Shown: in pieces, positions 1-64,000 of the stretch
How the letters are laid out: every line of letters starts with the position of its first letter
Numbering within the stretch: the stretch's first letter is position 1
Source of the DNA: Candidatus Krumholzibacteriia bacterium
GTDB lineage: Bacteria; Krumholzibacteriota; Krumholzibacteriia; JAJRXK01
NCBI GenBank assembly: GCA_041484665.1
Contig: JBGPIA010000008.1
Coordinates: 120,701-184,700, forward strand
Direction: 5' to 3'
DNA: 64,000 nucleotides
Translations under genes and position numbers: made by a program
Notes under the pieces: generated by a model
Database searches by the model: none
What the model was told of the DNA's origin: nothing
What the model saw: the letters and a program-made list of their open reading frames with translations, nothing else

Positions 1-34
1 AGGTCGCGGAAGGGAGGCTACCGGTCGGGTCCAT
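1..34 (-). CDS. 5' end of a gene running off the window (MDPTGSLPSAT...)
   Basis: ATG at 34 on the minus strand preceded by a GAAGGAG RBS; divergent from rnd; only 11 codons visible. Confidence 0.35.
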   Translation of the reverse strand, partial: MDPTGSLPSAT

Positions 35-177
35 AGGGGGCTCCTTCGCCAGAAGTACCAATCTACGGCGGTGCACCTCCGAAGGCGACCGCGGATGCGG
101 CTGCAGCGTCCGGCCGACCTCCCTGACGGTACTCCGGCGCGCTGGGGCGAGAGTTCTGGTAAGCTAGCTGGACAGTC

Positions 178-1350
178 ATGCGAATCCTGACCGACCCCTC
201 CTCGCTGGCCGCCTTCTGCCGGGAAGCGACCGCCGCCGGCTCCATCGCCCTGGACATGGAGTTCGAGCGCGAACGCACCTACCGGCCCATCCTGCAGCTG
301 ATCCAGATCGCCACCCCCAGCGACGCGGTCATCGTGGACCCGCTGGCGCTTGCGGACCTCTCCGCGCTGTGGGAGGTTGTGGGCTCCCCCGACGTGGAGA
401 CGATCCTGCACGCCGCTGCGCAGGACATGGAGATCTTCTACGACAAGACCGGCTGCGTCCCGCGCCGCTTGTTCGATACCCAGGTGGCCGCCGCGCTGTT
501 GGGCATGGGCGAGCAGCCGGGCTACGCCGACCTGTTGCGCCGGGTGCTGGGCCTGCGCCTGAAGAAGCACGAGCGCATCACCGATTGGGGGCGCCGCCCG
601 CTTTCCCCCGCGCAGCTGGACTACGCGCTGGACGACGTGCGCTACCTGCCGCAGTTGCGCGACCGGCTCCATGCCGACCTGGAGCGCATGGGGCGGCTGG
701 AGTGGCTCGAGGAGGAGCTCGCCCATTTCGCACAGCTGCGCAACTACGAGCGCGATCCGCAGACCCTGTGGATGCGCGTGGCGCGCCATCGCTCCCTCGA
801 TGGGCGCGGGCTGGCGGTCCTGCGCGAGCTGGCGATCTGGCGCGAGGAGGAGGCCCGGCGGCGCAACGTGCCCCGCGGCCGCGTCGTGCAGGACGACGTG
901 CTGGTGGAGGTCGCCCGCCGGCAGCCGCGCCAGGAGGACGACCTGCGCGTGCTGCGGCGGCTCAATCCCCGTGAAATCGAGCGCAGCGTGGAGGTGATCC
1001 TCGCGACGGTCCGGCGCGCGCTCGAGATCCCGCAACAGGACTACCCCGTGCTGCCGCCGCTGGGCGAGGACGATCCCGAGCTGGACGTCACCATCGACCT
1101 GCTGAGTGTGTTCGTCCGCAACCGCGCCCGCGAGGCCAAGATCGCCGCCAGCTACCTCGCCACCAAGCGCGAGCTGTCCGATCTGGTGGCCGCCGCGCGT
1201 CACCAACGCAACCGCAACGGCACGCCCCTGCTGCTGCAGGGCTGGCGCTACGAGCTGGTGGGGCGCGACCTCCTGCGACTGATGCAGGGACAAATGGTCC
1301 TGCGCGTGGACCCCCGGACCAGCCGCGTGCAGATCATCGAGCGGGAGTGA
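178..1350 (+). CDS. rnd: Ribonuclease D (DEDDy 3'-5' exonuclease + HRDC)
   Basis: IALDMEF, LIQIAT, LHAAAQD, FDTQVAA, TDWGRRPLSPAQLDYALDDV motifs; C-terminal GWR. Confidence 0.93.
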   Translation: MRILTDPSSLAAFCREATAAGSIALDMEFERERTYRPILQLIQIATPSDAVIVDPLALADLSALWEVVGSPDVETILHAAAQDMEIFYDKTGCVPRRLFDTQVAAALLGMGEQPGYADLLRRVLGLRLKKHERITDWGRRPLSPAQLDYALDDVRYLPQLRDRLHADLERMGRLEWLEEELAHFAQLRNYERDPQTLWMRVARHRSLDGRGLAVLRELAIWREEEARRRNVPRGRVVQDDVLVEVARRQPRQEDDLRVLRRLNPREIERSVEVILATVRRALEIPQQDYPVLPPLGEDDPELDVTIDLLSVFVRNRAREAKIAASYLATKRELSDLVAAARHQRNRNGTPLLLQGWRYELVGRDLLRLMQGQMVLRVDPRTSRVQIIERE

Positions 1351-1750
1351 GTGTGGCGCGGCTCGGCGTAATCGACCGCTGGAGCCATCCACACGCTGGA
1401 GTCATCCATAAGAATCTGCTGAGCGCTCGCTGGGCTGGCCCTCTGCCCGTGCAGCCGGGCTCGGGGTCCGCGGCCGCAGCTCCGACAAGGGGCTGGAGCA
1501 AACGGACCGCGGCGGGGTAGGATACGCGCCGCGCGCCGGCGCGTCCCCCGGGGAGAGGCTCGGCGGCGCAGGGATCGGCGCGGCCGCCCCAACGCACGAG
1601 GCGGCGTCCCGGCCGGGCCGCCTCCACCGGCACGCGGACCGCATGTAGGGTCCGCCAGGATGGCTCTCACCTTCCTTGAAGACGACGAGTGCCGTTGAGC
1701 CGGTTCGCAGTTCAAGTCGAAAAACTGCGCAGCGGATGGGAGCGGAGCAG

Positions 1751-2503
1751 ATGAAGCCGCACCTGCAGCGATGGATCCAGGGCCGCGCGCGGTCGCTCGG
1801 ATACGAGCTACAGCCCGTGTGGAAGATGCGCGACCTCCCACTCAGCGCGCATCTGCGTCAGCTCTTCGACCTGCTGAAGATCGACACGGTCCTGGACGTG
1901 GGCGCCAATATGGGCCAGTACCACGACTTCCTCCGCAAGCACGTGGGCTTCACCGGCACCATCGTCTCCTTCGAGCCGGTGCGCAAGTGCGTGGCCGCGC
2001 TGCGCGAGAGCGCGGCGAGCGATCCGCACTGGAAGGTCGTCGACGTCGCCCTGGGGAGCGCCGATACGACCATGACGATCAATGTGATGAAGTGCGACGA
2101 TTTCAGCAGTTTCCTCGAGCCGGCAGCCTCTGCCCCCGGCGAGTACCGGGACATGAACGCCATCGACCACCAGGAGAACGTCCCGGTGCGGCGCCTGGAC
2201 GGGATCCTCGGCCAGCTCCTGGCGGAGAACGCCAACCCTCGCCTCTACCTGAAACTGGATACCCAGGGCTTCGACCTGCAGGTGGTCGAGGGAACGAGCG
2301 GAGTGCTGGACTGCGTCTACGCCCTGCAGACGGAGATCGCCGTGCAGCGGATCTACGATGGCATGCCCGACTACCTCGCGTCGATCCAGACGCTCAACCA
2401 GAAGGGCTTCCAGCTCACCGGACTGTTTCCCGTGAGTCGCGATGCCTCCCTGCGCCTGGTGGAGCTGGACTGCGTCATGATCAACGCAGCGAAGCGGACG
2501 TAA
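1751..2503 (+). CDS. FkbM-family SAM-dependent methyltransferase
   Basis: VLDVGANMGQY, SFEP, LKLDTQGFDLQV motifs; start set at ATG 1751 after GGAG (ORF track starts at 1676). Confidence 0.88.
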   Translation: MKPHLQRWIQGRARSLGYELQPVWKMRDLPLSAHLRQLFDLLKIDTVLDVGANMGQYHDFLRKHVGFTGTIVSFEPVRKCVAALRESAASDPHWKVVDVALGSADTTMTINVMKCDDFSSFLEPAASAPGEYRDMNAIDHQENVPVRRLDGILGQLLAENANPRLYLKLDTQGFDLQVVEGTSGVLDCVYALQTEIAVQRIYDGMPDYLASIQTLNQKGFQLTGLFPVSRDASLRLVELDCVMINAAKRT

Positions 2504-2554
2504 GCCGCGGCCGCCTCGCCGCGCGCCTCCCACCCGACGGCGGGACGAGCACCG

Positions 2555-2851
2555 TTACTTCCCCACCACCAGCTTCCCGCGCGTGAACACGTCGGCCAGC
2601 GTGAACGCGATGAGAATCACCAGGAAGATGAAGCCCGAGGCCGCGGTGATCTTCACCACGCGTGTGCTGTAGCGCACGTGCATGAAGAAGAGGATCACCA
2701 GAGTGGACTTGATGCCGGCGATGGCCAGGGCGATCACCACGTTGAGCGGGCCGAAGTCGTGGAAGGCCACCCACACGGTGATCGCGGTGAGCACCAACAG
2801 TATCGTGAACACTGTCAGATAGACTCGCGGAGGGATGACGTGCGCCGCCAT
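2555..2851 (-). CDS. ctaF: Cytochrome c oxidase subunit IV (caa3-type)
   Basis: 98 aa, 3 TM helices, IAGIKSTLVILFFMHVRY motif; last gene of the oxidase operon. Confidence 0.85.
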   Translation of the reverse strand: MAAHVIPPRVYLTVFTILLVLTAITVWVAFHDFGPLNVVIALAIAGIKSTLVILFFMHVRYSTRVVKITAASGFIFLVILIAFTLADVFTRGKLVVGK

Positions 2852-2864
2852 GGCCGCGTACCTC

Positions 2865-3566
2865 TCAGTGCCGCCCGATCAGGTAGAGCAGCGGGAACAG
2901 GAAGATCCACACGATGTCGACGAAGTGCCAGTAGAGCCCAGTGCCCTCGACGGGGTGGTTGTAGTCGGGGCCGAAGCGTCCCTTCCAGCACTTGGGGATG
3001 AGCGCCGCCACCAAGCCGATGCCCACGATCATGTGCAGTGCGTGCAGCCCCGTCATGGTGAAGTAGAGGTTGAAGAACATGCGCACGTGGGGCGCGTCCG
3101 GCCCGTGCCAGGCGAAGTGGGGCCCGGGCACCACGTGCTCGTGCCACTTGTGGGTGTACTCGATGGCCTTGATGCCCAGAAAGGTGGATCCCAGCAGGAT
3201 GGTCAGCACCAGGTAGACCACCTGCGTCCGCGCTCGCCCCACCTGCGCGGCCCAGACGGCCATGGCCATCGTGACCGAGCTGGTGATCAGCACCACGGTG
3301 TTGGTGGCGCCCATGCGGATGTCGAGCAGGTGGCTGCCGGCCGCGAAGTCGTGCGGATACCAGATCCGGTACAGGATGTAGGCCATGATCAGACCACCGA
3401 AGAACATGATCTCGGTGGCGAGGAACAGCCAGACGCCGAACGCGACCGATTCGCTCTGCTGCTCGAGCGTCTTGAAATGGTGCGCCAGGTGCGGCGGGTG
3501 CACTGCCGCGCCGGCCGGAGCGGTCCCGTGGGCGTCGTGCGCGTCGTGGGCGTCGGGCTCACGCAC
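2865..3566 (-). CDS. ctaE: Cytochrome c oxidase subunit III
   Basis: [42 protein letters not shown] start at 3566 overlapping the subunit I stop, with AGGAGG RBS. Confidence 0.92.
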
Positions 3567-5235
3567 GGCCGGCCTCCTGGGCGGCCCGCACGCGCTCGGC
3601 GCTGTAGTCATAGGCCTCGGTGGTGACCACCGGCTCGACGGCGAAGTTCTGTGTGATGGGCGGTGAGGCGGTCTGCCATTCCAGGCCCACCGCGCCCCAC
3701 GGGTTGGGCGCGCAGCGCCGGCCGTAGCGCAGCGACCACGTGAAGTAGATCATCGGGATCAGGTACCCCACACCCAGGACGGTGGCCCCTGCGCTGGACA
3801 TGACGTTGAGCACCTGGAACTCCGGTGGATACGAGTGGTAGCGCCGCGGCATGCCCAGGTAGCCCAGGATGAATTGCGGAAAGAAGGTGAGGTTGAAGCC
3901 GATGAAGATCACCAGAGCCGACACCTTGGACCAGAAGGCCGGGTAGAGCTTGCCCGTCATCTTGGGCCACCAGTAGTGCAGCCCGCCCAGGTAACCCATG
4001 ATCGCCCCGCCGACCATGATGTAGTGGAAGTGGGCCACCACGAAGTAGGTGTCGTGCACGTGGATGTCGATCCCCAGGGTCGCCAGCATCACGCCCGTCA
4101 GGCCGCCGATGGTGAACAGCCCGATGAACCCCAGGGCGTAGAGCATGGGGGTCTCCCAGGAGATCGAGCCCTTGTAGAGGGTGGCCGTCCAGTTGAAGAC
4201 CTTCACCGCCGACGGCACCGCCACCAGCATGCTCAGCACCGAGAAGATCGTGGCGGCGTACGCCGATTGCCCGGTGGTGAACATGTGGTGCCCCCACACC
4301 AGGAACCCCAGGACCGCGATCCCCACGCTGGCGTAGGCCACGAACCGATAGCCGAAGATGCGCTTGCGGGCGAAGGCGGCCACGATCTCGCTCACCACCC
4401 CCATCGCTGGCAGGATCATGATGTAGACGGCCGGGTGCGAGTAGAACCAGAACAGATGCTGGAACAGGATCGGGTCGCCGCCCTGCGCCGGGTCGAACAC
4501 TCCGATGTGGAAGACGCGCTCCAGGGCCACCATCAGGATCGTCACCGCGATCACCGGAGTGCCCAGGACCTGGATGATGCTCGTCGCGTAATGGGCCCAC
4601 ACGAACAACGGCAGCCGGAACCAGGTGAGCCCCGGCGCCCGCATGCGGTGGATGGTCACGATGAAATTCAGCCCGGTGAAGATCGAGGCGAAACCGGCGA
4701 TGAAGATCCCCAGCGCCGTGGTGACCACGTAGGTGTTGGAGAACGTCGTGCTGAAGGGCGTGTAGAACGTCCAGCCGGTGTCCACACCGCCATGCAGGAC
4801 CGACCACAGGGTGAACAGCCCGCCCAGGCTGAAGATGTACCAGCTGGCCAGGTTCAGCCTCGGGAACGCCAGATCCTTCGCCCCGATCATCATCGGGATG
4901 AGGAAGTTCCCCAACACCGCCGGGATGCCCGGGATCAGGAAGAAGAAGATCATCAGGATCCCGTGCATCGTGAACAGCCGGTTGTACATGTCCGGCTGTA
5001 CCAGGTCCCCCTGCGGCGTGACCAGCTCCAGGCGGATCAACACCGCCATCAGCCCGCCCAGGAAGAAGAAGAAGGTCACCGAGAACATGTAGAGGATCGC
5101 GATGCGCTTGTGGTCGCGCGTGAGCAGCCACGACTTGATGCCGTACCCGTCGTTGAGGTAGTCGGGGGCGGCTCCCGCGGCTGGGGCGGCCCCGGCCGCC
5201 GCGGCACTCTCGTGGGAGCCAGCATGTGCGTTCAT
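3559..5235 (-). CDS. ctaD: Cytochrome c oxidase subunit I, type A2
   Basis: [19 protein letters not shown] (YS motif of type A2), [23 protein letters not shown]. Confidence 0.97.
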
Positions 5236-5239
5236 GGCT

Positions 5240-6235
5240 TCATCTCCCCTTGCCGCCGGGTGCGGCCCCGCCGGCCGCTTCCCTGCCCGCGGGCGCCTGC
5301 CCTGCGGACCCCAGGGACTTGATGTAGGTGATCAGCTCCAGGACGTCCTGCTCGGTGAGCTGCCCCTTGAAGGTGGGCATGATCGGCTGGTAGCCCGCCA
5401 CGACCTTGCTGGCCGGCATGAGGATCGACTCGCGCAGGTAGTCCTCGTCCGCCCTGGCGGTCTTGCCGCCCAAGAGCGCCACCTGCCTGCCGAACAACCC
5501 CTGTAGGTACGGCGCGCGTGCGTCGGAATCGGGCCGGTGGCAGGTGTTGCATGCGCGGGCGTCGAACAGCTGGGCGCCGGTCAGCGACATGCCCTGCTGG
5601 CCCTTGGCGCCGTAGAGCCACTGCTCGTACTCCTGCGGCTGCTGGACGATGATGCGGCCCGACATCAACGAGTGCTCCGCCCCGCAGTACTCGGCGCAGA
5701 ACAGCTTGTAGACGCCAGGCTTGGTCGCCGTGAACCAGGTCGTGGTGTAGGTGCCAGGGATCACGTCCTGTTTGATGCGGAAGGCCGGGATGTAGAGCGC
5801 GTGGATCACGTCCTCCGAAGTCATGGTGAGCTTGATGGGGCGTCCCACCGGGACGTGCAGCTCGTTGATCTCGCGGTGCCCCTCGGGGTGCTGGAACTTC
5901 CACATCCACTGCCGGCCCACCACGAAAAACTCCTCGGCGTCGGCCGGCGGGCGCGACGCGTGGAAGAAGACCCGCGCGCCCCAGGCGAACATGAACAGCA
6001 AGATGCACAGCGGCACGACCGACCACACAATCTCCAGGACCGCGGGCGCGTGCCCGGGCTGGCCGACGTCGCCCTCGGCGCGCCGGCGGTACCGGACGGC
6101 GAAGAACAGGATCAGGGCCGCGATCAACAGCGAGAAGACGACGGCCACGCCCAGGCCGAACAGGAAGACCGAGTCGACCTCCTTGGCCAGCGTGGAGGCC
6201 TGCTCCGGGAACAGGGGAAAGTCGGTGCGGAACAC
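5240..6235 (-). CDS. ctaC: Cytochrome c oxidase subunit II with fused cytochrome c
   Basis: DVIH and [12 protein letters not shown]uA ligands; C-terminal CNTCH heme motif with distal MP. Confidence 0.95.
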
Positions 6236-6237
6236 GC

Positions 6238-7212
6238 TCAGGCCACTCCCGCCGCGGCGCGGCGCTGCATCCGCTTGTCGCGCCGGCGCATTGCAAGGAT
6301 GGAAGCGGCGATCGCCAGCATCGTGATCACGCCGCCCGCGCGGACGATGGCCAGGGTCGTGGCGCTGTAACGGCCCAGCTGCGGGTCGTAGTGGAAGCAG
6401 TAGAGCATCAGTTGGTCGACCACGTTGCCGATCTTGCCGTCGGCCGCCTCCACCAGCGCCAGCCGCAAGTCCTTGGGCGGGTAGTCGATCCCGAACAGGT
6501 AGCGGGCCACCTTGCCTTGGGGCGTCAAGATCGTGATGCCGGTCGCGTGGGCGTACTGCTTGGCCTTCTCATCGTAGACGTAGCGGAAGCCCACGGCCGA
6601 GGTGAGCGCCGCGATCGACTCGGGCGGCCCCGTGAGGAAGTGCCAGCCGGCGTCGGTTCCGGCGCGGCCGAAGCTTGCCAGGTAGTTGGCCCGCTTGGCG
6701 GCGGCGAGCTGCGGCCCCTCGGCGGGGTTGAAGCTCACCACGACCAGCTCGAAGTCCTTCCCGGGATCGAACGTGAGCGGCTTGAGCGTGCTCACCACGC
6801 CGTTGAGTACCATCGTGCACAGCATCGGGCACTCGTAGTAGACCAGCGCGAGCAGCACCGGCCGCTTCCCGAAGTAGCGGCCCAGCGTGACGTCCTGGCC
6901 CAGCTCGTCCTTGAAGCGCGCGTCCAGGGGCACCTGCGCGCCCAGCAGCTGGTCGAAGCCAACCTCGCGCAGCTGTGTGGGCAGCGTGCTGGCGGGGCCC
7001 TCGCGCAGCGTCGTCGCCGACGGCAGGCGCGACGCTGGTGTCACCGGTTGCGCCCGCGCGAGCGGCCAGGGTGACGGCGCGACGGCCAGCAGCAGCGCAA
7101 TGGCCAGCCGGACGCACGCCGGCGGCGCGGCAGACCTCGGCACGGGCGCCCGCCGCAGGGGAGTGAACGGAACGCGCGCCGGGCGCGCGCAGGTCTGCGT
7201 CATGATGCTCAC
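6238..7212 (-). CDS. SCO/SenC family protein
   Basis: YYECPMLC, WHFLTG, YAHATG, C-terminal LYCFHYDP + TM; start uncertain. Confidence 0.88.
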   Translation of the reverse strand: MSIMTQTCARPARVPFTPLRRAPVPRSAAPPACVRLAIALLLAVAPSPWPLARAQPVTPASRLPSATTLREGPASTLPTQLREVGFDQLLGAQVPLDARFKDELGQDVTLGRYFGKRPVLLALVYYECPMLCTMVLNGVVSTLKPLTFDPGKDFELVVVSFNPAEGPQLAAAKRANYLASFGRAGTDAGWHFLTGPPESIAALTSAVGFRYVYDEKAKQYAHATGITILTPQGKVARYLFGIDYPPKDLRLALVEAADGKIGNVVDQLMLYCFHYDPQLGRYSATTLAIVRAGGVITMLAIAASILAMRRRDKRMQRRAAAGVA

Positions 7213-7766
7213 CAGCTTCTGGGCGCCTTTCCCTTAGCCGGGCGGCTCGCTGCGGCGCCGGGCGAGGCGCCTGCAGGGTTGGAGGCCGCCGCGGAGTCCG
7301 CTGGCGCGGGCTCGGGCCACACGGGCAGCCCCGCTCGCGCGACGATCGCAAGCGCGCTGTCGACGGGCACGCGGGCGATGCCGCGCTCGGAGTCCACCCA
7401 GCCGTACCCGCCCAGCACCCGATTCTCTTGTGTCCGCATGGCCGCCAGGTCCTGGCGCGGATCGCGCTGCAGCCTCGGCTCCGGGGGCAGACGCTGCTCG
7501 CGCGCCTCGGCCATGGGCGGCGGCGCGGGGTCGTGGGCGACCTGCTGCCGCTGGAGGGCGCCGAACAACAGCCACATCACCGCGAACGTCACCACCGCAA
7601 GCATTGCCAGCCCGATCAAGAACCCGACGACGCCGCGCACGCTCAGCTCGCGGTCGAACGCCTCCGGCTGCGGTCCGTGTGGCTGCTCGGAATGCGGGCC
7701 GGGCGGCTGGCCGGGCGGGGGGCCGTGCGGCCGCTCGGACGGCGTCGGCGCGCGGGGCTCAGCCAT
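7209..7766 (-). CDS. Single-TM protein of ACIII/oxidase clusters
   Basis: One TM, then PPEPRLQ and YGWVD..GIARVPVD..L; ATG overlaps the actF stop. Confidence 0.75.
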   Translation of the reverse strand: MAEPRAPTPSERPHGPPPGQPPGPHSEQPHGPQPEAFDRELSVRGVVGFLIGLAMLAVVTFAVMWLLFGALQRQQVAHDPAPPPMAEAREQRLPPEPRLQRDPRQDLAAMRTQENRVLGGYGWVDSERGIARVPVDSALAIVARAGLPVWPEPAPADSAAASNPAGASPGAAASRPAKGKAPRSW

Positions 7767-8937
7767 GGGCCGCCGCCTCCTGCAGACGCAGATTCGGGTC
7801 GTTGACCGGCAGCAGGGGCCGCTTGCGCAGCTCGTGGACGAACGCCGCGACCCACAGTCCGCCCATGGCCGCCGGCACAACGAAATCCAGCCAATGCAGC
7901 GTGTGGACCCCCAGGGCGGGCGCGGCGTGCCAGAACAGGTCGACCCAGCGCATGACGAGCACCAGCGCCGCCACCATGGACAGTCGCCGCGCGTCGCGCT
8001 TGACGGCGTGCGGCAGCAGCAACAGGAACGGCACCGCGAAGTTGAAGAGGATCAGGATGCGCGCCACGGCCTGGTAGACGCCGTGGGTACGCTCCATGTA
8101 CCAGGTGATCTCCTCGGGGATGTTGCCCGACCAGATGATGATGAATTGCGACAGGTTGAAATACCCCCACAGCATCAGGAAGGCCAGCATGAGATTGCCG
8201 TAGTCGTGGAAGTGCTGTGGCCGCAGGACGTCGCGCAGGGGCCCATGCTCGGCGAGCAGACGGGCGACCACGATCGCGAACGCAATCGCGGTCAGGGCCT
8301 GGGCGCCGATGAAGTAGATGCCGTAGATGCTGGAGAACCACCGGTCGTTCAGTGACATCAGCCAATCGACGGAGGCCAGCGTGGCCAGCAGGCAGAACAG
8401 CAGGATGCCCGGCCCACTGACCCGCTGCATGCGCCGCGCGAAGTAGGCGCCGTCGCCACCGTCCTGCCGGCGTGACAGCCGGTTGAGCAGCAGGGCCAGG
8501 CCTCCCCAGAGGGCGAAGTAGAGCGCGGCGCGGACCAGGAAGAATGGTCCGTTCAGCCATGGCGCCCGGTGCGCAAGCAGCGCGTCCTGCGCCACCTTGG
8601 CCGGGTCGGCCCACGGGTAGACCCGCCGCAGCCCCAGGGCCAGCGGCACGAACAGCACGACCATGAGTGGGAGCGTGCGCGTGGCAGCCTCGAGGATGCG
8701 CCGGATCATCATCCCCCATCCACCGCCGGTCACATGGTGCAGCATGAGCAGCGCGAGCGCTCCCAGCGGGATCGCCACCCAGAACAGGAACGAGACGAGG
8801 TAGGCGCCCACGAAACGCCCCGGATCCTGCCAGAGCCCCACGAGCGACAGGGCGGACGCCACGCCGCCGATGAGCAGCGCCCGCGCGCGCACGCGCTGCA
8901 GCCCGGCGGGGGGGGCAAAACTCTCGAGACGGCTCAC
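7759..8937 (-). CDS. actF: Alternative complex III subunit ActF
   Basis: Polytopic; DWLMSL..WFSSIYG, HFHDYGNLM, SQFIIIWSGNIPEE; operon position. Confidence 0.9.
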   Translation of the reverse strand: MSRLESFAPPAGLQRVRARALLIGGVASALSLVGLWQDPGRFVGAYLVSFLFWVAIPLGALALLMLHHVTGGGWGMMIRRILEAATRTLPLMVVLFVPLALGLRRVYPWADPAKVAQDALLAHRAPWLNGPFFLVRAALYFALWGGLALLLNRLSRRQDGGDGAYFARRMQRVSGPGILLFCLLATLASVDWLMSLNDRWFSSIYGIYFIGAQALTAIAFAIVVARLLAEHGPLRDVLRPQHFHDYGNLMLAFLMLWGYFNLSQFIIIWSGNIPEEITWYMERTHGVYQAVARILILFNFAVPFLLLLPHAVKRDARRLSMVAALVLVMRWVDLFWHAAPALGVHTLHWLDFVVPAAMGGLWVAAFVHELRKRPLLPVNDPNLRLQEAAAHG

Positions 8938-8938
8938 G

Positions 8939-9577
8939 TCAGTGCTCCCCGGGCGGGTGCCCGCCCGCCGACGGCGCTGCGGCCGGCGCGCCGTCCGCGG
9001 CGATCGCCTGCTCGATCCGCGCGCGCTGGGACTGCGGCAGCAGACCCAGCTCCACGTGCTGGCTGAGCTGCAGCACGCGCAGGTACGCCACGATCGCCCA
9101 GCGGTCCTGCGGATGCACCTGGCTGGCGTAACCGGACATCTCGCCGAAGCCGTTGGTGATGACGTCGAAGATGTAGCCGGGGCGCGCTCCGCGCAGCCGG
9201 TCGATGTGGAAGGACGGCGGCTGCTTGAACCCGCGACGCACGATCATGCCGCGGCCGCCCCCGGTACGGTCGTGGCACGGCGAGCAAAAGATCTCGTAGC
9301 GTTCCCGCCCGCGCGCGAGCAGCTCGGCGGTCGCGGGCACGGGCAGCGTCGTGGTGAACTTGCCGTCGTTGCCAAGGCCCGCGTAGAGAGTCCGGTCTTC
9401 ACGCAGGAAGCCGCGGGGAACGGTCCCCGGGGGCAGCGGCCGCGCCGACGCTCCGTCCGCATAGAAATCGCTCGACGAATACGCCTTGTGCTTGGGCTGG
9501 TCCTTCATGTCGCGCGTGCAGCCCACCAACGCCAGCAGCCCCCCGACCAGCACGACCGCCGCCCGCTCAGTCCTCAA
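8939..9577 (-). CDS. actE: Alternative complex III monoheme cytochrome c lipoprotein ActE
   Basis: Lipobox LLALVGC, DMKDQPK, CSPCH, DRWAIVAY; TTG start at 9577 with GGAGG. Confidence 0.9.
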   Translation of the reverse strand: MRTERAAVVLVGGLLALVGCTRDMKDQPKHKAYSSSDFYADGASARPLPPGTVPRGFLREDRTLYAGLGNDGKFTTTLPVPATAELLARGRERYEIFCSPCHDRTGGGRGMIVRRGFKQPPSFHIDRLRGARPGYIFDVITNGFGEMSGYASQVHPQDRWAIVAYLRVLQLSQHVELGLLPQSQRARIEQAIAADGAPAAAPSAGGHPPGEH

Positions 9578-10124
9578 CGTCGGACACCTCCATCGCAGCG
9601 AGCCCCAGCAGCTGCTCGCGGGTGCCGGCGCGATCGAAGCGTGGGTCGCACGCGTCGACGAACAGGAAGTAGCTGTCGCGCGACGCCAGGGCGAAGCGGG
9701 GCACGTTGAAGAGCGGGTGGTGCGGCCGGGGCAGCCCGTTGAGCGCCAGCATCCCCAGCACGGCCGCAAAGGCCGCGAACAGGATCGTCGTCTCGAAGGT
9801 CACCACGATGAAGGAGGGCCAGCTGTCGTACGGGCGGCCGCCGATGTTCATCGGGTAGGCCTTCACCGCGGTCCAGTACTGCAGGGTGAATCCGCAGATT
9901 GCGCCCACCACCCCACCCCCAAACACGAGCCAGGGCAGGCGCGAGTGGTGCGACTCCACGATTTGGGAGAGCTCCTCCACTGGGTAGGGTGTGAAGGCGT
10001 CGAAGCGGCGGAACCCCGCGCCGCGCACCGCGGACGCGGCGCTCACCAGCTCCGCCTCCGTGCGGAACTCCGCCAGCAGCCCCACGAAGCGCGCGGGCCC
10101 GCTCTGACCCGTCGCGGCGGTCAC
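9567..10124 (-). CDS. actD: Alternative complex III subunit ActD (DUF3341)
   Basis: LLAEF, DAFTPYPVE, YPMNIGGRP..SWPSFIVVTFE, NGLPRPHHPLF; GTG overlaps the actC stop. Confidence 0.92.
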   Translation of the reverse strand: MTAATGQSGPARFVGLLAEFRTEAELVSAASAVRGAGFRRFDAFTPYPVEELSQIVESHHSRLPWLVFGGGVVGAICGFTLQYWTAVKAYPMNIGGRPYDSWPSFIVVTFETTILFAAFAAVLGMLALNGLPRPHHPLFNVPRFALASRDSYFLFVDACDPRFDRAGTREQLLGLAAMEVSDVED

Positions 10125-11527
10125 CGCGGTTCCTCCGGCGGCTTGGAGGCGGGCAGGATCATGCGCATCTCGAAGATGGAGATCATGGGCAAGAACCGGA
10201 TGAACAGGAACATCAGGGAGAGGAACAGGCCGATCGTCCCGAAGAAGGTCATGAAGTCGAAGCGCGTGGGATGGTACATGCCCCACGACGACGGCAGGAA
10301 GTCGCGGTGGAGGCTGGTGACGATGATCACGAAGCGCTCCAGCCACATTCCGACGTTCACGAACATGGCGATGATGAACAACGCCGTGACGGAATTGCGC
10401 ACGCGCCGCGACCAGAGCAGCTGAACCACCAGCACGTTGCACAGGATCAGCGCGTACCACGTATAGCGGTACGGGCCGGTGACGCGGTTGAGGATCATGA
10501 ACCGCTCGTAGCGGTTTCCGCTGTACCACGCCATGAAGATCTCGACGGCGTAGCCATAGGCCACGATCAGGCCGGTGGCCAGCATCACCTTGGCCATGTT
10601 CTGCAGGTGGCGCATGGTGATGAAATCCTGCAGCCCGAACAACACGCGCAGCGGAACGGACAGGGTGATTACCATGGCGAATCCGGCGAAGATGGCCCCG
10701 GCGACGAAGTAGGGCGGGAAGATCGTGGCATGCCAGCCGGGGACTTGGGCTGCGGCGAAATCGAAGCTCACCACCGTGTGCACCGAGACCACCAGTGGCG
10801 TGGCCAGCCCCGCCAGCATCAGCGACGCCATCTCGTAGTTGTGCCAGTGGCGCGCCGAGCCCCGCCAGCCCATGGCCAAGAAGCCGTACAGCTTCTGCGC
10901 GAGGAGGCTCTGGGCGCGGTCGCGCAGCGTGGCCAGATCGGGGATCAGCCCCACGAACCAGAACAGGAGCGACACCAGCGCGTACGTCGAGACTGCGAAT
11001 ACGTCCCACATGAGCGGGCTGCGGAACTGCGGCCACAGCCCGAAGGTGTTGGGGATGGGCAACAGGTAGTAGAAGCGCCATGCCCGCCCCATGTGGATGA
11101 GCGGGAAGAGCCCCGCGCACGCCACTGCGAACAGCGTCATGGCCTCGGCAAAACGATTGATGGAGTTGCGCCACGGCTGACGCAGCAGCAGCAGGATCGC
11201 CGAAATCAAGGTGCCCGCGTGCCCGATCCCGATCCACCACACGAAGTTGATGATGTCGAACGCCCAGCCCACCGGGATGTTGTTCCCCCAGATCCCGATG
11301 CCCTTGGCGAACAGCATGGTCAGCGAGTAGAGCAGCATCATCAGGATGGCGAACGATCCGCCGAACGCGGCGTACCACCACTTCGGCGTCCCGGTCAGGA
11401 CCACCGCCGAGATCTTGTCGGTGACCGTGGCCGCGGTGTGCCCCGGCGCCATCAATGGAGGCCGAGTCGGCGGGGCGGGACGGGCTGGGTTGGGCCGGGC
11501 TGGGCCGGGAGCCGGGATCTCCGCCAC
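10121..11527 (-). CDS. actC: Alternative complex III subunit ActC (NrfD/PsrC family)
   Basis: NFVWWIGIGHAGTLISA, SPLMWDVFAV, SVHTVVSFDFA, PPYFVAGAI, GMWLERF. Confidence 0.95.
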   Translation of the reverse strand: MAEIPAPGPARPNPARPAPPTRPPLMAPGHTAATVTDKISAVVLTGTPKWWYAAFGGSFAILMMLLYSLTMLFAKGIGIWGNNIPVGWAFDIINFVWWIGIGHAGTLISAILLLLRQPWRNSINRFAEAMTLFAVACAGLFPLIHMGRAWRFYYLLPIPNTFGLWPQFRSPLMWDVFAVSTYALVSLLFWFVGLIPDLATLRDRAQSLLAQKLYGFLAMGWRGSARHWHNYEMASLMLAGLATPLVVSVHTVVSFDFAAAQVPGWHATIFPPYFVAGAIFAGFAMVITLSVPLRVLFGLQDFITMRHLQNMAKVMLATGLIVAYGYAVEIFMAWYSGNRYERFMILNRVTGPYRYTWYALILCNVLVVQLLWSRRVRNSVTALFIIAMFVNVGMWLERFVIIVTSLHRDFLPSSWGMYHPTRFDFMTFFGTIGLFLSLMFLFIRFLPMISIFEMRMILPASKPPEEPR

Positions 11528-14500
11528 TAGCCTCCCTCCAGCTCGGGGTTGGGATTGCGCAGCTTCGCCAGGTAGGTCGTCCGCGGCCGCGTGCCCAACT
11601 CGGTCAGCAGCCCGTAGTTGAGCGGCGTGGCCTTCCAGCGCGTGACCTCCGACTGCGTGTCGTTGATATCTCCGAAGACGATGGCCTGCGTCGGGCACGC
11701 CTGCTGACAGGCGGTCACGATCTCGCCGTCCTGGATCGGGCGGCCTTGCGTCTTGGCGTTGATGCGCGCGACGTTGATGCGCTGCACGCAGTAGGTGCAC
11801 TTCTCCATGATGCCGCGCATGCGCACGGTCACGTCGGGGTTGCGCTGCATCTTGAGCGTCTCGCTGCGGCGGTCGTTGTACTCCAGGAAGTTGAAACGGC
11901 GGACCTTGTAGGGGCAGTTGTTGCTGCAGTACCGCGTCCCAACGCAGCGGTTGTAGGTCATATCGTTGAGCCCCTCGGCGCTGTGCGACGTGGCGGCGAC
12001 GGGGCAGACCGGCTCGCAGGGCGCCTGCTCGCAGTGCATGCACATCACGGGCTGGTGCAGCGCCGAGGCCTCGTCCAGGCCGCCCTCGAAATAGCGGTCG
12101 ATGCGGATCCAGTGCATCTCGCGCCCCTTGTGCACCTGCTCCTTGCCCACGATCGGGATGTTGTTCTCGGCCTGGCAGGCCACCACGCAGGCATTGCAGC
12201 CGATGCAGGCCGTGAGGTCGATGGCCAGCCCCCAGGCGTGGCCCTCGTACTTGAAGCCCGGGTACAAGGAGAGGTTCTCCTGGGCCCGGTCGGCGTCACG
12301 GGCGAAGTCGGGGTTGGACTGGTACTGGGCGAGCGTCCCGACGCGCACCAGCTCGCGCCCCTCCATGCTGTGGTGCTCCTGCGTGCAGGCCAGAGGATAG
12401 CGGCGCCCCAGCGGCGTCACGGCGATCCCCGCGGCGATCCACGGGGCCCCGGCAGTGCGCAGCGCATACGCGTTGAAGCCGCAGCCGTTGCCCACCCGCC
12501 CGGCGCGGGTGCGCCCGTAGCCCAGGTGGAGCGTGATGGCGCCATCGGCTTGCCCGGGCAGCACCCAGACGGCCACGGCCAGCCGGCGCTCGCCGCTGCG
12601 CAGCTCCACCAGGTCCTCGTTGGCGACGCCCAGCCGCTGCGCGGTCGCGGGGCTCAGCAGCGCCGCGTTGTCCCAGGTGAGCTTGGTCAGAGGCTTGGGG
12701 CACTCCTGCAGCCACCCGTTGTTCGCGTGGCGTCCGTCGTGGACAGTGGGATCGGGCCGGAAGATCAGCGCCAGGCCCGCACCCAGCGCCGCAGAGTCCG
12801 AGAGCCTTGCTACGGCCTGCGCGATCCCGGCCGACTGCACCGCCGCGGCGCGGGGCAGAAGCGCCGTCCCGGCGAGCACGCCATCGTGGACTGCCTTGCG
12901 CCAGAACGACTCGAAGTCGGCCGTGGCTCGCGGCTGTGCCCGCCAGTGCTCGCGCACCAGGTCATAGTCCGTCGCATCCGGGCGCTCCAGCAGACAAGCG
13001 AGGACGCCGTGCGCGGAGCGGCCGTCGTAGAGCGGCTCGATCAGCGGCTGCACGATCGTGACCGTGCCGTCGAAGGCCCGCGCGTCGCTCCAGCTCTCCA
13101 GCGCGTGCGTCTCGGGCAGGTGCCAGTGGCAGTAGTCGGACGTCTCGTTCTGGTGGAGCCCCAGGTGCACGCGCAGCGGGACCTTCTGCATCGCCGTGGT
13201 GAAGTCCAGATCGACGGGCGCGTCGTACACGGGGTTGCCCCCCAGCACCACCAGCAGGTCGATCTTTCCCCCCGCCATCTCCGCCACGAGACGTTGTAGG
13301 GAGTCCAGCTGGTCCTCGGGCTGGGCCTCGACCGCATCGGTGAGCAGCACCGTGGCGCCCAGATTGCCCAGCGCCGCGTTCATGGCGTGGGCCAGCGCGT
13401 GCAGCTCTGGCGGCGCATGCTCGCCGGCCACCACCACGCTGGCGCCGCGATGGGCCGCCAGATCGCGGGCGATCACGGCGGCCTTGGCCGACAGCGGCGG
13501 CGGCAGATCGGGCGGCGCAGCGGCGCCTGCCACCCCCAGCTGGGCGGCCAGCGCCAGGACGAAGCCGTCCAGCTGGGCGGGCGCGAGCGCGAGCCGATGG
13601 TCGGCCACCGTGCCCGAGCTGGTGGGCGTGCTCTCGACGCAGTAGAGGCGGCTCATCGCAGCGCCAGCGACCCGCGCGCGCCGCGTCGACATGAAGTCCC
13701 GCGCGTAGCGCACGGCGGCCGGTCCCTCACACATGAAGTCCGCGTCGAGGGCGACCACCACGCGGGCCCGGGTGAAGTCGTAGCGCGCGTCGGTCCAGTC
13801 GCCAAACGCCATTCTGGCGCCCACGCGCGCGCCGTGACGGCCGGCCGGCTCGTACTGGTGCCAGCGCGCCTTCGGATAGCGCGCGAGCAGCTCGCGGATT
13901 TGCGCCGCCAAGGTCGGCGAGGTGATGGTGGTGGTCAGCAGGCGCAGACCGGCGCCCTGCAGCCCCTTCTGTGCGGTCAGGGCGCCCGCAAGCTCGGCCA
14001 GGAACGTCGTCCACGAGCGGATCTCGCCGAGGGAGGTGGGCGTCTTTGAGCGATCGGGATCGTAGAGCGTCAGCACCGACGCCTGCGCGAACAGGTCGGT
14101 CGAGCCCAGGCTCGCCGGATGATCGGGATTGCCCTCGACCTTGGTGGGCCGCCCTAGGTGGCTCTCCACGAGCACGCCCATCGCGTAGCCGCCGGCCGGT
14201 ACCGCGGTGGCGAAGTAGAGCGGCTTGCCGGGGATGATCTCCTCGGGCTGCTTGACGTAGGGAACGATCTTCTCCAGCGGCTGGCGCGCGCAGGCCGCGA
14301 GCCCGGCCAGCGCGAACGAGGCACCCATCAACTGCAGGAAGCGCCGCCGCGAGAAATCCGCCTCCATGCCGACTGGCAACAGCGACGGGAACTCGCGCTG
14401 AACCAGCTCCTGGAACTGCTCGGTCTGCGCCAGCTCGTCGAGGCTGCGCCAGTAGGCAGGGCCCTGTTGCGCCGCCAGACGCTCGCGCACGGCGGACAGA

Positions 14501-14685
14501 TCGAGGCGGCGCGGCGCATCGGTGTCGGCGGGCAGGCACGTCGGCGGACCGGTCGGGGGGCCGGTCGGCGGACTGGCCGGGGCGCCGGTCGGCAGGCCGG
14601 CGGACCCGCTACCGGCCGGGCTCTCGGGCGGGCGCAGCGGGTCGTGCTGATGATGCTGCAGTGCGGCCTCGCCGAGCGGCTCCAC
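11527..14685 (-). CDS. actB: Alternative complex III subunit ActB (molybdopterin-oxidoreductase-like + Fe-S fusion)
   Basis: YWRSLDE, Tat motif [17 protein letters not shown]-terminal [37 protein letters not shown]. Confidence 0.95.
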
Positions 14686-14694
14686 GGCGTCCTC

Positions 14695-15345
14695 CTAGCG
14701 GTGGCAGGTCGAGCAGTAGGTGAGGCTCTGGATCTGGTACTCCTGCACCAACTCGCGCCCCAACTCCTCCTGCGCCCGCGGGGGCTGCCAGCCCATGGTG
14801 AAGATCTGCGAGCGCGGCCGGACGTAACGCTCGGGATGACGGTGGCAGTCGACACACCACTCCATCTGCAGCGAGCTCGCCTGCTGCATGAGGGGCATCT
14901 TGTCCACGCGGCCGTGGCACGTCTCGCAACCGATCCCCTTGGCAACGTGGATACTGTGGTTGAAGTAGACGAAGGCCGGCAGATCGTGAACGCGCGTCCA
15001 GCGGATCGGGAGGTTTGCGCGCAGGCTCTGGCGCACCGGCTCCAGCATCGGACTGTCGGACCAGATCTGCTTGTGGCAGTTCATGCAGGTCGCCGTAGGC
15101 GGGATCCCCGCGAAACTCGACTCCTCGACCGAGGTGTGGCAGTAGCGGCAGTCGATTCCCAGGCCGGCCGTGTGGTGGTCGTGGCTGAAGGGCACGGGTT
15201 GCTGCAGGATGACGGTGCGGCCGGTCGCATAGGACGACCGGCTCAGCTGGGCGAACACCCAAGCGACCGCGGCAAGGACGAACACAGCACCATAGATGGT
15301 GAACCGCGAGATCGCGTTGGTACTGCGATGGAAGATCTGGGCCAT
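14695..15345 (-). CDS. actA: Alternative complex III pentaheme cytochrome c ActA
   Basis: N-terminal TM and five CxxCH motifs (CRYCH, CMNCH, CETCH, CVDCH, CSTCH). Confidence 0.95.
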   Translation of the reverse strand: MAQIFHRSTNAISRFTIYGAVFVLAAVAWVFAQLSRSSYATGRTVILQQPVPFSHDHHTAGLGIDCRYCHTSVEESSFAGIPPTATCMNCHKQIWSDSPMLEPVRQSLRANLPIRWTRVHDLPAFVYFNHSIHVAKGIGCETCHGRVDKMPLMQQASSLQMEWCVDCHRHPERYVRPRSQIFTMGWQPPRAQEELGRELVQEYQIQSLTYCSTCHR

Positions 15346-15486
15346 CAGGGGTCGCTGCTTCGACGGGCCCTACGTGGCAGGTTGGGCGGCCGGCCCTGCG
15401 GGGCGCGTTCGGTTCGAGCAGTGCCACGCACCAGAAAGCCGGGCACTCCGGAGGGCGCGGCCGGTGCGCCCGTTCGACGGCCGCAC

Positions 15487-15515
15487 CTTGTATCACGCCC
15501 TGCCTGCCGGGTCAA
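15487..15515 (-). promoter_or_regulatory. Putative sigma70 promoter of the act-cox operon
   Basis: TTGACC-17 nt-TACAAG with TGn extension, ~140 nt upstream of actA. Confidence 0.55.
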
Positions 15516-15528
15516 CCCCCTCGCCTCG

Positions 15529-16038
15529 TCACTGGCCGCGGTCGACGTCCTGCTTGCTGTAGAACCCCAGCTCGGATGCCGTCAGCAGCTTGGTCAGGAG
15601 CGCCACCTGCCCCACGTGGTAGGAGAAATGCTCGACCACGTGCACGAGCATCGCCAGGCCGGTCTCGCTGAAGGCCTGGATGCGCCGCCGCTGGAGGAGC
15701 GAGCCGGGATCCAGGCGCACCAGGGCGGTCTCCACCGCACGGGAGGTGGTGTTGAGCTGGGCGATCAGGTCCGCCTTGCTAAGCTCGCCGCGAGCGTCGA
15801 ATTCGGCCTGACGCTGGCGCTGGTCGGGCTCCCCGCCCAACCCGTGCGCGATCCACTGACGGGCGTTGCCGCAGACGTGCAGCACGAGATTGCCCACGGC
15901 GTTGGAGGCCTCGTTGGGGCGCCACCAGACCTGCTCCTCGGTGAGCAGCTCCAGGCAGCGGCGCAGCCGTGGGATCGACTCGTCGAGCAAACGGCGGCGC
16001 GACTCCTGGACCAACGCGCGGGCAACGTCGCCGTCCAT
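15529..16038 (-). CDS. DinB/DUF1572-like four-helix protein
   Basis: WWRPNEASNAVGNLVLHVCGN, R..EF, HVVEHFSYHVGQ; ATG overlaps the upstream stop. Confidence 0.85.
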   Translation of the reverse strand: MDGDVARALVQESRRRLLDESIPRLRRCLELLTEEQVWWRPNEASNAVGNLVLHVCGNARQWIAHGLGGEPDQRQRQAEFDARGELSKADLIAQLNTTSRAVETALVRLDPGSLLQRRRIQAFSETGLAMLVHVVEHFSYHVGQVALLTKLLTASELGFYSKQDVDRGQ

Positions 16039-17963
16039 CAGCGCCCCGTCCGCGCGACGACGCGCTTGCCCAGGCTCGCCTGGAACTCGATCTGGAGGAA
16101 ATCGATGGTCACGCCCGCGCTGCGGTTGCCCAGCGGGAGCGCATCCACGGTGAACTGGTGGTCGCCATACCAGCTCCCGCTGGTGTAGAGGGCGTCGCTG
16201 TAGTAGGGCAGGTTGGCGCTGGGCGCCTGCAGCGGGGTCGAGGCGTTGAGCTGCCCGTCGAGCGTCCACTGGATCCCTTCGCCGGCGGCGGGCCCCGTCG
16301 AGCCCGGGCTCCAGCGGACAACACCGCTGCTGAACACCGGACCTGTGGTGATCTCACCGGTGAAGGCGAGGCTGCGCTGGCTGCCGGCAGCGGAGTTCAG
16401 CGCGCCCCAGTCCAGGTCGAGGGGGCTGTCGTCCTGCGCGCCGAAGGTGACGCGTTCGTTTCCGACCCGCACCGCGATCCAGTCGAACTGCACGCTTCCG
16501 GAGAACCCGTCGAAGGCAATGGTGAACAGCCGGTCGGTGTCGATGGCACGCACGGGCAGGTCAAACGTGTCCAGCGTCCAGGTCGTTGGATCCGACGTCG
16601 CGCGCTGCTGGCTGGTGCCGAAGGCCAGCTGCTCGTTCTCGTAGTACACCGTGAAGCTCCATGGGCCCGTGCCGTTGCCCGTGATCCAGCGCAGCGAGAT
16701 CTGACTGCCGGCAGGGATCGTCCCGCTCAGCAGGAACTGTGGCTTGGGCAGGACCGCGACCACTGCGTTGGCGGACACCCCGAGGTTGGCGTCGCCGCCG
16801 TTATTGTTCTGCTGTCCGATCTGCAGGCGGGTCAACGAGAGTGGCGCGCGGCGCGTGAGGCGCGTCTCGCTCGCGGCGATCTCGGCTCCGCGTGAAACCT
16901 CCGCCCGGATGGTGTTCACGCCCAGGTCGAGGGGGACTCCGACGTATCCGAAGGCTGAACCGTCCAGCCAGCCCGGCCCGACCGGCTTGCCGTTGACCAG
17001 GACGACCACGCTATCGGCTTGCGAGTCGTTGATCGTCCCGCCGAGATCCACCGCGCTGCGCGTCGTCACGACGCCTTGGGGCGGCTGGTCGATCGTGATC
17101 ACCAGCGGCGCTTTGCGCACCACGATGACGGTGTCCGCGTTGCTGCCGGACAGCGGTGCTGGCCGGGTGGCCGCCACGATGATGGTGTCGGGGCCGTCGT
17201 GCAACGCAACGTCCGCCGCGAACGAGCCCAGCTGCAGGGGCAAGACTGTGGAAGCAACGCCCGGGCGGAGCGAGATGGTTCCTGCCGTCAGGAAGGGGTC
17301 GTTGACCTGTCCCGTCACGTGCAGCGTGGGGCTGGTGACGTTCTGCCCGTCGGTGGGCACGGTGATCTGCATGACCAGCGGCCCCGTGCCGGGCAGGGAG
17401 TACCCGCGCGGCGGAGCGACCCGCAGCGTCACGGTGCCCTCCACTCCTGGCTGCGCGAATCCCGGAGCGATCCCGATCCACGACACGGCCGTGCTGTCGA
17501 GGAATGCGATCGCTACCAGATTCCAGCCGATGGCAGCCGCGAGCACGCCGTCGGCCACCTGTCCATCGAAGTGCAGCTCGCTTTCGGCGACGATGGGGAA
17601 GCGCGCGCCCAGCAGGGCGCGCCACGACGGCCACGAGAGCACGGGCGGTTGGTACGACTGGATCAGCGACTGGTACGGGGCCGAGACCGGGATTCCGCCC
17701 ACGATGGGGATCCCCGAAGCGTCGAGCACCAGGGCCATCGCGCGGCTGATCGCCCGGCTGGGGCTCGCCCCGGGCAATCCCGGGCGCGCCGCCTGCTGCG
17801 CGCTGTCATCGAACAGAACACGCAGCTCCAACCGCGCGGGGCGGGTGGCGTCGTCGCTCGCGCAGCCGGGCGGCAGCGCGAGCGCCAGCGCGATGAGCAG
17901 AACGCTTCGCACAGCGGCCGCACACAAAGCCGACAGCCGCCGGCGGCACGCCCATCGGGCCAT
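16038..17963 (-). CDS. Putative lipoprotein with tandem Ig-like (glucodextranase B-like) domains
   Basis: Signal ending LALALPPGC; two 'ITxPxxG.VT....V/L.G...D' / 'L..G.N/DTI' Ig-like repeats; beta-rich C-terminus; AGGAGG before ATG 17963. Confidence 0.6.
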   Translation of the reverse strand: MARWACRRRLSALCAAAVRSVLLIALALALPPGCASDDATRPARLELRVLFDDSAQQAARPGLPGASPSRAISRAMALVLDASGIPIVGGIPVSAPYQSLIQSYQPPVLSWPSWRALLGARFPIVAESELHFDGQVADGVLAAAIGWNLVAIAFLDSTAVSWIGIAPGFAQPGVEGTVTLRVAPPRGYSLPGTGPLVMQITVPTDGQNVTSPTLHVTGQVNDPFLTAGTISLRPGVASTVLPLQLGSFAADVALHDGPDTIIVAATRPAPLSGSNADTVIVVRKAPLVITIDQPPQGVVTTRSAVDLGGTINDSQADSVVVLVNGKPVGPGWLDGSAFGYVGVPLDLGVNTIRAEVSRGAEIAASETRLTRRAPLSLTRLQIGQQNNNGGDANLGVSANAVVAVLPKPQFLLSGTIPAGSQISLRWITGNGTGPWSFTVYYENEQLAFGTSQQRATSDPTTWTLDTFDLPVRAIDTDRLFTIAFDGFSGSVQFDWIAVRVGNERVTFGAQDDSPLDLDWGALNSAAGSQRSLAFTGEITTGPVFSSGVVRWSPGSTGPAAGEGIQWTLDGQLNASTPLQAPSANLPYYSDALYTSGSWYGDHQFTVDALPLGNRSAGVTIDFLQIEFQASLGKRVVARTGR

Positions 17964-18186
17964 GGCCGACATCCTCCTGGGAACGCTGAGGTGAGGCTCA
18001 GTGGGGACGGATCGCCGCCCCGAGCGCAAGCATCCTCAAGGAGGGGTACCCTGGCAAGGGCGAACCTGCGGTGTGCCGGGAGACGCGCAGCGTGCTTGGG
18101 GCGAAGTGATCCCGAGCGGCGCGACGCTGCCACGACGATGCCGCGGCGAGATCGCGGCCAGATCGCGCTGGACTCGAGGAAGAGAA

Positions 18187-18216
18187 ATCGGCCGGAGGCT
18201 CTCGCCTCCGGCCGAT
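18187..18216 (-). terminator. Rho-independent terminator of the Cys-Thr repeat gene
   Basis: Perfect 13-bp stem ATCGGCCGGAGGC / GCCTCCGGCCGAT with 4-nt loop, followed by TTCTCTT on the minus strand. Confidence 0.7.
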
Positions 18217-18300
18217 CGCTTCCATCAGGGCGTGCGCCACGTCGCGCCGCGACGCGCGCGCTTCAAGCGCAGGGCAACCGGTTCGCGACCGTCGTGGTCG

Positions 18301-19692
18301 CTAGCGATCGTACCCGTGCTTGACCTCGCCCCAGCTCTTGGTCGCGTCAGGCACCGGGCAATTGACGCCCAGCGTACAACGTGGCCCGCTCGTGCAGACT
18401 GCAGAGCTCGTGCAGCCGATCGCGCTTGACGTGCAGATTGTCGCCGTCGTGCACACTCCGCCGGTGCAGTTGGCTCCTGCCGTACACCCCGGCCCGGCCG
18501 TGCACGCGAACGGAGCGGCTGTGCAGCCCGCGCCGACCGTGCAAGCGTTCGGACCCTGTGTACATGCGATGCCGAGGGTGCAACCCGCGCCCAGCGTGCA
18601 GGCCTGGGGACCCTGCGTGCAGGTGGGGCCGCCCGTGCAGCCACCGCCGAAGGTGCAGCCCGGTCCGTTCGTGCAGACGTTGCCGGCCGTGCAGCCCGCC
18701 GCGCCCGCCGTGCAGGTCGCGCCGTTCGTGCAGGCGGGTACGCCAGCCGTGCAACCCGCGCCCAGCGTGCAGGCCTGGGGACCCTGCGTGCAGGTGGGGC
18801 CGCCCGTGCAGCCAAGGCCGAAGGTGCAGGCCGGTCCGTTCGTGCAGACGTTGCCGAACGTGCAGCCCGCCGCGCCCGCCGTGCAGCCCGCGCCGTTCGT
18901 GCAGGCCGGTACGCCTGCCGTGCAGCCCGGACCGGACGTGCAGGCCGTCGGATCGAAGGTGCAGTGACCGCCGCCGGTGCAACCCGCGCCCTGGGTGCAG
19001 CCTGCCGCCCCGGCCGCGCCGGATGTGCAGAATGCGCCCCTCGTGCACGCGTCCGGACCGGAAGTGCAGCCAGGGCCCTGCGTGCAGGTCGTGCCGACCG
19101 TACACGCGTGGGGACCGAACGTGCAGTTGTCACTCGAGGTGCAGTTGGTGCAGTTGGTGCAGACCCCGGACGTGCAGCGGTCGCCTGCCGTACAGGCCGC
19201 AGGCCCCGCCGTGCAGTTCGCGCCCATCGTGCACCACGCGCCCGTGGTGCAGCTGGGGCCGTCCGTGCAGACGGGAGACTGAGTGCAGTAGACGCCCTGC
19301 GTACAGCCCGAGCCCTGCGTGCAGGTCGCTCCACCCGTGCAAAGTGACTGCGCCGTGCAGTCGGGAGTCACGGTGCAGATACTCTGCGTGCATTCCGCCC
19401 CCACAGTGCAGTCTTGCGCAAGGGTGCAGTCAGGGCCCTGCGTTTGCTCGTTTGACTTGTCGACGCCGGCCTGCGGTGGGCCGGTCAGGAACGGGTCGCC
19501 GACCTTCCAGACCTTGCCGGCCATCCCGTTGGCGGAGAGATCGATGATGTGCGTGAACAGCGGCGACGCTTCCGCGTCGGTGGCCTGCACCCGCAGACCG
19601 TGCTGGACCGCCACGTAACCGACCGCCCCCACCGCGAGCAGGAGCAGGCACAGGATCCGGGTACATCGGCCGACCTTGAACGTTGTCCTCAT
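18301..19692 (-). CDS. Secreted Cys-Thr (CTxGxx) repeat protein with C-terminal SWGxxK motif
   Basis: Basic + hydrophobic N-terminus; 58 consecutive CT-initiated units (mostly 6-7 aa) plus a final Cys; ends PDATKSWGEVKHGYDR; alternative start 19728. Confidence 0.85.
   Translation of the reverse strand: MRTTFKVGRCTRILCLLLLAVGAVGYVAVQHGLRVQATDAEASPLFTHIIDLSANGMAGKVWKVGDPFLTGPPQAGVDKSNEQTQGPDCTLAQDCTVGAECTQSICTVTPDCTAQSLCTGGATCTQGSGCTQGVYCTQSPVCTDGPSCTTGAWCTMGANCTAGPAACTAGDRCTSGVCTNCTNCTSSDNCTFGPHACTVGTTCTQGPGCTSGPDACTRGAFCTSGAAGAAGCTQGAGCTGGGHCTFDPTACTSGPGCTAGVPACTNGAGCTAGAAGCTFGNVCTNGPACTFGLGCTGGPTCTQGPQACTLGAGCTAGVPACTNGATCTAGAAGCTAGNVCTNGPGCTFGGGCTGGPTCTQGPQACTLGAGCTLGIACTQGPNACTVGAGCTAAPFACTAGPGCTAGANCTGGVCTTATICTSSAIGCTSSAVCTSGPRCTLGVNCPVPDATKSWGEVKHGYDR
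18583..18924 (-). repeat. 171-bp tandem duplication (2 x 57 aa, nine CT units each) inside the Cys-Thr gene
   Basis: CTAGVPA-CTNGAx-CTAGAAG-CTxGNV-CTNGPx-CTFGxG-CTGGPT-CTQGPQA-CTLGAG occurs twice (18754-18924, 18583-18753). Confidence 0.9.
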
Positions 19693-19825
19693 GACGATAG
19701 AGTCACCCCCCCAGAGATTTGCCCTCATGGGCTTCTGGTTGAGAGAGCTGCAAAAGCACGTCCTGACGAGCGCCGGGCACCAAGGGGGCAGGACGCGCGG
19801 CTGGGACGTGCCCGCAGCATACCTG

Positions 19826-19839
19826 TCTACGATCGTAGA
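19826..19839. promoter_or_regulatory. Perfect 14-bp palindrome in a divergent intergenic region (operator or bidirectional -10)
   Basis: TCTACGATCGTAGA is its own reverse complement and contains TACGAT on both strands. Confidence 0.5.
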
Positions 19840-20015
19840 TCTCTTGGCCTCGGGCGCGATATAGGGAAAACTCTGATGCGGCCACGACGTCGCAGAAGTT
19901 GTTCAGGGACAGCGGGCGGCAGCGGCGCGGGGAGCGATGGGCGCCCGACCCGCGCCCCGGGGACCCCCGGGGCGGCTTGCATCTGCCGGTCCCTTGTGCT
20001 CTGCTCAGGCGCAGC

Positions 20016-22691
20016 ATGCATCCCTTCCTCATCGCTGCTTGCGTCCTGCTCGCCGCTGCCTGCCAGGAGCGCGCGCTCGGTCTCAACGGTCAGGCGCCCA
20101 ATACCTTGCTTGGACTGGTCGCGCTGGTTCTCGCCCTGGTCGCGCTGGTCGGGCCTGCGCCCTCCCCTGCGGAGCCCGGCGGGGGGGCTGCCGCTTCGCC
20201 CGCCCGGCCCACCGCCCAGCCCACGATCGGGCGCCGCGTTTGGGCTGGCGGCATCGCCGGCACTGCCCTGATGCTGTTGGGGCTCATCGCCTGGATTGGC
20301 GGAGTTCGCATCGCGCAGCCGTTCGCCCTGGCTGTGGCATTGGGCGGGGCGGTTCTGGTGCAGCGCCCGGGCGGCTCGCACCAGCGGCTCGCGGGCGCCC
20401 TGCTCGGCTTCGCCCTGCTGCATGCCACCTGCGTGACCGTGCGGGACCACCTCCCGCTCTGGTGGCTGTACGAGCGCGCGAGCGTCGGATTCAGCGGCGC
20501 TGTTTCGGAGCTCAGCGGCCGCCGGCTGGCCCTGGGTCCCCAGTACGCGGGGACGCATCTGGGCGTGATCGCCGGCGTCTACGCAGCGGCGCATCTGCTC
20601 GGTGCCCGGCAGCGGCGCTGGATGTGGGCCGTGCTCGTGCTCGCTCTGCTCCCGCTGGCGGTGGCCCTGCACGTGGCGCTGGGCACGATCGCCTGGTGGT
20701 GGCCGTGGGCGGCCCAGCAGCCGCTGCTGGACGGCGTCGACGCTCCCATCATCCTGTTCGGATTGCTGCTGCTGCCGATTGGATTGCTGTGGCGAACCCA
20801 ACCGCTCGCGCCGCGCGGGGGTGGCCCGCGGGTACGGTCGCAGCCAGGGTCGCAGCCGGACTCTCAGCCCCCGTCGCAGCCACGGTCGCAGCCGGGGTCT
20901 CTGGCCGCCCGCAGGCCGTGGCTCGCCGCGGGCGTGGGCCTCACTCTGCTGGTGCTGGGGATCATCCTCGCCACCTGGGAGCGCGCCGTCCCGGCCGCGC
21001 ACGGCCGGGTCACGATCTGCACGCGTGGCACCTGGTCGACGAAGCTTCCGGTCTGGGGCCTCTACGGCAGCCAGGCGACGACCGGTGCGAACGCCTCTGC
21101 TCTCCCGTTGCTGCTGCAGGACGCCGGCTTCACGGTGGCTCTCCACGACACCGTGATCGATGACGCGCTGCTGCAGGGCACCGACGTGCTGTTCTTCATG
21201 GACCTGGGCGAGAAGCTGGACCCGGCCGAGCGGCAGGCCATCTGGCGGTTCGTCGAGCGCGGCGGCGGACTGCTGGTGCTGGGCGACCACACGGACATCC
21301 AGGGTGTGATGCACCCGACCAACGAGCTGCTGGAGCCCGTGGGAGTCCGCCTGAAGTTCGACTCGGCGATCCCGTTCGTGCCGCGCTGGACCTGGTACAA
21401 CGCCATGCGCCTGCACCCGCATCCAGCGTTGCGCGGCTTGCGCGACGAGAGCGACGTGAAGGTGAGCGTGGGCGCGTCGCTGCAGGCGCCGCCCGGGGCG
21501 CGGCCGCTCCTGACCGGCCGCCTCGCGTTCAGCGACGCGGGCAACCTGTACAACGCCCGGGGCGCCTATCTGGGGAACATGCAGTACGACGCCGGCGAGC
21601 GCACCGGGGACATCCTGCTTGCCGTAGAGGCGCGCTATGGACGCGGCAAGGTGGTGGTGTTCGGTGACACGTCTTCCTTCCAGGTCACCTCGTCCCCCAA
21701 TACCGTGCAGATGGTGTGCGGGCTGTTCCAGTACCTGGCCGATCCGCGCGGCCACGGCCCCGGCGCCGGCCGTCGTCTGGCCGGGAGCCTGCTGCTCGTT
21801 GCCGGCGCGCTCCTGCTGGTGGCCAGCGGCGAGCTGCTGCCGGCCGCTCTGGCCGCGGCCGCGGTGGCCGGTTGGCTGGCCCTGGCCGCCACCGACGCGC
21901 ACGGACGGGTCGACGCGCCGCGTCCCACGCACGGCGCGCTCGCCTACCTCGACCTGGCGCATGGCAACCGCGTCGACCTGCACGCCGGCCAGGTCAACGG
22001 CATCAACGGCCTGCTCCTCACTCTGATGCGAGCCGGTTTGCTGCCGCAGGGGCACAAGGACTTCGATCCGAGCGCCCTGCAACGTGCGGAGCTGGCCGTG
22101 GTGGATGCGCCCGCCTTCTCGTTCTCGGCCGGCGAGATCCGCGCCCTGCACCACTACGTTGAGCAGGGTGGCAATCTGATCGTGTCGGTCGGCTGGGAGG
22201 AGCGCAACGGTGCCCAGGCACTCTTGTCCAGCTTCGGCTACGCCATCGGGCGTACGCCCATCGGCGCCGCCCACGACGCGATCTGCAGCATCGACCGCCA
22301 TTACGCCAACATGCACGAGTCGTGGCCGGTGGAGCGCCCCGCGGCGCGCGGCGAGGTGCTCGTCAGCTCATGGAACTACCCGCTGATCGTGCTCGAGGCG
22401 ATCGGCAAGGGTCACTTGCTGGTCATCGGAGACTCATTCTTCCTGCTGGACGGCAACCTCGAGAGCAGCGAGTCGTTCAACGCCAACAACATCCTGTTCG
22501 TGCGCGCGGTGCTCGAGCGCATGCTTGGGCGGGAGCTGGGGCCGCCTGAGGAGCCGTCCCACCGTTCCGTGCGGATCGCGCCGCGGACGGCAGACCAGCC
22601 CGCGCAACCCGCGGCAGCCGGCGCCGGCGACACTCCAGCACGGCACGATCCGGTCACGCCACCACGGCGCTCGCACGGAGGGACCCCGTGA
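20016..22691 (+). CDS. Polytopic membrane protein with two GATase1-like (DUF4350/GldG-GIFT-like) domains, paralog A
   Basis: Multi-TM N-terminus; TDVLFF..ERQAIWRFVERGGGLLVLGDHT..YGRGKVVVFGDTS; TM pair; EIRALHHYVEQGGNLIV..GKGHLLVIGDS; ORF track start 19899. Confidence 0.7.
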   Translation: MHPFLIAACVLLAAACQERALGLNGQAPNTLLGLVALVLALVALVGPAPSPAEPGGGAAASPARPTAQPTIGRRVWAGGIAGTALMLLGLIAWIGGVRIAQPFALAVALGGAVLVQRPGGSHQRLAGALLGFALLHATCVTVRDHLPLWWLYERASVGFSGAVSELSGRRLALGPQYAGTHLGVIAGVYAAAHLLGARQRRWMWAVLVLALLPLAVALHVALGTIAWWWPWAAQQPLLDGVDAPIILFGLLLLPIGLLWRTQPLAPRGGGPRVRSQPGSQPDSQPPSQPRSQPGSLAARRPWLAAGVGLTLLVLGIILATWERAVPAAHGRVTICTRGTWSTKLPVWGLYGSQATTGANASALPLLLQDAGFTVALHDTVIDDALLQGTDVLFFMDLGEKLDPAERQAIWRFVERGGGLLVLGDHTDIQGVMHPTNELLEPVGVRLKFDSAIPFVPRWTWYNAMRLHPHPALRGLRDESDVKVSVGASLQAPPGARPLLTGRLAFSDAGNLYNARGAYLGNMQYDAGERTGDILLAVEARYGRGKVVVFGDTSSFQVTSSPNTVQMVCGLFQYLADPRGHGPGAGRRLAGSLLLVAGALLLVASGELLPAALAAAAVAGWLALAATDAHGRVDAPRPTHGALAYLDLAHGNRVDLHAGQVNGINGLLLTLMRAGLLPQGHKDFDPSALQRAELAVVDAPAFSFSAGEIRALHHYVEQGGNLIVSVGWEERNGAQALLSSFGYAIGRTPIGAAHDAICSIDRHYANMHESWPVERPAARGEVLVSSWNYPLIVLEAIGKGHLLVIGDSFFLLDGNLESSESFNANNILFVRAVLERMLGRELGPPEEPSHRSVRIAPRTADQPAQPAAAGAGDTPARHDPVTPPRRSHGGTP
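20835..20897 (+). repeat. Imperfect 12-bp tandem repeat encoding (xSQP)5 linker
   Basis: RSQPGSQPDSQPPSQPRSQPG. Confidence 0.7.
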
Positions 22692-25435
22692 CGCTGCTCT
22701 GGCTCGCCGCACTACTGGTTGCCGTGGGCTGGGTGGAGCTCTTGCCCACCGTCGGAGCGCCACGCACGTCGCTGGGCGTGGTGGAAATCGTGTGCGCTGC
22801 GGCTGCCACGGGCGTCGCGCTGCGGCGCGTGCGCGTGCGTCTGCGGGCTCGGACGCGCCTGCTGCTGATCGCGGCCGGGATCGCGGCCATCGCCGTGCTC
22901 CCCTTCCCCTATGGCCTGGGGCTGTTCCTGGTGGCCCTGGCCAGCGGGCTGCTTTGGCTGCCAGCGCCGCGGCCGCCCGCGCTGCTGCAAGGCGCGATCG
23001 CGGCGCTGGGAGGCGTCGGGCTCGCGCTGGCCGTCCTGGGAGCGCTCAGCCCCGTCTACTTCCTGGTGGCCGCCCGCGTCCACGAGCTGGGACCGCTCAC
23101 CTATCCGGTGAGCTGGGCGCTGCGGCTGCTGGCGCAGCACGCCAGCGCGGATCCACCGTTCGTGCACCTGGGGGCGGTCGGCGGAGTCGTGACCTTCGAC
23201 GTGAGCCTGGAGAAGCTGGGCGGCTACCCGCTGTTGTGCTTCGTGGCCGTCGCCGCGTTGCTGGTTTTCCTGGCCGGAGGGCGCCGCTCGTGGAGCGCGC
23301 TGTTCGCCCTGCTCGGGCTGGGAGCGATCTACGGGCTGCTGCGCCTGCTGCTGCTGTCGCTGCTGCAGCAGGGAGGCGAAATCCCCGAGATCTACTACAA
23401 CCGCGTCTGGGACTGCGGAGGGCTGGCCGTGCTCTGCGGCTTCTGCGTGCTCGCGCTCGTCGTGCGCGGGGGCGCCGTGGTGGATGCGCAGACGGTGGGT
23501 GAGCAGGGAGCGCCGGCAGCCTCGGGCGGACCGGCCGCCGCGGCGAGGCGTCCGGATCGCGAGCTCACGTTGGCGCTGTTATCGGCCGCCCTGGCGCTGG
23601 CCGTGGTCGGCGCCTACGGCTACCAGGACCCTGGCCATCCGAAGCGCGGCCGCGTCATGATCGATGAGGCCCACTCCAACTGGGAGTGGAGCACGATTGC
23701 ACTGGATACCGAGTCCTACGGTGTGCAGACGGTCTACAACTACTCGGAAATGATGCGCTACTTCGGCCATTACTACGAGGACATCACCAACTTCGACAGT
23801 CTCACGACCGACGTGCTGGCCAAGACGGACGTGCTGATCCTCAAGACCCCCACGCGTCCCTACGCGGAGGCCGAGGTCGACGCCATCGTGCGCTTCGTCG
23901 AGCAAGGCGGCGGTCTGTGGTTGGTGGGCGACCACACGAACATCTTCGGGATGAGCAGCAACCTCAATCGCGTCGCGCGGCGCTTCGGCATGCGCTACAA
24001 CTACAATGCGGTGGTTGACCTGCTGACGCGCGGCCGCCAGCTCTATCTGCACCCGCGCCTGCTGGCGCATCCCGCCGTGATCAACATGCCGCCGCTGCTG
24101 CTGGCGACCTCCTGCAGCATGCAGGCGCCACTGAGCAGCCGCGACGTGATGATCGGGCAGTCCCTGCTCGCCGATCAGCTCGACTACTCGCAGAACACGT
24201 TCTTCGGCAACTTCGCCCCCGACCCGTTCGAGCCGTTCGGCACGATCCTGCAATCGGCGGCGACGACGCGCGGGAAGGGACGCGTGCTGCTGTTCAGCGA
24301 CAGCACGGTTTTCAGCAACTTCTTCATGTTCATCCAGGGCAAGGCGGAGCTGGCGCTGGGCAGCGTGGCGTGGCTGATGCGGGAGAACCACACCACCTGG
24401 GTGCCGCCCTTCCTGGCCGCGTGCGCGTTGCTGTTGGCCATCGCGGCGGCGACGCTCGCGGCACGCTTGAACCGCCTGCGCGCGCTAACGGCCGCGCTGG
24501 GTCCGGGAGCGCTCGCGTTCATCGTGGGCGCGCTGCTGCTCACCGCCCAGACCAAGCGCGCCTACCCCCTGCCCTCGCCCCACCAGGAGCCGCCGTGGAT
24601 CGCCTTCGAGCGGGGGCACTGCTCCTACGGGCTGCCCGAGACCCATGAGATCCCCGACAACTCGGCGGAGAGCCATCAGACCTTCTACGTGTGGACGGGG
24701 CGCGTAGGCTACATGCCGTTCACGGCACCGCTGGCGCAGTGCCTGCAGCGGGCGCGGATCCTCGTGCTGGTCAACCCACGCGATCCGTTCGATACAGCCA
24801 GCCGCGACGCAATCGAGCGGTTCGTGCGGGACGGGGGCCGCCTCCTGGTGTTCGACTCCCCGCATGTCGGGCAGGTGCAGATCCGCGAGCACGGTCAAGA
24901 GCGTAGCGCAACCATCGGGACGACGGCCAATGACCTGTTGCCCGCCTTTGGGATCCGCATGCTCGGGGCCGAGGTCGACTCGGTGGTGGCGATCAGCACC
25001 GCGACCAAGGACTCGGTGACCATGCTCTACCACGTGGGCGCGCTGGAGGGCGGCACACCGTTGCTGACTCGTCCCGACGGAACCCCGATCCTCGTGGTGG
25101 CCGATCACGGCCGGGGAAAGGTCGCGGCCATCTGCGCCTCGGACAGCTTCACCGACGCGGTGCTGGGCACCACGTCGCAAATCCCCTCGCCGGAGCAGCT
25201 CGCGCTCTATCGGATCGAGTTCTCGCTGCTGGACGACGTGCTGCGCCCGCCAGACGTGCCGCGCCCGGTGCGCACGCCACCGCCAGTGCGGCCGTCCTCG
25301 TCCGCGCGTACGTCGTTCGCGCCGGCTGGCGCGCCGGCTGGCGCGCCAGCCGCCACGCCCGGCACCACGCCCACCCCCGTCCCGTCCGGGCCCAACGCGC
25401 CTGCAGCGCGGATCCCCGCCCAGACACCACGGTAG
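22688..25435 (+). CDS. Polytopic membrane protein with exosortase-like TM segment and two GATase1-like domains, paralog B
   Basis: GTGA overlap with paralog A; RVMIDEAHSNWE..TDVLILKTP..AIVRFVEQGGGLWLVGDHT..GKGRVLLFSDST; second domain AIERFVRDGGRLLVFD..GRGKV. Confidence 0.7.
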   Translation: MTLLWLAALLVAVGWVELLPTVGAPRTSLGVVEIVCAAAATGVALRRVRVRLRARTRLLLIAAGIAAIAVLPFPYGLGLFLVALASGLLWLPAPRPPALLQGAIAALGGVGLALAVLGALSPVYFLVAARVHELGPLTYPVSWALRLLAQHASADPPFVHLGAVGGVVTFDVSLEKLGGYPLLCFVAVAALLVFLAGGRRSWSALFALLGLGAIYGLLRLLLLSLLQQGGEIPEIYYNRVWDCGGLAVLCGFCVLALVVRGGAVVDAQTVGEQGAPAASGGPAAAARRPDRELTLALLSAALALAVVGAYGYQDPGHPKRGRVMIDEAHSNWEWSTIALDTESYGVQTVYNYSEMMRYFGHYYEDITNFDSLTTDVLAKTDVLILKTPTRPYAEAEVDAIVRFVEQGGGLWLVGDHTNIFGMSSNLNRVARRFGMRYNYNAVVDLLTRGRQLYLHPRLLAHPAVINMPPLLLATSCSMQAPLSSRDVMIGQSLLADQLDYSQNTFFGNFAPDPFEPFGTILQSAATTRGKGRVLLFSDSTVFSNFFMFIQGKAELALGSVAWLMRENHTTWVPPFLAACALLLAIAAATLAARLNRLRALTAALGPGALAFIVGALLLTAQTKRAYPLPSPHQEPPWIAFERGHCSYGLPETHEIPDNSAESHQTFYVWTGRVGYMPFTAPLAQCLQRARILVLVNPRDPFDTASRDAIERFVRDGGRLLVFDSPHVGQVQIREHGQERSATIGTTANDLLPAFGIRMLGAEVDSVVAISTATKDSVTMLYHVGALEGGTPLLTRPDGTPILVVADHGRGKVAAICASDSFTDAVLGTTSQIPSPEQLALYRIEFSLLDDVLRPPDVPRPVRTPPPVRPSSSARTSFAPAGAPAGAPAATPGTTPTPVPSGPNAPAARIPAQTPR

Positions 25436-27258
25436 GGCAGCGCGCCCTGCAGCGGCCCCGCGCCGGCAACGGCGCGCTCGATCAGCATGCGCCATGCACG
25501 GCGCGCATCGCGCAGGGCACAGGCCGCCTCGGCCGCGGTGGCGGGCAGGACCGCGATGGTGCGGCTGCGATGGTAGCAACCGTCGCCGAACGCGGCGCCC
25601 ATCGGCCAGCACAGCGCGCCCGGCGCGCAGCTCCAGTGCCGCGGTACTCCCCAGGCACGCTCGTCCTGCGGCAGGATCACGCGCAGCGCCACGTCGATCG
25701 ACGCGTCCCAGGGTGTGGCCGTGAGGCCCCGGCCGGTGGACTCCACACGCGTCCAGCGCCCGGGCGCCAGCCGCGCCTCCACCACGAAGTGCTCCTGCGT
25801 TGCCGCGTCCACGGGAATTACGGAAAGCAGCCGCGCCGGGATGCCCCGGGCGCGCAGCAGCGCTGCGAGCAGGTTGGCGTGACCGGTGCAGACGCCGAAG
25901 CCGCGCCGCAGCGTCGAGAGCGCATCCTGATTGCCCAGCGGCCGGATCGCGATCGCGCAGCGCTTGAAGGACTCGGCGGCGCGCGCGACGGTCGCCGGCG
26001 GGGCCCCCGCCGGCGCCAGCGATCGCGCCGCGGCAACGATCTCCGGCGCGCCGGACTGGATCGCGGGCGAGGGCGCGCTCCAGCAGGCGTCGTCGTCCAG
26101 CGGGAGGTCAGCCGGCAGGATCGGCGCCCCCTGCGCCAGCACGACCTGCTCCTCCCAGTACACAAAGAGCAGAGTGTCCTGCGGCTCGGTCGAGAGCTCC
26201 ACGTGCACGGAAGCGTTGCCGCGCTCCTCGAGCAGCCGGAACGAGAGGATGCGGTCCGCGGGCTGTGTGCGCAGCGCCAGCCGCAGAGGCGCTTGGTGTT
26301 GCTCGATGGGAGGAACGGCGAATCGCAGCCATGATCGGCCCGCGGACGACGCCGGGCGCAGCACGTACGCGCCCTCGGCGAGAACGATTTGCAGCCGCGC
26401 CTGGGGCGCTGACCGAATCGCCGCGCCCACCGACTCATCCGCTGCCTCGCCCGGCTCCGCCCGCGGCGCGCGCGCTACGGCGTCCGGTCCAGCGGACCGG
26501 CCGTAGGGATCGAGCCGCCAGGGCGGGCCCGCCACATCGCTCGCACGCGCGAGCTGCAGCGCGCGAAAGCTGGCCGCGCCGGAGCCGTAGAGCCCAGCGC
26601 GCACCAGCACGGTCTGTGTCCCAGCGGGGAGGACCAGCGAGCGCTCGAAACGGCGCCACGGCTGCGTGCCGCCCAGGTCGCCGGCGGCGCGTAGCGGGAA
26701 GCGCGCCAGCTCGCGATCCTGGGCGAAGCACTGCAGCACGACGTTGGCGGCGACCGCTTCAGCCGTCGCCATCCAGCCGCCCAGCAGCAGGCGATCGCCC
26801 GCGCGCACACCCTCCACCCGCTGTGTCCAGGAGCGGAGGTAGCCCTGATCCGGCCGGGCAACGACGATGCTGGCGACGCCGTCCTCGATCGCGAAGCGTG
26901 CCCGCGGCGCGCGGCGGGGCTCGGCAGCCGCCTGCGCCGGCGCCACCCGGCCCAAGTCGGCAAGCGCGCGCGTGTGCGTCGCGCCAACCGAGTCAGCGGC
27001 CGCGGGCCCCGGCGGCACGCGCTGCGAATCGGCGGGCGCGACCGCGCGCGAGCGACCCACCGCGCGCCAGGCGATGGGTTGGCCCTGCTCCAGCTGCGTG
27101 AAGTCACCGTTGCGCAGCAGGTTCTGTGGCGCGCGCGCCCACGACGCAGGGGCCGCCGCGCACGACCCGGTGCGGGATCTCCCGACGGGCGGCGCGCCAG
27201 GCGCCGCACACGACGCCACGCACGCGAGCGCCACCGCTGCAATCCGCCCAGCGCTCAC
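25207..27258 (-). CDS. Putative lipoprotein: carbohydrate-binding-like domain + transglutaminase-like domain
   Basis: AAVALACVASC signal; NLLRNGDF..GTQPWRRFE (CBM-like); GVCTGHANLLAALLRARGIPAR..H..E..W (transglutaminase core); GTG overlaps the upstream stop. Confidence 0.75.
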   Translation of the reverse strand: MSAGRIAAVALACVASCAAPGAPPVGRSRTGSCAAAPASWARAPQNLLRNGDFTQLEQGQPIAWRAVGRSRAVAPADSQRVPPGPAAADSVGATHTRALADLGRVAPAQAAAEPRRAPRARFAIEDGVASIVVARPDQGYLRSWTQRVEGVRAGDRLLLGGWMATAEAVAANVVLQCFAQDRELARFPLRAAGDLGGTQPWRRFERSLVLPAGTQTVLVRAGLYGSGAASFRALQLARASDVAGPPWRLDPYGRSAGPDAVARAPRAEPGEAADESVGAAIRSAPQARLQIVLAEGAYVLRPASSAGRSWLRFAVPPIEQHQAPLRLALRTQPADRILSFRLLEERGNASVHVELSTEPQDTLLFVYWEEQVVLAQGAPILPADLPLDDDACWSAPSPAIQSGAPEIVAAARSLAPAGAPPATVARAAESFKRCAIAIRPLGNQDALSTLRRGFGVCTGHANLLAALLRARGIPARLLSVIPVDAATQEHFVVEARLAPGRWTRVESTGRGLTATPWDASIDVALRVILPQDERAWGVPRHWSCAPGALCWPMGAAFGDGCYHRSRTIAVLPATAAEAACALRDARRAWRMLIERAVAGAGPLQGALPYRGVWAGIRAAGALGPDGTGVGVVPGVAAGAPAGAPAGANDVRADEDGRTGGGVRTGRGTSGGRSTSSSSENSIR

Positions 27259-28385
27259 GGCGTGATCCCGTGGTCCTTCAGCCACCCCTGCCACAGCGCG
27301 CGCACGGAGTCAGGGACCGCGGCCCGAGCCGCCCCGCTCCGGCGCGCCAGCGCGGACCAGGGCGCCGCGCCCACGGGCAGGCTGTCGCAGGGGCTGCGGA
27401 CGAGCAAGGGCTGCAGCCCGTCCTGCGAGGTGAGTGCGCCAGGATCGGCCTCGCAGTTGCCGTCGACCTCGATCGCCGGCGGTTTGCATGCGCCGCCCGC
27501 GGCACCGCCTTCGTTCTGCCACACGAGATTGCGGTGCAGCACCGCCGGCTTCTGCTCTCCAAGCAGGTAGACGGCGGCGCCCTTGCGGCTGCGGGCGATC
27601 ACGTTGTCCCGGATCAGCGCCGGCGAATCGTCCAGGTAGATTCCGCCGCCGCTGCTGGTGGCCGCGTTGCCGATCATCGTGTTGCCGATGATCACCGGAG
27701 TCGAGACGTGCGCCAGGACCGCCCCGCCCGACACGGCGTCGTTGTCGACGATGAGGTTGTTGTAGACGAGCGGCGCGCACCGCGCGTAGGCGGCCACGGC
27801 TCCGCCCAGGTATCCCTCGGCGCGCCGCATCACGTTGCAGGCGATCACCGCGTTGCTGCCATGGTTCATGTACACGCAGGGGCCCAGGTAGCCCAGGTGG
27901 TCCTGGATGATATTGAAAACCACGAGGGGGCTGGAGCCCTCCAGATAGATGCCGCCGCCGCCCGAGTTGGGGTGGTCCCGGCGGCCGTGCTGGAGCGTGA
28001 AGCCCTGGATGAGGGTGGAGGCGTCGAGCTGCTGGCCGAACAGCACGTAGCGATCTCCCGCCGCATCGAGGATGGTCGAGTCAGCGCCGGAGGCGCTCAT
28101 CAGCGCGACACCTGACTTGAGCGTGACCGTCTTCTCATAGCGCCCCAGTCCCACCAAAACCGTATCGCCCGCGGCAGCGGCCGCCATCGCCGTCTGGATG
28201 GTCGGTGCCGCGTTCCGCCATGTCGCAAACGGGGGAGCGCCGTGACCGTCGGGGCGCACGTGCAGCACAGCCGCCGCCGCGACACCCGCGCACAGCGACG
28301 CCGCAACGACGAGCGGGAGCAACCGGACACGCAGCACCAACGACCGGTGCCGGATCGCCGCGAGCGGGACCTGTAGACGCTTCAT
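27255..28385 (-). CDS. Secreted right-handed parallel beta-helix (pectin-lyase-fold) protein
   Basis: Signal peptide; TIQTAM..A..GDTVLV..GRY; repeated GGGIY/GGAV + N-ladder motifs. Confidence 0.8.
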   Translation of the reverse strand: MKRLQVPLAAIRHRSLVLRVRLLPLVVAASLCAGVAAAAVLHVRPDGHGAPPFATWRNAAPTIQTAMAAAAAGDTVLVGLGRYEKTVTLKSGVALMSASGADSTILDAAGDRYVLFGQQLDASTLIQGFTLQHGRRDHPNSGGGGIYLEGSSPLVVFNIIQDHLGYLGPCVYMNHGSNAVIACNVMRRAEGYLGGAVAAYARCAPLVYNNLIVDNDAVSGGAVLAHVSTPVIIGNTMIGNAATSSGGGIYLDDSPALIRDNVIARSRKGAAVYLLGEQKPAVLHRNLVWQNEGGAAGGACKPPAIEVDGNCEADPGALTSQDGLQPLLVRSPCDSLPVGAAPWSALARRSGAARAAVPDSVRALWQGWLKDHGITP

Positions 28386-28557
28386 CGATCTCCCCGGGGG
28401 GTGCGGATCGTATCAACCTAACGCAGCGGGCGGTGACGATCCAGGCTGCCAGCAGGCGAGGAGCGTCCAGCGCCCGCCGCACTCCACCCTATGGTACGAT
28501 TGTGGACGGCTTCCAGCCCTGCCATCGCCCACCCCTGAGCTCCCCGGAGGTCCCTCC

Positions 28558-28785
28558 ATGCCCAGGAGGCTGTGCCCGCTTGCCCCGTTCCTGCTCGTTT
28601 CCTTGCTGTGCGCGGCGCGCGCGTGGGGTGACGTCCAGGCGCCGGTGAGCACTCGGCTTCCGCGCCAGCCACCGCCGCCGCAGGCCGGCCAGTGGTTCCA
28701 GCAGCCGATGTCGGCTGCGGCGAGCGGCGCTTCGCGGTGGACCCATTCCGCGCGGCCGGTGCGCAACATGGTCCTGCTGCGCTGA
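28558..28785 (+). CDS. Small protein with signal peptide, or gene remnant
   Basis: GGAGG RBS; MPRR + hydrophobic stretch + ARA/AWG cleavage-like site; 75 aa. Confidence 0.35.
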   Translation: MPRRLCPLAPFLLVSLLCAARAWGDVQAPVSTRLPRQPPPPQAGQWFQQPMSAAASGASRWTHSARPVRNMVLLR

Positions 28786-28813
28786 GGTGCCCGTGTGGAA
28801 CCTGCAGCGGGAG

Positions 28814-29680
28814 ATGCGCGGCTTGAAGGCAGTTCTGCTCGATCTCGACGGCGTACTCTACGACGGGGAGCGCCCGATCCCGCAGGCAGCGCCCGCCGTG
28901 GCGTGGCTGCGCGCGCAGGCCATCCCGCATCTGTTCGTGACCAACACGACATCGCGCCCGCGCGCTGCCCTGGTCGCCAAGCTGGCGGCGCTGGGCATCC
29001 CTGCCGACGTCGAGCGGGTCGCCACGCCCGCGGTCGCCGCCGCGCGTTGGTTGCGCGAGCGATTGGCGCGCGTCTGTGCGACTTCGCGCGCGGACACCAC
29101 GCACTCCAGCGCCGCGCCAGCCGCCGTGGCGCTGTTCGTCCCGGCAGCGACGCGGGCCGAGTTCGCTGGATTGCCGGTGCTGGACGATGCGGCCGAGTCG
29201 GGTGCGGGATTCGTGGTCGTCGGGGACCTGGGCGACGAGTGGGACTTTGCACGTCTGAACCGCGCATTCCGCTTGCTGATCTCCAACGCGCAGGCGCAGC
29301 TGATCGCGCTGGGCATGACGCGCTACTGGCGCGCGAAGGACGGGCTGCGCCTGGATGTTGCCCCGTTCGTGACCGCGCTGGAGCACGCCACGGGTCGCGC
29401 TCCCATCGTGCTGGGCAAGCCGGCGGCGGAGTTCTACCGGTCCGCGCTTGCGCAGTTGCGCGTGCCGGTGGCCGAGGCGGCCGACGTCGCGAGGATCGCG
29501 ATGGTGGGCGATGACGTGCTCGTGGACGTGGCGGCGGCGCAACAGGTCGGGATGCGCGAGATTCTCGTGCGTACAGGCAAGTTCGAACCCGCCGACCTGC
29601 AGCGCGGCGTCGCGCCCGACGCCGTGCTCGACTCGATCGGGGACCTGCCCGCGTGGTGGCAGCAGCAGACGCGGCGCTGA
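28814..29680 (+). CDS. HAD-IIA hydrolase (LHPP/HDHD2-like)
   Basis: DLDGVL, VTNTT, RYWRAKDGLRLDVAPF, GKP, MVGDD..DV, VRTGKF. Confidence 0.9.
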   Translation: MRGLKAVLLDLDGVLYDGERPIPQAAPAVAWLRAQAIPHLFVTNTTSRPRAALVAKLAALGIPADVERVATPAVAAARWLRERLARVCATSRADTTHSSAAPAAVALFVPAATRAEFAGLPVLDDAAESGAGFVVVGDLGDEWDFARLNRAFRLLISNAQAQLIALGMTRYWRAKDGLRLDVAPFVTALEHATGRAPIVLGKPAAEFYRSALAQLRVPVAEAADVARIAMVGDDVLVDVAAAQQVGMREILVRTGKFEPADLQRGVAPDAVLDSIGDLPAWWQQQTRR

Positions 29681-29921
29681 GTCGGCCACGGCCGACGCTC
29701 ACCCAGCCGTCGTCGATCTCTCCCGCCTGATCGTTGGTCCCGGTGGTCGATCAATGCCGACCGTATTGCCTGGATCGCCGGGCAGCGCGCCGCAGGCAGC
29801 GCGCGCGTTGACACGCGAGCGTGGCGACCTCTATGGTCGCTCCCGGCCCCTCAACGCTTCGAGGTGAGCGGTGCTGGCAGAGGTTCAGCGGTACGCTGGT
29901 CACGGAGTCTGCCGGTGCCGG

Positions 29922-31595
29922 ATGCTGGCGGCGGCGCTGCTGCTCATCGGACTGGCTTCCCTCGCCGGCTCCATCGCGACCGACCGGCCCGCGAGCGCCG
30001 CGCTCCGCGAGCAACTGCGCGCCCAGCGGATCGCCGCGCGCGGCGCGATCCTCCAGGAGCTGCGCGCGCTGCTCTGCCTGCCCAACGTTGCGACCAACGA
30101 CGCAGACATCCGCCGCAATGCCGCGCTGCTGGTCCAGATGCTGCAGCGCAGAGATCTCTCGCCCCGCCTGCTGGAGATCGAAGGCGGCCCACCGGCGGTC
30201 TTTGGCGAGTTCACTGTCCGTGGCGCCAAGCGCACGGTCGTCTTCTACGCGCACTACGATGGCCAGCCCGTCGTTGCGTCGGAGTGGACGAGCGATCCCT
30301 GGACGCCGGTGCTGCGTGACAAGCTGCTGGAGGACGGCGGGATGGAGATCGCCTGGCCGGCCGTTGGGGCGCCTGCGACGCCGGCCCGTCGCGCCACGGG
30401 TGGCGCGACGTCGCAGGCGGGCGGCGGCACCGGCGGCCGCGACCGCGACGGGGACACCAGCGGTAGCGGCGCGAACGCTTCCGGCGCCAATGGCGCCTAC
30501 GACGACGGCGAGTACCGCCTCTACGCCCGCTCGGCCAGCGACGACAAGGGCCCGATCCTGGCGCTGCTGGCGAGCCTCGACGCGCTGCGCGCGGCCCGGA
30601 TCCAGCCGTCGGTCAACGTGAAGCTCTTTCTCGAGGGCGAGGAGGAGCAGGGCTCACCGCACCTGCACGCGCTGCTCGAGAAGCACCGCGCCATCCTCGC
30701 CGCCGATGCCTGGATCTTCTGCGATGGGCCCGTGGACCCTACACACCGCCACCAGGTCGTCTTTGGCGTGCGCGGCGTGATGGGCCTGGAGCTGACCGTC
30801 TACGGACCGGCGCGCCCATTGCACAGTGGGCACTATGGCAACTGGGCGCCCAACCCCATCGCGACGCTGGCTGACCTGCTGGCGAGCCTCCGCTCGCCCG
30901 ACGGGCGCATCTTGATCGAGGGGTTCTACGACGACGTCCTGCAGCCCACCGACGCGGAGCGGCGTGCGATCGCGGCGTTGCCCGACGCGGAGACCGGCCT
31001 GCGGCAGGAGCTCGCCTTGGGCCGTACGGAGGGCGGCGGCCAGCGGCTGCCGGCGACCCTGCTCGAGCCGGCGCTCAACTTCCGCGGGGTCCAAGCGGGT
31101 GGCGTGGGAGAGCACGCGGCGAACCAGATCCCCAGCGAGGCGCGCGCTTCCATCGACTTCCGCCTGGTGCCGAATCAGACGCCCGAGCGCGTTCGCCTGC
31201 GCGTCGAGACCTACCTGCGCGGACTGGGCTTCCACGTCGTGCACGAGGCGCCGGATGCGCAGGTGCGGTCCGCGCATCAAAACGTGGTCCTCTTGCAGTG
31301 GGAAGCGGGCTATCCCGCCTACCGCTGCGCCATGGACCTACCGGTCTCACGTGCCGTCGTGGAAATCGTGGGCGAGACTCTCGGTGAACCCGCGCTGCAG
31401 GTGCCAACGCTGGGTGGGAGCCTGCCGCTGTCGATCTTGCAGGACGTGGTGCAGGTGCCGCTGATCACCGTCCCCATCGTGAATCACGACAATCGCCAGC
31501 ACGCGGCCAACGAGAACCTGCGGCTGCAGAACCTGTGGGATGGGATCGACGTCTACGCAGCGCTGATGGCGGAGCTGGGAAAGCGCTGGAACTAG
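29922..31595 (+). CDS. M20/M25/M40 family metallopeptidase
   Basis: YAHYDGQP, ARSASDDKGP, EGEEEQGS, HSGHYGN, QHAANEN; signal peptide; start uncertain (29871 or 29922). Confidence 0.9.
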   Translation: MLAAALLLIGLASLAGSIATDRPASAALREQLRAQRIAARGAILQELRALLCLPNVATNDADIRRNAALLVQMLQRRDLSPRLLEIEGGPPAVFGEFTVRGAKRTVVFYAHYDGQPVVASEWTSDPWTPVLRDKLLEDGGMEIAWPAVGAPATPARRATGGATSQAGGGTGGRDRDGDTSGSGANASGANGAYDDGEYRLYARSASDDKGPILALLASLDALRAARIQPSVNVKLFLEGEEEQGSPHLHALLEKHRAILAADAWIFCDGPVDPTHRHQVVFGVRGVMGLELTVYGPARPLHSGHYGNWAPNPIATLADLLASLRSPDGRILIEGFYDDVLQPTDAERRAIAALPDAETGLRQELALGRTEGGGQRLPATLLEPALNFRGVQAGGVGEHAANQIPSEARASIDFRLVPNQTPERVRLRVETYLRGLGFHVVHEAPDAQVRSAHQNVVLLQWEAGYPAYRCAMDLPVSRAVVEIVGETLGEPALQVPTLGGSLPLSILQDVVQVPLITVPIVNHDNRQHAANENLRLQNLWDGIDVYAALMAELGKRWN

Positions 31596-31699
31596 AGGAG
31601 CCTCACGCCGCGGCGCGCGCGCGTCGCGACGCGTCAGCCGGCGCCGGGGCTCGTCGCGCAGCTCGGCGCCGAGTCTGCTGTGGCGCCCGTGCTCAGACC

Positions 31700-32779
31700 T
31701 TACGCCGTGCCCACCGCCGGAGTCACTGCCATGCCTACCGCCGTCTCACGCAACTGCCCGCAGGCGGCGTTGACGTCCTCGCCTTGGGTGCGGCGCACGC
31801 GGGCGAACACGTCGCGCTCGCGCAGGATCGCCAAGAACACCTGCATGCGCCGCGGCGAAGCGGCTTCGAAGGGGAAGCCGCTGATCCCCGTGCCGATCGA
31901 GTTGTATGGGATGAGATTTACGTGCGCGCGCAACCCGTCCAGCCGGTCGGCGAGCGCGCGGGCGTGATCGTCGCTGTCGTTGATCCCAGCCAACATGCAG
32001 TAGCCGATGGTAGGAATGGTGCCGGTGCGCTGCGCGTAGCGCCGCGTCGCGTCGAGCACCTCGGCAACGCCGTAGCGGCGGTTCAGCGGAACGAGTCGTG
32101 CCCGCGTGGCGTCATCGGCCGCGTGCAATGAGAGCGCCAGACGGACGTCCAGCCCGGAGTCCGCCAGCCGGTCCATCTCGGGCACTAGTCCCACAGTCGA
32201 GACCGTGACCTGCTCCCATCCCAGCTCGCCCAGCTTGGGGGCCGCGATCAAGCGGATCGCGGCGATCACGCTGTCCAGGTTGTGCAAGGGCTCCCCCATG
32301 CCCATGAACACCAGCGTGGAGAGACGGCGGCCCAGCGATTGCGCCTCGGCGCGCAGATGAAGAAACTGCTCTGCGATCTCGCCGCCGCCGAGATTGCGCT
32401 CCAGCCCGTTGCGCGTACTGGCGCAGAAGTCGCACCCCATGGCGCAGCCCATTTGCGACGAGACGCAGCCGGCCGCCCGTTGCGCACCGTACGCGGGCAT
32501 CAAGACCGACTCGACCGCGCCGCCCGCGTCGAAGCCGACCAGTAACTTGATCGTTCCGTCCGCGCTGCGGCTGCGCGCGAGGATGCGCGACTGCCGCAGC
32601 GGGATCTCCTCCTCGACGCGCCGCTGCAATTGCTTTCCCAGTCGCAGGCCGGCCAGGTCGCAGTCGCCGTTGCTCCAGTAGAAAGAGCGCAGCAGCCGCG
32701 CTGCGTGGGCGGGGTGGTGTCCCCACTGCGTGAACTGCGCCGCGAGCGTCTCCGGGGTGAAGTCGGTGAGGGCGGGCAT
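31700..32779 (-). CDS. rlmN: RlmN-family radical SAM RNA methyltransferase
   Basis: CVSSQMGCAMGCDFC, FMGMGEPL, SLHA, HVNLIPYN, AACGQL. Confidence 0.85.
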   Translation of the reverse strand: MPALTDFTPETLAAQFTQWGHHPAHAARLLRSFYWSNGDCDLAGLRLGKQLQRRVEEEIPLRQSRILARSRSADGTIKLLVGFDAGGAVESVLMPAYGAQRAAGCVSSQMGCAMGCDFCASTRNGLERNLGGGEIAEQFLHLRAEAQSLGRRLSTLVFMGMGEPLHNLDSVIAAIRLIAAPKLGELGWEQVTVSTVGLVPEMDRLADSGLDVRLALSLHAADDATRARLVPLNRRYGVAEVLDATRRYAQRTGTIPTIGYCMLAGINDSDDHARALADRLDGLRAHVNLIPYNSIGTGISGFPFEAASPRRMQVFLAILRERDVFARVRRTQGEDVNAACGQLRETAVGMAVTPAVGTA

Positions 32780-32992
32780 GCGACTCCCGGTCGCTTCCAG
32801 ACGGCGCGCAAACATGGGAAACCCCGCACGCCGCGCGGCGTGGGGGGCGCAGGACCAGGCGAGTAGTGTAGCCGAGCGGGCGGCGCGATGGAAGGGTGGC
32901 GCGTTGAGCGTCACGCTCCAAGGCTCCGACACCAGGATTCCGCCATCGCACCGCCGCGCTCACATCGGGTCGGGGATTCGCATCTCCCAGCA

Positions 32993-35900
32993 TCACTTGA
33001 TCATGGCGAGCTTCATCGTCTGGGTCTGGCCGAAGCCCTGAACGCGGCAGAGGTACACGCCGCTGGCCACCGGGCCCCCACGGGCATCCGAACCGCTCCA
33101 GAGGACCGACTGCTGGCCAGCGTCGACGACACCATCGAGCAGTGTGGCCACGAGCTCACCGCGCAGATTGTAGATCCGCACCGACACGTGCCCACGGGCA
33201 GGGGCGGTGAAGGCAATCGTCGTGTTGGGGTTGAAGGGGTTCGGGCGGTTTTGCTGGATGACCAACTTGCCGCTGGTGATCGGGCCGGTCCCCACCGCCC
33301 CCCCATCGTTGATCAGGGCCCCCTGGCCAAACTGGATCAGCAGCTCGCGGGCGAGCTCCGCGCGCGCCGAACGGCCGCCCGCCTTGGGGAAGACGTCCTG
33401 GACGTACAGGAACCCGTACGGAAATGTCACATTGACGCGATCGAACGGCGTGGGTGTCCCCGCCACGAGGATGGTGTCCTGCCTCGAGTTGTAGATGCTC
33501 GCGGACGGAGTGTACGGGCCGGGCAGGAACCCGTGCGCCATCTTGGCCGTCGCAGCGCCAGGAGCGAGGTTGTCGAAGACATTGATCCCCGGACACCCGC
33601 CGAACACGATGAAGTGCGTGCTGAAGCCCGCCACCGTTCCCGTCGGAGCCACCTCGGGGGCGGTCTGGTTCCCGATGGAAGGACGGGCATTGTCGCCGGC
33701 CAGCTGCACGCCCATTACGTCTCTACGGAACGCGACGCCGCTGCCCGCGAGTCCGAACGCGACGTTGTCCCCCCAATACGCCGCATACCGGTTGCCCGCT
33801 TGTGCCATCCAGCCTGTGAGGGCCGCGACGTCGTTCCCCTTGTCATTGCTGCCGCTGCCGCCGCCGCTGCCGTCGCTGATCAGCCCCCTGCTGAGCGCCG
33901 CGCAGTCGTAGAACAGGCTGCGATATCCGATCAGCTGCCCGGAGCTGGCGCCGTGGGCCCCCGCCGACCCCAGGCCGTTGGACGCGAGCGAGGCTGCGCC
34001 GTTGGTCCGATACTGGTCGTAGTCACGCCCCAGCACCAACCCGTTCTGGCCGAATGCCTGCGCGAGCTCGTCGACGTTCCCGCGGTCCGGCGCGTCGTTC
34101 CACAGCAGGACGCTCGGTTGCGTACACGGATCCGTGTCGGCGCCGCACCGCAGCGACGGCAGTCCGTAGACCGTGAACATCCGGTTGTACCCGACACCGC
34201 TGCTGAACCCGCTCGTGTCGGCAGGCAGCGTCGTGGACTCGGCTGGGTTGATGATCGAGGCCGTCAGGTAGTACCGCAGCACGTCGCCGGGGAAGAACAG
34301 CGCCGCCTCCGGGCGTTCGTACGAAGCCAGCGTAACCGGACCATCCGGCAGGTCGAAGAAGTAGCGGTCGGCGACGGTGGAGCCGTCGGCAGCCGTCGAC
34401 TGCCTGCCCCCCACGTAGCCGCGATACAGATTCTCGCCAATGGACTGGATGTCGGACGCGCCGGAGCCCGCGCCGGCTCGCAGGGCCGCGAAGCCGCCCG
34501 CACGCTCGGCCGCGAAGCAAGGATTCGTCACGAGGAGGAACTCCATGCGAATCGAGCCCGGGACCGTTGTGGATCCCGGCGCCTGGGCGACGAAATCACA
34601 GATGATGGAGTCACCCGGGACGTTTCTGGGCTGCGCGCTCGCGCGGATATCACGCGCCATGTCGAGGCGGATGGCCAGGTCGGTGTCATCGGCGGGGGTG
34701 CACGAAACCGCTCCCGAGGTCGGGAAGCCGTCATTGAAGAGGTCGATCTCGCGGGTGCTCTCCCTTGGCTCGGCGGCGTCATACTTGGCAAAGGCCACGT
34801 TGTCGAAGGCTGGCGACTGGGTCGCGTAGGAGCCCGGGAAGTTGAACAGGTCGGCGAGGTCGGTCATTCCAAGGGCGATCTGGACTTTCTGCGGCTCGGG
34901 CGCGAGCAGGTCGCGAACCTCCAGCTGCGTGTTGATGTAGGCTGGTACTCCACCGCCGTAGTACACAAATGTACGGTCCTTGAAGCGAGTCCAGTCGCCC
35001 GTGGCGGGATCGGGGAAGCTGCGCACGTGCCACACCCAGAAGATGCCGTTGCTCAACGGAAGGTACTGATAGACGCTGAAACGCAAGAACGCCCCATCCG
35101 AAGCGCAGTCGTCGGCCGTCCCGGGGAGGTCCCAGTCGATCTCCGGGGACCAGACTTCGTTGGCCAGTGGCCGTTCGCCAAACGTCAGACCGCCTGTGTA
35201 GTTGACGAGCGGATAAAACCAGCCGCAGTCGGAGGTCTTGTACGGGCCCTGGTCCCACGTTCCACCCGTGCTCCTGTGCAGCGGGTCATTACTGGGCGGC
35301 GTGCCGTCGTCGACGAAGGTCATCTGCGGAGACGGATTCTCTCGGCACGGATCGAATCCGCAGTCCAGCACCCTGACGTTGGAGAAGTCCCCCGCGATGT
35401 CTGCAAGCACGGGCTGCCAGCCCCCCGTCTCGCCCCCTTCGAAGGTCGCCTGCGAAAGCACGGCGCTGCCGCGGCGGATCTGGATGTTGTCGACCTGGAC
35501 GGCGCCATCGCCATCGTAGAGCCCGTCCTCATCGGACCAGGCGCCGTCCGAAACGAAGGACATCAGCAGGATGACCTCGTCGCGATGCTGCCCGACGAAG
35601 TCGCCGGGCCGCACCACCACCTGCGTGCCAAGGGTGGCCGGCGACGTGAACTGCCCGCCGCCATCGCGATTGCTGCCGTCGAAGCGAGCGAGATCGACTA
35701 CCGTTCCGGCGAAGTCCCACTGCACGAGGAAGAAGTCATAGCCAGGCTCGCTGTCGTGGTTGAACTGGAGGTCGACCTGGAGCGTGCACGCGACCGCCGG
35801 GTTGGCGACGGTCGTCCGCCAGGCGAGCACTTCGCTCCAGTGGTTGCCGTAACCAGGGGTCGCAAACCCGTCCATGCCAGCGCGCAGCCCCGCCCACATC

Positions 35901-36385
35901 GCATGATTGGGAGCGGGCGCTGCGTACGCGTCTCGCCAATAGGGCGGCCGGGCGCCCATATCCGAGGCATTGAACGTATCGACGTGCCAATGCCACGGGA
36001 GCCCGGTGAGATCGACCCCGCTCCATCCCTGCCGATCGGGTCGGCCTTGCGCAGTCTCGAATCTTCCCTGCAGTGAGCCTGGCCCGCCGTAGAGGTAGAA
36101 CGTGTCGCAGGTCGTCTTGCCGAAGGGTGCCGCGGTGCCGCCATACAGCAGCGGCGAGGCGTCGAAGTCGATGATCTGGTAGGCCGTTGGCGGAGGTGCC
36201 CCATCGGCAGGGCGCGGTGGGCCGGCTCGCAGCGCCTGCGCGCACACGATCACGGCGAGCAGTCCACCGGGCACCGCGACGTGGAGCGCGCGACCGCCGA
36301 TGTCACCATGCGGCCAGGCCCGCGCGAGCAGGCGCTGAACGGGGTCCCGGAGGAACCGGGGAAGTGGTTTGTGGTGGGCACTCAT
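32993..36385 (-). CDS. Large secreted protein with C-terminal FlgD-Ig/T9SS-type domain
   Basis: Signal-like N-terminus; HDSEPGYDF..FVSDGAWSDEDG beta domain; C-terminal QNRPNPFNPNTTIAF..IYNLRGELVATL..W.G.D..G..VASGVY. Confidence 0.85.
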   Translation of the reverse strand: MSAHHKPLPRFLRDPVQRLLARAWPHGDIGGRALHVAVPGGLLAVIVCAQALRAGPPRPADGAPPPTAYQIIDFDASPLLYGGTAAPFGKTTCDTFYLYGGPGSLQGRFETAQGRPDRQGWSGVDLTGLPWHWHVDTFNASDMGARPPYWRDAYAAPAPNHAMWAGLRAGMDGFATPGYGNHWSEVLAWRTTVANPAVACTLQVDLQFNHDSEPGYDFFLVQWDFAGTVVDLARFDGSNRDGGGQFTSPATLGTQVVVRPGDFVGQHRDEVILLMSFVSDGAWSDEDGLYDGDGAVQVDNIQIRRGSAVLSQATFEGGETGGWQPVLADIAGDFSNVRVLDCGFDPCRENPSPQMTFVDDGTPPSNDPLHRSTGGTWDQGPYKTSDCGWFYPLVNYTGGLTFGERPLANEVWSPEIDWDLPGTADDCASDGAFLRFSVYQYLPLSNGIFWVWHVRSFPDPATGDWTRFKDRTFVYYGGGVPAYINTQLEVRDLLAPEPQKVQIALGMTDLADLFNFPGSYATQSPAFDNVAFAKYDAAEPRESTREIDLFNDGFPTSGAVSCTPADDTDLAIRLDMARDIRASAQPRNVPGDSIICDFVAQAPGSTTVPGSIRMEFLLVTNPCFAAERAGGFAALRAGAGSGASDIQSIGENLYRGYVGGRQSTAADGSTVADRYFFDLPDGPVTLASYERPEAALFFPGDVLRYYLTASIINPAESTTLPADTSGFSSGVGYNRMFTVYGLPSLRCGADTDPCTQPSVLLWNDAPDRGNVDELAQAFGQNGLVLGRDYDQYRTNGAASLASNGLGSAGAHGASSGQLIGYRSLFYDCAALSRGLISDGSGGGSGSNDKGNDVAALTGWMAQAGNRYAAYWGDNVAFGLAGSGVAFRRDVMGVQLAGDNARPSIGNQTAPEVAPTGTVAGFSTHFIVFGGCPGINVFDNLAPGAATAKMAHGFLPGPYTPSASIYNSRQDTILVAGTPTPFDRVNVTFPYGFLYVQDVFPKAGGRSARAELARELLIQFGQGALINDGGAVGTGPITSGKLVIQQNRPNPFNPNTTIAFTAPARGHVSVRIYNLRGELVATLLDGVVDAGQQSVLWSGSDARGGPVASGVYLCRVQGFGQTQTMKLAMIK

Positions 36386-36437
36386 GGGCGACCTCCTGCG
36401 CGGCGTGGGCAGTCAGGCCGGCAGCCCCGCCGACGGT

Positions 36438-36466
36438 AGAGTACGGCAAGTCTGCACGCGTGTCAA
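36438..36466 (-). promoter_or_regulatory. Sigma70 promoter of the large secreted protein gene
   Basis: TTGACA-17 nt-TACTCT, ~50 nt upstream of the AGGAGG-preceded ATG. Confidence 0.75.
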
Positions 36467-36472
36467 TATTAA

Positions 36473-36486
36473 TACTCTTTAGAGTA
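36473..36486. promoter_or_regulatory. Inverted repeat (putative operator) in an AT-rich island upstream of the -35
   Basis: TACTCT-TT-AGAGTA; the same hexamer is also the -10. Confidence 0.5.
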
Positions 36487-36585
36487 GTTCTGATTTTGTG
36501 ACGCCGACCCGCGGGCGCAGCTGCGTGGGGCCCCCGCCACTGCGCCGGTCCCGCTTCCGCTGCCGTTGCTGGCCCTGATGCGCCG

Positions 36586-39552
36586 GTGCATAGTCAGGCG
36601 GCTGCCCGCCCGCGCGGGATCACCCCCGGCCCGCACCACGCCAGGAGGAACACCGGGTTGTCCGCTGCCTGCCAGCGTCCCCCGCTCCACATCCGTGCCG
36701 CGCTCGTGCGGCTGGCCGGTTCCGCGCGTGGGGGGCTCGTCGCATCCACGCTCGCAACGTTGGCCGCACCCGGGCGCGCCGCATCTGGGCTCGTCGCCCT
36801 CGCCATGCTCGCCGCCGTCACCACCTGCTCGCTGCTGGGCGGGTGCAGCGTCGCCGCGCGCGGCCGCGCCGCGCTGCAGCCCCTGTTGACGCCGCGCACG
36901 CCAGTTCTTCGCCCGTTGGAGCACCCTCTGGTCGACGCGGCGGCCGTCGCCCTCCTCGACCAGCTCCGCGACGCGGGCCAGCGCGGTGACTACCGCTCGG
37001 CCTCGCGCCGCCTGCTGCTCTCGCCTCTCGCCGATGGGACGAACGCCTGGGAGGCGAGCGCGCTGGGCTGGGCGTTGCTGCGCCAGGCGCCAACGCTCCT
37101 GCCAGCACCGTGGCCCACCGAGCCGCGCTCGGAGCCCGCGCTGCAGGCGTGGCTGCGGCTCGAGCTGGCGCAGGGCCGCGCGCTCGACACGGAGCTCTGG
37201 CTGGTGCAGGCACGGGGTCAGACGCCGACCGACTGCGAGCTGGTGATCGTGGGCGGGGACCACTCGTGGCGGTCGGGACCGCAGACTCTCGCCGTCCCTG
37301 CTCGGGATAAGCGAAGCTGGCCGCTCGCTGCCGATGCCACGTTGCCGCTGGCGACCCTGCAGGCACCGGGCGCCGAGTTCCTGCGCGAGCTCGACGGCGC
37401 GCTCTGGCTGGAATCCCGCGACGGCCGGCGCGGCGTCGACCTGCGTTCCGGCGCGCTGACGCTCGGCCCGCTGCGGTCGTGGGCCGAATGGAACATGACC
37501 TGGGCCGAGCGCCGCGAGGGGCGTACTGGGCTCGCCAAGCCCGTCCTCGCCATGCTCGCGCGCGACGTACGCCTGGAGCTGCGCACCAGCGATCTGCCCG
37601 TGGGTGAGGGGGACGTGTGGAGCTGGTGGCTCGCGCGCGACGGCGCCTGCGCGCCGCTTCCGCTCACGCGGCCCACCGCCCGCACGCTGGTCTCCCTGGT
37701 CGCCGCCCCGCACCGCTGGGGAATCGAGCAGGGCTGGCTCACGCTGGAACGCGACGCGTCGGGAAACGCGACGCTGGCGCTGTTCGCAGCGCCGTTGCGC
37801 GCCCTGCCGCCCGCTGATGCCGGCGGCGCGGCGGCCCGGGCCGTCACGGCCGCGGCGCGAGCGGACTTGGCCGCCTCCGGTGGTGGTCCGACCATCTGCC
37901 AAGCTATCCCGCCGCGTCCTGCTGGCGACTGGCCCCACGATCGAACCCGCGAAAGTACTGGCAACCGTACCGGCGAGCGTGCGGGTGAACGCGCGGACAA
38001 CCACGGCAGCACGGCACGCAGGGCACGCGGTGGCTTTGACCCGTGGTTCGCGTGGCGTCTCGTCCACACCGGAGTCCTGCTCGCGCGATGGGACCCCCGG
38101 CAGGGCGCCGTGCCCGAGCCGGGCGTCACCTGGTCGACGCACGACGGCGGGACAACGTGGGAGCTGACGCTCCCGCTGCCCGGCGCGCGCGCCGCGCTGC
38201 CGGCGATCACGCCGCAGGACTGGGCCAGGGCGTGGCGAACGGCGATCGGTGGCAGCAGCAGCACTCGCAGCATCGGCAGCGTCGCCGGCACGGACAGCAC
38301 ACAAGCGCTCGCGGCCTCCAACACTTCGCCCGTGGACGCCGACGACTGGCTGCTGGGCCGGCTGGCGCGCGGTCGGGTCACGCCCTCCTCGCGCGGTCTG
38401 CGCGTGGAGTTCGATGCGCCTGTCCCCGACCTGCCCGCTCGACTGGCCTGCCCCCGGCTCGCGCTCCAGGATCCCACCCTCTCCGCGCGATTCGCCACCC
38501 ACCGGTTCGCCACGCTCCCGCGCCTGGACCAGCTCGCCGCACGGCACGCCGACAGCGCATCGCTCGCGCTCGTCGAGGAGGCCGATCCGCTAGTGCGCCG
38601 TACGCAGTTCCTGCTCGGCGAGACGCAGATCCTGCGCCCCTGGGAAATCGCCCTGGACGATCCGCTGACCCGTGCTCCGGTTGCCGCGGGCCCGGCAGCC
38701 CTCGGCGATAGCGCGCGCTGGCGCGCCGTGCGGGAGCCCGACCGGTGCGTGGCGCTCACCTGCGATCCAGCTTCGCCCCCACAGGCGCGGCAGCGTCTGT
38801 CGCAGGTGCTGCGGCGCCTGTCGCCGGTGGAGTTGCTGGCCATCGACGACGAGCGGATGCGCCCCATCGGTCCGATCACGCAGGAGCCGCTCGCTTCAGA
38901 CGAGCAAGGCGACGAGACCATGACCGAAGACGCCGGCGAGGGGGCGACAACCGGGCGGCCGCTGGAGATCGAACTACGTCTGACGCCCGATGTGGGCGCC
39001 GAGCTCGCGCGCGCAGCGCAGCGCCTGGCGGTGCTGCTCGCGCCCTTGGAGATCCAGGTGATCGTGGAGGCGACCCCAGCTCCGCCGACCGAAGTCGGGA
39101 GTGCCGAGCGCAACGCGCCCCTCACGATCCACGCGCGGCTCGAGCGCGTCGTGTTGACGGCGGGGGAACCGCTGCTGCGCGCCCTGGAGCTTGCGGGGCA
39201 CGTGGGCGCGGGCGGCGCCGCGCGGCGGACGTCCCAGGATTCGCGAGCGTCGCAGGACTCGCAAGGAGCGCCACAGGCGCAAGTGTCCCCCGAGTCGCAA
39301 GCTGCCGCCGCGCCGCTGGGCGACCCGGCCCGACTGCGCGCAGCGCGCTCCATCGAGATCAGCTTGGTGCGGGATGGGCTGGCGGTGCCGCTGTGGACGG
39401 AGCCTGGCCTGGCTCTGCTCGATCGTCACATCGTAGATGAGGGACCGCTGGTGCCGGGCCTGCCGGTGTTGCTGCAGGAGGCGTACTTGAAGCTCTGGCG
39501 GAATCTCGAATCCCGCTTGGAGTCCGCGCTGACGAGCGGTGCGATGCCTTGA
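36586..39552 (+). CDS. Large hypothetical lipoprotein; C-terminal half may be a degenerate family-5 solute-binding fold
   Basis: 988-aa ORF, lipobox-like SLLGGC; 'PEPGVTWSTHDGGTTWELTL' resembles SBP5; true start probably later (~36805). Confidence 0.5.
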   Translation: MHSQAAARPRGITPGPHHARRNTGLSAACQRPPLHIRAALVRLAGSARGGLVASTLATLAAPGRAASGLVALAMLAAVTTCSLLGGCSVAARGRAALQPLLTPRTPVLRPLEHPLVDAAAVALLDQLRDAGQRGDYRSASRRLLLSPLADGTNAWEASALGWALLRQAPTLLPAPWPTEPRSEPALQAWLRLELAQGRALDTELWLVQARGQTPTDCELVIVGGDHSWRSGPQTLAVPARDKRSWPLAADATLPLATLQAPGAEFLRELDGALWLESRDGRRGVDLRSGALTLGPLRSWAEWNMTWAERREGRTGLAKPVLAMLARDVRLELRTSDLPVGEGDVWSWWLARDGACAPLPLTRPTARTLVSLVAAPHRWGIEQGWLTLERDASGNATLALFAAPLRALPPADAGGAAARAVTAAARADLAASGGGPTICQAIPPRPAGDWPHDRTRESTGNRTGERAGERADNHGSTARRARGGFDPWFAWRLVHTGVLLARWDPRQGAVPEPGVTWSTHDGGTTWELTLPLPGARAALPAITPQDWARAWRTAIGGSSSTRSIGSVAGTDSTQALAASNTSPVDADDWLLGRLARGRVTPSSRGLRVEFDAPVPDLPARLACPRLALQDPTLSARFATHRFATLPRLDQLAARHADSASLALVEEADPLVRRTQFLLGETQILRPWEIALDDPLTRAPVAAGPAALGDSARWRAVREPDRCVALTCDPASPPQARQRLSQVLRRLSPVELLAIDDERMRPIGPITQEPLASDEQGDETMTEDAGEGATTGRPLEIELRLTPDVGAELARAAQRLAVLLAPLEIQVIVEATPAPPTEVGSAERNAPLTIHARLERVVLTAGEPLLRALELAGHVGAGGAARRTSQDSRASQDSQGAPQAQVSPESQAAAAPLGDPARLRAARSIEISLVRDGLAVPLWTEPGLALLDRHIVDEGPLVPGLPVLLQEAYLKLWRNLESRLESALTSGAMP

Positions 39553-39634
39553 CGGGCGCAGCGGCGTGCCCGAAGCTTTCCCAACGTGCACGCAGGTGCA
39601 CGTGCCCCCGCTTCACCCCGAGGGAGCAACCACG

Positions 39635-40414
39635 ATGGCGCAGTCCACCCTGCGGTCCGCTCTTCGTATGGCCACGTTCGCCTGCATCCTTGCCCTCTCG
39701 CGGCTCACGCTGGCACTCCCACAGCCCGCCGAGGCTCCCAAGCCGGCGGACGTCCCGGTCAAGATGGCCTCGTACGTGATCGGCCTGCTGCGGCGCGGCC
39801 CCAACGCGCCTGCGCCCGGCACCACTTCGACCCCCGAGATGGACAAGCTGCAAGCCGACCACCTTGCGCACATCCGCTCCATGTGGACGGCCGGCAAGCT
39901 GGTCGGCGCCGGACCGCTGACCGATGACGGTGACCTGCGCGGGATCCTGATCTTCAAGGAGGGGTCCCTCGACGACGTGAAGGCGCTCGCGGAAGGGGAC
40001 CCAAAGGTCAAGGCGGGTGTGCTGGCGCTGGAGCTCCACCCGTGGCTCGGCCCGGAGGGAATCGGTGACAAGTACTCGGCGATGGCCAAAGCGAACCCGC
40101 AGATGCAGGACAAGATGGTGACCGTGTACTTCGCGCTGCTCAAGAAGGGAGCGGCGCGGACTCCGCAGGCCGCCGATGCGCAACGTCGACTGCAATCGGC
40201 CCACCTGGCCAACATCAGCCGGCTGATCAGGGAAGGCTCGATGGCCGCCGCCGGCCCCTTCCTGGACAACGGTGATCTGCGCGGGATCTTCGTCCTGCGT
40301 GCCGCCTCGCTGGAGGAGGCGAAGAAGCTCACCGACACCGACCCCGCCGTGCAGGCCGGGGAGCTGGCCGTCGATCTGCACCCCTGGATGGTGTCCGAGG
40401 GAGTGCTGCCGTAG
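39635..40414 (+). CDS. Secreted protein with two YCII-like domains
   Basis: Signal peptide; two copies of LQ..HLA.I..GPxxD.GDLRGI..DP.V.AG.L...LHPW. Confidence 0.85.
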   Translation: MAQSTLRSALRMATFACILALSRLTLALPQPAEAPKPADVPVKMASYVIGLLRRGPNAPAPGTTSTPEMDKLQADHLAHIRSMWTAGKLVGAGPLTDDGDLRGILIFKEGSLDDVKALAEGDPKVKAGVLALELHPWLGPEGIGDKYSAMAKANPQMQDKMVTVYFALLKKGAARTPQAADAQRRLQSAHLANISRLIREGSMAAAGPFLDNGDLRGIFVLRAASLEEAKKLTDTDPAVQAGELAVDLHPWMVSEGVLP

Positions 40415-40435
40415 TCCGGCAATCCCCCGCAAAGG

Positions 40436-40845
40436 ATGACGATGACAGAGCAGGATCACCGCCAGCTCGTGGAGCAGATCCACGCCGCGTTCGGCCGCGG
40501 CGACTTGCCGTTCATCCTCGGCGCTCTGGCGAAGGACCTCGACTGGTGCACCCGCAGCCAGGTGGGATCCCGTGGGGCGGCCGGCGCCGCAATCACGAGG
40601 AGATCACCGGCTTCTTCGTGGCGCTGGCCGAGCATCTCGACATCGAGGGCTTCGAGGTGCAGGAGCTTCTGGCGCGGGGCGACACGGTTGTGGTGTTCGG
40701 GCGGGAGCGCATGCGCGTGAAGTCCACCGGCCGCACCTACGAGACCGATTGGGTGCACGCCTGGACGCTGCGCGGTGGCAGTGTCGTGGCCTTCCGCGAG
40801 TACACCGACACGGCCGCGATCCTCGATGCGTTGCGGCCGCGTTAG
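40436..40845 (+). pseudogene. SnoaL/NTF2-like protein, frameshifted near 40546
   Basis: N-terminal AAFGRGDL..LAKDLDW in one frame; HPQPGGIPWGG..WVHAWTLRGG..FREYTDT in another; adding one G restores DWVHPQ. Confidence 0.75.
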
Positions 40846-40914
40846 GCGCCGCCGGGATCGCACGCGGCGACCAGCTGCCGTGGGTGCACCCGGCGCTGGG
40901 CACCTCACCGCGGG

Positions 40915-42234
40915 TCAGCCCATGGCGGCCGATACACCTGCGACGTACCCGCTCGCCCAGGCCCACTGGAAGTTGAACCCGCCGATGCGGCCATCGACGT
41001 CGCAGATCTCTCCGCAGAGATAGAGGCCACCGCACTGCCGCGATTCCATTGTCTCCAGCCGCAGCTCCGAGAGTGGCACGCCGCCGGCCGTCACCTCGGC
41101 CTCGCCGAAGCCACGATCGCCCGCGACCGGCAGCGGCATCTCCAGCAGCGCGCCCACGAGCCGCTTGCGCTGCTCGCGGGTCAGATCGCAGCCGCGCGCC
41201 CCGGGCTCCATGCCCGCCTGAGCGCACAGCGCTCGCAGCAGGCGCTCCGGCAGCCGTCCGCGCAGCAGGGACAGCACGCTCGAGGTGCCCAGCCCCCGCA
41301 GCTGCGCGTCGAGCTCCGCACTGCCGGCGTCGGGCAGCCAGGCCACCCACAGCCCCGCGCGTGGATCTTCGAATCGCGCCGCCAGCAGGTGGCGGCTGAT
41401 GTCCAGCACCACCGGACCCGACACGCCGAAATGCGTGCACAACAGAGGGCCCGTCAGCGCCACCCACCGGTGTCCGCTCCCCGAGCGCACCTCCACCCGC
41501 GCCGGTGTGGCGACGCCCGCCAGCGACCGCAGGACGTGCCCCTGCGGCAGCAGCAGCGGCACGAGCGCCGGGAAGATGCGCCGGGTCAACGTGTGCCCCA
41601 GCGACTGCGCGAGAGCGTAGCCGTGCCCGTCGGAGCCGCTCTTGGGAAGGCTGCGCCCGCCGGTCGCCAGGATCACGCGCGCGGCCTCCACGCTTCCCCA
41701 TTCGCCCACCGCGCGGAAGCCGGAGTCGCCCGCGGGCTCCGCCCGTCCGGCCGGCTCTGCTGCCCGCAGACGCTCCACGTGCTCCACACCTACCGCACGC
41801 TCCATGCGCTCCACGCGCCGTGGGTGCTCGATCGCCACGCCCGCATCGCGGGCGGTACGCAGCAACGCGTCCAGGACGGTCCGGGCCCGGTCGGTGACCG
41901 GGAACAGCTTGCCCGTCTCCTCGCGCTTGAGCTGCACGCCCAGCTCGTCGAAGAACGCCACAACCTGCTGCACGTCGAAGCGCCGCAGCACCTTGGCGAT
42001 CGAAGGCTGCGATGCTCCGGCGAACGCGCCGGCATCCACGCGCTCGTGGGTCACGTTGCAGCGTCCGCCGCCCGACACCAGGATCTTCGCGCCGAGCTTG
42101 CGCGCACCGTCCAGCAGCAGCACGCTGCGCCGCGGGTGGGTTCGCCGTGCCCAGATCGCGGCCATCAGCCCGGCGGCGCCGGCACCCACCACCATCAGAT
42201 CCACGCGTTGCCGTGGGTGCGCAGGTTCGCTCAC
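40915..42234 (-). CDS. HI0933/BaiN-family flavoprotein
   Basis: VVGAGAAG, KILVSGGGRCNVT, GKLFP, ATGGRS.P..GSDG, THFGVSGP, VTAGGV, GRIGGFNFQWAWASG. Confidence 0.92.
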   Translation of the reverse strand: MSEPAHPRQRVDLMVVGAGAAGLMAAIWARRTHPRRSVLLLDGARKLGAKILVSGGGRCNVTHERVDAGAFAGASQPSIAKVLRRFDVQQVVAFFDELGVQLKREETGKLFPVTDRARTVLDALLRTARDAGVAIEHPRRVERMERAVGVEHVERLRAAEPAGRAEPAGDSGFRAVGEWGSVEAARVILATGGRSLPKSGSDGHGYALAQSLGHTLTRRIFPALVPLLLPQGHVLRSLAGVATPARVEVRSGSGHRWVALTGPLLCTHFGVSGPVVLDISRHLLAARFEDPRAGLWVAWLPDAGSAELDAQLRGLGTSSVLSLLRGRLPERLLRALCAQAGMEPGARGCDLTREQRKRLVGALLEMPLPVAGDRGFGEAEVTAGGVPLSELRLETMESRQCGGLYLCGEICDVDGRIGGFNFQWAWASGYVAGVSAAMG

Positions 42235-42256
42235 ACGCCCCCTCTCCCCTGGGCTC

Positions 42257-43240
42257 TCATGGGGCATCGGCTTGCCGGATGCAACTCGAGAAGTGCGCGT
42301 CGTCCAGGCAGCGAGCGACGCGGCCGTTCACGCGAAAGCGCTCCCGCGCCTGCCCAAGCGGCAGATTGGTGTCGATGAGCCCCTGCTCGAATGCCAGCTG
42401 GTCCGAGTAGCCGGGCAGCAGTACCCGCCATCCGCCGCGCAGCTTGCGCGTCGCGACGCGGTTCACGTGACGCAGCAGGTTCGTCGTGCAGTTGCTGGTG
42501 AGCGTGTTGTAGAACTCGGGCCTTTCGCGCAGCGCGCTGGCGCGCTGGAGCATCTCGACCAGCAACGCCCGCGCCTTCTCCGGCGAGGCGCACACCGGAT
42601 AGACATAGACGTCGTTGCCATGGACGCACGTGCGCAACGTGATCAGGTCACGCTCGTCAGCCACGACGTAGAGCAGCTCGAACCGCTTGAGTAGGCCCTT
42701 CCACACCGAGTAGGTCTCGCCCAGCTCCTTGCGCGCCTCCACCGAGATGGCCAGGTACGACGAGTCGGCGAAGCCGAAGCTCAGGAAGCTGTGGGCGGGC
42801 CCGCGCCATTGCTTGCCGAAGGGGGCGAGCACGAACCACACGGTGCGCAGGGCGTCGAGGTCGTAGCTACGCTGCGTCCAGCAGGGCGTGAAGTTCCAAG
42901 GCGACTGCCAAGCGAAGCAGCGGATCCCGCTGACGTCCACGCGCGAGCCCGCGAAGCGCGCCTCCGGCATCATCGACTGCTCGGAGATCCACTGCCGGTC
43001 GTTGCGAGGATGGATCGACGCCCAGCGGACCGCCTCGGCCGCCACCAACAGCAGCGCCAGCGCCAGCGCGGCGCGCCGTGACGCGCGCCGCGGCCATCCG
43101 TGCCGCTGTCGCGCGGGCGAGCGCTGTTCGGGCCGCCGCCGTTTTGGACGCTGCCATGCGAGCCACCGCCACACCGGTCGCTGCCAGGCGGACCAGCGCC
43201 GCGCTGGCCCGTCGCTGCCACCTGCCCCCCTGCCGACCAC
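42257..43240 (-). CDS. DUF4105 (Lnb N-terminal-like) domain protein
   Basis: P.NDR.W, AHSFLSFGF, SVEARKE.GE.YS, DERDLI..R, FYNTLTSNCTTN, LLPGYSD; start uncertain. Confidence 0.85.
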   Translation of the reverse strand: MVGRGAGGSDGPARRWSAWQRPVWRWLAWQRPKRRRPEQRSPARQRHGWPRRASRRAALALALLLVAAEAVRWASIHPRNDRQWISEQSMMPEARFAGSRVDVSGIRCFAWQSPWNFTPCWTQRSYDLDALRTVWFVLAPFGKQWRGPAHSFLSFGFADSSYLAISVEARKELGETYSVWKGLLKRFELLYVVADERDLITLRTCVHGNDVYVYPVCASPEKARALLVEMLQRASALRERPEFYNTLTSNCTTNLLRHVNRVATRKLRGGWRVLLPGYSDQLAFEQGLIDTNLPLGQARERFRVNGRVARCLDDAHFSSCIRQADAP

Positions 43241-43339
43241 GGGACACCTCCGCGCGCGTGCAATCGCCTGGCTCGCGACCGTCGCGCTCCCTAGATTGAG
43301 CCCGCCGCCCTCGATTCCCAAGGCCCAAGCGAGCCGCCC

Positions 43340-43768
43340 ATGGACACCGTCGCGACCTGGACCCAGGACCTCGAGTTCCGCGTGCAGTTTCCCCACGGGG
43401 AGGCGCTGACCCTGGCCAGTGTGCCGGTGCCCAATCGACCGGGACCTGGCCCGTCGCCCGTGGAGGCCTTACTGGCGGCCCTGGCCTCCTGCTCGGGGAT
43501 CGACGTGGTCCTGATCCTGGGCCGCATGCGTAAGACCTTGACCGGTCTGCGCATCGAGGTGGCCGCTGCCCGCCGCGACGAGGAGCCCCGCGTCTTCACT
43601 CACATCGACCTTGCGTATCACGTGGAGGGGCCGGACATCGATCCGGCCTCGGTCACACGCGCCGTTACACTCTCCCAGGAGAAATACTGCTCTGTAGCGG
43701 CGATGCTGCGCCCATCGGTGGAGCTGGGTTGGCGGATCGTGCTCAACGGCCAGCCACTGGGCACCTGA
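43340..43768 (+). CDS. OsmC family protein
   Basis: PSPVEALLAALASCSGIDV..LSQEKYCSV. Confidence 0.9.
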   Translation: MDTVATWTQDLEFRVQFPHGEALTLASVPVPNRPGPGPSPVEALLAALASCSGIDVVLILGRMRKTLTGLRIEVAAARRDEEPRVFTHIDLAYHVEGPDIDPASVTRAVTLSQEKYCSVAAMLRPSVELGWRIVLNGQPLGT

Positions 43769-44026
43769 TCCGGTCGCGGCCGGCGCTGGCGGCTCCAGCC
43801 GCGCTGATCCGCCAGCGCTACGGTCCCAATCTCACCCCCCCGGCCAGCGCAGCGCCTTCAGCCGCACTGCGCGGTCGGTGCGACCGAACGCTCACCGCTG
43901 GCCAGCCCCGAGATCGGCCTGCGCCGTCGCTCCGAGACCCCATCCCGGGGTGTTCCATCCGCGGCTTGTGCGCTACACTCCCCGCCAACCAAACCACGGA
44001 AACCCGACCACATCCAGGAGGTGCTT

Positions 44027-44671
44027 GTGGCAGGCAAGAAGAAGAGCAAGGCCAAAGCGAGGTCGAAGAAGGCGCGAGCCAAGGCCGCGAAGAAGCCCAA
44101 GAAGGCCATGAAGGCGAAGGCCAGGCCCAAGGCAAAGGCGAACGCCAGACCCAAGGCAAAGTCGAAGGCGAAAGCCAAGGCAAAGCCGAGGGCAAAGGCC
44201 AAGCCAAAGGCAAAGGCCAAGCCGAAGGCGAAGGCCAAGGCGAAGACGGCGAAGACCCCGAAGGTCTCCGCCCACCCGTCGGTTCCCAACGCGTGCGGGC
44301 TCCTCACGTGGCACATCGACTACTCGACCCACAACCTGGATGAGGTCAAGCGCTTCTACACCGAGCAGCTCGGGTTCACGAAGTTCAATCACGACTCCAC
44401 GTTCAACTACCTGATGGTCTCAACGTCGCCCAGCTCGAGTATCGGTTTCATGCCGCCCGCTCCCGAGATGGGCCCCCCGATGCCCCCCCTCGAGCCGACG
44501 CTCTACTTGATGGTCAAAGACGTGGACAAGGCCTACTCCGATCTGCAGGGGCGGGGCGTGGTCTTCAGCGGACCGCCGGCCGATATGCCGTGGGGGCACC
44601 GTGTCGTGATGACACGCGATCCCGAGGGCCGCAACGTGATGCTGGCCCAGCAGAAGATGAGATTGGGCTGA
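44027..44671 (+). CDS. VOC/glyoxalase-family protein with Lys/Ala-rich histone H1-like N-terminal extension
   Basis: AGGAGG RBS; ~80 aa of KAKAKP repeats; then FYTEQLGF..YLMVKDVD..PWGHR..DPEGRNV. Confidence 0.8.
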   Translation: MAGKKKSKAKARSKKARAKAAKKPKKAMKAKARPKAKANARPKAKSKAKAKAKPRAKAKPKAKAKPKAKAKAKTAKTPKVSAHPSVPNACGLLTWHIDYSTHNLDEVKRFYTEQLGFTKFNHDSTFNYLMVSTSPSSSIGFMPPAPEMGPPMPPLEPTLYLMVKDVDKAYSDLQGRGVVFSGPPADMPWGHRVVMTRDPEGRNVMLAQQKMRLG

Positions 44672-44877
44672 AGCACCTTCGCTTGCCGCCGCAGCGGCCC
44701 CCGTGTCTGGCGTGGAGGCAGTCCCGCCACCGCGTACACCGCGCGGACGAGCAGCTTTGCGGGCCGGGCCCGCCTGGCGCATGGCGCTGGGCCGCTCGGC
44801 CCGACTTCGTGCAGGGCGCCCCGCGCGGCGTGCCTGCCCACCTGCAACCACACGTTCAGCTTCAAGGGGAAACCTCA

Positions 44878-45981
44878 ATGCAGTACCAGATCCGGATGGG
44901 GGGCGCGTTGCTGCGACGCGTCCTGGCGGTGTTCGGGCTCGCGCTCTTCGCGGGCAGCGTGAGCTGCTCGGCTGCGCCTCCGCCCGACGCGGTCAAGGCG
45001 GACGGCCTCTACGCCGTGTTCGAGACCTCGATGGGCCCCGTCGTGTGCAAGCTGTTCAACGACAAGATCCCGATCACCGTCGGCAATTTCGTCGGCCTCG
45101 CCGAAGGCACGAAGGAGTGGACCGATCCCAAGACCAGCCAGAAGGTCAAGAAGCCCTTCTACGACGGTCTGAAGTTCCACCGCGTGATCAAGAACTTCAT
45201 GCTCCAGGGAGGAGACCCCCTGGGCAACGGCACCGGCGGGCCGGGCTACTCGTTCATCGACGAGTTCGATCCCAGCCTGCGCTTCGACGCCCCCGGCATG
45301 CTAGCGATGGCCAATGCCGGGCCCGGAACGAACGGGAGCCAGTTCTTCATCACGCAGGTGCCCACACCAAACCTCAACGACAAGCACACCATCTTCGGCC
45401 GCGTAGTGGCCGGGCAGGACGTGGTCGACAAGATCGCGACGGCCCCCGTCAACGGCTCCACACCCACGCCCGACATCGTCATCAAGAAGCTCACGATCGT
45501 GCGTACGGGCGCAGCCGCCAAGGCATTCGATGCCGCGAAGGCATTTGCGATGAAGGACCAGGCCGCGGCCAAACCGAAGACCGGGGAGGAGACGCAGATG
45601 AAGGAGTTCCTGCAGAAGCAGGGAGCCGACCTCACCAAGGCGGTCGCAACGGCCAGCGGCTTGAGGTACATCGTGATCAAGCCCGGCACCGGCGCCCAGC
45701 CCAAGCAAGGCGAGACGATCTCCGCCCATTACACGGGCTATCTGACCAACGGCACGAAGTTCGAATCCAGCCGCGACCGCGGACAGCCGTTCCAGACTGC
45801 GATCGGCGTGAGGAGCGTGATCAAGGGATGGGACGAGGGATTCCTGGGCATGAAGGTGGGCGAGAAGCGCTGGCTGGTCATCCCGCCAGATCTGGCCTAC
45901 GGCGGCCCGGGACGTCCGCCCCTCATCCCGCCCAACGCCACGCTGCTCTTCGACGTGGAGCTGTTGGACGTCGTCAAGTAG
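44878..45981 (+). CDS. Cyclophilin-FKBP fusion peptidyl-prolyl isomerase
   Basis: FHRVIKNFMLQGGDP..MANAGPGTNGSQFFIT (cyclophilin); HYTGYL.NG.KF.SS..VIKGWDEG..IPPNATLLFDVEL (FKBP); signal peptide. Confidence 0.93.
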   Translation: MQYQIRMGGALLRRVLAVFGLALFAGSVSCSAAPPPDAVKADGLYAVFETSMGPVVCKLFNDKIPITVGNFVGLAEGTKEWTDPKTSQKVKKPFYDGLKFHRVIKNFMLQGGDPLGNGTGGPGYSFIDEFDPSLRFDAPGMLAMANAGPGTNGSQFFITQVPTPNLNDKHTIFGRVVAGQDVVDKIATAPVNGSTPTPDIVIKKLTIVRTGAAAKAFDAAKAFAMKDQAAAKPKTGEETQMKEFLQKQGADLTKAVATASGLRYIVIKPGTGAQPKQGETISAHYTGYLTNGTKFESSRDRGQPFQTAIGVRSVIKGWDEGFLGMKVGEKRWLVIPPDLAYGGPGRPPLIPPNATLLFDVELLDVVK

Positions 45982-46064
45982 CCGGGAGCCAGCGGGCGGG
46001 CCTTGGGCCCGCCGCGGCGCGCTGTGAGCAACCGGCTGGGCGAGCGTGCCCGGCCGGTTCTGCT

Positions 46065-46676
46065 TCACCCGGACAGTCCCAGCGCCTGCAACTTGCCCAC
46101 CGCGCGCAGAACCGAGGCGTCCGATTGCAGATCGCGCACGTGCGGCAGCGCGACCCAGCGCGCCGCGCGCGCGTCGGAGCGTGCCACCAGGTCCCGGTCT
46201 TGGGCGAACAGCAGGAAACGCACGTCGAAGTGCTCGTGGCGCGGATCGGCGTTGCGCGCGGGGATAGCGTGGAGGTCGATGTCGAAGATCCCCGTGGTCG
46301 GCGTGCCTTCATCGCGAGCGCGGACGCCCGTCTCCTCGAGCAGCTCGCGGCGCGCGGCCGCCAGGATCGAGGCGTCATCCGGGTCGACGTGCCCGCCGGG
46401 TTGCAGCCACAGGCCGAGCTTGCCGTGCAGCACCAGCAGCAGGTCGCGCCCGTCGGGCGAGAGCACGAACGCGCTCGCGGTGAAGTGCCCGGGCTCGAAG
46501 CGGCCGGCTGCGAAGGGGTCGCCGGGAGCGCGCAGCAGCGCGAGCATGCGCTGGCGGTAGGCCTCCTCGGCAGCGTCGTGGGCGCGAAACGCTGCGAGCA
46601 TTCCCTCCAGCGAAGTACGCCGGTTCGCCGCAACGGGCGCGGGTTCTCGAGCCGGCTGCCCCCCGGACCCCCTCAT
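46065..46676 (-). CDS. NUDIX hydrolase
   Basis: GHFTASA, WLQPGGH.D....AARRELLEETG, H.HFD.RF. Confidence 0.9.
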   Translation of the reverse strand: MRGSGGQPAREPAPVAANRRTSLEGMLAAFRAHDAAEEAYRQRMLALLRAPGDPFAAGRFEPGHFTASAFVLSPDGRDLLLVLHGKLGLWLQPGGHVDPDDASILAAARRELLEETGVRARDEGTPTTGIFDIDLHAIPARNADPRHEHFDVRFLLFAQDRDLVARSDARAARWVALPHVRDLQSDASVLRAVGKLQALGLSG

Positions 46677-47431
46677 GGCCGCCCCAGCCGCTCAAGCAAC
46701 GGCGTCAGGTCCTCGTACGGCGTCGTGCAGGGCGGGCCCGGCGCGTGGAGCAGGCGGCCCGTCTCGAGCTCGCCGGGCGCCAACAGGATGGTCGACGAGA
46801 CGGTGCCATAGTTGCCCTCGGTGTGCACGCAGAGGCTCTCCCGCGGGCCCCAGTCGCCATGGTGCGCGGACAACGCCGCCTGCAGCCCTTGCAGCAGCGC
46901 CCCATCGTCCTGCTGGTTGAGCAGGGGTTCCGCAGCCAAGGTCGCCGCCGCGCGGCGCAGCTTGGCGTTGCCGGGATCCTCGGGCAGGAAATTGCCCAGC
47001 GCGAACAGGCCCCGCGCGAGCTCGTGGGGCTCGAGCTCTTCGGCGGTCGACGCCCAGAAGCCGTCCCCCGCCGTCGTGGCGCATACCACCATGAATGGGT
47101 TGAACGCTCGCGCGTCGAGCTTCGCCAACACGCCGCGCGTCTGCTGCAGCGTCAGGCAGCGCAGCAGGCTCACGACCACCTCACCCCGCGAGCGGCGCGT
47201 GCCGTCGGCCGACTCGCCCGTCCAGAGGTTGGTGAGCCCGGCGAACAGCCCGCGGGCGTTGATGCCCATCCACGTACCGCCAGCCCGCTCGTCACGGCCA
47301 GCGAGGAACCGGGGACTGCCATCCCAGACGAATGGCGCGCGCGCCGGCCGCGTGCGGTCCTCGTCGCGGTTGGCGGCGACGATCAAGGAATGGCGCGCAG
47401 TCGCCCGCAGGAGAACCGTCAGCGTGCACAC
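46673..47431 (-). CDS. NRDE/TANGO2 family protein
   Basis: MCTL..AANRDE..R, GRD..AGGTWMG, SRG, YGTVSST. Confidence 0.9.
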   Translation of the reverse strand: MCTLTVLLRATARHSLIVAANRDEDRTRPARAPFVWDGSPRFLAGRDERAGGTWMGINARGLFAGLTNLWTGESADGTRRSRGEVVVSLLRCLTLQQTRGVLAKLDARAFNPFMVVCATTAGDGFWASTAEELEPHELARGLFALGNFLPEDPGNAKLRRAAATLAAEPLLNQQDDGALLQGLQAALSAHHGDWGPRESLCVHTEGNYGTVSSTILLAPGELETGRLLHAPGPPCTTPYEDLTPLLERLGRP

Positions 47432-47437
47432 CCGTCA

Positions 47438-49846
47438 TCACCTTTCGTCGATCTGCCAGCGTTCGTCGAAGATCCAACGCAGCGAGGTGCGGACGTGGTC
47501 CAGCTGAAAGGCCAGGGGGTTGAAGCCCCACAGGTAGTCCTCCGAGCCCGGGACCGGCTTGGTCTGGGAATACACCGTGCTGACGATCGCGACCGGGACG
47601 CCGTCCAGGACGGACCGGGCGCGCTGAAGGGGATAACAGGCGATGTCGGGTGCCGCGATATAGCCCTGGTCGCGCCGGGCGCGCAGTCGGTACATCACCT
47701 GCTGGCAAGGGCGTGTGGTGAGCTCCACCGAGCGCGTCGTGATGTTGCGATTGTAGAACTCCTCGCGGTCGAGGCGGTAGAGACCCCACGACGTCGCGAA
47801 CCGGGCCGTGCGCTCCGGGCGCGGCGGAAGGTCGTCCACGATGCCGCGGGCCGACGGATACTGTCCCAGGAAGCCGCTGTCCACCGCCGCCGTGGACATC
47901 GCGTCACAATCGCGCGTGCGCTTCTGGGTCTCGACGCCGAGGAACTCGCCGTAGATGTCGCCCGGGGGCGGGCGCACGTAGTCGACCGCGTCGACGCAGA
48001 ACGCAGTGTATGGGTAGCGCGCAACGCCGACCGGATACTTGCGGCCATCGGCACCGGTCACCTGCCCGAAGCCCAATGGCGGCGCCTCCCCCGCGGTGAA
48101 GATGACGGGAAGTTTCCACACGGGGGAACCGGACTCGAACGCGTTGTACATGGCCTGGGGCCCGATGAAGAGCACGTTGCCGATCCGCTGCTGGTAGAGC
48201 TCGAGCCAATTGAAGGACGACTCGCGGCGTGTCGCAGCGGCGAAATTGGCGTAGAACCGCGTCCGCGTATCGCCGCCCTTTGTGAAGTACACGACCGCCC
48301 TGTAATCGTTGAACGTGCGGAAGGTGTACCGTAGCGGATCGTCCGCCGTATCCAGCACGTCAGCGGGCCCGAATCCGCCGGCTCGCCCCCCCAGCAGGTA
48401 GATCCAGCGGCTGTCCCAGTCCACATCGAGCGCCGTTTCATTGGCGTTCGTCGATCGCGGCCAGTCCTCGACCAGCAAGAGCGGCCGCTGCTGCGACCGG
48501 GGCTTGACCGCGACCACATTGAGCTGATAGAGCACCCGCGACAGGGTGCCGGAGTTGTCGAGCACCTGCACCACGAAGTTGTGGTTGCCTCCGGTGAAGG
48601 AATGGGGCGGAGCCCGGCGGAAGAAGTCCCCCTGGCCCCATTGCACCGCCCAGCCCGGGTCGTTGCGGTCGTTGACGTCCTGCACGTCCCAGCCGTAACG
48701 GTAAGCGGTGATCACGCCGCCGTACTCGCTGGCGCTGGCAGACCAAGTGTAGGTCAAGAGCTGGCTGCCGATCACCTCGGCCGTGCTCACGGTGCTGGTG
48801 CTCGCCGACTCGATCTCGCCCAGTGAGGGCTCGCTCACATGCAGCAAGGGCCTTTTGGTGGGGTTGACGTCCAGATGCAAGACGTTCACTCCCCACTCGA
48901 ACACAGGCGTGACCGCCCCGGCCCTGTCCTTGGCCTGGACCGCGAAGAGGAGCTTGCGCCCCAGCTCCAGGCGGTTGTAGGTCACCACGCGGCCGCTGTC
49001 GCCGGGCGCGTTGTAGGCGATCCAGTCGGTCCACGCGGAGTCCGGCAAGCTGGCCAGGGGATTGGCCGCCTCGTACTCGCCCCTGAGCAGGCACTTCGGA
49101 ACCTCGCTCAGCACGTAACGGACTGCCACCGGGCGGCGCGAGAGGTCGTCTGGATCGTCGCCCACCCATCCGAAGGTCAGCACCCGCGACGTGCCGACGC
49201 AGGTATTGGTCGTGTGGATCGCCGGAGACGTGATCTGCACCGTGGGCGCGAGAGTCGTGGCCGTGAAACTGATGCTGGCGGGCGTTGGATCGGCCTGCCC
49301 TTCGTTGTCCACGGCGCGCGTGAAGAGCGTGTGCATCTGCCAATAACGCACGTGGCCAGGATCGCGCCGCGGGTCGTGCGCGTCGGGCGGGAACGAGTCG
49401 AGATCGGCGCTCACCGAAAACGTCGAGTCGGTCGCGCTGGTGCGCCGCCACCGCAGCCCCAGCGTATCGGCCACGTCGACCCGGCCGTCCTTGCCGTCGT
49501 CGCTGATGCGCCACTCGTAGTGGTCGACGTAGCCATCGGCATCGGTCCCGGTCCAGAAGAAGGTCACCGTGAACGCGGCGCGGTCCAGCACGGGCGGGAC
49601 GCCGGTGACGGCCGTCTGCGGGGGTGCATCGGGAACCGGATCGCCCTGCAGCTCGTGCGCGCAGCCTGCCGGCAGCAGCGCCGCGACCAGCCACGCCAGG
49701 CCCGGTGCCACCACCCGCAGTGCTACCGCCTGCAACGCCACCACCCGCAGTGCTACCGCCTGCAACGCCACCACCCGCAGTGCTACCGCCTGCAACGCCA
49801 CCGCCCGCAGTGCCACCGCCTGCAACGCCACCGTTGGCGGGGGCAC
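47438..49846 (-). CDS. Large putative lipoprotein with Ig/FN3-like domains
   Basis: Lipobox-like LLPAGC; PP.T.VTG..FFWTGTD.DG.VD.YEW..RAVDNEG..DPTPA; repeated F.VQA.D motifs; start uncertain. Confidence 0.7.
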   Translation of the reverse strand: MPPPTVALQAVALRAVALQAVALRVVALQAVALRVVALQAVALRVVAPGLAWLVAALLPAGCAHELQGDPVPDAPPQTAVTGVPPVLDRAAFTVTFFWTGTDADGYVDHYEWRISDDGKDGRVDVADTLGLRWRRTSATDSTFSVSADLDSFPPDAHDPRRDPGHVRYWQMHTLFTRAVDNEGQADPTPASISFTATTLAPTVQITSPAIHTTNTCVGTSRVLTFGWVGDDPDDLSRRPVAVRYVLSEVPKCLLRGEYEAANPLASLPDSAWTDWIAYNAPGDSGRVVTYNRLELGRKLLFAVQAKDRAGAVTPVFEWGVNVLHLDVNPTKRPLLHVSEPSLGEIESASTSTVSTAEVIGSQLLTYTWSASASEYGGVITAYRYGWDVQDVNDRNDPGWAVQWGQGDFFRRAPPHSFTGGNHNFVVQVLDNSGTLSRVLYQLNVVAVKPRSQQRPLLLVEDWPRSTNANETALDVDWDSRWIYLLGGRAGGFGPADVLDTADDPLRYTFRTFNDYRAVVYFTKGGDTRTRFYANFAAATRRESSFNWLELYQQRIGNVLFIGPQAMYNAFESGSPVWKLPVIFTAGEAPPLGFGQVTGADGRKYPVGVARYPYTAFCVDAVDYVRPPPGDIYGEFLGVETQKRTRDCDAMSTAAVDSGFLGQYPSARGIVDDLPPRPERTARFATSWGLYRLDREEFYNRNITTRSVELTTRPCQQVMYRLRARRDQGYIAAPDIACYPLQRARSVLDGVPVAIVSTVYSQTKPVPGSEDYLWGFNPLAFQLDHVRTSLRWIFDERWQIDER
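49711..49830 (-). repeat. 4 x 30-bp tandem repeat encoding VALQAVALRV in the signal region
   Basis: CCACCCGCAGTGCTACCGCCTGCAACGCCA three times exactly, plus one 2-mismatch copy. Confidence 0.95.
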
Positions 49847-49919
49847 CGCCCGCAGCGGGGCCGCCCCTGGCGCAACGCCAACCGGCGCTCCTGTGCCGCT
49901 CTGGCGGCCAGCATGCTCT

Positions 49920-52564
49920 CTAGCGGATGACCACAAAACGCCCCACCACCCTCGCAAAGCGCGCGTCGTCGCACTCCACCGAATACAGGTAGATTCCGCT
50001 GGTGACCTCCTGGCCGTTGCGGGAGACGAGATTCCAGGATGCCGACCCGTCGCCCACCGTCCCGTCATGGTCGATGGAGGTCACGCGATCGCCCGACAAC
50101 GTGAAGATCTGGATCGTGCTACGCGCCTGCGGCAGATTGCGGAATTCCACCCGCACCCCCGTCGGGTCCTCGGAATTGGGGTGCAGCTGGCTGAACTCCG
50201 CCAGTGCGGCGCGCGTGGCCGGGTTGGGCACGACGTAGATGTTCTGGCCGCGAGAGCGGCGCTCATCCGCCGTCTGTGCGTCCGATTTCGGGACATCGGG
50301 CAGGAAATTCCCGCGCGGTTGCCCGGTCGGCCCCAGCCCCACGGTCACCCAGCGGGCCCCGTCGAACAGGAACCGTCGCGTGCCGGCCGTGACGGAGTGG
50401 AAGTAGATCTGGCCGTTGTGGACGCCCCGGTCGACGTATTCGCGATACCTCACTCCGAAACGGTCGGCGTAGAGCGTGTCCACCTGGTCGTAGCAGCACT
50501 CCCAGCGAGCCAGATCGGGATAGGCCAGCCCCAGCGGCGTGATCTCACCCGCCGTTGCGCGGTAGCGTACGTGGTCCTGCGCGGTCAGCTCGGGATGCTC
50601 GGCGACGATTCGTCCCAGCAGGTCGGCCAGGTCGCGGAAGGACGCCTCCGCAGGCGAGCCCGGCCGCAGTGCCAACGGCACGTAGGCCAGCGCCTGCAGT
50701 CCGGTATTGCGCCCCAGCGGCAGCACGTCGATCACAATCTGCCCGTTCGCCACGCGAGTCCGCTGCTGGAACGAATCGACCACGTCGAACTCCGCGAGCT
50801 TGGCCCAGAGCGCGGTGGCCGGCCCGGTCCGCTCCGAGGTCCCCGGCGGGCGTTTCCAACGATCGGCGCGCCAGATGCCGTACGATTCGAAGTTGGGGAC
50901 CCCCGACTTGAGATCGGTGGAGCGCTCGCTGCGGTCGTCCCAGAACAGGTGTACCCGGTCGTTGGTCTCCCACAGCCGCAGCCGCGGCGGGGGCGGCGGT
51001 AGCCCCTCGACCCACCAGGTCACATTGGACTCGCGGCCGTTCACGCCGGTGCACCCCAGCAGCAGCTCCTCAGAAACGGCTCCGCCGTTGTCGTGGCAGT
51101 CCACGGCGCCGCGCGCGATCTCGAAGCTACAGTCGCCGTCGATCCACGTGCACTTCTCCGCGTCGAGATCCACCTCCACGATGAGCGAGTTGGGGTCCCA
51201 GCAGTCTTTCGCCACCATGTAGAACTGTGAGGGCGGGTGGTACTCTCGCTCGCAGACGCGGTGCTCATAGCCGTCGCGCCCGGTCTGCGGGTCGCCGTCG
51301 CGGTCGAACCAGCCGCCGAAGAAGGCCTCCGCCGCGCGCCCGGCGTTGAGCTTGAGGTCCTCCAGCCCTTTCCCAATGACCATGACGGCCTCGAAGGTGC
51401 GGCGGCCGTGGGGCGGCAGGAACGAGATCCGGGGATCGGCGATCAACAGCCGCCAATCGTTCTGGTCGCGGCAGTCGGTGGGGATCGGCCGGATTGCCGT
51501 GGAGGTCAAGGCGACGTAACGCTCCTCGTCGTTCTTGGGCTCGCCCCCGCTATCGAAGGGCGCGGTCCGGCTGAACGCGCGCACGTTGCCCGCAGCTGGC
51601 AGGTTGGTGCCCCGGGGCCCCATGATCATGACGCCAATGTAGCCAGGCGACAGCCCGCCGTCGCCGTCGCAGTCGTACATATAGTACAGCGAAATCGGGA
51701 CGCGCGTCCCGTCGGGCAGATCCACCACGCCGGCATAGCGGCCCGGGATGTCGTCCTGGCCCACGTTGGGCCGGTCTCGCGGCCCGATGTCCGCGTCGAA
51801 GTAGAGCCCCATGCAGACATCCTCCAGCGGCGAGTCGGTCACGTTGTGAACGGTAAAGCGCAGCGCAAGGAAGTCCTCCAGCTCGGGGCTCTCCCACTGG
51901 AAGGTCTCCTGCACGATTTCGATGCCCAGCGGATCGTGGTCGGGATGGGCCTCCCGGGCCAGCGCGGTGTCGTCTCGCATCACGCACCGGAATTCCTGGT
52001 TGCCGATCGCGGCGTAGTCCTCGTCGATGCGCCCGTCCCCGTCGTTGTCGATGCCGTCCTTGGGATCCTCATCAACGCGCCCGTCGCCGTCGTCGTCATC
52101 GTCCGGCAGCGGATAGCGGTGCCCGCCCGGCTCCCCCTCGGACATGGAGTAGATCACGTCGGTCGGGTCGCCGGAGGGGAGCAGCTCCGTTTCGGGCTGG
52201 CCGGTGGAGACCAGCGGGATTCCGTTCTTGATCGCCCCCACCCATAGCCCGGCGGAGAACAGGTAGTCCACGCCGCTGCCAGCGGGCCACATGGCCGACG
52301 GCGCGTCGCTGTAGGGCTCGCGCGTGCCGGGATGGGAGCCGATCAGCCCCCAGTTGGTGATGTTGACCTGCAGCTCACCGGCCGTGTGGACGAAGGAGCC
52401 GTCGAGCACGAAGATACCTTGCGCCGCGAGGTGCAGGGGCGGAGTGCCGGGATGCTTGTCGCTCCCGGAGTGTTGGGCGAACGCGGGCGTCGCCCGCAGG
52501 AGACCCGTCGCCAGGAGCAGCGCAGCACACCCCGCGCCGCGCCACCAACCGGGCGCGCGGCGGA

Positions 52565-52568
<4 letters not shown>
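49920..52568 (-). CDS. Secreted protein with Ca-binding DxDGDG repeats and C-terminal FlgD/T9SS-type domain
   Basis: Signal peptide ..PAFA; ITNWGLIG, WPAGSGVDYLFSAGLWVG; DDDDDGDGRVDED..DGIDNDGDGRIDED; IYVVPNP..IFTLSGD.V..WNLVSRNGQEVTSGIY; GTG overlaps the korB stop. Confidence 0.8.
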
Positions 52569-53605
<1,037 letters not shown>

Positions 53606-53637
53606 TTCGACTCTACGCTCCTCATGGACCAAAGGTG

Positions 53638-55485
53638 TCAGACCGGCTGCATCGCGGACAACATCGAGGCGGCCTTGCGGTAGATCTCGTCGACGCGGAA
53701 GGGCTGGCCCGCGACCTTGTTCAGCCCCTCGGCTTCGATCAGATAGCGCGCGCGCAGCAGCAGGCGCAACTGCCCGAGGTTGAGCTCGGGCACCAACACG
53801 CGCTTGTAGCGCCCGAGGATGTCACCCAGGTCGGACGGGAACGGGTTGAGGTGCCGCAGGTGCACCTGCCCCACCGCATATCCCTTGACCAGCAGCTCCT
53901 CGACGCTGCTCGTGATGGCGCCGTAGGTCCCGCCCCAGCCCACGATGAGCAGATCCCCGGACTTCGCTCCCACAACCTCGGTCGGTGGAATGTCCTGCGC
54001 CACGCGCGCCACCTTTTCGGCGCGCAGGCGCACCATGCGGTCGTGGTTCTCGGGGTCGTAGCTGACGTTGCCGGTGCGGTCCTCCTTCTCGAGCCCTCCG
54101 ATGCGGTGCTCCAGGCCGGGCGTCCCCGGCAGCGCCCAGGGCCGCGCCAGCGTCCGGGGATCGCGCGCGTACGGCTGGTACTCGTGTGGATCGGTGGCGA
54201 ACGTCACTGCGATCCCAGGCAGGTCGGCGACGTTCGGGACGCGCCACGGCTCCGCGCCGTTGGCGAGGTACCCATCGGACAACAGAACCACGGGGGTCAT
54301 GTACCGTACCGCGATCTGCACGGCCTCGATCGCGGTGTGGAAGCAGTCCGCCGGGGAGCACGCCGCGAGCACCGGGAGCGGGCACTCTCCGTTGCGCCCG
54401 TGGACCACCTGCAGCAGATCGGCCTGCTCGGTCTTGGTGGGCAGCCCCGTGCTGGGGCCGCCGCGCTGCACGTCGACGATCACCAACGGCAGCTCGGTCA
54501 TCACCGCCAGGCCCATGGCCTCGCTCTTGAGGGCGATGCCCGGGCCGCTGGTGCCGGTGACGGCGATGGCGCCGCCGAAGGCCGCGCCGATCACCGCACC
54601 AATCGCTGCGATCTCGTCCTCGGCCTGGAAGGTGCGCACGTCGAAGGCGCGGTGGCGTGCCAGCTCATGGAGGATGTCGCTGGCGGGCGTTATGGGGTAG
54701 CTGCCGTAGAACAGCGTCCGGCCGGCCTGGCGCGCCGCGGCGATGAAGCCCATCGCCAGCGCTTCGTTGCCGCTGACGCTGCGATACTCGCCCGCGGGGA
54801 GCACCGCCTTGCGTACGCGATAGGTGCGATTAAAGATCTCCAGCGTGTCGGCGTAGTTGTACCCCGCGCGCAGGGCGCGCTTGTTGGCCTCGCCCAGGTC
54901 GGGGGTCTTGGCGAACTTCTGGTCGATCCACTGGACCGTCGCGTCGACGCTGCGCTCGTAGAGGAAGAACATCACTCCCAGCGCGAAGAAGTTCTTGCAA
55001 CGCTCCGCGCTGCGCTGGCCCAGTCCCAGCCCCTCCACTGCGCGCAGCGTCAGCGACGTCATGGGCAGGCTGAACACGCGGTACTTCGAGAGCGACCCGT
55101 CCTCGACTGGATTACTCTCGTAGCCCGCCAGCTTCAGGTTGCCCTTGGCGAAAGCGTCGCTGTTGACGAACAGGTCGGCCCCCTCGGGCAGGTCGCGCAG
55201 GTTGACCTTCAGGGCCGCCGGGTTCATGGCCACCAGCACGTCGGGCCGGTCACCCGGGGTGTGGATGTCCCGGGAGCTGAACTGCACCTGGAATCCGCTC
55301 ACACCCGGCAGCGAGCCCGCCGGAGCGCGGATCTCCGCGGGGAAGTCCGGAAAGGTGGCGATGTCATTGCCGATCAGGGCCGCCGTGTCGGTGAAGCGGC
55401 TACCCGTCAGCTGCATGCCGTCGCCCGAGTCACCGGCGAAGCGGATGGTGACGGCGTCCCGCTCCTCCGTGATGCGTCGATTCAT
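53638..55485 (-). CDS. korA: 2-oxoacid:acceptor oxidoreductase alpha subunit (gamma-alpha fusion)
   Basis: AGDSGDGMQ, PAEIRAP, YPITPAS, QAEDEI, QRGGPSTGLPTK, PELNLGQL. Confidence 0.93.
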   Translation of the reverse strand: MNRRITEERDAVTIRFAGDSGDGMQLTGSRFTDTAALIGNDIATFPDFPAEIRAPAGSLPGVSGFQVQFSSRDIHTPGDRPDVLVAMNPAALKVNLRDLPEGADLFVNSDAFAKGNLKLAGYESNPVEDGSLSKYRVFSLPMTSLTLRAVEGLGLGQRSAERCKNFFALGVMFFLYERSVDATVQWIDQKFAKTPDLGEANKRALRAGYNYADTLEIFNRTYRVRKAVLPAGEYRSVSGNEALAMGFIAAARQAGRTLFYGSYPITPASDILHELARHRAFDVRTFQAEDEIAAIGAVIGAAFGGAIAVTGTSGPGIALKSEAMGLAVMTELPLVIVDVQRGGPSTGLPTKTEQADLLQVVHGRNGECPLPVLAACSPADCFHTAIEAVQIAVRYMTPVVLLSDGYLANGAEPWRVPNVADLPGIAVTFATDPHEYQPYARDPRTLARPWALPGTPGLEHRIGGLEKEDRTGNVSYDPENHDRMVRLRAEKVARVAQDIPPTEVVGAKSGDLLIVGWGGTYGAITSSVEELLVKGYAVGQVHLRHLNPFPSDLGDILGRYKRVLVPELNLGQLRLLLRARYLIEAEGLNKVAGQPFRVDEIYRKAASMLSAMQPV

Positions 55486-55672
55486 CGAGGACCTGCTCCT
55501 TCGTGCCGCCCGGCAAGGGCCACTCCCGCGCGGGCCATCCCCACGCGGGCACAGTAACCACAGATCTTAGGGGGAAGCCCGTGTACGGCGCAACTGTCCG
55601 GCGCTGTGCCGTCCGGCGCTGCTGTACCCGGAGCCGCGGCCGGCACCCCAGGGGGAGCCGCGCCCACTGCGC

Positions 55673-56377
55673 CTAGCGGAGCCCGAACTCCGCGTGCACG
55701 GTGATGGTGATCTCCTTCTTGCGGGTCGAGGCGCTGTACACCCCATAGTCGTCCACGGAGTTGGAGTACGGCTCGTTGATCTGGAACACCCCCGAGCCCG
55801 CCGCGCGCATCTTCGAAAGGCGCGACCCCGTGGTCGAGGCGATCCGCTCGGCGCGCCGGCGCGCGTCGAGCGTCGCGGTCGCCAGCAGATCGCGTTTGAG
55901 GTCGGCGATCTTCGAGTCATGGTACTCCACGTACGAGTTGTCGAGCATGACCCCCTTGTCCATCAGGGCCGCCGGGTTGACGGCCAGCCGCTCCAGCGCG
56001 GGGATGTCGCGGGAGATCACAAGCACTTCCTGGACCAGACGATACCCGCCGGAGCGGCCTTCGCGGTCGAAGATCGGCTGCGAGCTGACCGGCCGCTCGG
56101 TAATGCTGCTGTCGGCGATGCCTGCCGCCGCCAGCTCCGCCATCAGCAGCTGGAGGTCGCCGCGCAGCTGCGCGTAGGCGCTCTTCATGTCCGCCCCCGC
56201 CACCGACCGGGCGAGCTGGACCCGCCACTTGATCACGTCGGAGTCGAACGGCCGGGTCGCCGAGCCCGTCACGCCGAGGGTCGTCTGTCCCTGCCGGCCC
56301 TGGTAGTGGAACGCCCCCAGGCGGACCGCCCCCACGACCAGGCTGAGCCAGAGGATCGAGGCTTCCCGAGCGCGCAT
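55673..56377 (-). CDS. SIMPL (DUF541) domain protein
   Basis: N-terminal TM, VTGSA, ATLDARRRAE.IA, GVFQI..S..DDYG.Y. Confidence 0.8.
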   Translation of the reverse strand: MRAREASILWLSLVVGAVRLGAFHYQGRQGQTTLGVTGSATRPFDSDVIKWRVQLARSVAGADMKSAYAQLRGDLQLLMAELAAAGIADSSITERPVSSQPIFDREGRSGGYRLVQEVLVISRDIPALERLAVNPAALMDKGVMLDNSYVEYHDSKIADLKRDLLATATLDARRRAERIASTTGSRLSKMRAAGSGVFQINEPYSNSVDDYGVYSASTRKKEITITVHAEFGLR

Positions 56378-56470
56378 GCCTCCCCCTTCCCCTCGCCCTG
56401 TGTCCGACCCAAAGCGACGCCGCGCCGGGTGATCGCCACGGCGGGCGATCGTAGATCACGGTGCTGTCCG

Positions 56471-56540
56471 GTGCAGGCCGATCCAGGCCCGTGCAGGCGG
56501 GTGCAGGCCGGCGCGGGAGGGTGCAGGCCGGCGCGGGAGG
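56471..56540. repeat. Intergenic 10/20-bp short tandem repeat
   Basis: GTGCAGGCCG-like units; GTGCAGGCCGGCGCGGGAGG twice exactly (56501-56540). Confidence 0.7.
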
Positions 56541-56651
56541 GCACAGGCAGCCCAACGCCGCGTCCTGCGGCGGACCGGAGTGGCCGGGGTCTGCTGATTA
56601 GAGTCAAACGCGCGCAGCCGGCTCCCGCCAGGCGGGAGGGGCCGCAACGCC

Positions 56652-57863
56652 TCAGCGCTGCGGATCCACCTTGCGGCGGATGCGGATCGTCGCGTCGTCC
56701 GTGGTGATCAGCACGTCCTCCCCTGGCCGCGCCACCGTCACGACCACCGAGCCGCTGCCGCGCACCTCGATCTCGGCCCCCGCAATCGAGCCCGCGTACC
56801 GCAGGTGGGAGGGCTCGTCGCGTTGCCCGGGAACCGGAGCTCCCTCGCCCGGACGCCGCACCGCCACGACGAGCGCGACCGCGCTGGCGTGGCCTCGCCG
56901 GTAGGTCCAGGCGACGGTCTGGCCCGGTTTCACGGCACCGAAGCGCAGGCCGCCCTCCTGGCTGGTCAACTTCACGCCGTCGATCTCGGCGAGGACGTCG
57001 CCGCGCCGCAGCCCGCCGTTGGAGGCGGGGCTGCCGGGCTCGACCGCGTAGACCTCGGGGAGGGAGCGGAACTGCCACACCGGCGAGCTCGTCGGGCTGT
57101 GATCGGTGCGGATGCTGCAGTCGGAGCAACGGATGCTCAACCCCATCCAGCCCTCCGGCGTGATCGCGGGCGCCGGGAGCTGCGGCAGCGGCGAGAGCGC
57201 GGGGAGTCCGGGACGCGGGGCATCCTCAGGCCGCTCCGCGCTGGGAGTCACGGGCGGGCTGGTGCCGGGCGGCTCAGCCGGTACCGCGGCCGCAGCGGCG
57301 CCGGTCTGATCCACCGGCGCTGGCGGGCGCGGTGGGGGCGGCGGCGGAAGCCCCGCGGCCTGGACGCGGGGGTCCTCTGGGCACAATGCCCGTGGCACGA
57401 GCTCGACGTGCCGGCGCTTTCCGCCGCGCAGGATCACCAGCCGCACCGGGATGCCGGGCAAGGGGCTGGCGAACCGGCGACCGGCCTCCTCCGTCGTGAT
57501 GTGGAAGCCATCCACGGCGAAGATGCGGTCGCCCACCCGCAGCTTGCCGAGCGCGGGGCCGTCGCCTGCGACCTCCTGGACGCGGGGCTCCGCTTCGAAA
57601 TGCCAGGCACGCACTCCAGCCCGCGGGCCATCGCGCCAGCTGCACTCGAAGGACAGCCCGGTGACGCCGAGCCAGCCCACCGGTGCCTGGCCCCCACACT
57701 CCGGGGTGGCGTCGCCGCGCTCCGCGTCGCGCGGCACCGCGGCGGCGTCGCCCGCCCGCGCAGCGGCCGCGTCAGGCGAAAGCACCGCAACGAGCGAGAG
57801 CGCCGCAACCCAGGCGATCAACCCCAGCAGCACGATCGTGGCGTGGACTGCTCTGCGCTGCAT
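56652..57863 (-). CDS. Secreted protein with two PDZ domains
   Basis: Signal peptide; GWLGV..V...GPA..KLRVGD.I.AVDG and GWMGL..VEPGSPA..GGLRRGDVL.EIDG. Confidence 0.85.
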   Translation of the reverse strand: MQRRAVHATIVLLGLIAWVAALSLVAVLSPDAAAARAGDAAAVPRDAERGDATPECGGQAPVGWLGVTGLSFECSWRDGPRAGVRAWHFEAEPRVQEVAGDGPALGKLRVGDRIFAVDGFHITTEEAGRRFASPLPGIPVRLVILRGGKRRHVELVPRALCPEDPRVQAAGLPPPPPPRPPAPVDQTGAAAAAVPAEPPGTSPPVTPSAERPEDAPRPGLPALSPLPQLPAPAITPEGWMGLSIRCSDCSIRTDHSPTSSPVWQFRSLPEVYAVEPGSPASNGGLRRGDVLAEIDGVKLTSQEGGLRFGAVKPGQTVAWTYRRGHASAVALVVAVRRPGEGAPVPGQRDEPSHLRYAGSIAGAEIEVRGSGSVVVTVARPGEDVLITTDDATIRIRRKVDPQR

Positions 57864-58768
57864 CTCGTCTCCTCCTGCGGGAATGCGAAGGCATCAGGAC
57901 GGGCCGGGATCAGAACCACACGACATGCTCGGGCGCGCCCGCGTTGGCGGTATCGGCCTGTCGGCTCCGCGCCGCCTCGAGCCCCTGCAGGGTGCCGACG
58001 CTGAGCGGATCGTCGGGAAACAGCCGCAACATCTGGTCGGCGGCCGCCACGAATGCCGAACCCGCCGCCGCGCGAATGGCCGCTGCGTCGCGGCGCGCTT
58101 GCGCGGGTCGCTCCTGCGTGGGTCGCTCCTGCGCGAGCGCAGCCAGAGCCGCCACGTACGCGGCGCCCGTGCGCTGCACGAGCGCCGCCGCCGCCCGGGC
58201 CTCCTGCTGCTGCGCGACGAGCATGGCGCCGTCGGTCTGTCGCGGTCCCGCGCGCTGCACGGCGCGCCCGGTGGAGCTGGCTCTTGGCGGTCCCGGCCGA
58301 GATGCCCAGCAACCGCGCAATCTCGGTGTGCTCCAACCCCTCGACATCGTGCAGCACGAACACGCAGCGGTAGCCCGCCGGGAGCAGGGTCAGGGCGCGC
58401 TCGAGATCGATCCGTTCGTTCCAGGGTGGCTCGACGGTCCGTGCGTCGGCGCCCTCCTCCCAGGTCGCGAGTGGACGCCGCTCGAGGCGCCGCACCAGGT
58501 CGCGAGCCACGTTGAGCCCGATCCCGGTGAGCCAGGTCGAGAACGCGGACTCCCAGCGGAACTCCACGATGTGCTGGGTCGCACGGATCCATGTTTCCTG
58601 CACCGCATCCTCCGCATCGGGAATCCGCCCTCCCAGCGCCCGCAGCAGGATCTGGTAGAGGCGGGGCGTGTGCAGCTGGTAGAGCTGGCGGAACGCCTGC
58701 TCGCGCGCCTGGCCGCGGAGCTGCCCAACCAGATCGCGGTCGCCAGAGCGAGGGGGCCCGTGCTCCAT
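57818..58768 (-). CDS. ECF RNA polymerase sigma factor with aberrant read-through C-terminus
   Basis: AFRQLY..H, DAEDAVQETW, FSTWL..I..N (region 2); LP.GYR.VFVLHDVEG..H.EIA..LGIS.GTAKSQLHRAR (region 4); no stop after ~58255. Confidence 0.8.
   Translation of the reverse strand: MEHGPPRSGDRDLVGQLRGQAREQAFRQLYQLHTPRLYQILLRALGGRIPDAEDAVQETWIRATQHIVEFRWESAFSTWLTGIGLNVARDLVRRLERRPLATWEEGADARTVEPPWNERIDLERALTLLPAGYRCVFVLHDVEGLEHTEIARLLGISAGTAKSQLHRARRAARGTATDRRRHARRAAAGGPGGGGARAAHGRRVRGGSGCARAGATHAGATRASAPRRSGHSRGGGFGIRGGRRPDVAAVSRRSAQRRHPAGARGGAEPTGRYRQRGRARACRVVLIPARPDAFAFPQEETRCSAEQSTPRSCCWG
57910..58260 (-). pseudogene. C-terminal fragment of a gene (possible anti-sigma partner) out of frame with the sigma gene
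   Basis: Helical, protein-like frame ending EHVVWF-stop just before the PDZ gene RBS; no evident 5' half. Confidence 0.45.
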
Positions 58769-58954
58769 ATCGCCTTCGTGTCGTCGCCAGCCAGCCATTA
58801 AGGTTGCCTGCGATCGAAGCCCGGATTTCGGGACCGCGTTGCCCGGATCGCACTCCCCGGACCGCTTCGCGAGCATCGCATGCCGCCAAGCGCCTTGCGG
58901 CGGCCGGGCCAGTTTGGCCTGGCCGGGTGCGGGCGTCTTGGGGAGAATCGGCCC

Positions 58955-60046
58955 GTGCGCCCATCGTCCTGGCTGTATCTGGAGCCGTACTACGGCGGAA
59001 GCCACCGTGCGCTGGCCGACGCGCTAGCGCGCGACCTCCCCATGGAGTTCGTGCTCTGGACGCTGCCCGCGCGCAAATGGAAGTGGCGCATGCGAGCGGC
59101 GGCCCTGCACTTCGCCGACCGGTTCGCCGCCGAAGAGCCGCAGGTCGAGGGCATCTTCACCTCGTCCATGCTCAACGCCGCCGAGCTGCGCGGGCTGCTG
59201 CCGCCGGCGGCGCGCGCGCTGCCGCTCGTGCTCTACTTCCACGAGAACCAGCTCGTCTACCCGGTGCAGGTCGACGACGAGCGTGACTTCCATTTCGGCT
59301 GGAGCAACGCGCTGAGCGCCGCGAGCGCCGGCCTGGTGCTGTGGAACTCGGCGTTCAACCGCGATTCGTTCCTGGGCGAGCTGGAGCGCCTGATCGCGCT
59401 CATGCCCGATGCCCGGCCCACCGGCCTCGTCCAGCGCATCCGCGAGCGCTCGCAGGTGCTGCCGGTGCCCGTCGCCGTGCGCGAGCTGATGGCCGCCAGC
59501 GCCGCCGTCACGGGCGGGTGCCGCAGCGGCCCGTGCCGCATCCTCTGGAACCATCGCTGGGAGCACGACAAGGGACCCGACGTTTTCTTCGAGGCGCTGC
59601 TGGCGTTGGCCACCGACGGCCTCGATTTCGAGGTGGCCGTGCTCGGGCAGAGCTTTGCCGACCGGCCGGCGGTCTTCGGGCGGGCGCAGGCGGCGCTGGG
59701 GGCGCGCGTGGCGGCCTGGGGCTTCGTGAAGGACCGGGCGGCCTACATCGCGCAGCTGGCCGCCTGCGACGTGGCCGTCTCGACCGCCAGCCACGAGTTC
59801 CAGGGGCTGGCCGTGCTGGAGGCGGCAGCTTGCGGGGCGGTGCCCCTCGTGCCCGACGGCCTGGCCTACCGGGAGATCTGGCCACCTGCGTACCGGTACG
59901 CCAAAGGCGAGCTCCGCCGGGCGCTACGCGAGCGCATCCTGGAGGTGGAGCGCTGGCGGGCGGAGCGCCCTCAGGATCACACCCTGCCCTTCGACCGCGA
60001 CCGGCTCCTGCCGCGCTGGGCGGAGATCTTCGGCCTGGCCATCTGA
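58955..60046 (+). CDS. DUF3524 + GT-B glycosyltransferase (GTDC1/QTMAN-like)
   Basis: [55 protein letters not shown]. Confidence 0.85.
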
Positions 60047-60219
60047 CGCTCGATCGACAATATTTCCGGCGCGTGCGCTCCCGCGCCGTACGCTGGCCGC
60101 GCCGCTCGCCCGCCGCGTTGCCCGCCATCCGCGCCGGCCGCCGCCGGTCGCGGGAGCCGCCCGCGACCTCGCACAATCTCCATCCGGACCGACCCGAACC
60201 ACATCCCAGGAGCGTTCCC

Positions 60220-61251
60220 ATGGCCAGCGTCAAGCGTATCGCGGTCACCGGCGCGGCGGGGCAGATCGGCTACAGCATCCTGCCCCGGATCGCGGCCGGC
60301 GAGATCTTCGGACCCAAGACCCCTGTGATCCTGCAATGTCTCGATCTGCCCGTGGCGATGGACGCGCTCCACGGCGTCCGCATGGAGCTGGAGGACTGCA
60401 ACTTCCCACAGCTGAAGGGCATGGTCTGCACCGACGATCCCAAGCTGGCCTTCGAGGGCGTCGACCTGGCGCTGCTGGTCGGCAGCACGCCGCGCGGACC
60501 CGGCATGCAGCGTAACGACCTGCTGCGCGTCAACGGGCCGATCTTCGTGGAGCAAGGCCAGGCGCTGCAGGAGGTGGCCAGCAAGAAGGTGCGCGTGGTG
60601 GTGGTGGGCAATCCCTGCAACACCAACTGCTGGATCGCCATGAGCAGCGCGCCCAAGCTGCCCAAGAAGAATTTCAGCGCGATGACGCGGCTGGACCACA
60701 ACCGCGCCGCGTCGCAGCTGGCCATGCACGCTGGCGTCGAGTACTCGCAGGTCAAGAACGTCATCATCTGGGGCAACCACTCCAACACGCAGTTCCCCGA
60801 CTGGAACCACGCAGTAATCGCCGGCAAGAAGGCCGGCAAAGTGCTCAACGACGAGCAGTGGCTGCGCGGGACCTTCATCCAGACAGTGCAGGAGCGCGGT
60901 GCCGCCGTGATCAAGGCGCGCGGGAAGTCGTCGGCGCTGTCAGCGGCCAGCTCCGCCATCGACCACGCGCGCCTCCTGATGCAGGGGACGCGTGAAGGCG
61001 AATGGACCAGCATGGTCGTCGTGTCCGACGGCTCCTACGGCGTGCCCAAAGGGCTGATGTGCTCGTTCCCCGTCGAGTGCGAGGAGGGCAACTGGAGGAT
61101 CGTCAAGGGGCTGAAGTTCGACGACTTCTCTCGCGAGAAGTTCCAGAAGTCCATCGACGAGCTGGTCTGGGAGCGCGAGACGGTCAAGCCGCTGCTGCCC
61201 GGCGCGGCGGTGGCGGCGGCGGAGACGGTCGAGACGGGGAGATCGGCGTAG
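60220..61251 (+). CDS. mdh: Malate dehydrogenase (type 2, Thermus-like)
   Basis: [52 protein letters not shown]. Confidence 0.95.
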
Positions 61252-61431
61252 GGGCCACGCGGGGCGGCCAGCGAGGGCCGCGCGCGAGCGGAGCACACGC
61301 AGGGTTGGGGTGGCGACCGAACGGCCAGCGCGAGCTACGCCTGCCCGCTGCCCGTCGTTGCCTCGCCAGCCGGCGACCGGCCGGGGGCGGCCCCTCTCGC
61401 CGCGACTGCTTCCGACGCCAACATCAATTCG

Positions 61432-62567
61432 TTGACCGCCCTCAGCGACGCCATCGAGGCGCTGTCGGCGCAGGTCGGCCCCGGCGTCGTACAGATCTTC
61501 GCCACCGGGTACGCGCCGGCGGTCAACGAGCCGGGTTCCGGCACCGCGCTGCTCTCCACGCGCACGAGCACGGGCTCGGGCGTCGTCGTCGATTCCGAGG
61601 GCTACATCGTCACCAATCTCCACGTGGTCGAAGGTGCGCGCCGGCTGCAGGTGGTCCTACCCACGCCGCGTCCCGGCGCGGGTCCGGGCACATCGATCCT
61701 GAAGGCGCGCGGCGCGATGCTGGGTGCCCAGTTGATCGGAACCGACCGCGAGACCGACCTCGCCGTGCTCAAGGTCGCCGGCAAGGAGAACCCGCACCCG
61801 GAGCTGGGTGAATCGGACGACTTGCACCAGGGCGAGCTGGTGCTCGCGCTGGGCAGCCCACTGGGGCTTTCCAATTCGGCATCGTTCGGGGTCGTGAGCA
61901 GCGTAGCCCGCCAGCTCGATCCCGACACGCCCATGATCTACATCCAGACCGATGCCCCCGTGAATCCGGGCAACAGCGGCGGACCGCTCGTGGACACTCA
62001 GGGCCGTGTCACTGGGGCGTGGTGCTGGCCGACGTCGCCCCCGCAGGCCCTGCCGGAAAGGCCGGCGTGAAGATCGGCGACATCGTGCTCAGGCTGGATG
62101 GGAAGGTGATGGAAAACGGACGCCAACTCGACGTGAATGTCTACCGGCATGCGGTGGACGCGACCGGCGACCTGGAGCTGCTGCGCGGCACCCAGCAGCT
62201 GGTCCTGCGCGGGCCCGTGGTGGAGCGGCCCAACGACCCGCGGCGTTTCATGGACATGGTCCGCCCCGAGGACAACCTCATCGAGCGGCTCGGGATCCTG
62301 GCACTGGACCTGGACGCGCAGACGGCGACCCTGCTGCCGCCGCTCCGCTACCAGGCCGGGGTGATGGTTGCGGCGACAGGCGGGGGCTCCCCCTATCCCA
62401 AAGAGCAGTTCTGGCCGGGGGACGTGATCTACTCGCTCAACGGCAAGCGCCTGGCCAGCCTCAAGGACCTGCGCGACGCGGTGGCAAAGCTGCCGTCCGG
62501 GGAGTCCGTGGTCTTCCGCCGGCAGCGTGATGGCCATCTGACCTACGTGGCCTTCGAGCTGGAGTAG
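61432..62567 (+). pseudogene. HtrA/DegP-family serine protease with PDZ domains, disrupted near 62012
   Basis: TNLHVV, TDLAVL, QTDAPVNPGNSGGPL triad; after GRV the frame shifts directly into PDZ 'WGVVLADV.P.GPA'; no signal peptide. Confidence 0.8.
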
Positions 62568-62893
62568 CTGGCGGCGCCGGGCCGGCCTCGTGGGGCTTGG
62601 GACCGGGTGGTGGCGCGCGGCCGGGGAGAGCCGACTGCGAACGGCCGGATCGGGGCGGCCGCCACTGCCAAAGGTCGGGCCGGCTGCGAACGGCCCGCGC
62701 CGTGCCGGCCGGGCGGGCACTCAGCAACGGAGGCGATCGGCCCAGACGGGGGGCTCCGACGGCTCTGGATGAGCGGTCTGAACTCGGGAGCAATCGGCTC
62801 AGACCGCAGGCCCCGGCGGTTTGGGACGCGAGGCGCCGTCGCGAAACCTCTAGCTGCCACTCTGTCAGCCGGCTGCCATTGTACGTTCGGGCC

Positions 62894-62921
62894 TTGTGCG
62901 TTGGCGGCGAACACATACATT
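62894..62921 (+). promoter_or_regulatory. Putative sigma70 promoter of groEL
   Basis: TTGTGC-16 nt-TACATT immediately before CIRCE. Confidence 0.5.
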
Positions 62922-62922
62922 C

Positions 62923-62949
62923 TTGGCGCTCTCAGTGTCCGAGTGCCAA
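62923..62949 (+). promoter_or_regulatory. CIRCE element (HrcA operator)
   Basis: TTGGCGCTC-N9-GAGTGCCAA versus consensus TTAGCACTC-N9-GAGTGCTAA, upstream of groEL. Confidence 0.88.
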
Positions 62950-63040
62950 GGCCCCGCGGGGCCGCGCGGGCCGACTGCGCCCGCGTCCCGCACCGGACCG
63001 CCATTGGATCAGTACTTTTCCACGCACGGAGGTAGTGAAC

Positions 63041-64000
63041 GTGACTGCGAAGCAGGTTAAGTACGCCGAGGGTGCGCGTGCCGAGCTGCTCAAGGGGGTC
63101 CAGCTCCTGACCCGGGCGGTGGCCTCCACCCTGGGGCCGCGCGGGCGTAATGCCGTCCTGGCCAAGAAGTGGGGCGGCCCTACCGTCACCAAGGACGGGG
63201 TCACGGTGGCCAAGGAGATCGAGTTCTCCGATCCCTGGCACAATATGGGCGCCCGTATGGTCAAGGAGGTCGCCTCCAAGACCAGCGATGTGGCCGGCGA
63301 CGGGACCACCACGGCGACCATCCTGGCCGAGGCCATCTTCCGCGAGGGCCTCAAGAACGTGACCGCCGGCGCCAACGCCATCGCCATCAAGCGGGGCGTC
63401 GACTACGCGGTGAAGGTCGTGATCGACGAGCTCAAGAAGATGAGCAAGCCGATCAAGACCAACGACGAGATCGCGCAGGTCGGCACCATCTCCGCCAACA
63501 ACGATCAGACCATCGGCAAGCTGCTGGCCGACGCCATGCAGAAGATCGGCCGCGACGGCACGATCACCATCGAGGACGCCAAGTCGATCGAGACCACGCT
63601 CGAGGTGGTGGAGGGGATGCAGTTCGACCGCGGCTACATCTCGCCCTACTTCGTGACCAATCCCAACACGATGGAGGCCGTGCTCGAAGACGCCTACATC
63701 CTGCTCAGCGAGAAGAAGATCTCGTCGATGAAGGACCTGCTCCCGCTGCTGGAGAAGGTGGCGCAGTCGGGTCGCGCGCTGCTGATCATCGCCGAGGACG
63801 TGGAGGGCGAGGCCCTGGCCACCCTCGTCGTCAACAAGCTGCGCGGCATCCTCAAGACTTGCGCGGTGAAGGCGCCGGGCTTCGGTGACCGCCGCAAGGC
63901 GATGCTCGACGACATCGCGGCGCTGACCGGCGGCCGGGTGATCAGCGAGGCGCTGGGCATCAAGCTCGAGAGCGTCACGCTGAAAGATCTGGGCACCGCC
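63041..64000 (+). CDS. groEL: Chaperonin GroEL (partial, runs off the window)
   Basis: GGAGG RBS, GTG start; [54 protein letters not shown]. Confidence 0.97.

Follow-up and report, generated by a model that had tools for sequence, protein, structure and literature searches.

The described systems closest to the locus analysed here are the lanthipeptides (classes I-V), the antifreeze proteins of Tenebrio, Dendroides and Dorcus (1EZG, PF02420), the proteins with GATase-like domains of the GIFT, DUF4350, GldG, OST48 and site-1 protease kind, and the exosortases and archaeosortases (PF09721). Among the lanthipeptides, the prochlorosins are a system in which one enzyme acts on many precursors. Phosphorylation by the known class III and IV lanthipeptide enzymes uses NTPs, as stated in an excerpt of PMC8341899, and lanthipeptide synthetases act in the cytoplasm, according to a portion of PMC5686179. 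The beetle antifreeze proteins are described in part of PMC8038014 as a 12-residue repeat with intra-coil disulfides, archaeal DUF4350 proteins have one TM helix in the section of PMC5898192 drawn on here, and the catalytic triad of exosortase is given as Cys-Arg-His in an extract of bioRxiv 2023.06.07.544157.

The window (the whole stretch of DNA analysed, 64,000 nucleotides from a Candidatus Krumholzibacteriia bacterium) holds on its reverse strand the gene of an exported Thr/Cys-repeat protein, P0001 (18301..19692), whose open frame and translation of 463 aa were confirmed and which is proposed here to encode the substrate of a maturation system. The gene has a GC3 of 0.84 and a ribosome-site-like run, GGGGGGTG, upstream of the ATG at 19692. 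The initial annotation had described an exported protein of 58 Cys-Thr (CT) steps with a final Cys, and this held: of its 61 Cys, two fall in the signal region and 59 within residues 89-445, Thr follows 58 of these 59 and Pro follows the last. Spacings of 6 (39 times) and 7 (13 times) dominate from Cys to Cys, Gly occupies Cys+3 in 45 of the 59 units, and the array contains an internal duplication of 57 aa with nine Cys per block. On reading of the sequence CxxCH is absent, as had been noted, and CTNCTNC is present. The signal-like N-terminus was likewise upheld (approximately residues 1-37, 19582..19692, reverse strand), with a basic start and a hydrophobic helix, modelled by AF2 at residues 8-31, in a layout shared by homologs. 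The 56,475 stop-to-stop frames in the host genome include no long CT array other than P0001, though one further frame has six CT and an Arg-rich look; searches of Pfam and NCBIfam with P0001 matched no family and a search of the ESM Atlas gave no usable match. Of the strong terminator attributed to the gene, the stable hairpin stood (approximately 18186-18217, -39.1 kcal/mol, z -5.8, with 0 of 200 shuffles equally stable), but the U tail is imperfect and a consensus terminator scan did not list it; the feature as a whole (18177..18217, reverse strand) is here called terminator-like. The intergenic region between the divergent genes, which is AT-richer, contains a perfect 14-bp palindrome (19826-19839), a possible operator that, among 228 loci searched, is present only at loci of the host genome.

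The stretch of about 50 aa that had been taken for a spacer is present, but the conserved leader helix inside it was overlooked, as were the Thr that opens the array (Thr84) and a C-terminal motif of probable sorting function. The leader, SPL[FY]xHIxxLSxxGM (residues 43-57, 19522..19566, reverse strand; predicted helix 44-56), is in alignments the best-conserved part of the repeat-protein family outside the repeats. It is common to all partner proteins with an intact start, profiles built on it recover partner genes adjoining the two neighbouring genes gift1 and gift2, and it is proposed to be a recognition element. It need not abut the core, since a CHRD domain intervenes between leader and array in P0002/P0020 and at one further locus (L180). 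Another locus (L197) carries the same signal and leader in two places separated by 5.5 kb (9821-10057 and 15345-16280), one copy without a core and one with a full CT array, possibly through rearrangement or insertion. Prediction of a complex between the leader and three GIFT-domain chains scored 0.14, a value for which controls were not folded and which weighs neither way. At the other end of the protein, the motif VP...[ST]WGx[ILV]K..Y (18304..18357, reverse strand) places [ST]WGx[ILV]K within the last 18 residues; in a genome-wide count of C-termini 39 ORFs of the host end in this pattern, against 0.34 expected, and 28 of the 38 examined have a signal-like start. The tail is probably an export or sorting signal and looks like one that has not been described, no NCBIfam or Pfam model having matched it on P0001, although no match to the exosortase family PF09721 was found in the host genome. 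In homologs the same slot is taken by a TM helix with basic residues, by the WG motif or by a FlgD/T9SS-type domain.

Transcribed divergently from P0001 are two paralogs, gift1 (P0071; 20016..22691, forward strand) and gift2 (P0070; 22688..25435, forward strand). The frame of gift1 opens at 19899, with the ATG at 20016 the likelier start, and by Pfam and alignments encodes a multi-TM region and two DUF4350/GIFT domains; gift2 encodes nine TM helices, a GIFT domain, a TM hairpin and a second GIFT domain, as read from its AF2 model (pLDDT 88.9) and fold matches. Both GIFT domains of gift2 are predicted from loop charges to lie outside the membrane. Matches to PF14258, PF23355 and PF09822 were obtained in 48/48 and 54/54 members of the partner families, and the class I GATase-like GIFT fold was confirmed for the soluble domains of the partners: in a fold search, the soluble part of gift2 matched IFT52 with Z 22.5 (rmsd 2.5 over 209 residues), site-1 protease with Z 19.2 and OST48 with Z 18.1. 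In contrast to known GIFT proteins, the partners have two domains per chain, nine TM helices and many invariant polar residues, and they occur as two paralogs associated with one family of substrates. The invariant polar residues, seen among the conserved columns of both paralogs, suggest active sites; the GIFT domains carry the invariant motifs DExH, GDHTN and DSTxFSN, His132, Glu175, Lys176 and Arg219 are conserved in the TM part of gift2, and there is no CxxC among the conserved columns of either protein.

This TM part has an exosortase-like layout of a helix, three strands and TM-TM, with an invariant Arg (Arg219, 76/76) matching that of exosortase, and both systems would pair a membrane enzyme with a short conserved substrate signal. 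However, in a weak alignment the column of the catalytic Cys is Lys or Arg in gift2 and no conserved His follows, which on this alignment leaves gift2 without the Cys-Arg-His triad. Comparison by hhalign gave a probability of 8.7% (E 0.004, 102 columns), falling with a narrow alignment to 2.6%, no better than shuffled controls; an Atlas score of 0.78 is a lead only, and PF09721 is not among the listed Pfam families of the 48 and 54 partner members. Furthermore, the common substrate signal is N-terminal here and the C-terminal tails vary. The relation between gift2 and exosortase is weak.

Between gift2 and the gene of a right-handed beta-helix protein (27255..28385, reverse strand; PF13229) lies that of an exported transglutaminase-like protein (25207-27294, reverse strand), which was rejected as a member of the module given that related loci hold no conserved counterpart. 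The beta-helix gene is accessory, its association with the CT gene being confined to close relatives (L013, L088, L089, L177, L193 and L200). Directly past the terminator-like hairpin of P0001 is a large exported protein with Glucodextran_B Ig-like domains (16038-18029, reverse strand), a protein that was not seen at related loci, and beyond it an ordinary-looking operon of the Alternative complex III type (7759-15345, reverse strand), with a multiheme cytochrome c, a molybdopterin/Fe-S fusion and polysulfide-reductase-like membrane subunits; two of the subunits were checked by Pfam, and the names of the others are presumptive.

P0001 belongs to an undescribed protein family in bacteria and archaea. 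Protein searches with the family gave 18 and 59 matches, among which the true relatives have the signal, the leader, the CT array and an interchangeable tail. Cytoplasmic, phage-type proteins with Cys-rich CTLGDx hexapeptides (P0030, P0038 and P0042, for example), found among the 59, have neither signal peptide nor leader, are unrelated to the family and became controls, and matches in three further genomes (G115, G206 and G046) proved to be unrelated short repeats. One homolog (in G139) is flanked by the same gift pair and beta-helix gene. Within the phylum of the host, the gift pair was strongly matched in at least 14 of 208 genomes, with 11 further matches weak and GIFT-only; the partner protein accompanies the pair in 13 of these 14 and was also detected in 2 of the other 194, these two genomes being 71% and 84% complete. 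None of the nine other same-family genomes has repeat-protein or gift genes.

A scan of species genomes gave 441 relatives of gift2, and at the best 80 of these, analysed as loci, the hosts span many bacterial phyla and the Thermoplasmatota, both paralogs are present in 66 and a leader-bearing or Thr/Cys-repeat gene in 52 (including one, L119, with a leader and no in-frame Cys core), counts that are not independent, since some genomes may be in both this set and that of the phylum, and either may contain related members. Where at least 2.5 kb of flank was available, the partner gene was present at 33 of 43 gift2 loci. At five loci with gift2 only, gift1 was found elsewhere in all five genomes and a TC partner, with Thr directly before Cys, in four; in five genomes whose pair lacks a neighbouring partner, a single query found a TC-type partner in one. 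For the reverse direction a leader DNA pattern was used, because alignments of the repeat protein gave no usable metagenome pattern: of 35 metagenome loci, 16 were discarded as chance, out-of-frame or incomplete matches, and a gift gene was present at 4 of the 19 with leader and CT array, several of the others being at least 10 kb long. Neighbour clustering across the 80 loci found no other enzyme or gene broadly conserved; by clusters judged on sequence, LanB, LanC, LanM, LanKC and LanL are not conserved neighbours at these loci, and PF05147 and PF04738 were not found in the host genome, in a search alongside which no positive control was detected. In a quick tree, gift2 clusters by the register of the repeat (6 changes against 20.9 when shuffled, with two mis-cut rows, L088 and L127, on long branches), and the gift2 of P0001 groups, with support of 99, with those of Lentisphaerota and Planctomycetota that have CT partners. 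This grouping by substrate form suggests a cassette moving as one unit. No description of the three-gene module was found in the open-access literature. It is very probable that some kind of maturation system, directed by the leader and dedicated to such proteins, acts on P0001 outside the membrane.

The partner proteins at gift2 loci take the forms CT (4), TC (29, plus the coreless L119), T-x7-C (13) and short archaeal peptides (5). The last have 1-7 Cys and often occur in several copies per locus; five Thermoplasmatota loci (L129, L130, L133, L143 and L155) hold several short peptides with a signal, the SPL[FY] leader and small Cys/Thr cores, and a larger gene, GATase-like in appearance, is common to four of the five. 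At the other extreme the largest substrates carry up to approximately 119 Cys: proteins at L131 (2640-6998), L142, L163 and L106 have 1000-1450 aa, 84-119 Cys and T-x-D-P-x4-C repeats, one such protein coming from the record of an anammox bacterium. In 42 CT proteins, a set from which fragments, near-duplicates and entries with frameshifts were removed, an internal Cys is followed by Thr in 84.9% and by Ser in 10.1% of cases (n=1304), and Val is outside the ten commonest residues; in the phage-type hexapeptide controls the corresponding values are Thr 27%, Lys 19% and Val 9%. Since it is Ser and not Val that replaces Thr, the feature that counts appears to be the hydroxyl and not beta-branching.

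The ends of the arrays give the polarity of the unit. In the CT class the first Cys has a Thr 3-7 residues ahead of it in 46 of 52 proteins, compared to 1 of 16 controls, and the last Cys has no following Thr or Ser in 44 of 52; with one protein per cluster the upstream Thr is found in 16/21 (approximately 25% expected) and the last-Cys rule in 17/21. The latter alone does not discriminate in this class, because TmAFP too ends in Cys-Pro. In the TC class Thr directly precedes 712 of 808 non-last Cys and none of the 22 last Cys, and a spare Thr stands before the first Cys in 21 of the first 22 proteins (33% expected); with ten later proteins added, the spare Thr is found in 28/32 and a last Cys without preceding Thr or Ser in 27/32, one clade of four T9SS-tailed proteins, with TC at start and end, being an exception to the boundary rule. 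In the long-repeat class (T-x7-C) Thr is at -8 for 234 of 279 Cys, and the linker from Cys to the next Thr is variable. Given that a spare Thr usually opens an array and its final Cys usually has no Thr beside it, the unit runs from Thr to Cys, and the boundary and spacing data bring the three registers under one rule, by which a Thr is retained where there is a Cys one period further on. Applied to P0001, the rule yields exactly 59 units head to tail, from T84 to C445 (18358..19443, reverse strand), mostly T-x4-C or T-x5-C. Counting against a ring as the unit, Cys-Thr adjacency in the CT class is more rigid than the distance from Thr to Cys.

The initial annotation had likened the protein to a beetle antifreeze protein, and part of this likeness stands. 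The only match of the family profile to PDB sequences is TmAFP (1EZG; E 9e-7, bias 62), and the shared features are Cys every six residues, Thr after Cys, a final Cys-Pro and a small, inward-type residue at Cys+3 (Gly, Ser or Ala in 82% of 1209 six-residue units, as in TmAFP). These similarities raise the possibility that P0001 is a beta-solenoid of the TmAFP fold laddered by disulfides, which would serve as an envelope rod, with the pair as a private folding or oxidation machine; a precomputed PF02420 label on 3 of 18 homologs is consistent with it, as is an even Cys count in 13 complete WG-ended substrates against an odd count in 5, related members included. However, the 12-residue TCTxSxNCxxAx repeat and its TCT face are missing from the family, there is no two-unit (12-residue) register, similarity at lag 2 and lag 3 being alike, and by the proxy of sequence neither an even count nor a fixed register that would pair every Cys is seen. 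The Cys count is even in 26 of 52 proteins of the CT class and 16 of 32 of the TC class, long spacers keep the same parity in 57 cases and differ in 55, and the nine Cys of the duplicated P0001 block are again an odd number. A bias towards even Cys counts marks disulfide-forming hosts; the WG-tailed proteins of this host divide into 12 even and 12 odd (P0001 counted, with a crude signal cut), so it has no internal positive control for such a bias. Moreover, DsbB and VKOR were not found in the host genome (93.65% complete) or in five other hosts, in all six of which controls were detected, and the pair has no conserved CxxC, although other oxidation routes are possible. Pro and Gly are frequent at strand positions, and in relatives that share the leader and the partner genes the repeat is TC or T-x7-C, unlike that of the beetle proteins, the T-x7-C class being left uncovered. 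The AF2 model of P0001 (pLDDT 41.9, from a gappy 19-row alignment) shows no solenoid but is uninformative as to the fold. The leader and the dedicated partner genes likewise set the family apart from the beetle proteins. A disulfide solenoid is, on this evidence, decidedly unlikely. The left-handed hexapeptide beta-helix (PF00132), which has an aliphatic core position ([LIV]) every six residues, was also rejected, as S, G, A, N, Q and K predominate at the corresponding position and the phage-type hexapeptide matches behave differently.

The same resemblance to TmAFP, together with the single rank of Thr across all units, could point to a protein that truly binds ice or clathrates. Only 5 TCT occur in the 59 units of P0001, a scarcity that had been noted, Cys is preceded by Thr in 6% of units and by Gly in 19%, Ser replaces Thr freely, and close relatives are labelled bacterium HR15 and Fimbriimonadales, which are taken to be hot-spring organisms; ice or clathrate binding is poorly supported and highly improbable. 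Alternatively, the protein may be a sponge for metal or sulfur at the surface, its Cys thiolates binding soft metals and its Thr hydroxyls tuning them, with the pair loading or presenting it. Such a role would need neither a parity rule nor a Dsb pathway and would suit both the up to approximately 119 Cys per protein and the many named gift2 hosts from what are presumably mostly anaerobic groups. It is nevertheless improbable: it does not account for the fixed distance at which a Thr precedes every Cys in the three registers, genes for metal resistance or transport are not broadly conserved near the 80 loci, and in the long class Cys are sparse, at one per 13-15 residues.

A further possibility retains the leader-directed system and alters its chemistry, the pair moving a lipid-linked sugar, phosphoglycerol or acyl group onto Thr without a permanent ring, and the downstream Cys being part of the recognition site or a transient acceptor. 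The C-x4-T-C and C-x2-T-C patterns of the TC class are consensus patterns of eukaryotic O-fucosylation, only Thr or Ser occupies the position that would be modified, the GIFT domains match OST48 and glycosidase accessory domains, and transfer from a lipid donor would need no ATP. This is unlikely for several reasons: the CT class does not fit the O-fucosylation patterns, arrays open with Thr instead of a loop-closing Cys, glycosyltransferase and sugar genes are not broadly conserved near the 80 loci, and the presence of one Cys per Thr with random parity is unaccounted for.

The thioether-modified, RiPP-like protein that had been listed as an alternative fits best with the boundary rule, the leader and the partner genes, and it is tentatively suggested that the gift pair joins each Thr to a downstream Cys as methyllanthionine-like rings without Lan enzymes. 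Formation of rings is favoured by the boundary rule, the substitution of Thr by Ser only, the random parity and the absence of DsbB and VKOR; by the co-occurrence of the partners, a shared leader with variable cores, several copies per locus and the existence of short peptides in archaea; and by a gift2 tree that follows the register with no other enzyme as a conserved neighbour. As in lanthipeptides, a conserved helical leader is followed by a variable core rich in Ser/Thr and Cys, Thr precedes Cys at distances of ring size (here as a pattern of sequence), and a genome can hold several precursors, some in trans. Unlike lanthipeptides, the P0001 family has a Sec signal before the leader, up to approximately 119 units and surface-sorting tails, and the candidate enzymes are extracytoplasmic GIFT-domain membrane proteins. 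The P0001 system would probably work like a lanthipeptide system, by analogy, and lies outside the known classes because the known enzymes use NTPs and are cytoplasmic. No precedent for GIFT domains as such catalysts, or for lanthionine formation outside the cytoplasm, was found in the open-access literature.

In the proposed mechanism P0001 would be the substrate of a dedicated two-subunit membrane maturase. The protein would first be exported by Sec, after which a gift1/gift2 complex would bind the leader and link each Thr (or Ser) to the Cys 5-9 residues downstream through a beta-thioether like that of (methyl)lanthionine. For activation of the hydroxyl, a guess at this stage, a lipid-borne phospho or acyl donor would be most plausible because there is no ATP outside; it could be held by the exosortase-like TM part, where His132, Glu175, Lys176 and Arg219 are candidates for the donor site. 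Elimination and addition of the Cys would then take place in the GIFT domains, at their DExH, GDHTN and DSTxFSN motifs. Approximately 59 small rings in a chain would result, proof against reduction and resistant to proteases, and the chain may act as a stalk or scaffold of the envelope in cells that have no known pathway for making disulfides. More generally, and with the same reserve, a GIFT-domain membrane heterodimer that needs neither ATP nor Lan enzymes could form lanthionine-type thioethers outside the membrane. Its substrates would extend from short peptides of archaea to large surface proteins of more than 100 rings, and the rings would substitute for disulfides where Dsb is missing.

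If this is true, there would be a post-export route to thioether rings in proteins without any known synthetase family, and a catalytic role for GIFT domains, whose relatives in IFT52, OST48, GldG and site-1 protease are generally read as scaffolds. It could also provide leader-directed cyclisation of secreted proteins. Even with another chemistry, a three-gene module whose substrate has no family model spans bacteria and archaea; with the thioether chemistry, it would explain how extremely Cys-rich surface proteins come to be present in cells without DsbB or VKOR.

Follow-up and report, generated by a model that had tools for sequence, protein, structure and literature searches.

What do two large paralogous membrane proteins do for the Cys- and Thr-rich repeat protein encoded beside them? 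The question is raised by three genes in a 64,000-nucleotide stretch (the window) of the genome of a Candidatus Krumholzibacteriia bacterium. A sequence-only reading had proposed that the membrane proteins, here A and B, form a heterodimeric machine that folds, modifies, exports or anchors the repeat protein, P0001. The genes and the parts of P0001 are the following.

18301..19728, minus strand: P0001, secreted precursor-like protein, 475 aa, with signal peptide, leader, Thr...Cys core and C-terminal tail
19606..19662, minus strand: hydrophobic signal segment, residues 23-41 of P0001, from hydropathy
19513..19566, minus strand: leader with SP-L-F motif and amphipathic helix, residues 55-72
18358..19443, minus strand: core, residues 96-457, 59 consecutive units with Thr at the start and Cys at the end
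18578..18946, no strand: internal duplication of 171 bp (57 residues, nine Cys), 2.2 copies
18304..18357, minus strand: C-terminal [ST]WGx[VILF]K tail
19899..22691, plus strand: protein A (P0002), 930 aa, with multi-TM domain, first GIFT domain, TM pair and second GIFT domain
22688..25435, plus strand: protein B (P0003), 915 aa, with the same architecture as A, to which it is GTGA-coupled

These are real genes and constitute a conserved, undescribed module. Third-position GC is alike in P0001, A and B (0.84-0.89). The true start of P0001 is likely the ATG at 19692 and that of A the ATG at 20016, judging from the sequence; a promoter scan of 17900-20100 found no sigma-70 site. The translational coupling of A and B is borne out by the GTGA overlap of their open reading frames. 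The repeat gene lies head-to-head with A and B at this locus, as had been described, but as a trait of the system this does not hold, with only 12 of 82 loci divergent. The divergent layout is incidental and is not conserved.

P0001 has 61 Cys residues, 59 of which are followed by Thr, and the spacing between Cys residues is mostly six (39 times) or seven (13 times). No Pfam or NCBIfam family is matched, including the NCBIfam Cys-rich RiPP precursor families, whose cut-offs are likewise not reached by 26 partner proteins of homologous pairs (best score, CefA, 13.1 versus 30 bits). Residues 1-200, used as a homologue query, recovered two proteins. In the 5.45 Mb host genome, the P0001 gene is the single match to a strict Cys/Thr-array test, and its SP-L-F leader is the sole copy preceded by a signal.

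The association was followed across 160 loci that carry the pair, which occurs in many uncultured bacteria and archaea. The sequence-only reading expected Cys-rich repeat genes to be enriched near homologous pairs, and it withstands this test, since 71 Cys/Thr arrays lie no more than 2 kb from the pair (460 kb of sequence) versus four at more than 5 kb (496 kb). A looser Cys-array test scored 49 of 57 loci, yet also gave 92 matches in the bacterium's own genome, and was therefore dropped for the strict test. A partner is present within 3 kb of the pair in 46 of the 57 loci that have at least 3 kb of flank, or in 32 of 37 clusters after clustering at 50% identity; the 11 loci with none at this distance count against a dedicated system. 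Three of five orphan pairs tested have a leader-bearing Cys/Thr protein elsewhere in the genome.

The partners share a leader, SP-L-F/Y, which is found in 96 open reading frames in the 160 loci. Among genomes of the bacterium's own phylum, the leader is present in 10 of 14 that are pair-positive versus 4 of 137 that are pair-negative; in one archaeal phylum the counts are 4 of 6 versus 1 of 115. Seven places where a DNA pattern matched in the pair-negative set were inspected. Six of these are out-of-frame matches that fall in repeats or in genes of another kind; the seventh is a short remnant, assigned to a pair-positive genome. On the other side, 19 of 75 strict array reading frames have no leader match. 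Several of these resemble fragments left by a frameshift or have what may be a diverged leader, but L151 and L152 have none. Among the archaeal leader proteins, some are long and helical with just two or three Cys, which also counts against the association. In a quick tree of B, the core class clusters, and the CT class forms one branch that spans several phyla. P0001, A and B thus very probably belong to a dedicated three-part system. The earlier proposal is partly supported; it had overlooked the leader common to the partners, the polarity of the cores (Thr first, Cys last) and the exosortase-like domain of the membrane proteins.

Proteins A and B are paralogues, with a profile comparison probability of 100% and an E value of 6e-57, and both have the order of domains claimed for them. 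These domains are given below.

20220..20798, plus strand: A membrane domain, degenerate exosortase-like, lead-level evidence
21006..21740, plus strand: A GIFT domain 1, invariant H464, T465, D546, D590 and T591
21939..22526, plus strand: A GIFT domain 2, D685, H688, R711, D845 and E855 conserved, without GDH
22979..23464, plus strand: B membrane domain, exosortase-like, K176 at the catalytic Cys position, R219 equivalent to the Arg, His not kept
23651..24376, plus strand: B GIFT domain 1, candidate active site
24596..25240, plus strand: B GIFT domain 2

Membership of the GIFT/DUF4350 group, also suggested earlier, is confirmed in each protein, where DUF4350 and IFT52_GIFT both exceed their Pfam cut-offs in two stretches (DUF4350, 58.8 and 55.2 bits, cut-off 30.4; IFT52_GIFT, 34.4 and 53.9 bits, cut-off 27.2). 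The structural model of B matches 5fms, an IFT52-like fold (Z 21.7, rmsd 2.6, 205 aligned), and OST48 (Z 18.4, rmsd 3.2, 221 aligned); the top fold match of the A model is IFT52. Searches with the whole models of A and B returned GIFT-fold chains only, a procedure that barely probes the membrane domains. The GIFT domains probably face outward, anchored in the membrane, going by the basic residues that flank the helices.

Fold, Pfam membership and outward-facing anchoring are shared with the GIFT proteins IFT52, GldG, OST48/Wbp1 and site-1 protease (DUF4350/arCOG01314). A and B differ in that the two paralogues have four GIFT domains between them, joined to a polytopic domain, and in an invariant His/Lys/Asp/Tyr set. 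They are also far below the GldG equivalog cut-off (TIGR03521; B 22 versus 389.85 bits, A no match), and no ABC or AAA partner is recurrent. The GDHT motif noticed earlier is present in both proteins, at 21237-21293 in A and 23882-23938 in B, and its His is invariant (96/96 A, 67/67 B). By a model-inferred mapping, D-H-T occupies the position after the central strand where class I glutamine amidotransferases have their Cys nucleophile, which is absent here. In B GIFT domain 1, Y350, K386, H416, H461, D538, S539 and T540 are invariant, and E327 and C476 nearly so; the Lys/His/Tyr set is presumably parallel to that of phosphothreonine lyases. The invariant polar residues of the first GIFT domains sit at strand ends, which counts in favour of a catalytic site. 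Covariation of A and B with leader class pointed to B 468-562, a signal confounded by an archaeal clade.

The membrane domains appear exosortase-like. They resemble exosortases and archaeosortases (PF09721, TIGR04178) in membrane layout, a three-strand outer loop and a conserved Arg, and PF09721 is their top atlas match (0.88 and 0.87, lead level). Profile comparison by hhalign gives exosortase at 41% for the B domain and 15% for the A domain. Exosortase HMM scores are barely higher than those of reversed controls (B, 6.4 versus 3.8 bits; A, 11.1 versus 2.4 bits), and no curated exosortase cut-off is reached, which counts against this assignment. TIGR04178 matched 3 of 49 members (best E 0.24), PF09721 is absent among the matches listed for the 49 members, and the A and B domains, when their profiles are compared directly, match weakly (6.5%). 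The catalytic triad of exosortases and archaeosortases is Cys-Arg-His (10.1101/2023.06.07.544157). In the A/B system the Cys column has Lys (33/49) or Arg (5/49), the Arg is kept (49/49) and the His is lost. A and B may accordingly carry an exosortase-like domain devoid of the catalytic Cys and His, with homology at lead level. A further difference is the substrate tag, which is N-terminal here, in contrast to the C-terminal tripartite signal of exosortase substrates.

Another conceivable role for the pair is that of a sortase or export machinery of a new kind, by which the partner would be cleaved or attached to lipid. The exosortase-like domains would suit such a role, and no exosortase was found in the host genome. 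Besides the loss of the triad Cys and His, however, the partners carry ordinary signal peptides and have unrelated C-termini: among 87 complete ones, 41 have Cys at the end, 32 another domain, 8 a WGxxK tail and 6 a TM tail. In the host, 38 further reading frames carry the [ST]WGx[VILF]K tail (39 with P0001), as opposed to one with the leader; the tail is probably a sorting signal particular to this lineage and unconnected with A/B. That the pair exports or anchors the partner, as proposed earlier, is hence unlikely, and a sortase role is highly improbable.

The grammar of the cores is more informative. The cores keep to a pattern in which each Cys goes with a single Thr/Ser at a constant offset; for 2747 Cys in 62 arrays, this register position is Thr in 89.4% and Ser in 5.6%. 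The period varies from 4 to 15 residues among partners. The cores are also polar. In 53 of 64 arrays a Thr stands before the first Cys, and in 31 of 64 one comes after the last; an adjacent S/T is found at 93% of internal Cys versus 19 of 54 last Cys. In 17 of 54 arrays an adjacent S/T is missing from the first Cys as well, which counts against polarity.

In beetle antifreeze proteins, Cys recurs at intervals of about six residues, together with an array of Thr. Perhaps the cores are disulfide-laddered solenoids of this TmAFP type, with the pair as a dedicated foldase or oxidase; the CT and TC classes do show six-residue Cys spacing and Thr arrays. In 11 of 15 arrays (or 8 of 13 when judged by unit lag) the Cys of the longest internal duplication are even in number, as disulfides would favour; this also counts against thioethers. 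DsbB and VKOR were not found in any of the five hosts examined, which would require a private oxidase, and a gene for a heme-copper oxidase subunit is present in the window, a sign that the host may encounter oxygen. However, Cys counts show no even bias (even in 33 of 58 arrays; p 6e-11 against 90% even), the unit has one Cys, and the core of P0001 comprises 59 Cys, with a duplicated segment of nine. Periods of 4-15 in homologous loci cannot fit one solenoid, neither A nor B has a conserved Cys pair (no Cys column of A exceeds 33/96), and no antifreeze-protein family is matched. A disulfide ladder is thus quite unlikely.

The Cys could also be metal ligands, in a metallothionein-like or mineral-nucleating protein, with the pair loading metal or guarding thiols. 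Cys makes up 15.8% and Asp/Glu 9.7% of core residues, the GIFT domains have conserved His/Asp/Glu, and many hosts are sediment anaerobes, going by record titles. This leaves the fixed Thr and the polarity without a role, and no metal-transport neighbour recurs, apart from a generic ABC ATPase that is present in 11 of 160 loci. We consider it very unlikely.

Covalent modification of the core is probable. The best reading is that the leader directs a modification at the outer face of the membrane; its likeliest form, with slightly less than an even chance, is Thr-to-Cys thioether (lanthionine-like) stapling. It is supported by the co-occurrence of leader and pair, the fixed Thr register, the polarity, the lack of an even bias in Cys counts, and the absence of DsbB/VKOR and of a Cys pair. 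Lanthipeptides (classes I-V) offer a parallel, with a conserved leader, a variable core, Ser/Thr upstream of Cys and adjacent dedicated enzymes; a leader of this type and a Ser/Thr- and Cys-rich core are present here. The substrates differ in having a signal peptide, up to 150 or more units and fusion to surface domains, and the reaction would take place outside the membrane. No LanB, LanM, LanKC, LanL or LanC domain is found in A or B, and neither LanB, LanM, LanKC or LanL nor class V enzymes recur among the 4188 neighbouring reading frames clustered, the clusters being judged by eye without a Pfam scan. Lanthipeptide dehydration requires Glu-tRNA or phosphorylation (PMC8358304). No dehydratase of either type recurs in the 160 loci, which weakens the thioether reading. 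Neither of two other genes of the window, one for a radical SAM protein (31700-32932) and one transglutaminase-like (25207-27294), recurs among the top 30 neighbour clusters. Bufferins are likewise exported, Cys-containing RiPP precursors and are modified by MNIO enzymes (PMC11626156); the enzymes here are others, and no MNIO or radical SAM family recurs next to the pair.

Alternatively, the pair might transfer a sugar, phospho-glycerol or acyl group from a lipid-linked donor to each Thr or Cys, with no ring formed. The fold in common with OST48, the basic residues in the membrane domain and the Thr preference of the cores point this way, as does the sugar binding proposed for GIFT domains of IFT52, OST48 and S1P (PMC7226087). 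Group transfer leaves the one Cys per Thr register and the Thr-first/Cys-last ends unexplained, and no glycosyltransferase-like family recurs among the neighbour clusters judged by eye. It is unlikely.

For thioether stapling, four steps may be envisaged. The signal peptide exports the substrate, as its sequence indicates. A and B, probably as a heterodimer, would then recognise the SP-L-F/Y leader helix, a step suggested by co-occurrence. The first GIFT domains would process every Thr...Cys unit, as the core grammar suggests: the Thr hydroxyl would be lost and the downstream Cys thiol added, giving methyllanthionine-type rings of 5 to 9 residues. Such rings would rigidify a surface protein in hosts without disulfide machinery. 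More speculatively, the Lys and Arg of the exosortase-like domain of B could bind a lipid phosphate, which would activate the hydroxyl instead of ATP or Glu-tRNA. In its full form, with rather less than an even chance, the proposal is that a pseudo-exosortase heterodimer with GIFT folds forms Thr-to-Cys thioether rings, from dozens to over 100 of them, in secreted proteins outside the membrane, without ATP or tRNA, in many bacterial phyla and in Thermoplasmatota.

Known leader-directed peptide modification is cytoplasmic, and the GIFT domains of IFT52, OST48 and S1P are not known to be catalysts, the latter counting against the thioether reading. If the proposal is true, the pair would be post-translational machinery of a new class, one that recognises a short leader and acts on the repeat units once they have been exported. 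It would be the first catalytic role for the GIFT fold, otherwise found in cilia, oligosaccharyltransferase and gliding, and would show the exosortase scaffold put to a use other than proteolysis. The new lanthionine-forming chemistry would provide an anaerobic substitute for disulfide stapling, and could be transferred to any protein equipped with a leader of 20 residues.

The Cys-Thr repeat gene stands head-to-head with two genes that overlap at GTGA, each with a GDHT motif. The sequence-only reading had mapped the three open reading frames, the overlap and both motifs, and all of its positions agree with the sequence on re-examination. Open reading frames and a tail motif of the window are as follows:

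18301-19728 (-): Cys-Thr repeat protein, 475 aa
18304-18357 (-): its C-terminal tail, [ST]WGx[VILF]K
19899-22691 (+): A, first gene of the pair
22688-25435 (+): B, second gene of the pair
25207-27294 (-): transglutaminase-like ORF, convergent on B and overlapping its 3' end; non-recurrent across homologous loci
3559-15345 (-): Alternative complex III-like operon (NrfD, 4Fe-4S fusion, multiheme cytochrome), adjoining heme-copper oxidase subunit I
32993-36385 (-): secreted protein, 1130 aa, of no family, with a FlgD-Ig/Por-tail domain at its end
47438-50068 (-) and 49920-53069 (-): two ORFs with no Pfam match

The repeat protein matches no family in Pfam or NCBIfam; it has 61 Cys, 59 of them directly followed by Thr. 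A and B are paralogues, and a Pfam scan finds two DUF4350/IFT52_GIFT stretches in each. A single-TM DUF4350 family treated in PMC5898192 is a different one.

Searching with a profile of B yields 307 relatives from genome_contigs and 277 from metagenome contigs; the best 80 of each set, 160 loci in all, were analysed. Their record titles include Chloroflexota, Desulfobacterales, Planctomycetota, Bacillota, Ignavibacteria, Eisenbacteria, Bacteroidota and Thermoplasmatota. Among the 124 B loci with more than 1.5 kb of upstream sequence, 117 have A upstream of B. Within its own phylum the pair has a patchy distribution, being present in 14 of 151 genomes, and it is found in none of the eight other genomes of the window's family. 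One archaeal assembly carries the whole module twice, with identical A and B (L040 and L041).

Enrichment of Cys/Thr open reading frames near homologous pairs, which the sequence-only reading had expected, is found with a strict, leader-independent array test (at least 10 Cys, 70% of which have S/T at the same offset): 71 ORFs lie within 2 kb of a pair (460 kb) versus 4 more than 5 kb away (496 kb). The 5.45 Mb genome of the window has a single strict array, the repeat protein itself. A CT-like match at G000:C10:12863-12957 in this genome was rejected: it arises when an Ala/Pro-rich linker on the opposite strand is read out of frame. Of the 57 loci that have 3 kb flanks, 46 show a leader (described below) or strict array within 3 kb of the pair; on clustering these loci at 50% identity, it occurs in some member of 32 of 37 clusters and in all members of 28. 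The nearest partner, at 82 loci, is downstream co-oriented (37), upstream co-oriented (30), divergent (12) or convergent (3). A Cys/Thr protein with the leader exists elsewhere for three of the five orphan pairs that were tested. Besides a generic ABC ATPase and a FlgD-type tail, no further neighbour family recurs across lineages, as judged from clusters by sequence.

Partners begin with a signal peptide, followed by an SP[L][F/Y] motif and an amphipathic helix. This leader is found on 96 ORFs at 82 of the 160 loci, and 88 of the 96 have at least three Cys downstream. A leader profile that started from the motif and required a signal had some of the positives in its training set and was applied to genomes that are not independent where related; it matches 14 of the 151 genomes of the phylum, 10 pair-positive and four pair-negative, and among 121 genomes of an archaeal phylum the pair occurs in six, the leader in five and both in four. 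The informative part is therefore the blank in pair-negative genomes. Of the four pair-negative matches, two have a stop inside and one, weak, falls in an unrelated ORF. The fourth is a real leader, from an assembly of 630 contigs, 84% complete, in which A was not found. The profile has no match in four pair-positive genomes of the phylum. Archaeal leader proteins downstream of B (L123, L126, L141, L142, L154, L160) are helical, of 220-250 aa, with a hydrophobic segment at the end and only 2-3 Cys, each with S/T upstream.

Core periods vary from 4 to 15, with S/T at offset +1, -1, -2 or -8 according to class. Of 2747 internal Cys, 89.4% have Thr and 5.6% have Ser at the register position, values inflated by the choice of the best of five offsets per array. 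Loci L067, L070 and L098 have two or three partners in tandem, about 1000 aa long and containing 127-157 Cys; hardly any unit recurs in them, and the sequence between the fixed Thr and Cys positions is hypervariable. A quick tree built from 91 B segments requires 12 changes of core class, versus 45.9 when shuffled. Six CT-class rows, including the window's, form one branch (support 99) that spans Lentisphaerota, Planctomycetota and Gemmatimonadota by record title. The clustering shows joint inheritance, not co-evolution.

Residues 96-457 of the window's repeat protein form 59 units, each with Thr at the start and Cys at the end; the first Thr has no Cys before it and the last Cys no Thr after it. 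In 54 complete arrays, 93% of the internal Cys have an adjacent S/T, as do 37 of the first Cys and 19 of the last. Of 64 arrays, 53 have a Thr 4-10 residues ahead of the first Cys and 31 have one 4-10 residues beyond the last (p 7e-5, overstated by kinship). Since arrays tend to start with Thr and end with Cys, each Cys seems to pair with a Thr that lies 5-9 residues upstream. Thr upstream of its Cys is the usual lanthionine direction. An even number of Cys occurs in 33 of 58 arrays. The longest internal duplications point the other way, with an even number in 11 of 15 cases (by unit lag, 8 of 13), although nine Cys make up the window protein's own duplicated block. Searches of five hosts gave no DsbB or VKOR (controls positive in 6 and 3 of 14), and A and B both lack a Cys pair.

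Confident AlphaFold2 models were obtained, with pLDDT 88.5 and pTM 0.89 for B, and 84.6 and 0.87 for A. The B model matches IFT52 (Z 21.7), site-1 protease (19.3) and OST48 (18.4). The placement of basic residues, ahead of the last N-terminal helix and between the two helices of the TM pair, suggests that both GIFT domains lie outside. An Atlas search with the membrane domains of A and B returns exosortase clusters first (0.88 and 0.87), a result at lead level, and exosortase profile support is weak for both. In the merged alignment, the exosortase Cys position is K176 in B (K 33/49, R 5/49), the Arg corresponds to R219 (49/49; 59/67 in the full-length alignment) and the His is lost. In the first GIFT domain of B, Y350, K386, H416, H461, D538, S539 and T540 are kept in 67/67 and C476 in 61; in that of A, H464, T465, D546, D590 and T591 are kept in 96/96. 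Several conserved residues sit just after strand ends in the B model, which is where active sites lie in this fold family.

Beyond the established gene content, co-occurrence, leader, core grammar and folds, A and B presumably form a heterodimer, recognize the leader and act catalytically; the product might, at a guess, be a thioether. The known routes of lanthipeptide dehydration (PMC8358304) use Glu-tRNA or phosphorylation. Energy is the weak point of the thioether reading, because neither is available outside the membrane; lipid-phosphate activation would be a guessed energy step. Export or anchoring, which had also been proposed for the pair, is unlikely, since partners have unrelated C-termini and the WGxxK tail ends 39 ORFs of the window's genome. 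This tail (29 of the 39 ORFs have a signal-like start; five matches are internal) matches no NCBIfam model on the repeat protein, no exosortase was found in the genome, and the tail is apparently an uncatalogued sorting signal.

Partner genes at L001 (13254-14697), L059, L064, L066 and L072 are split between reading frames or interrupted by N runs, probably through assembly errors in repeats, and miscalling of such genes is to be expected in annotations. Full-text searches of the open literature turned up no description of the module. The module is a real, widespread and undescribed three-gene system, categorically new at the system level.
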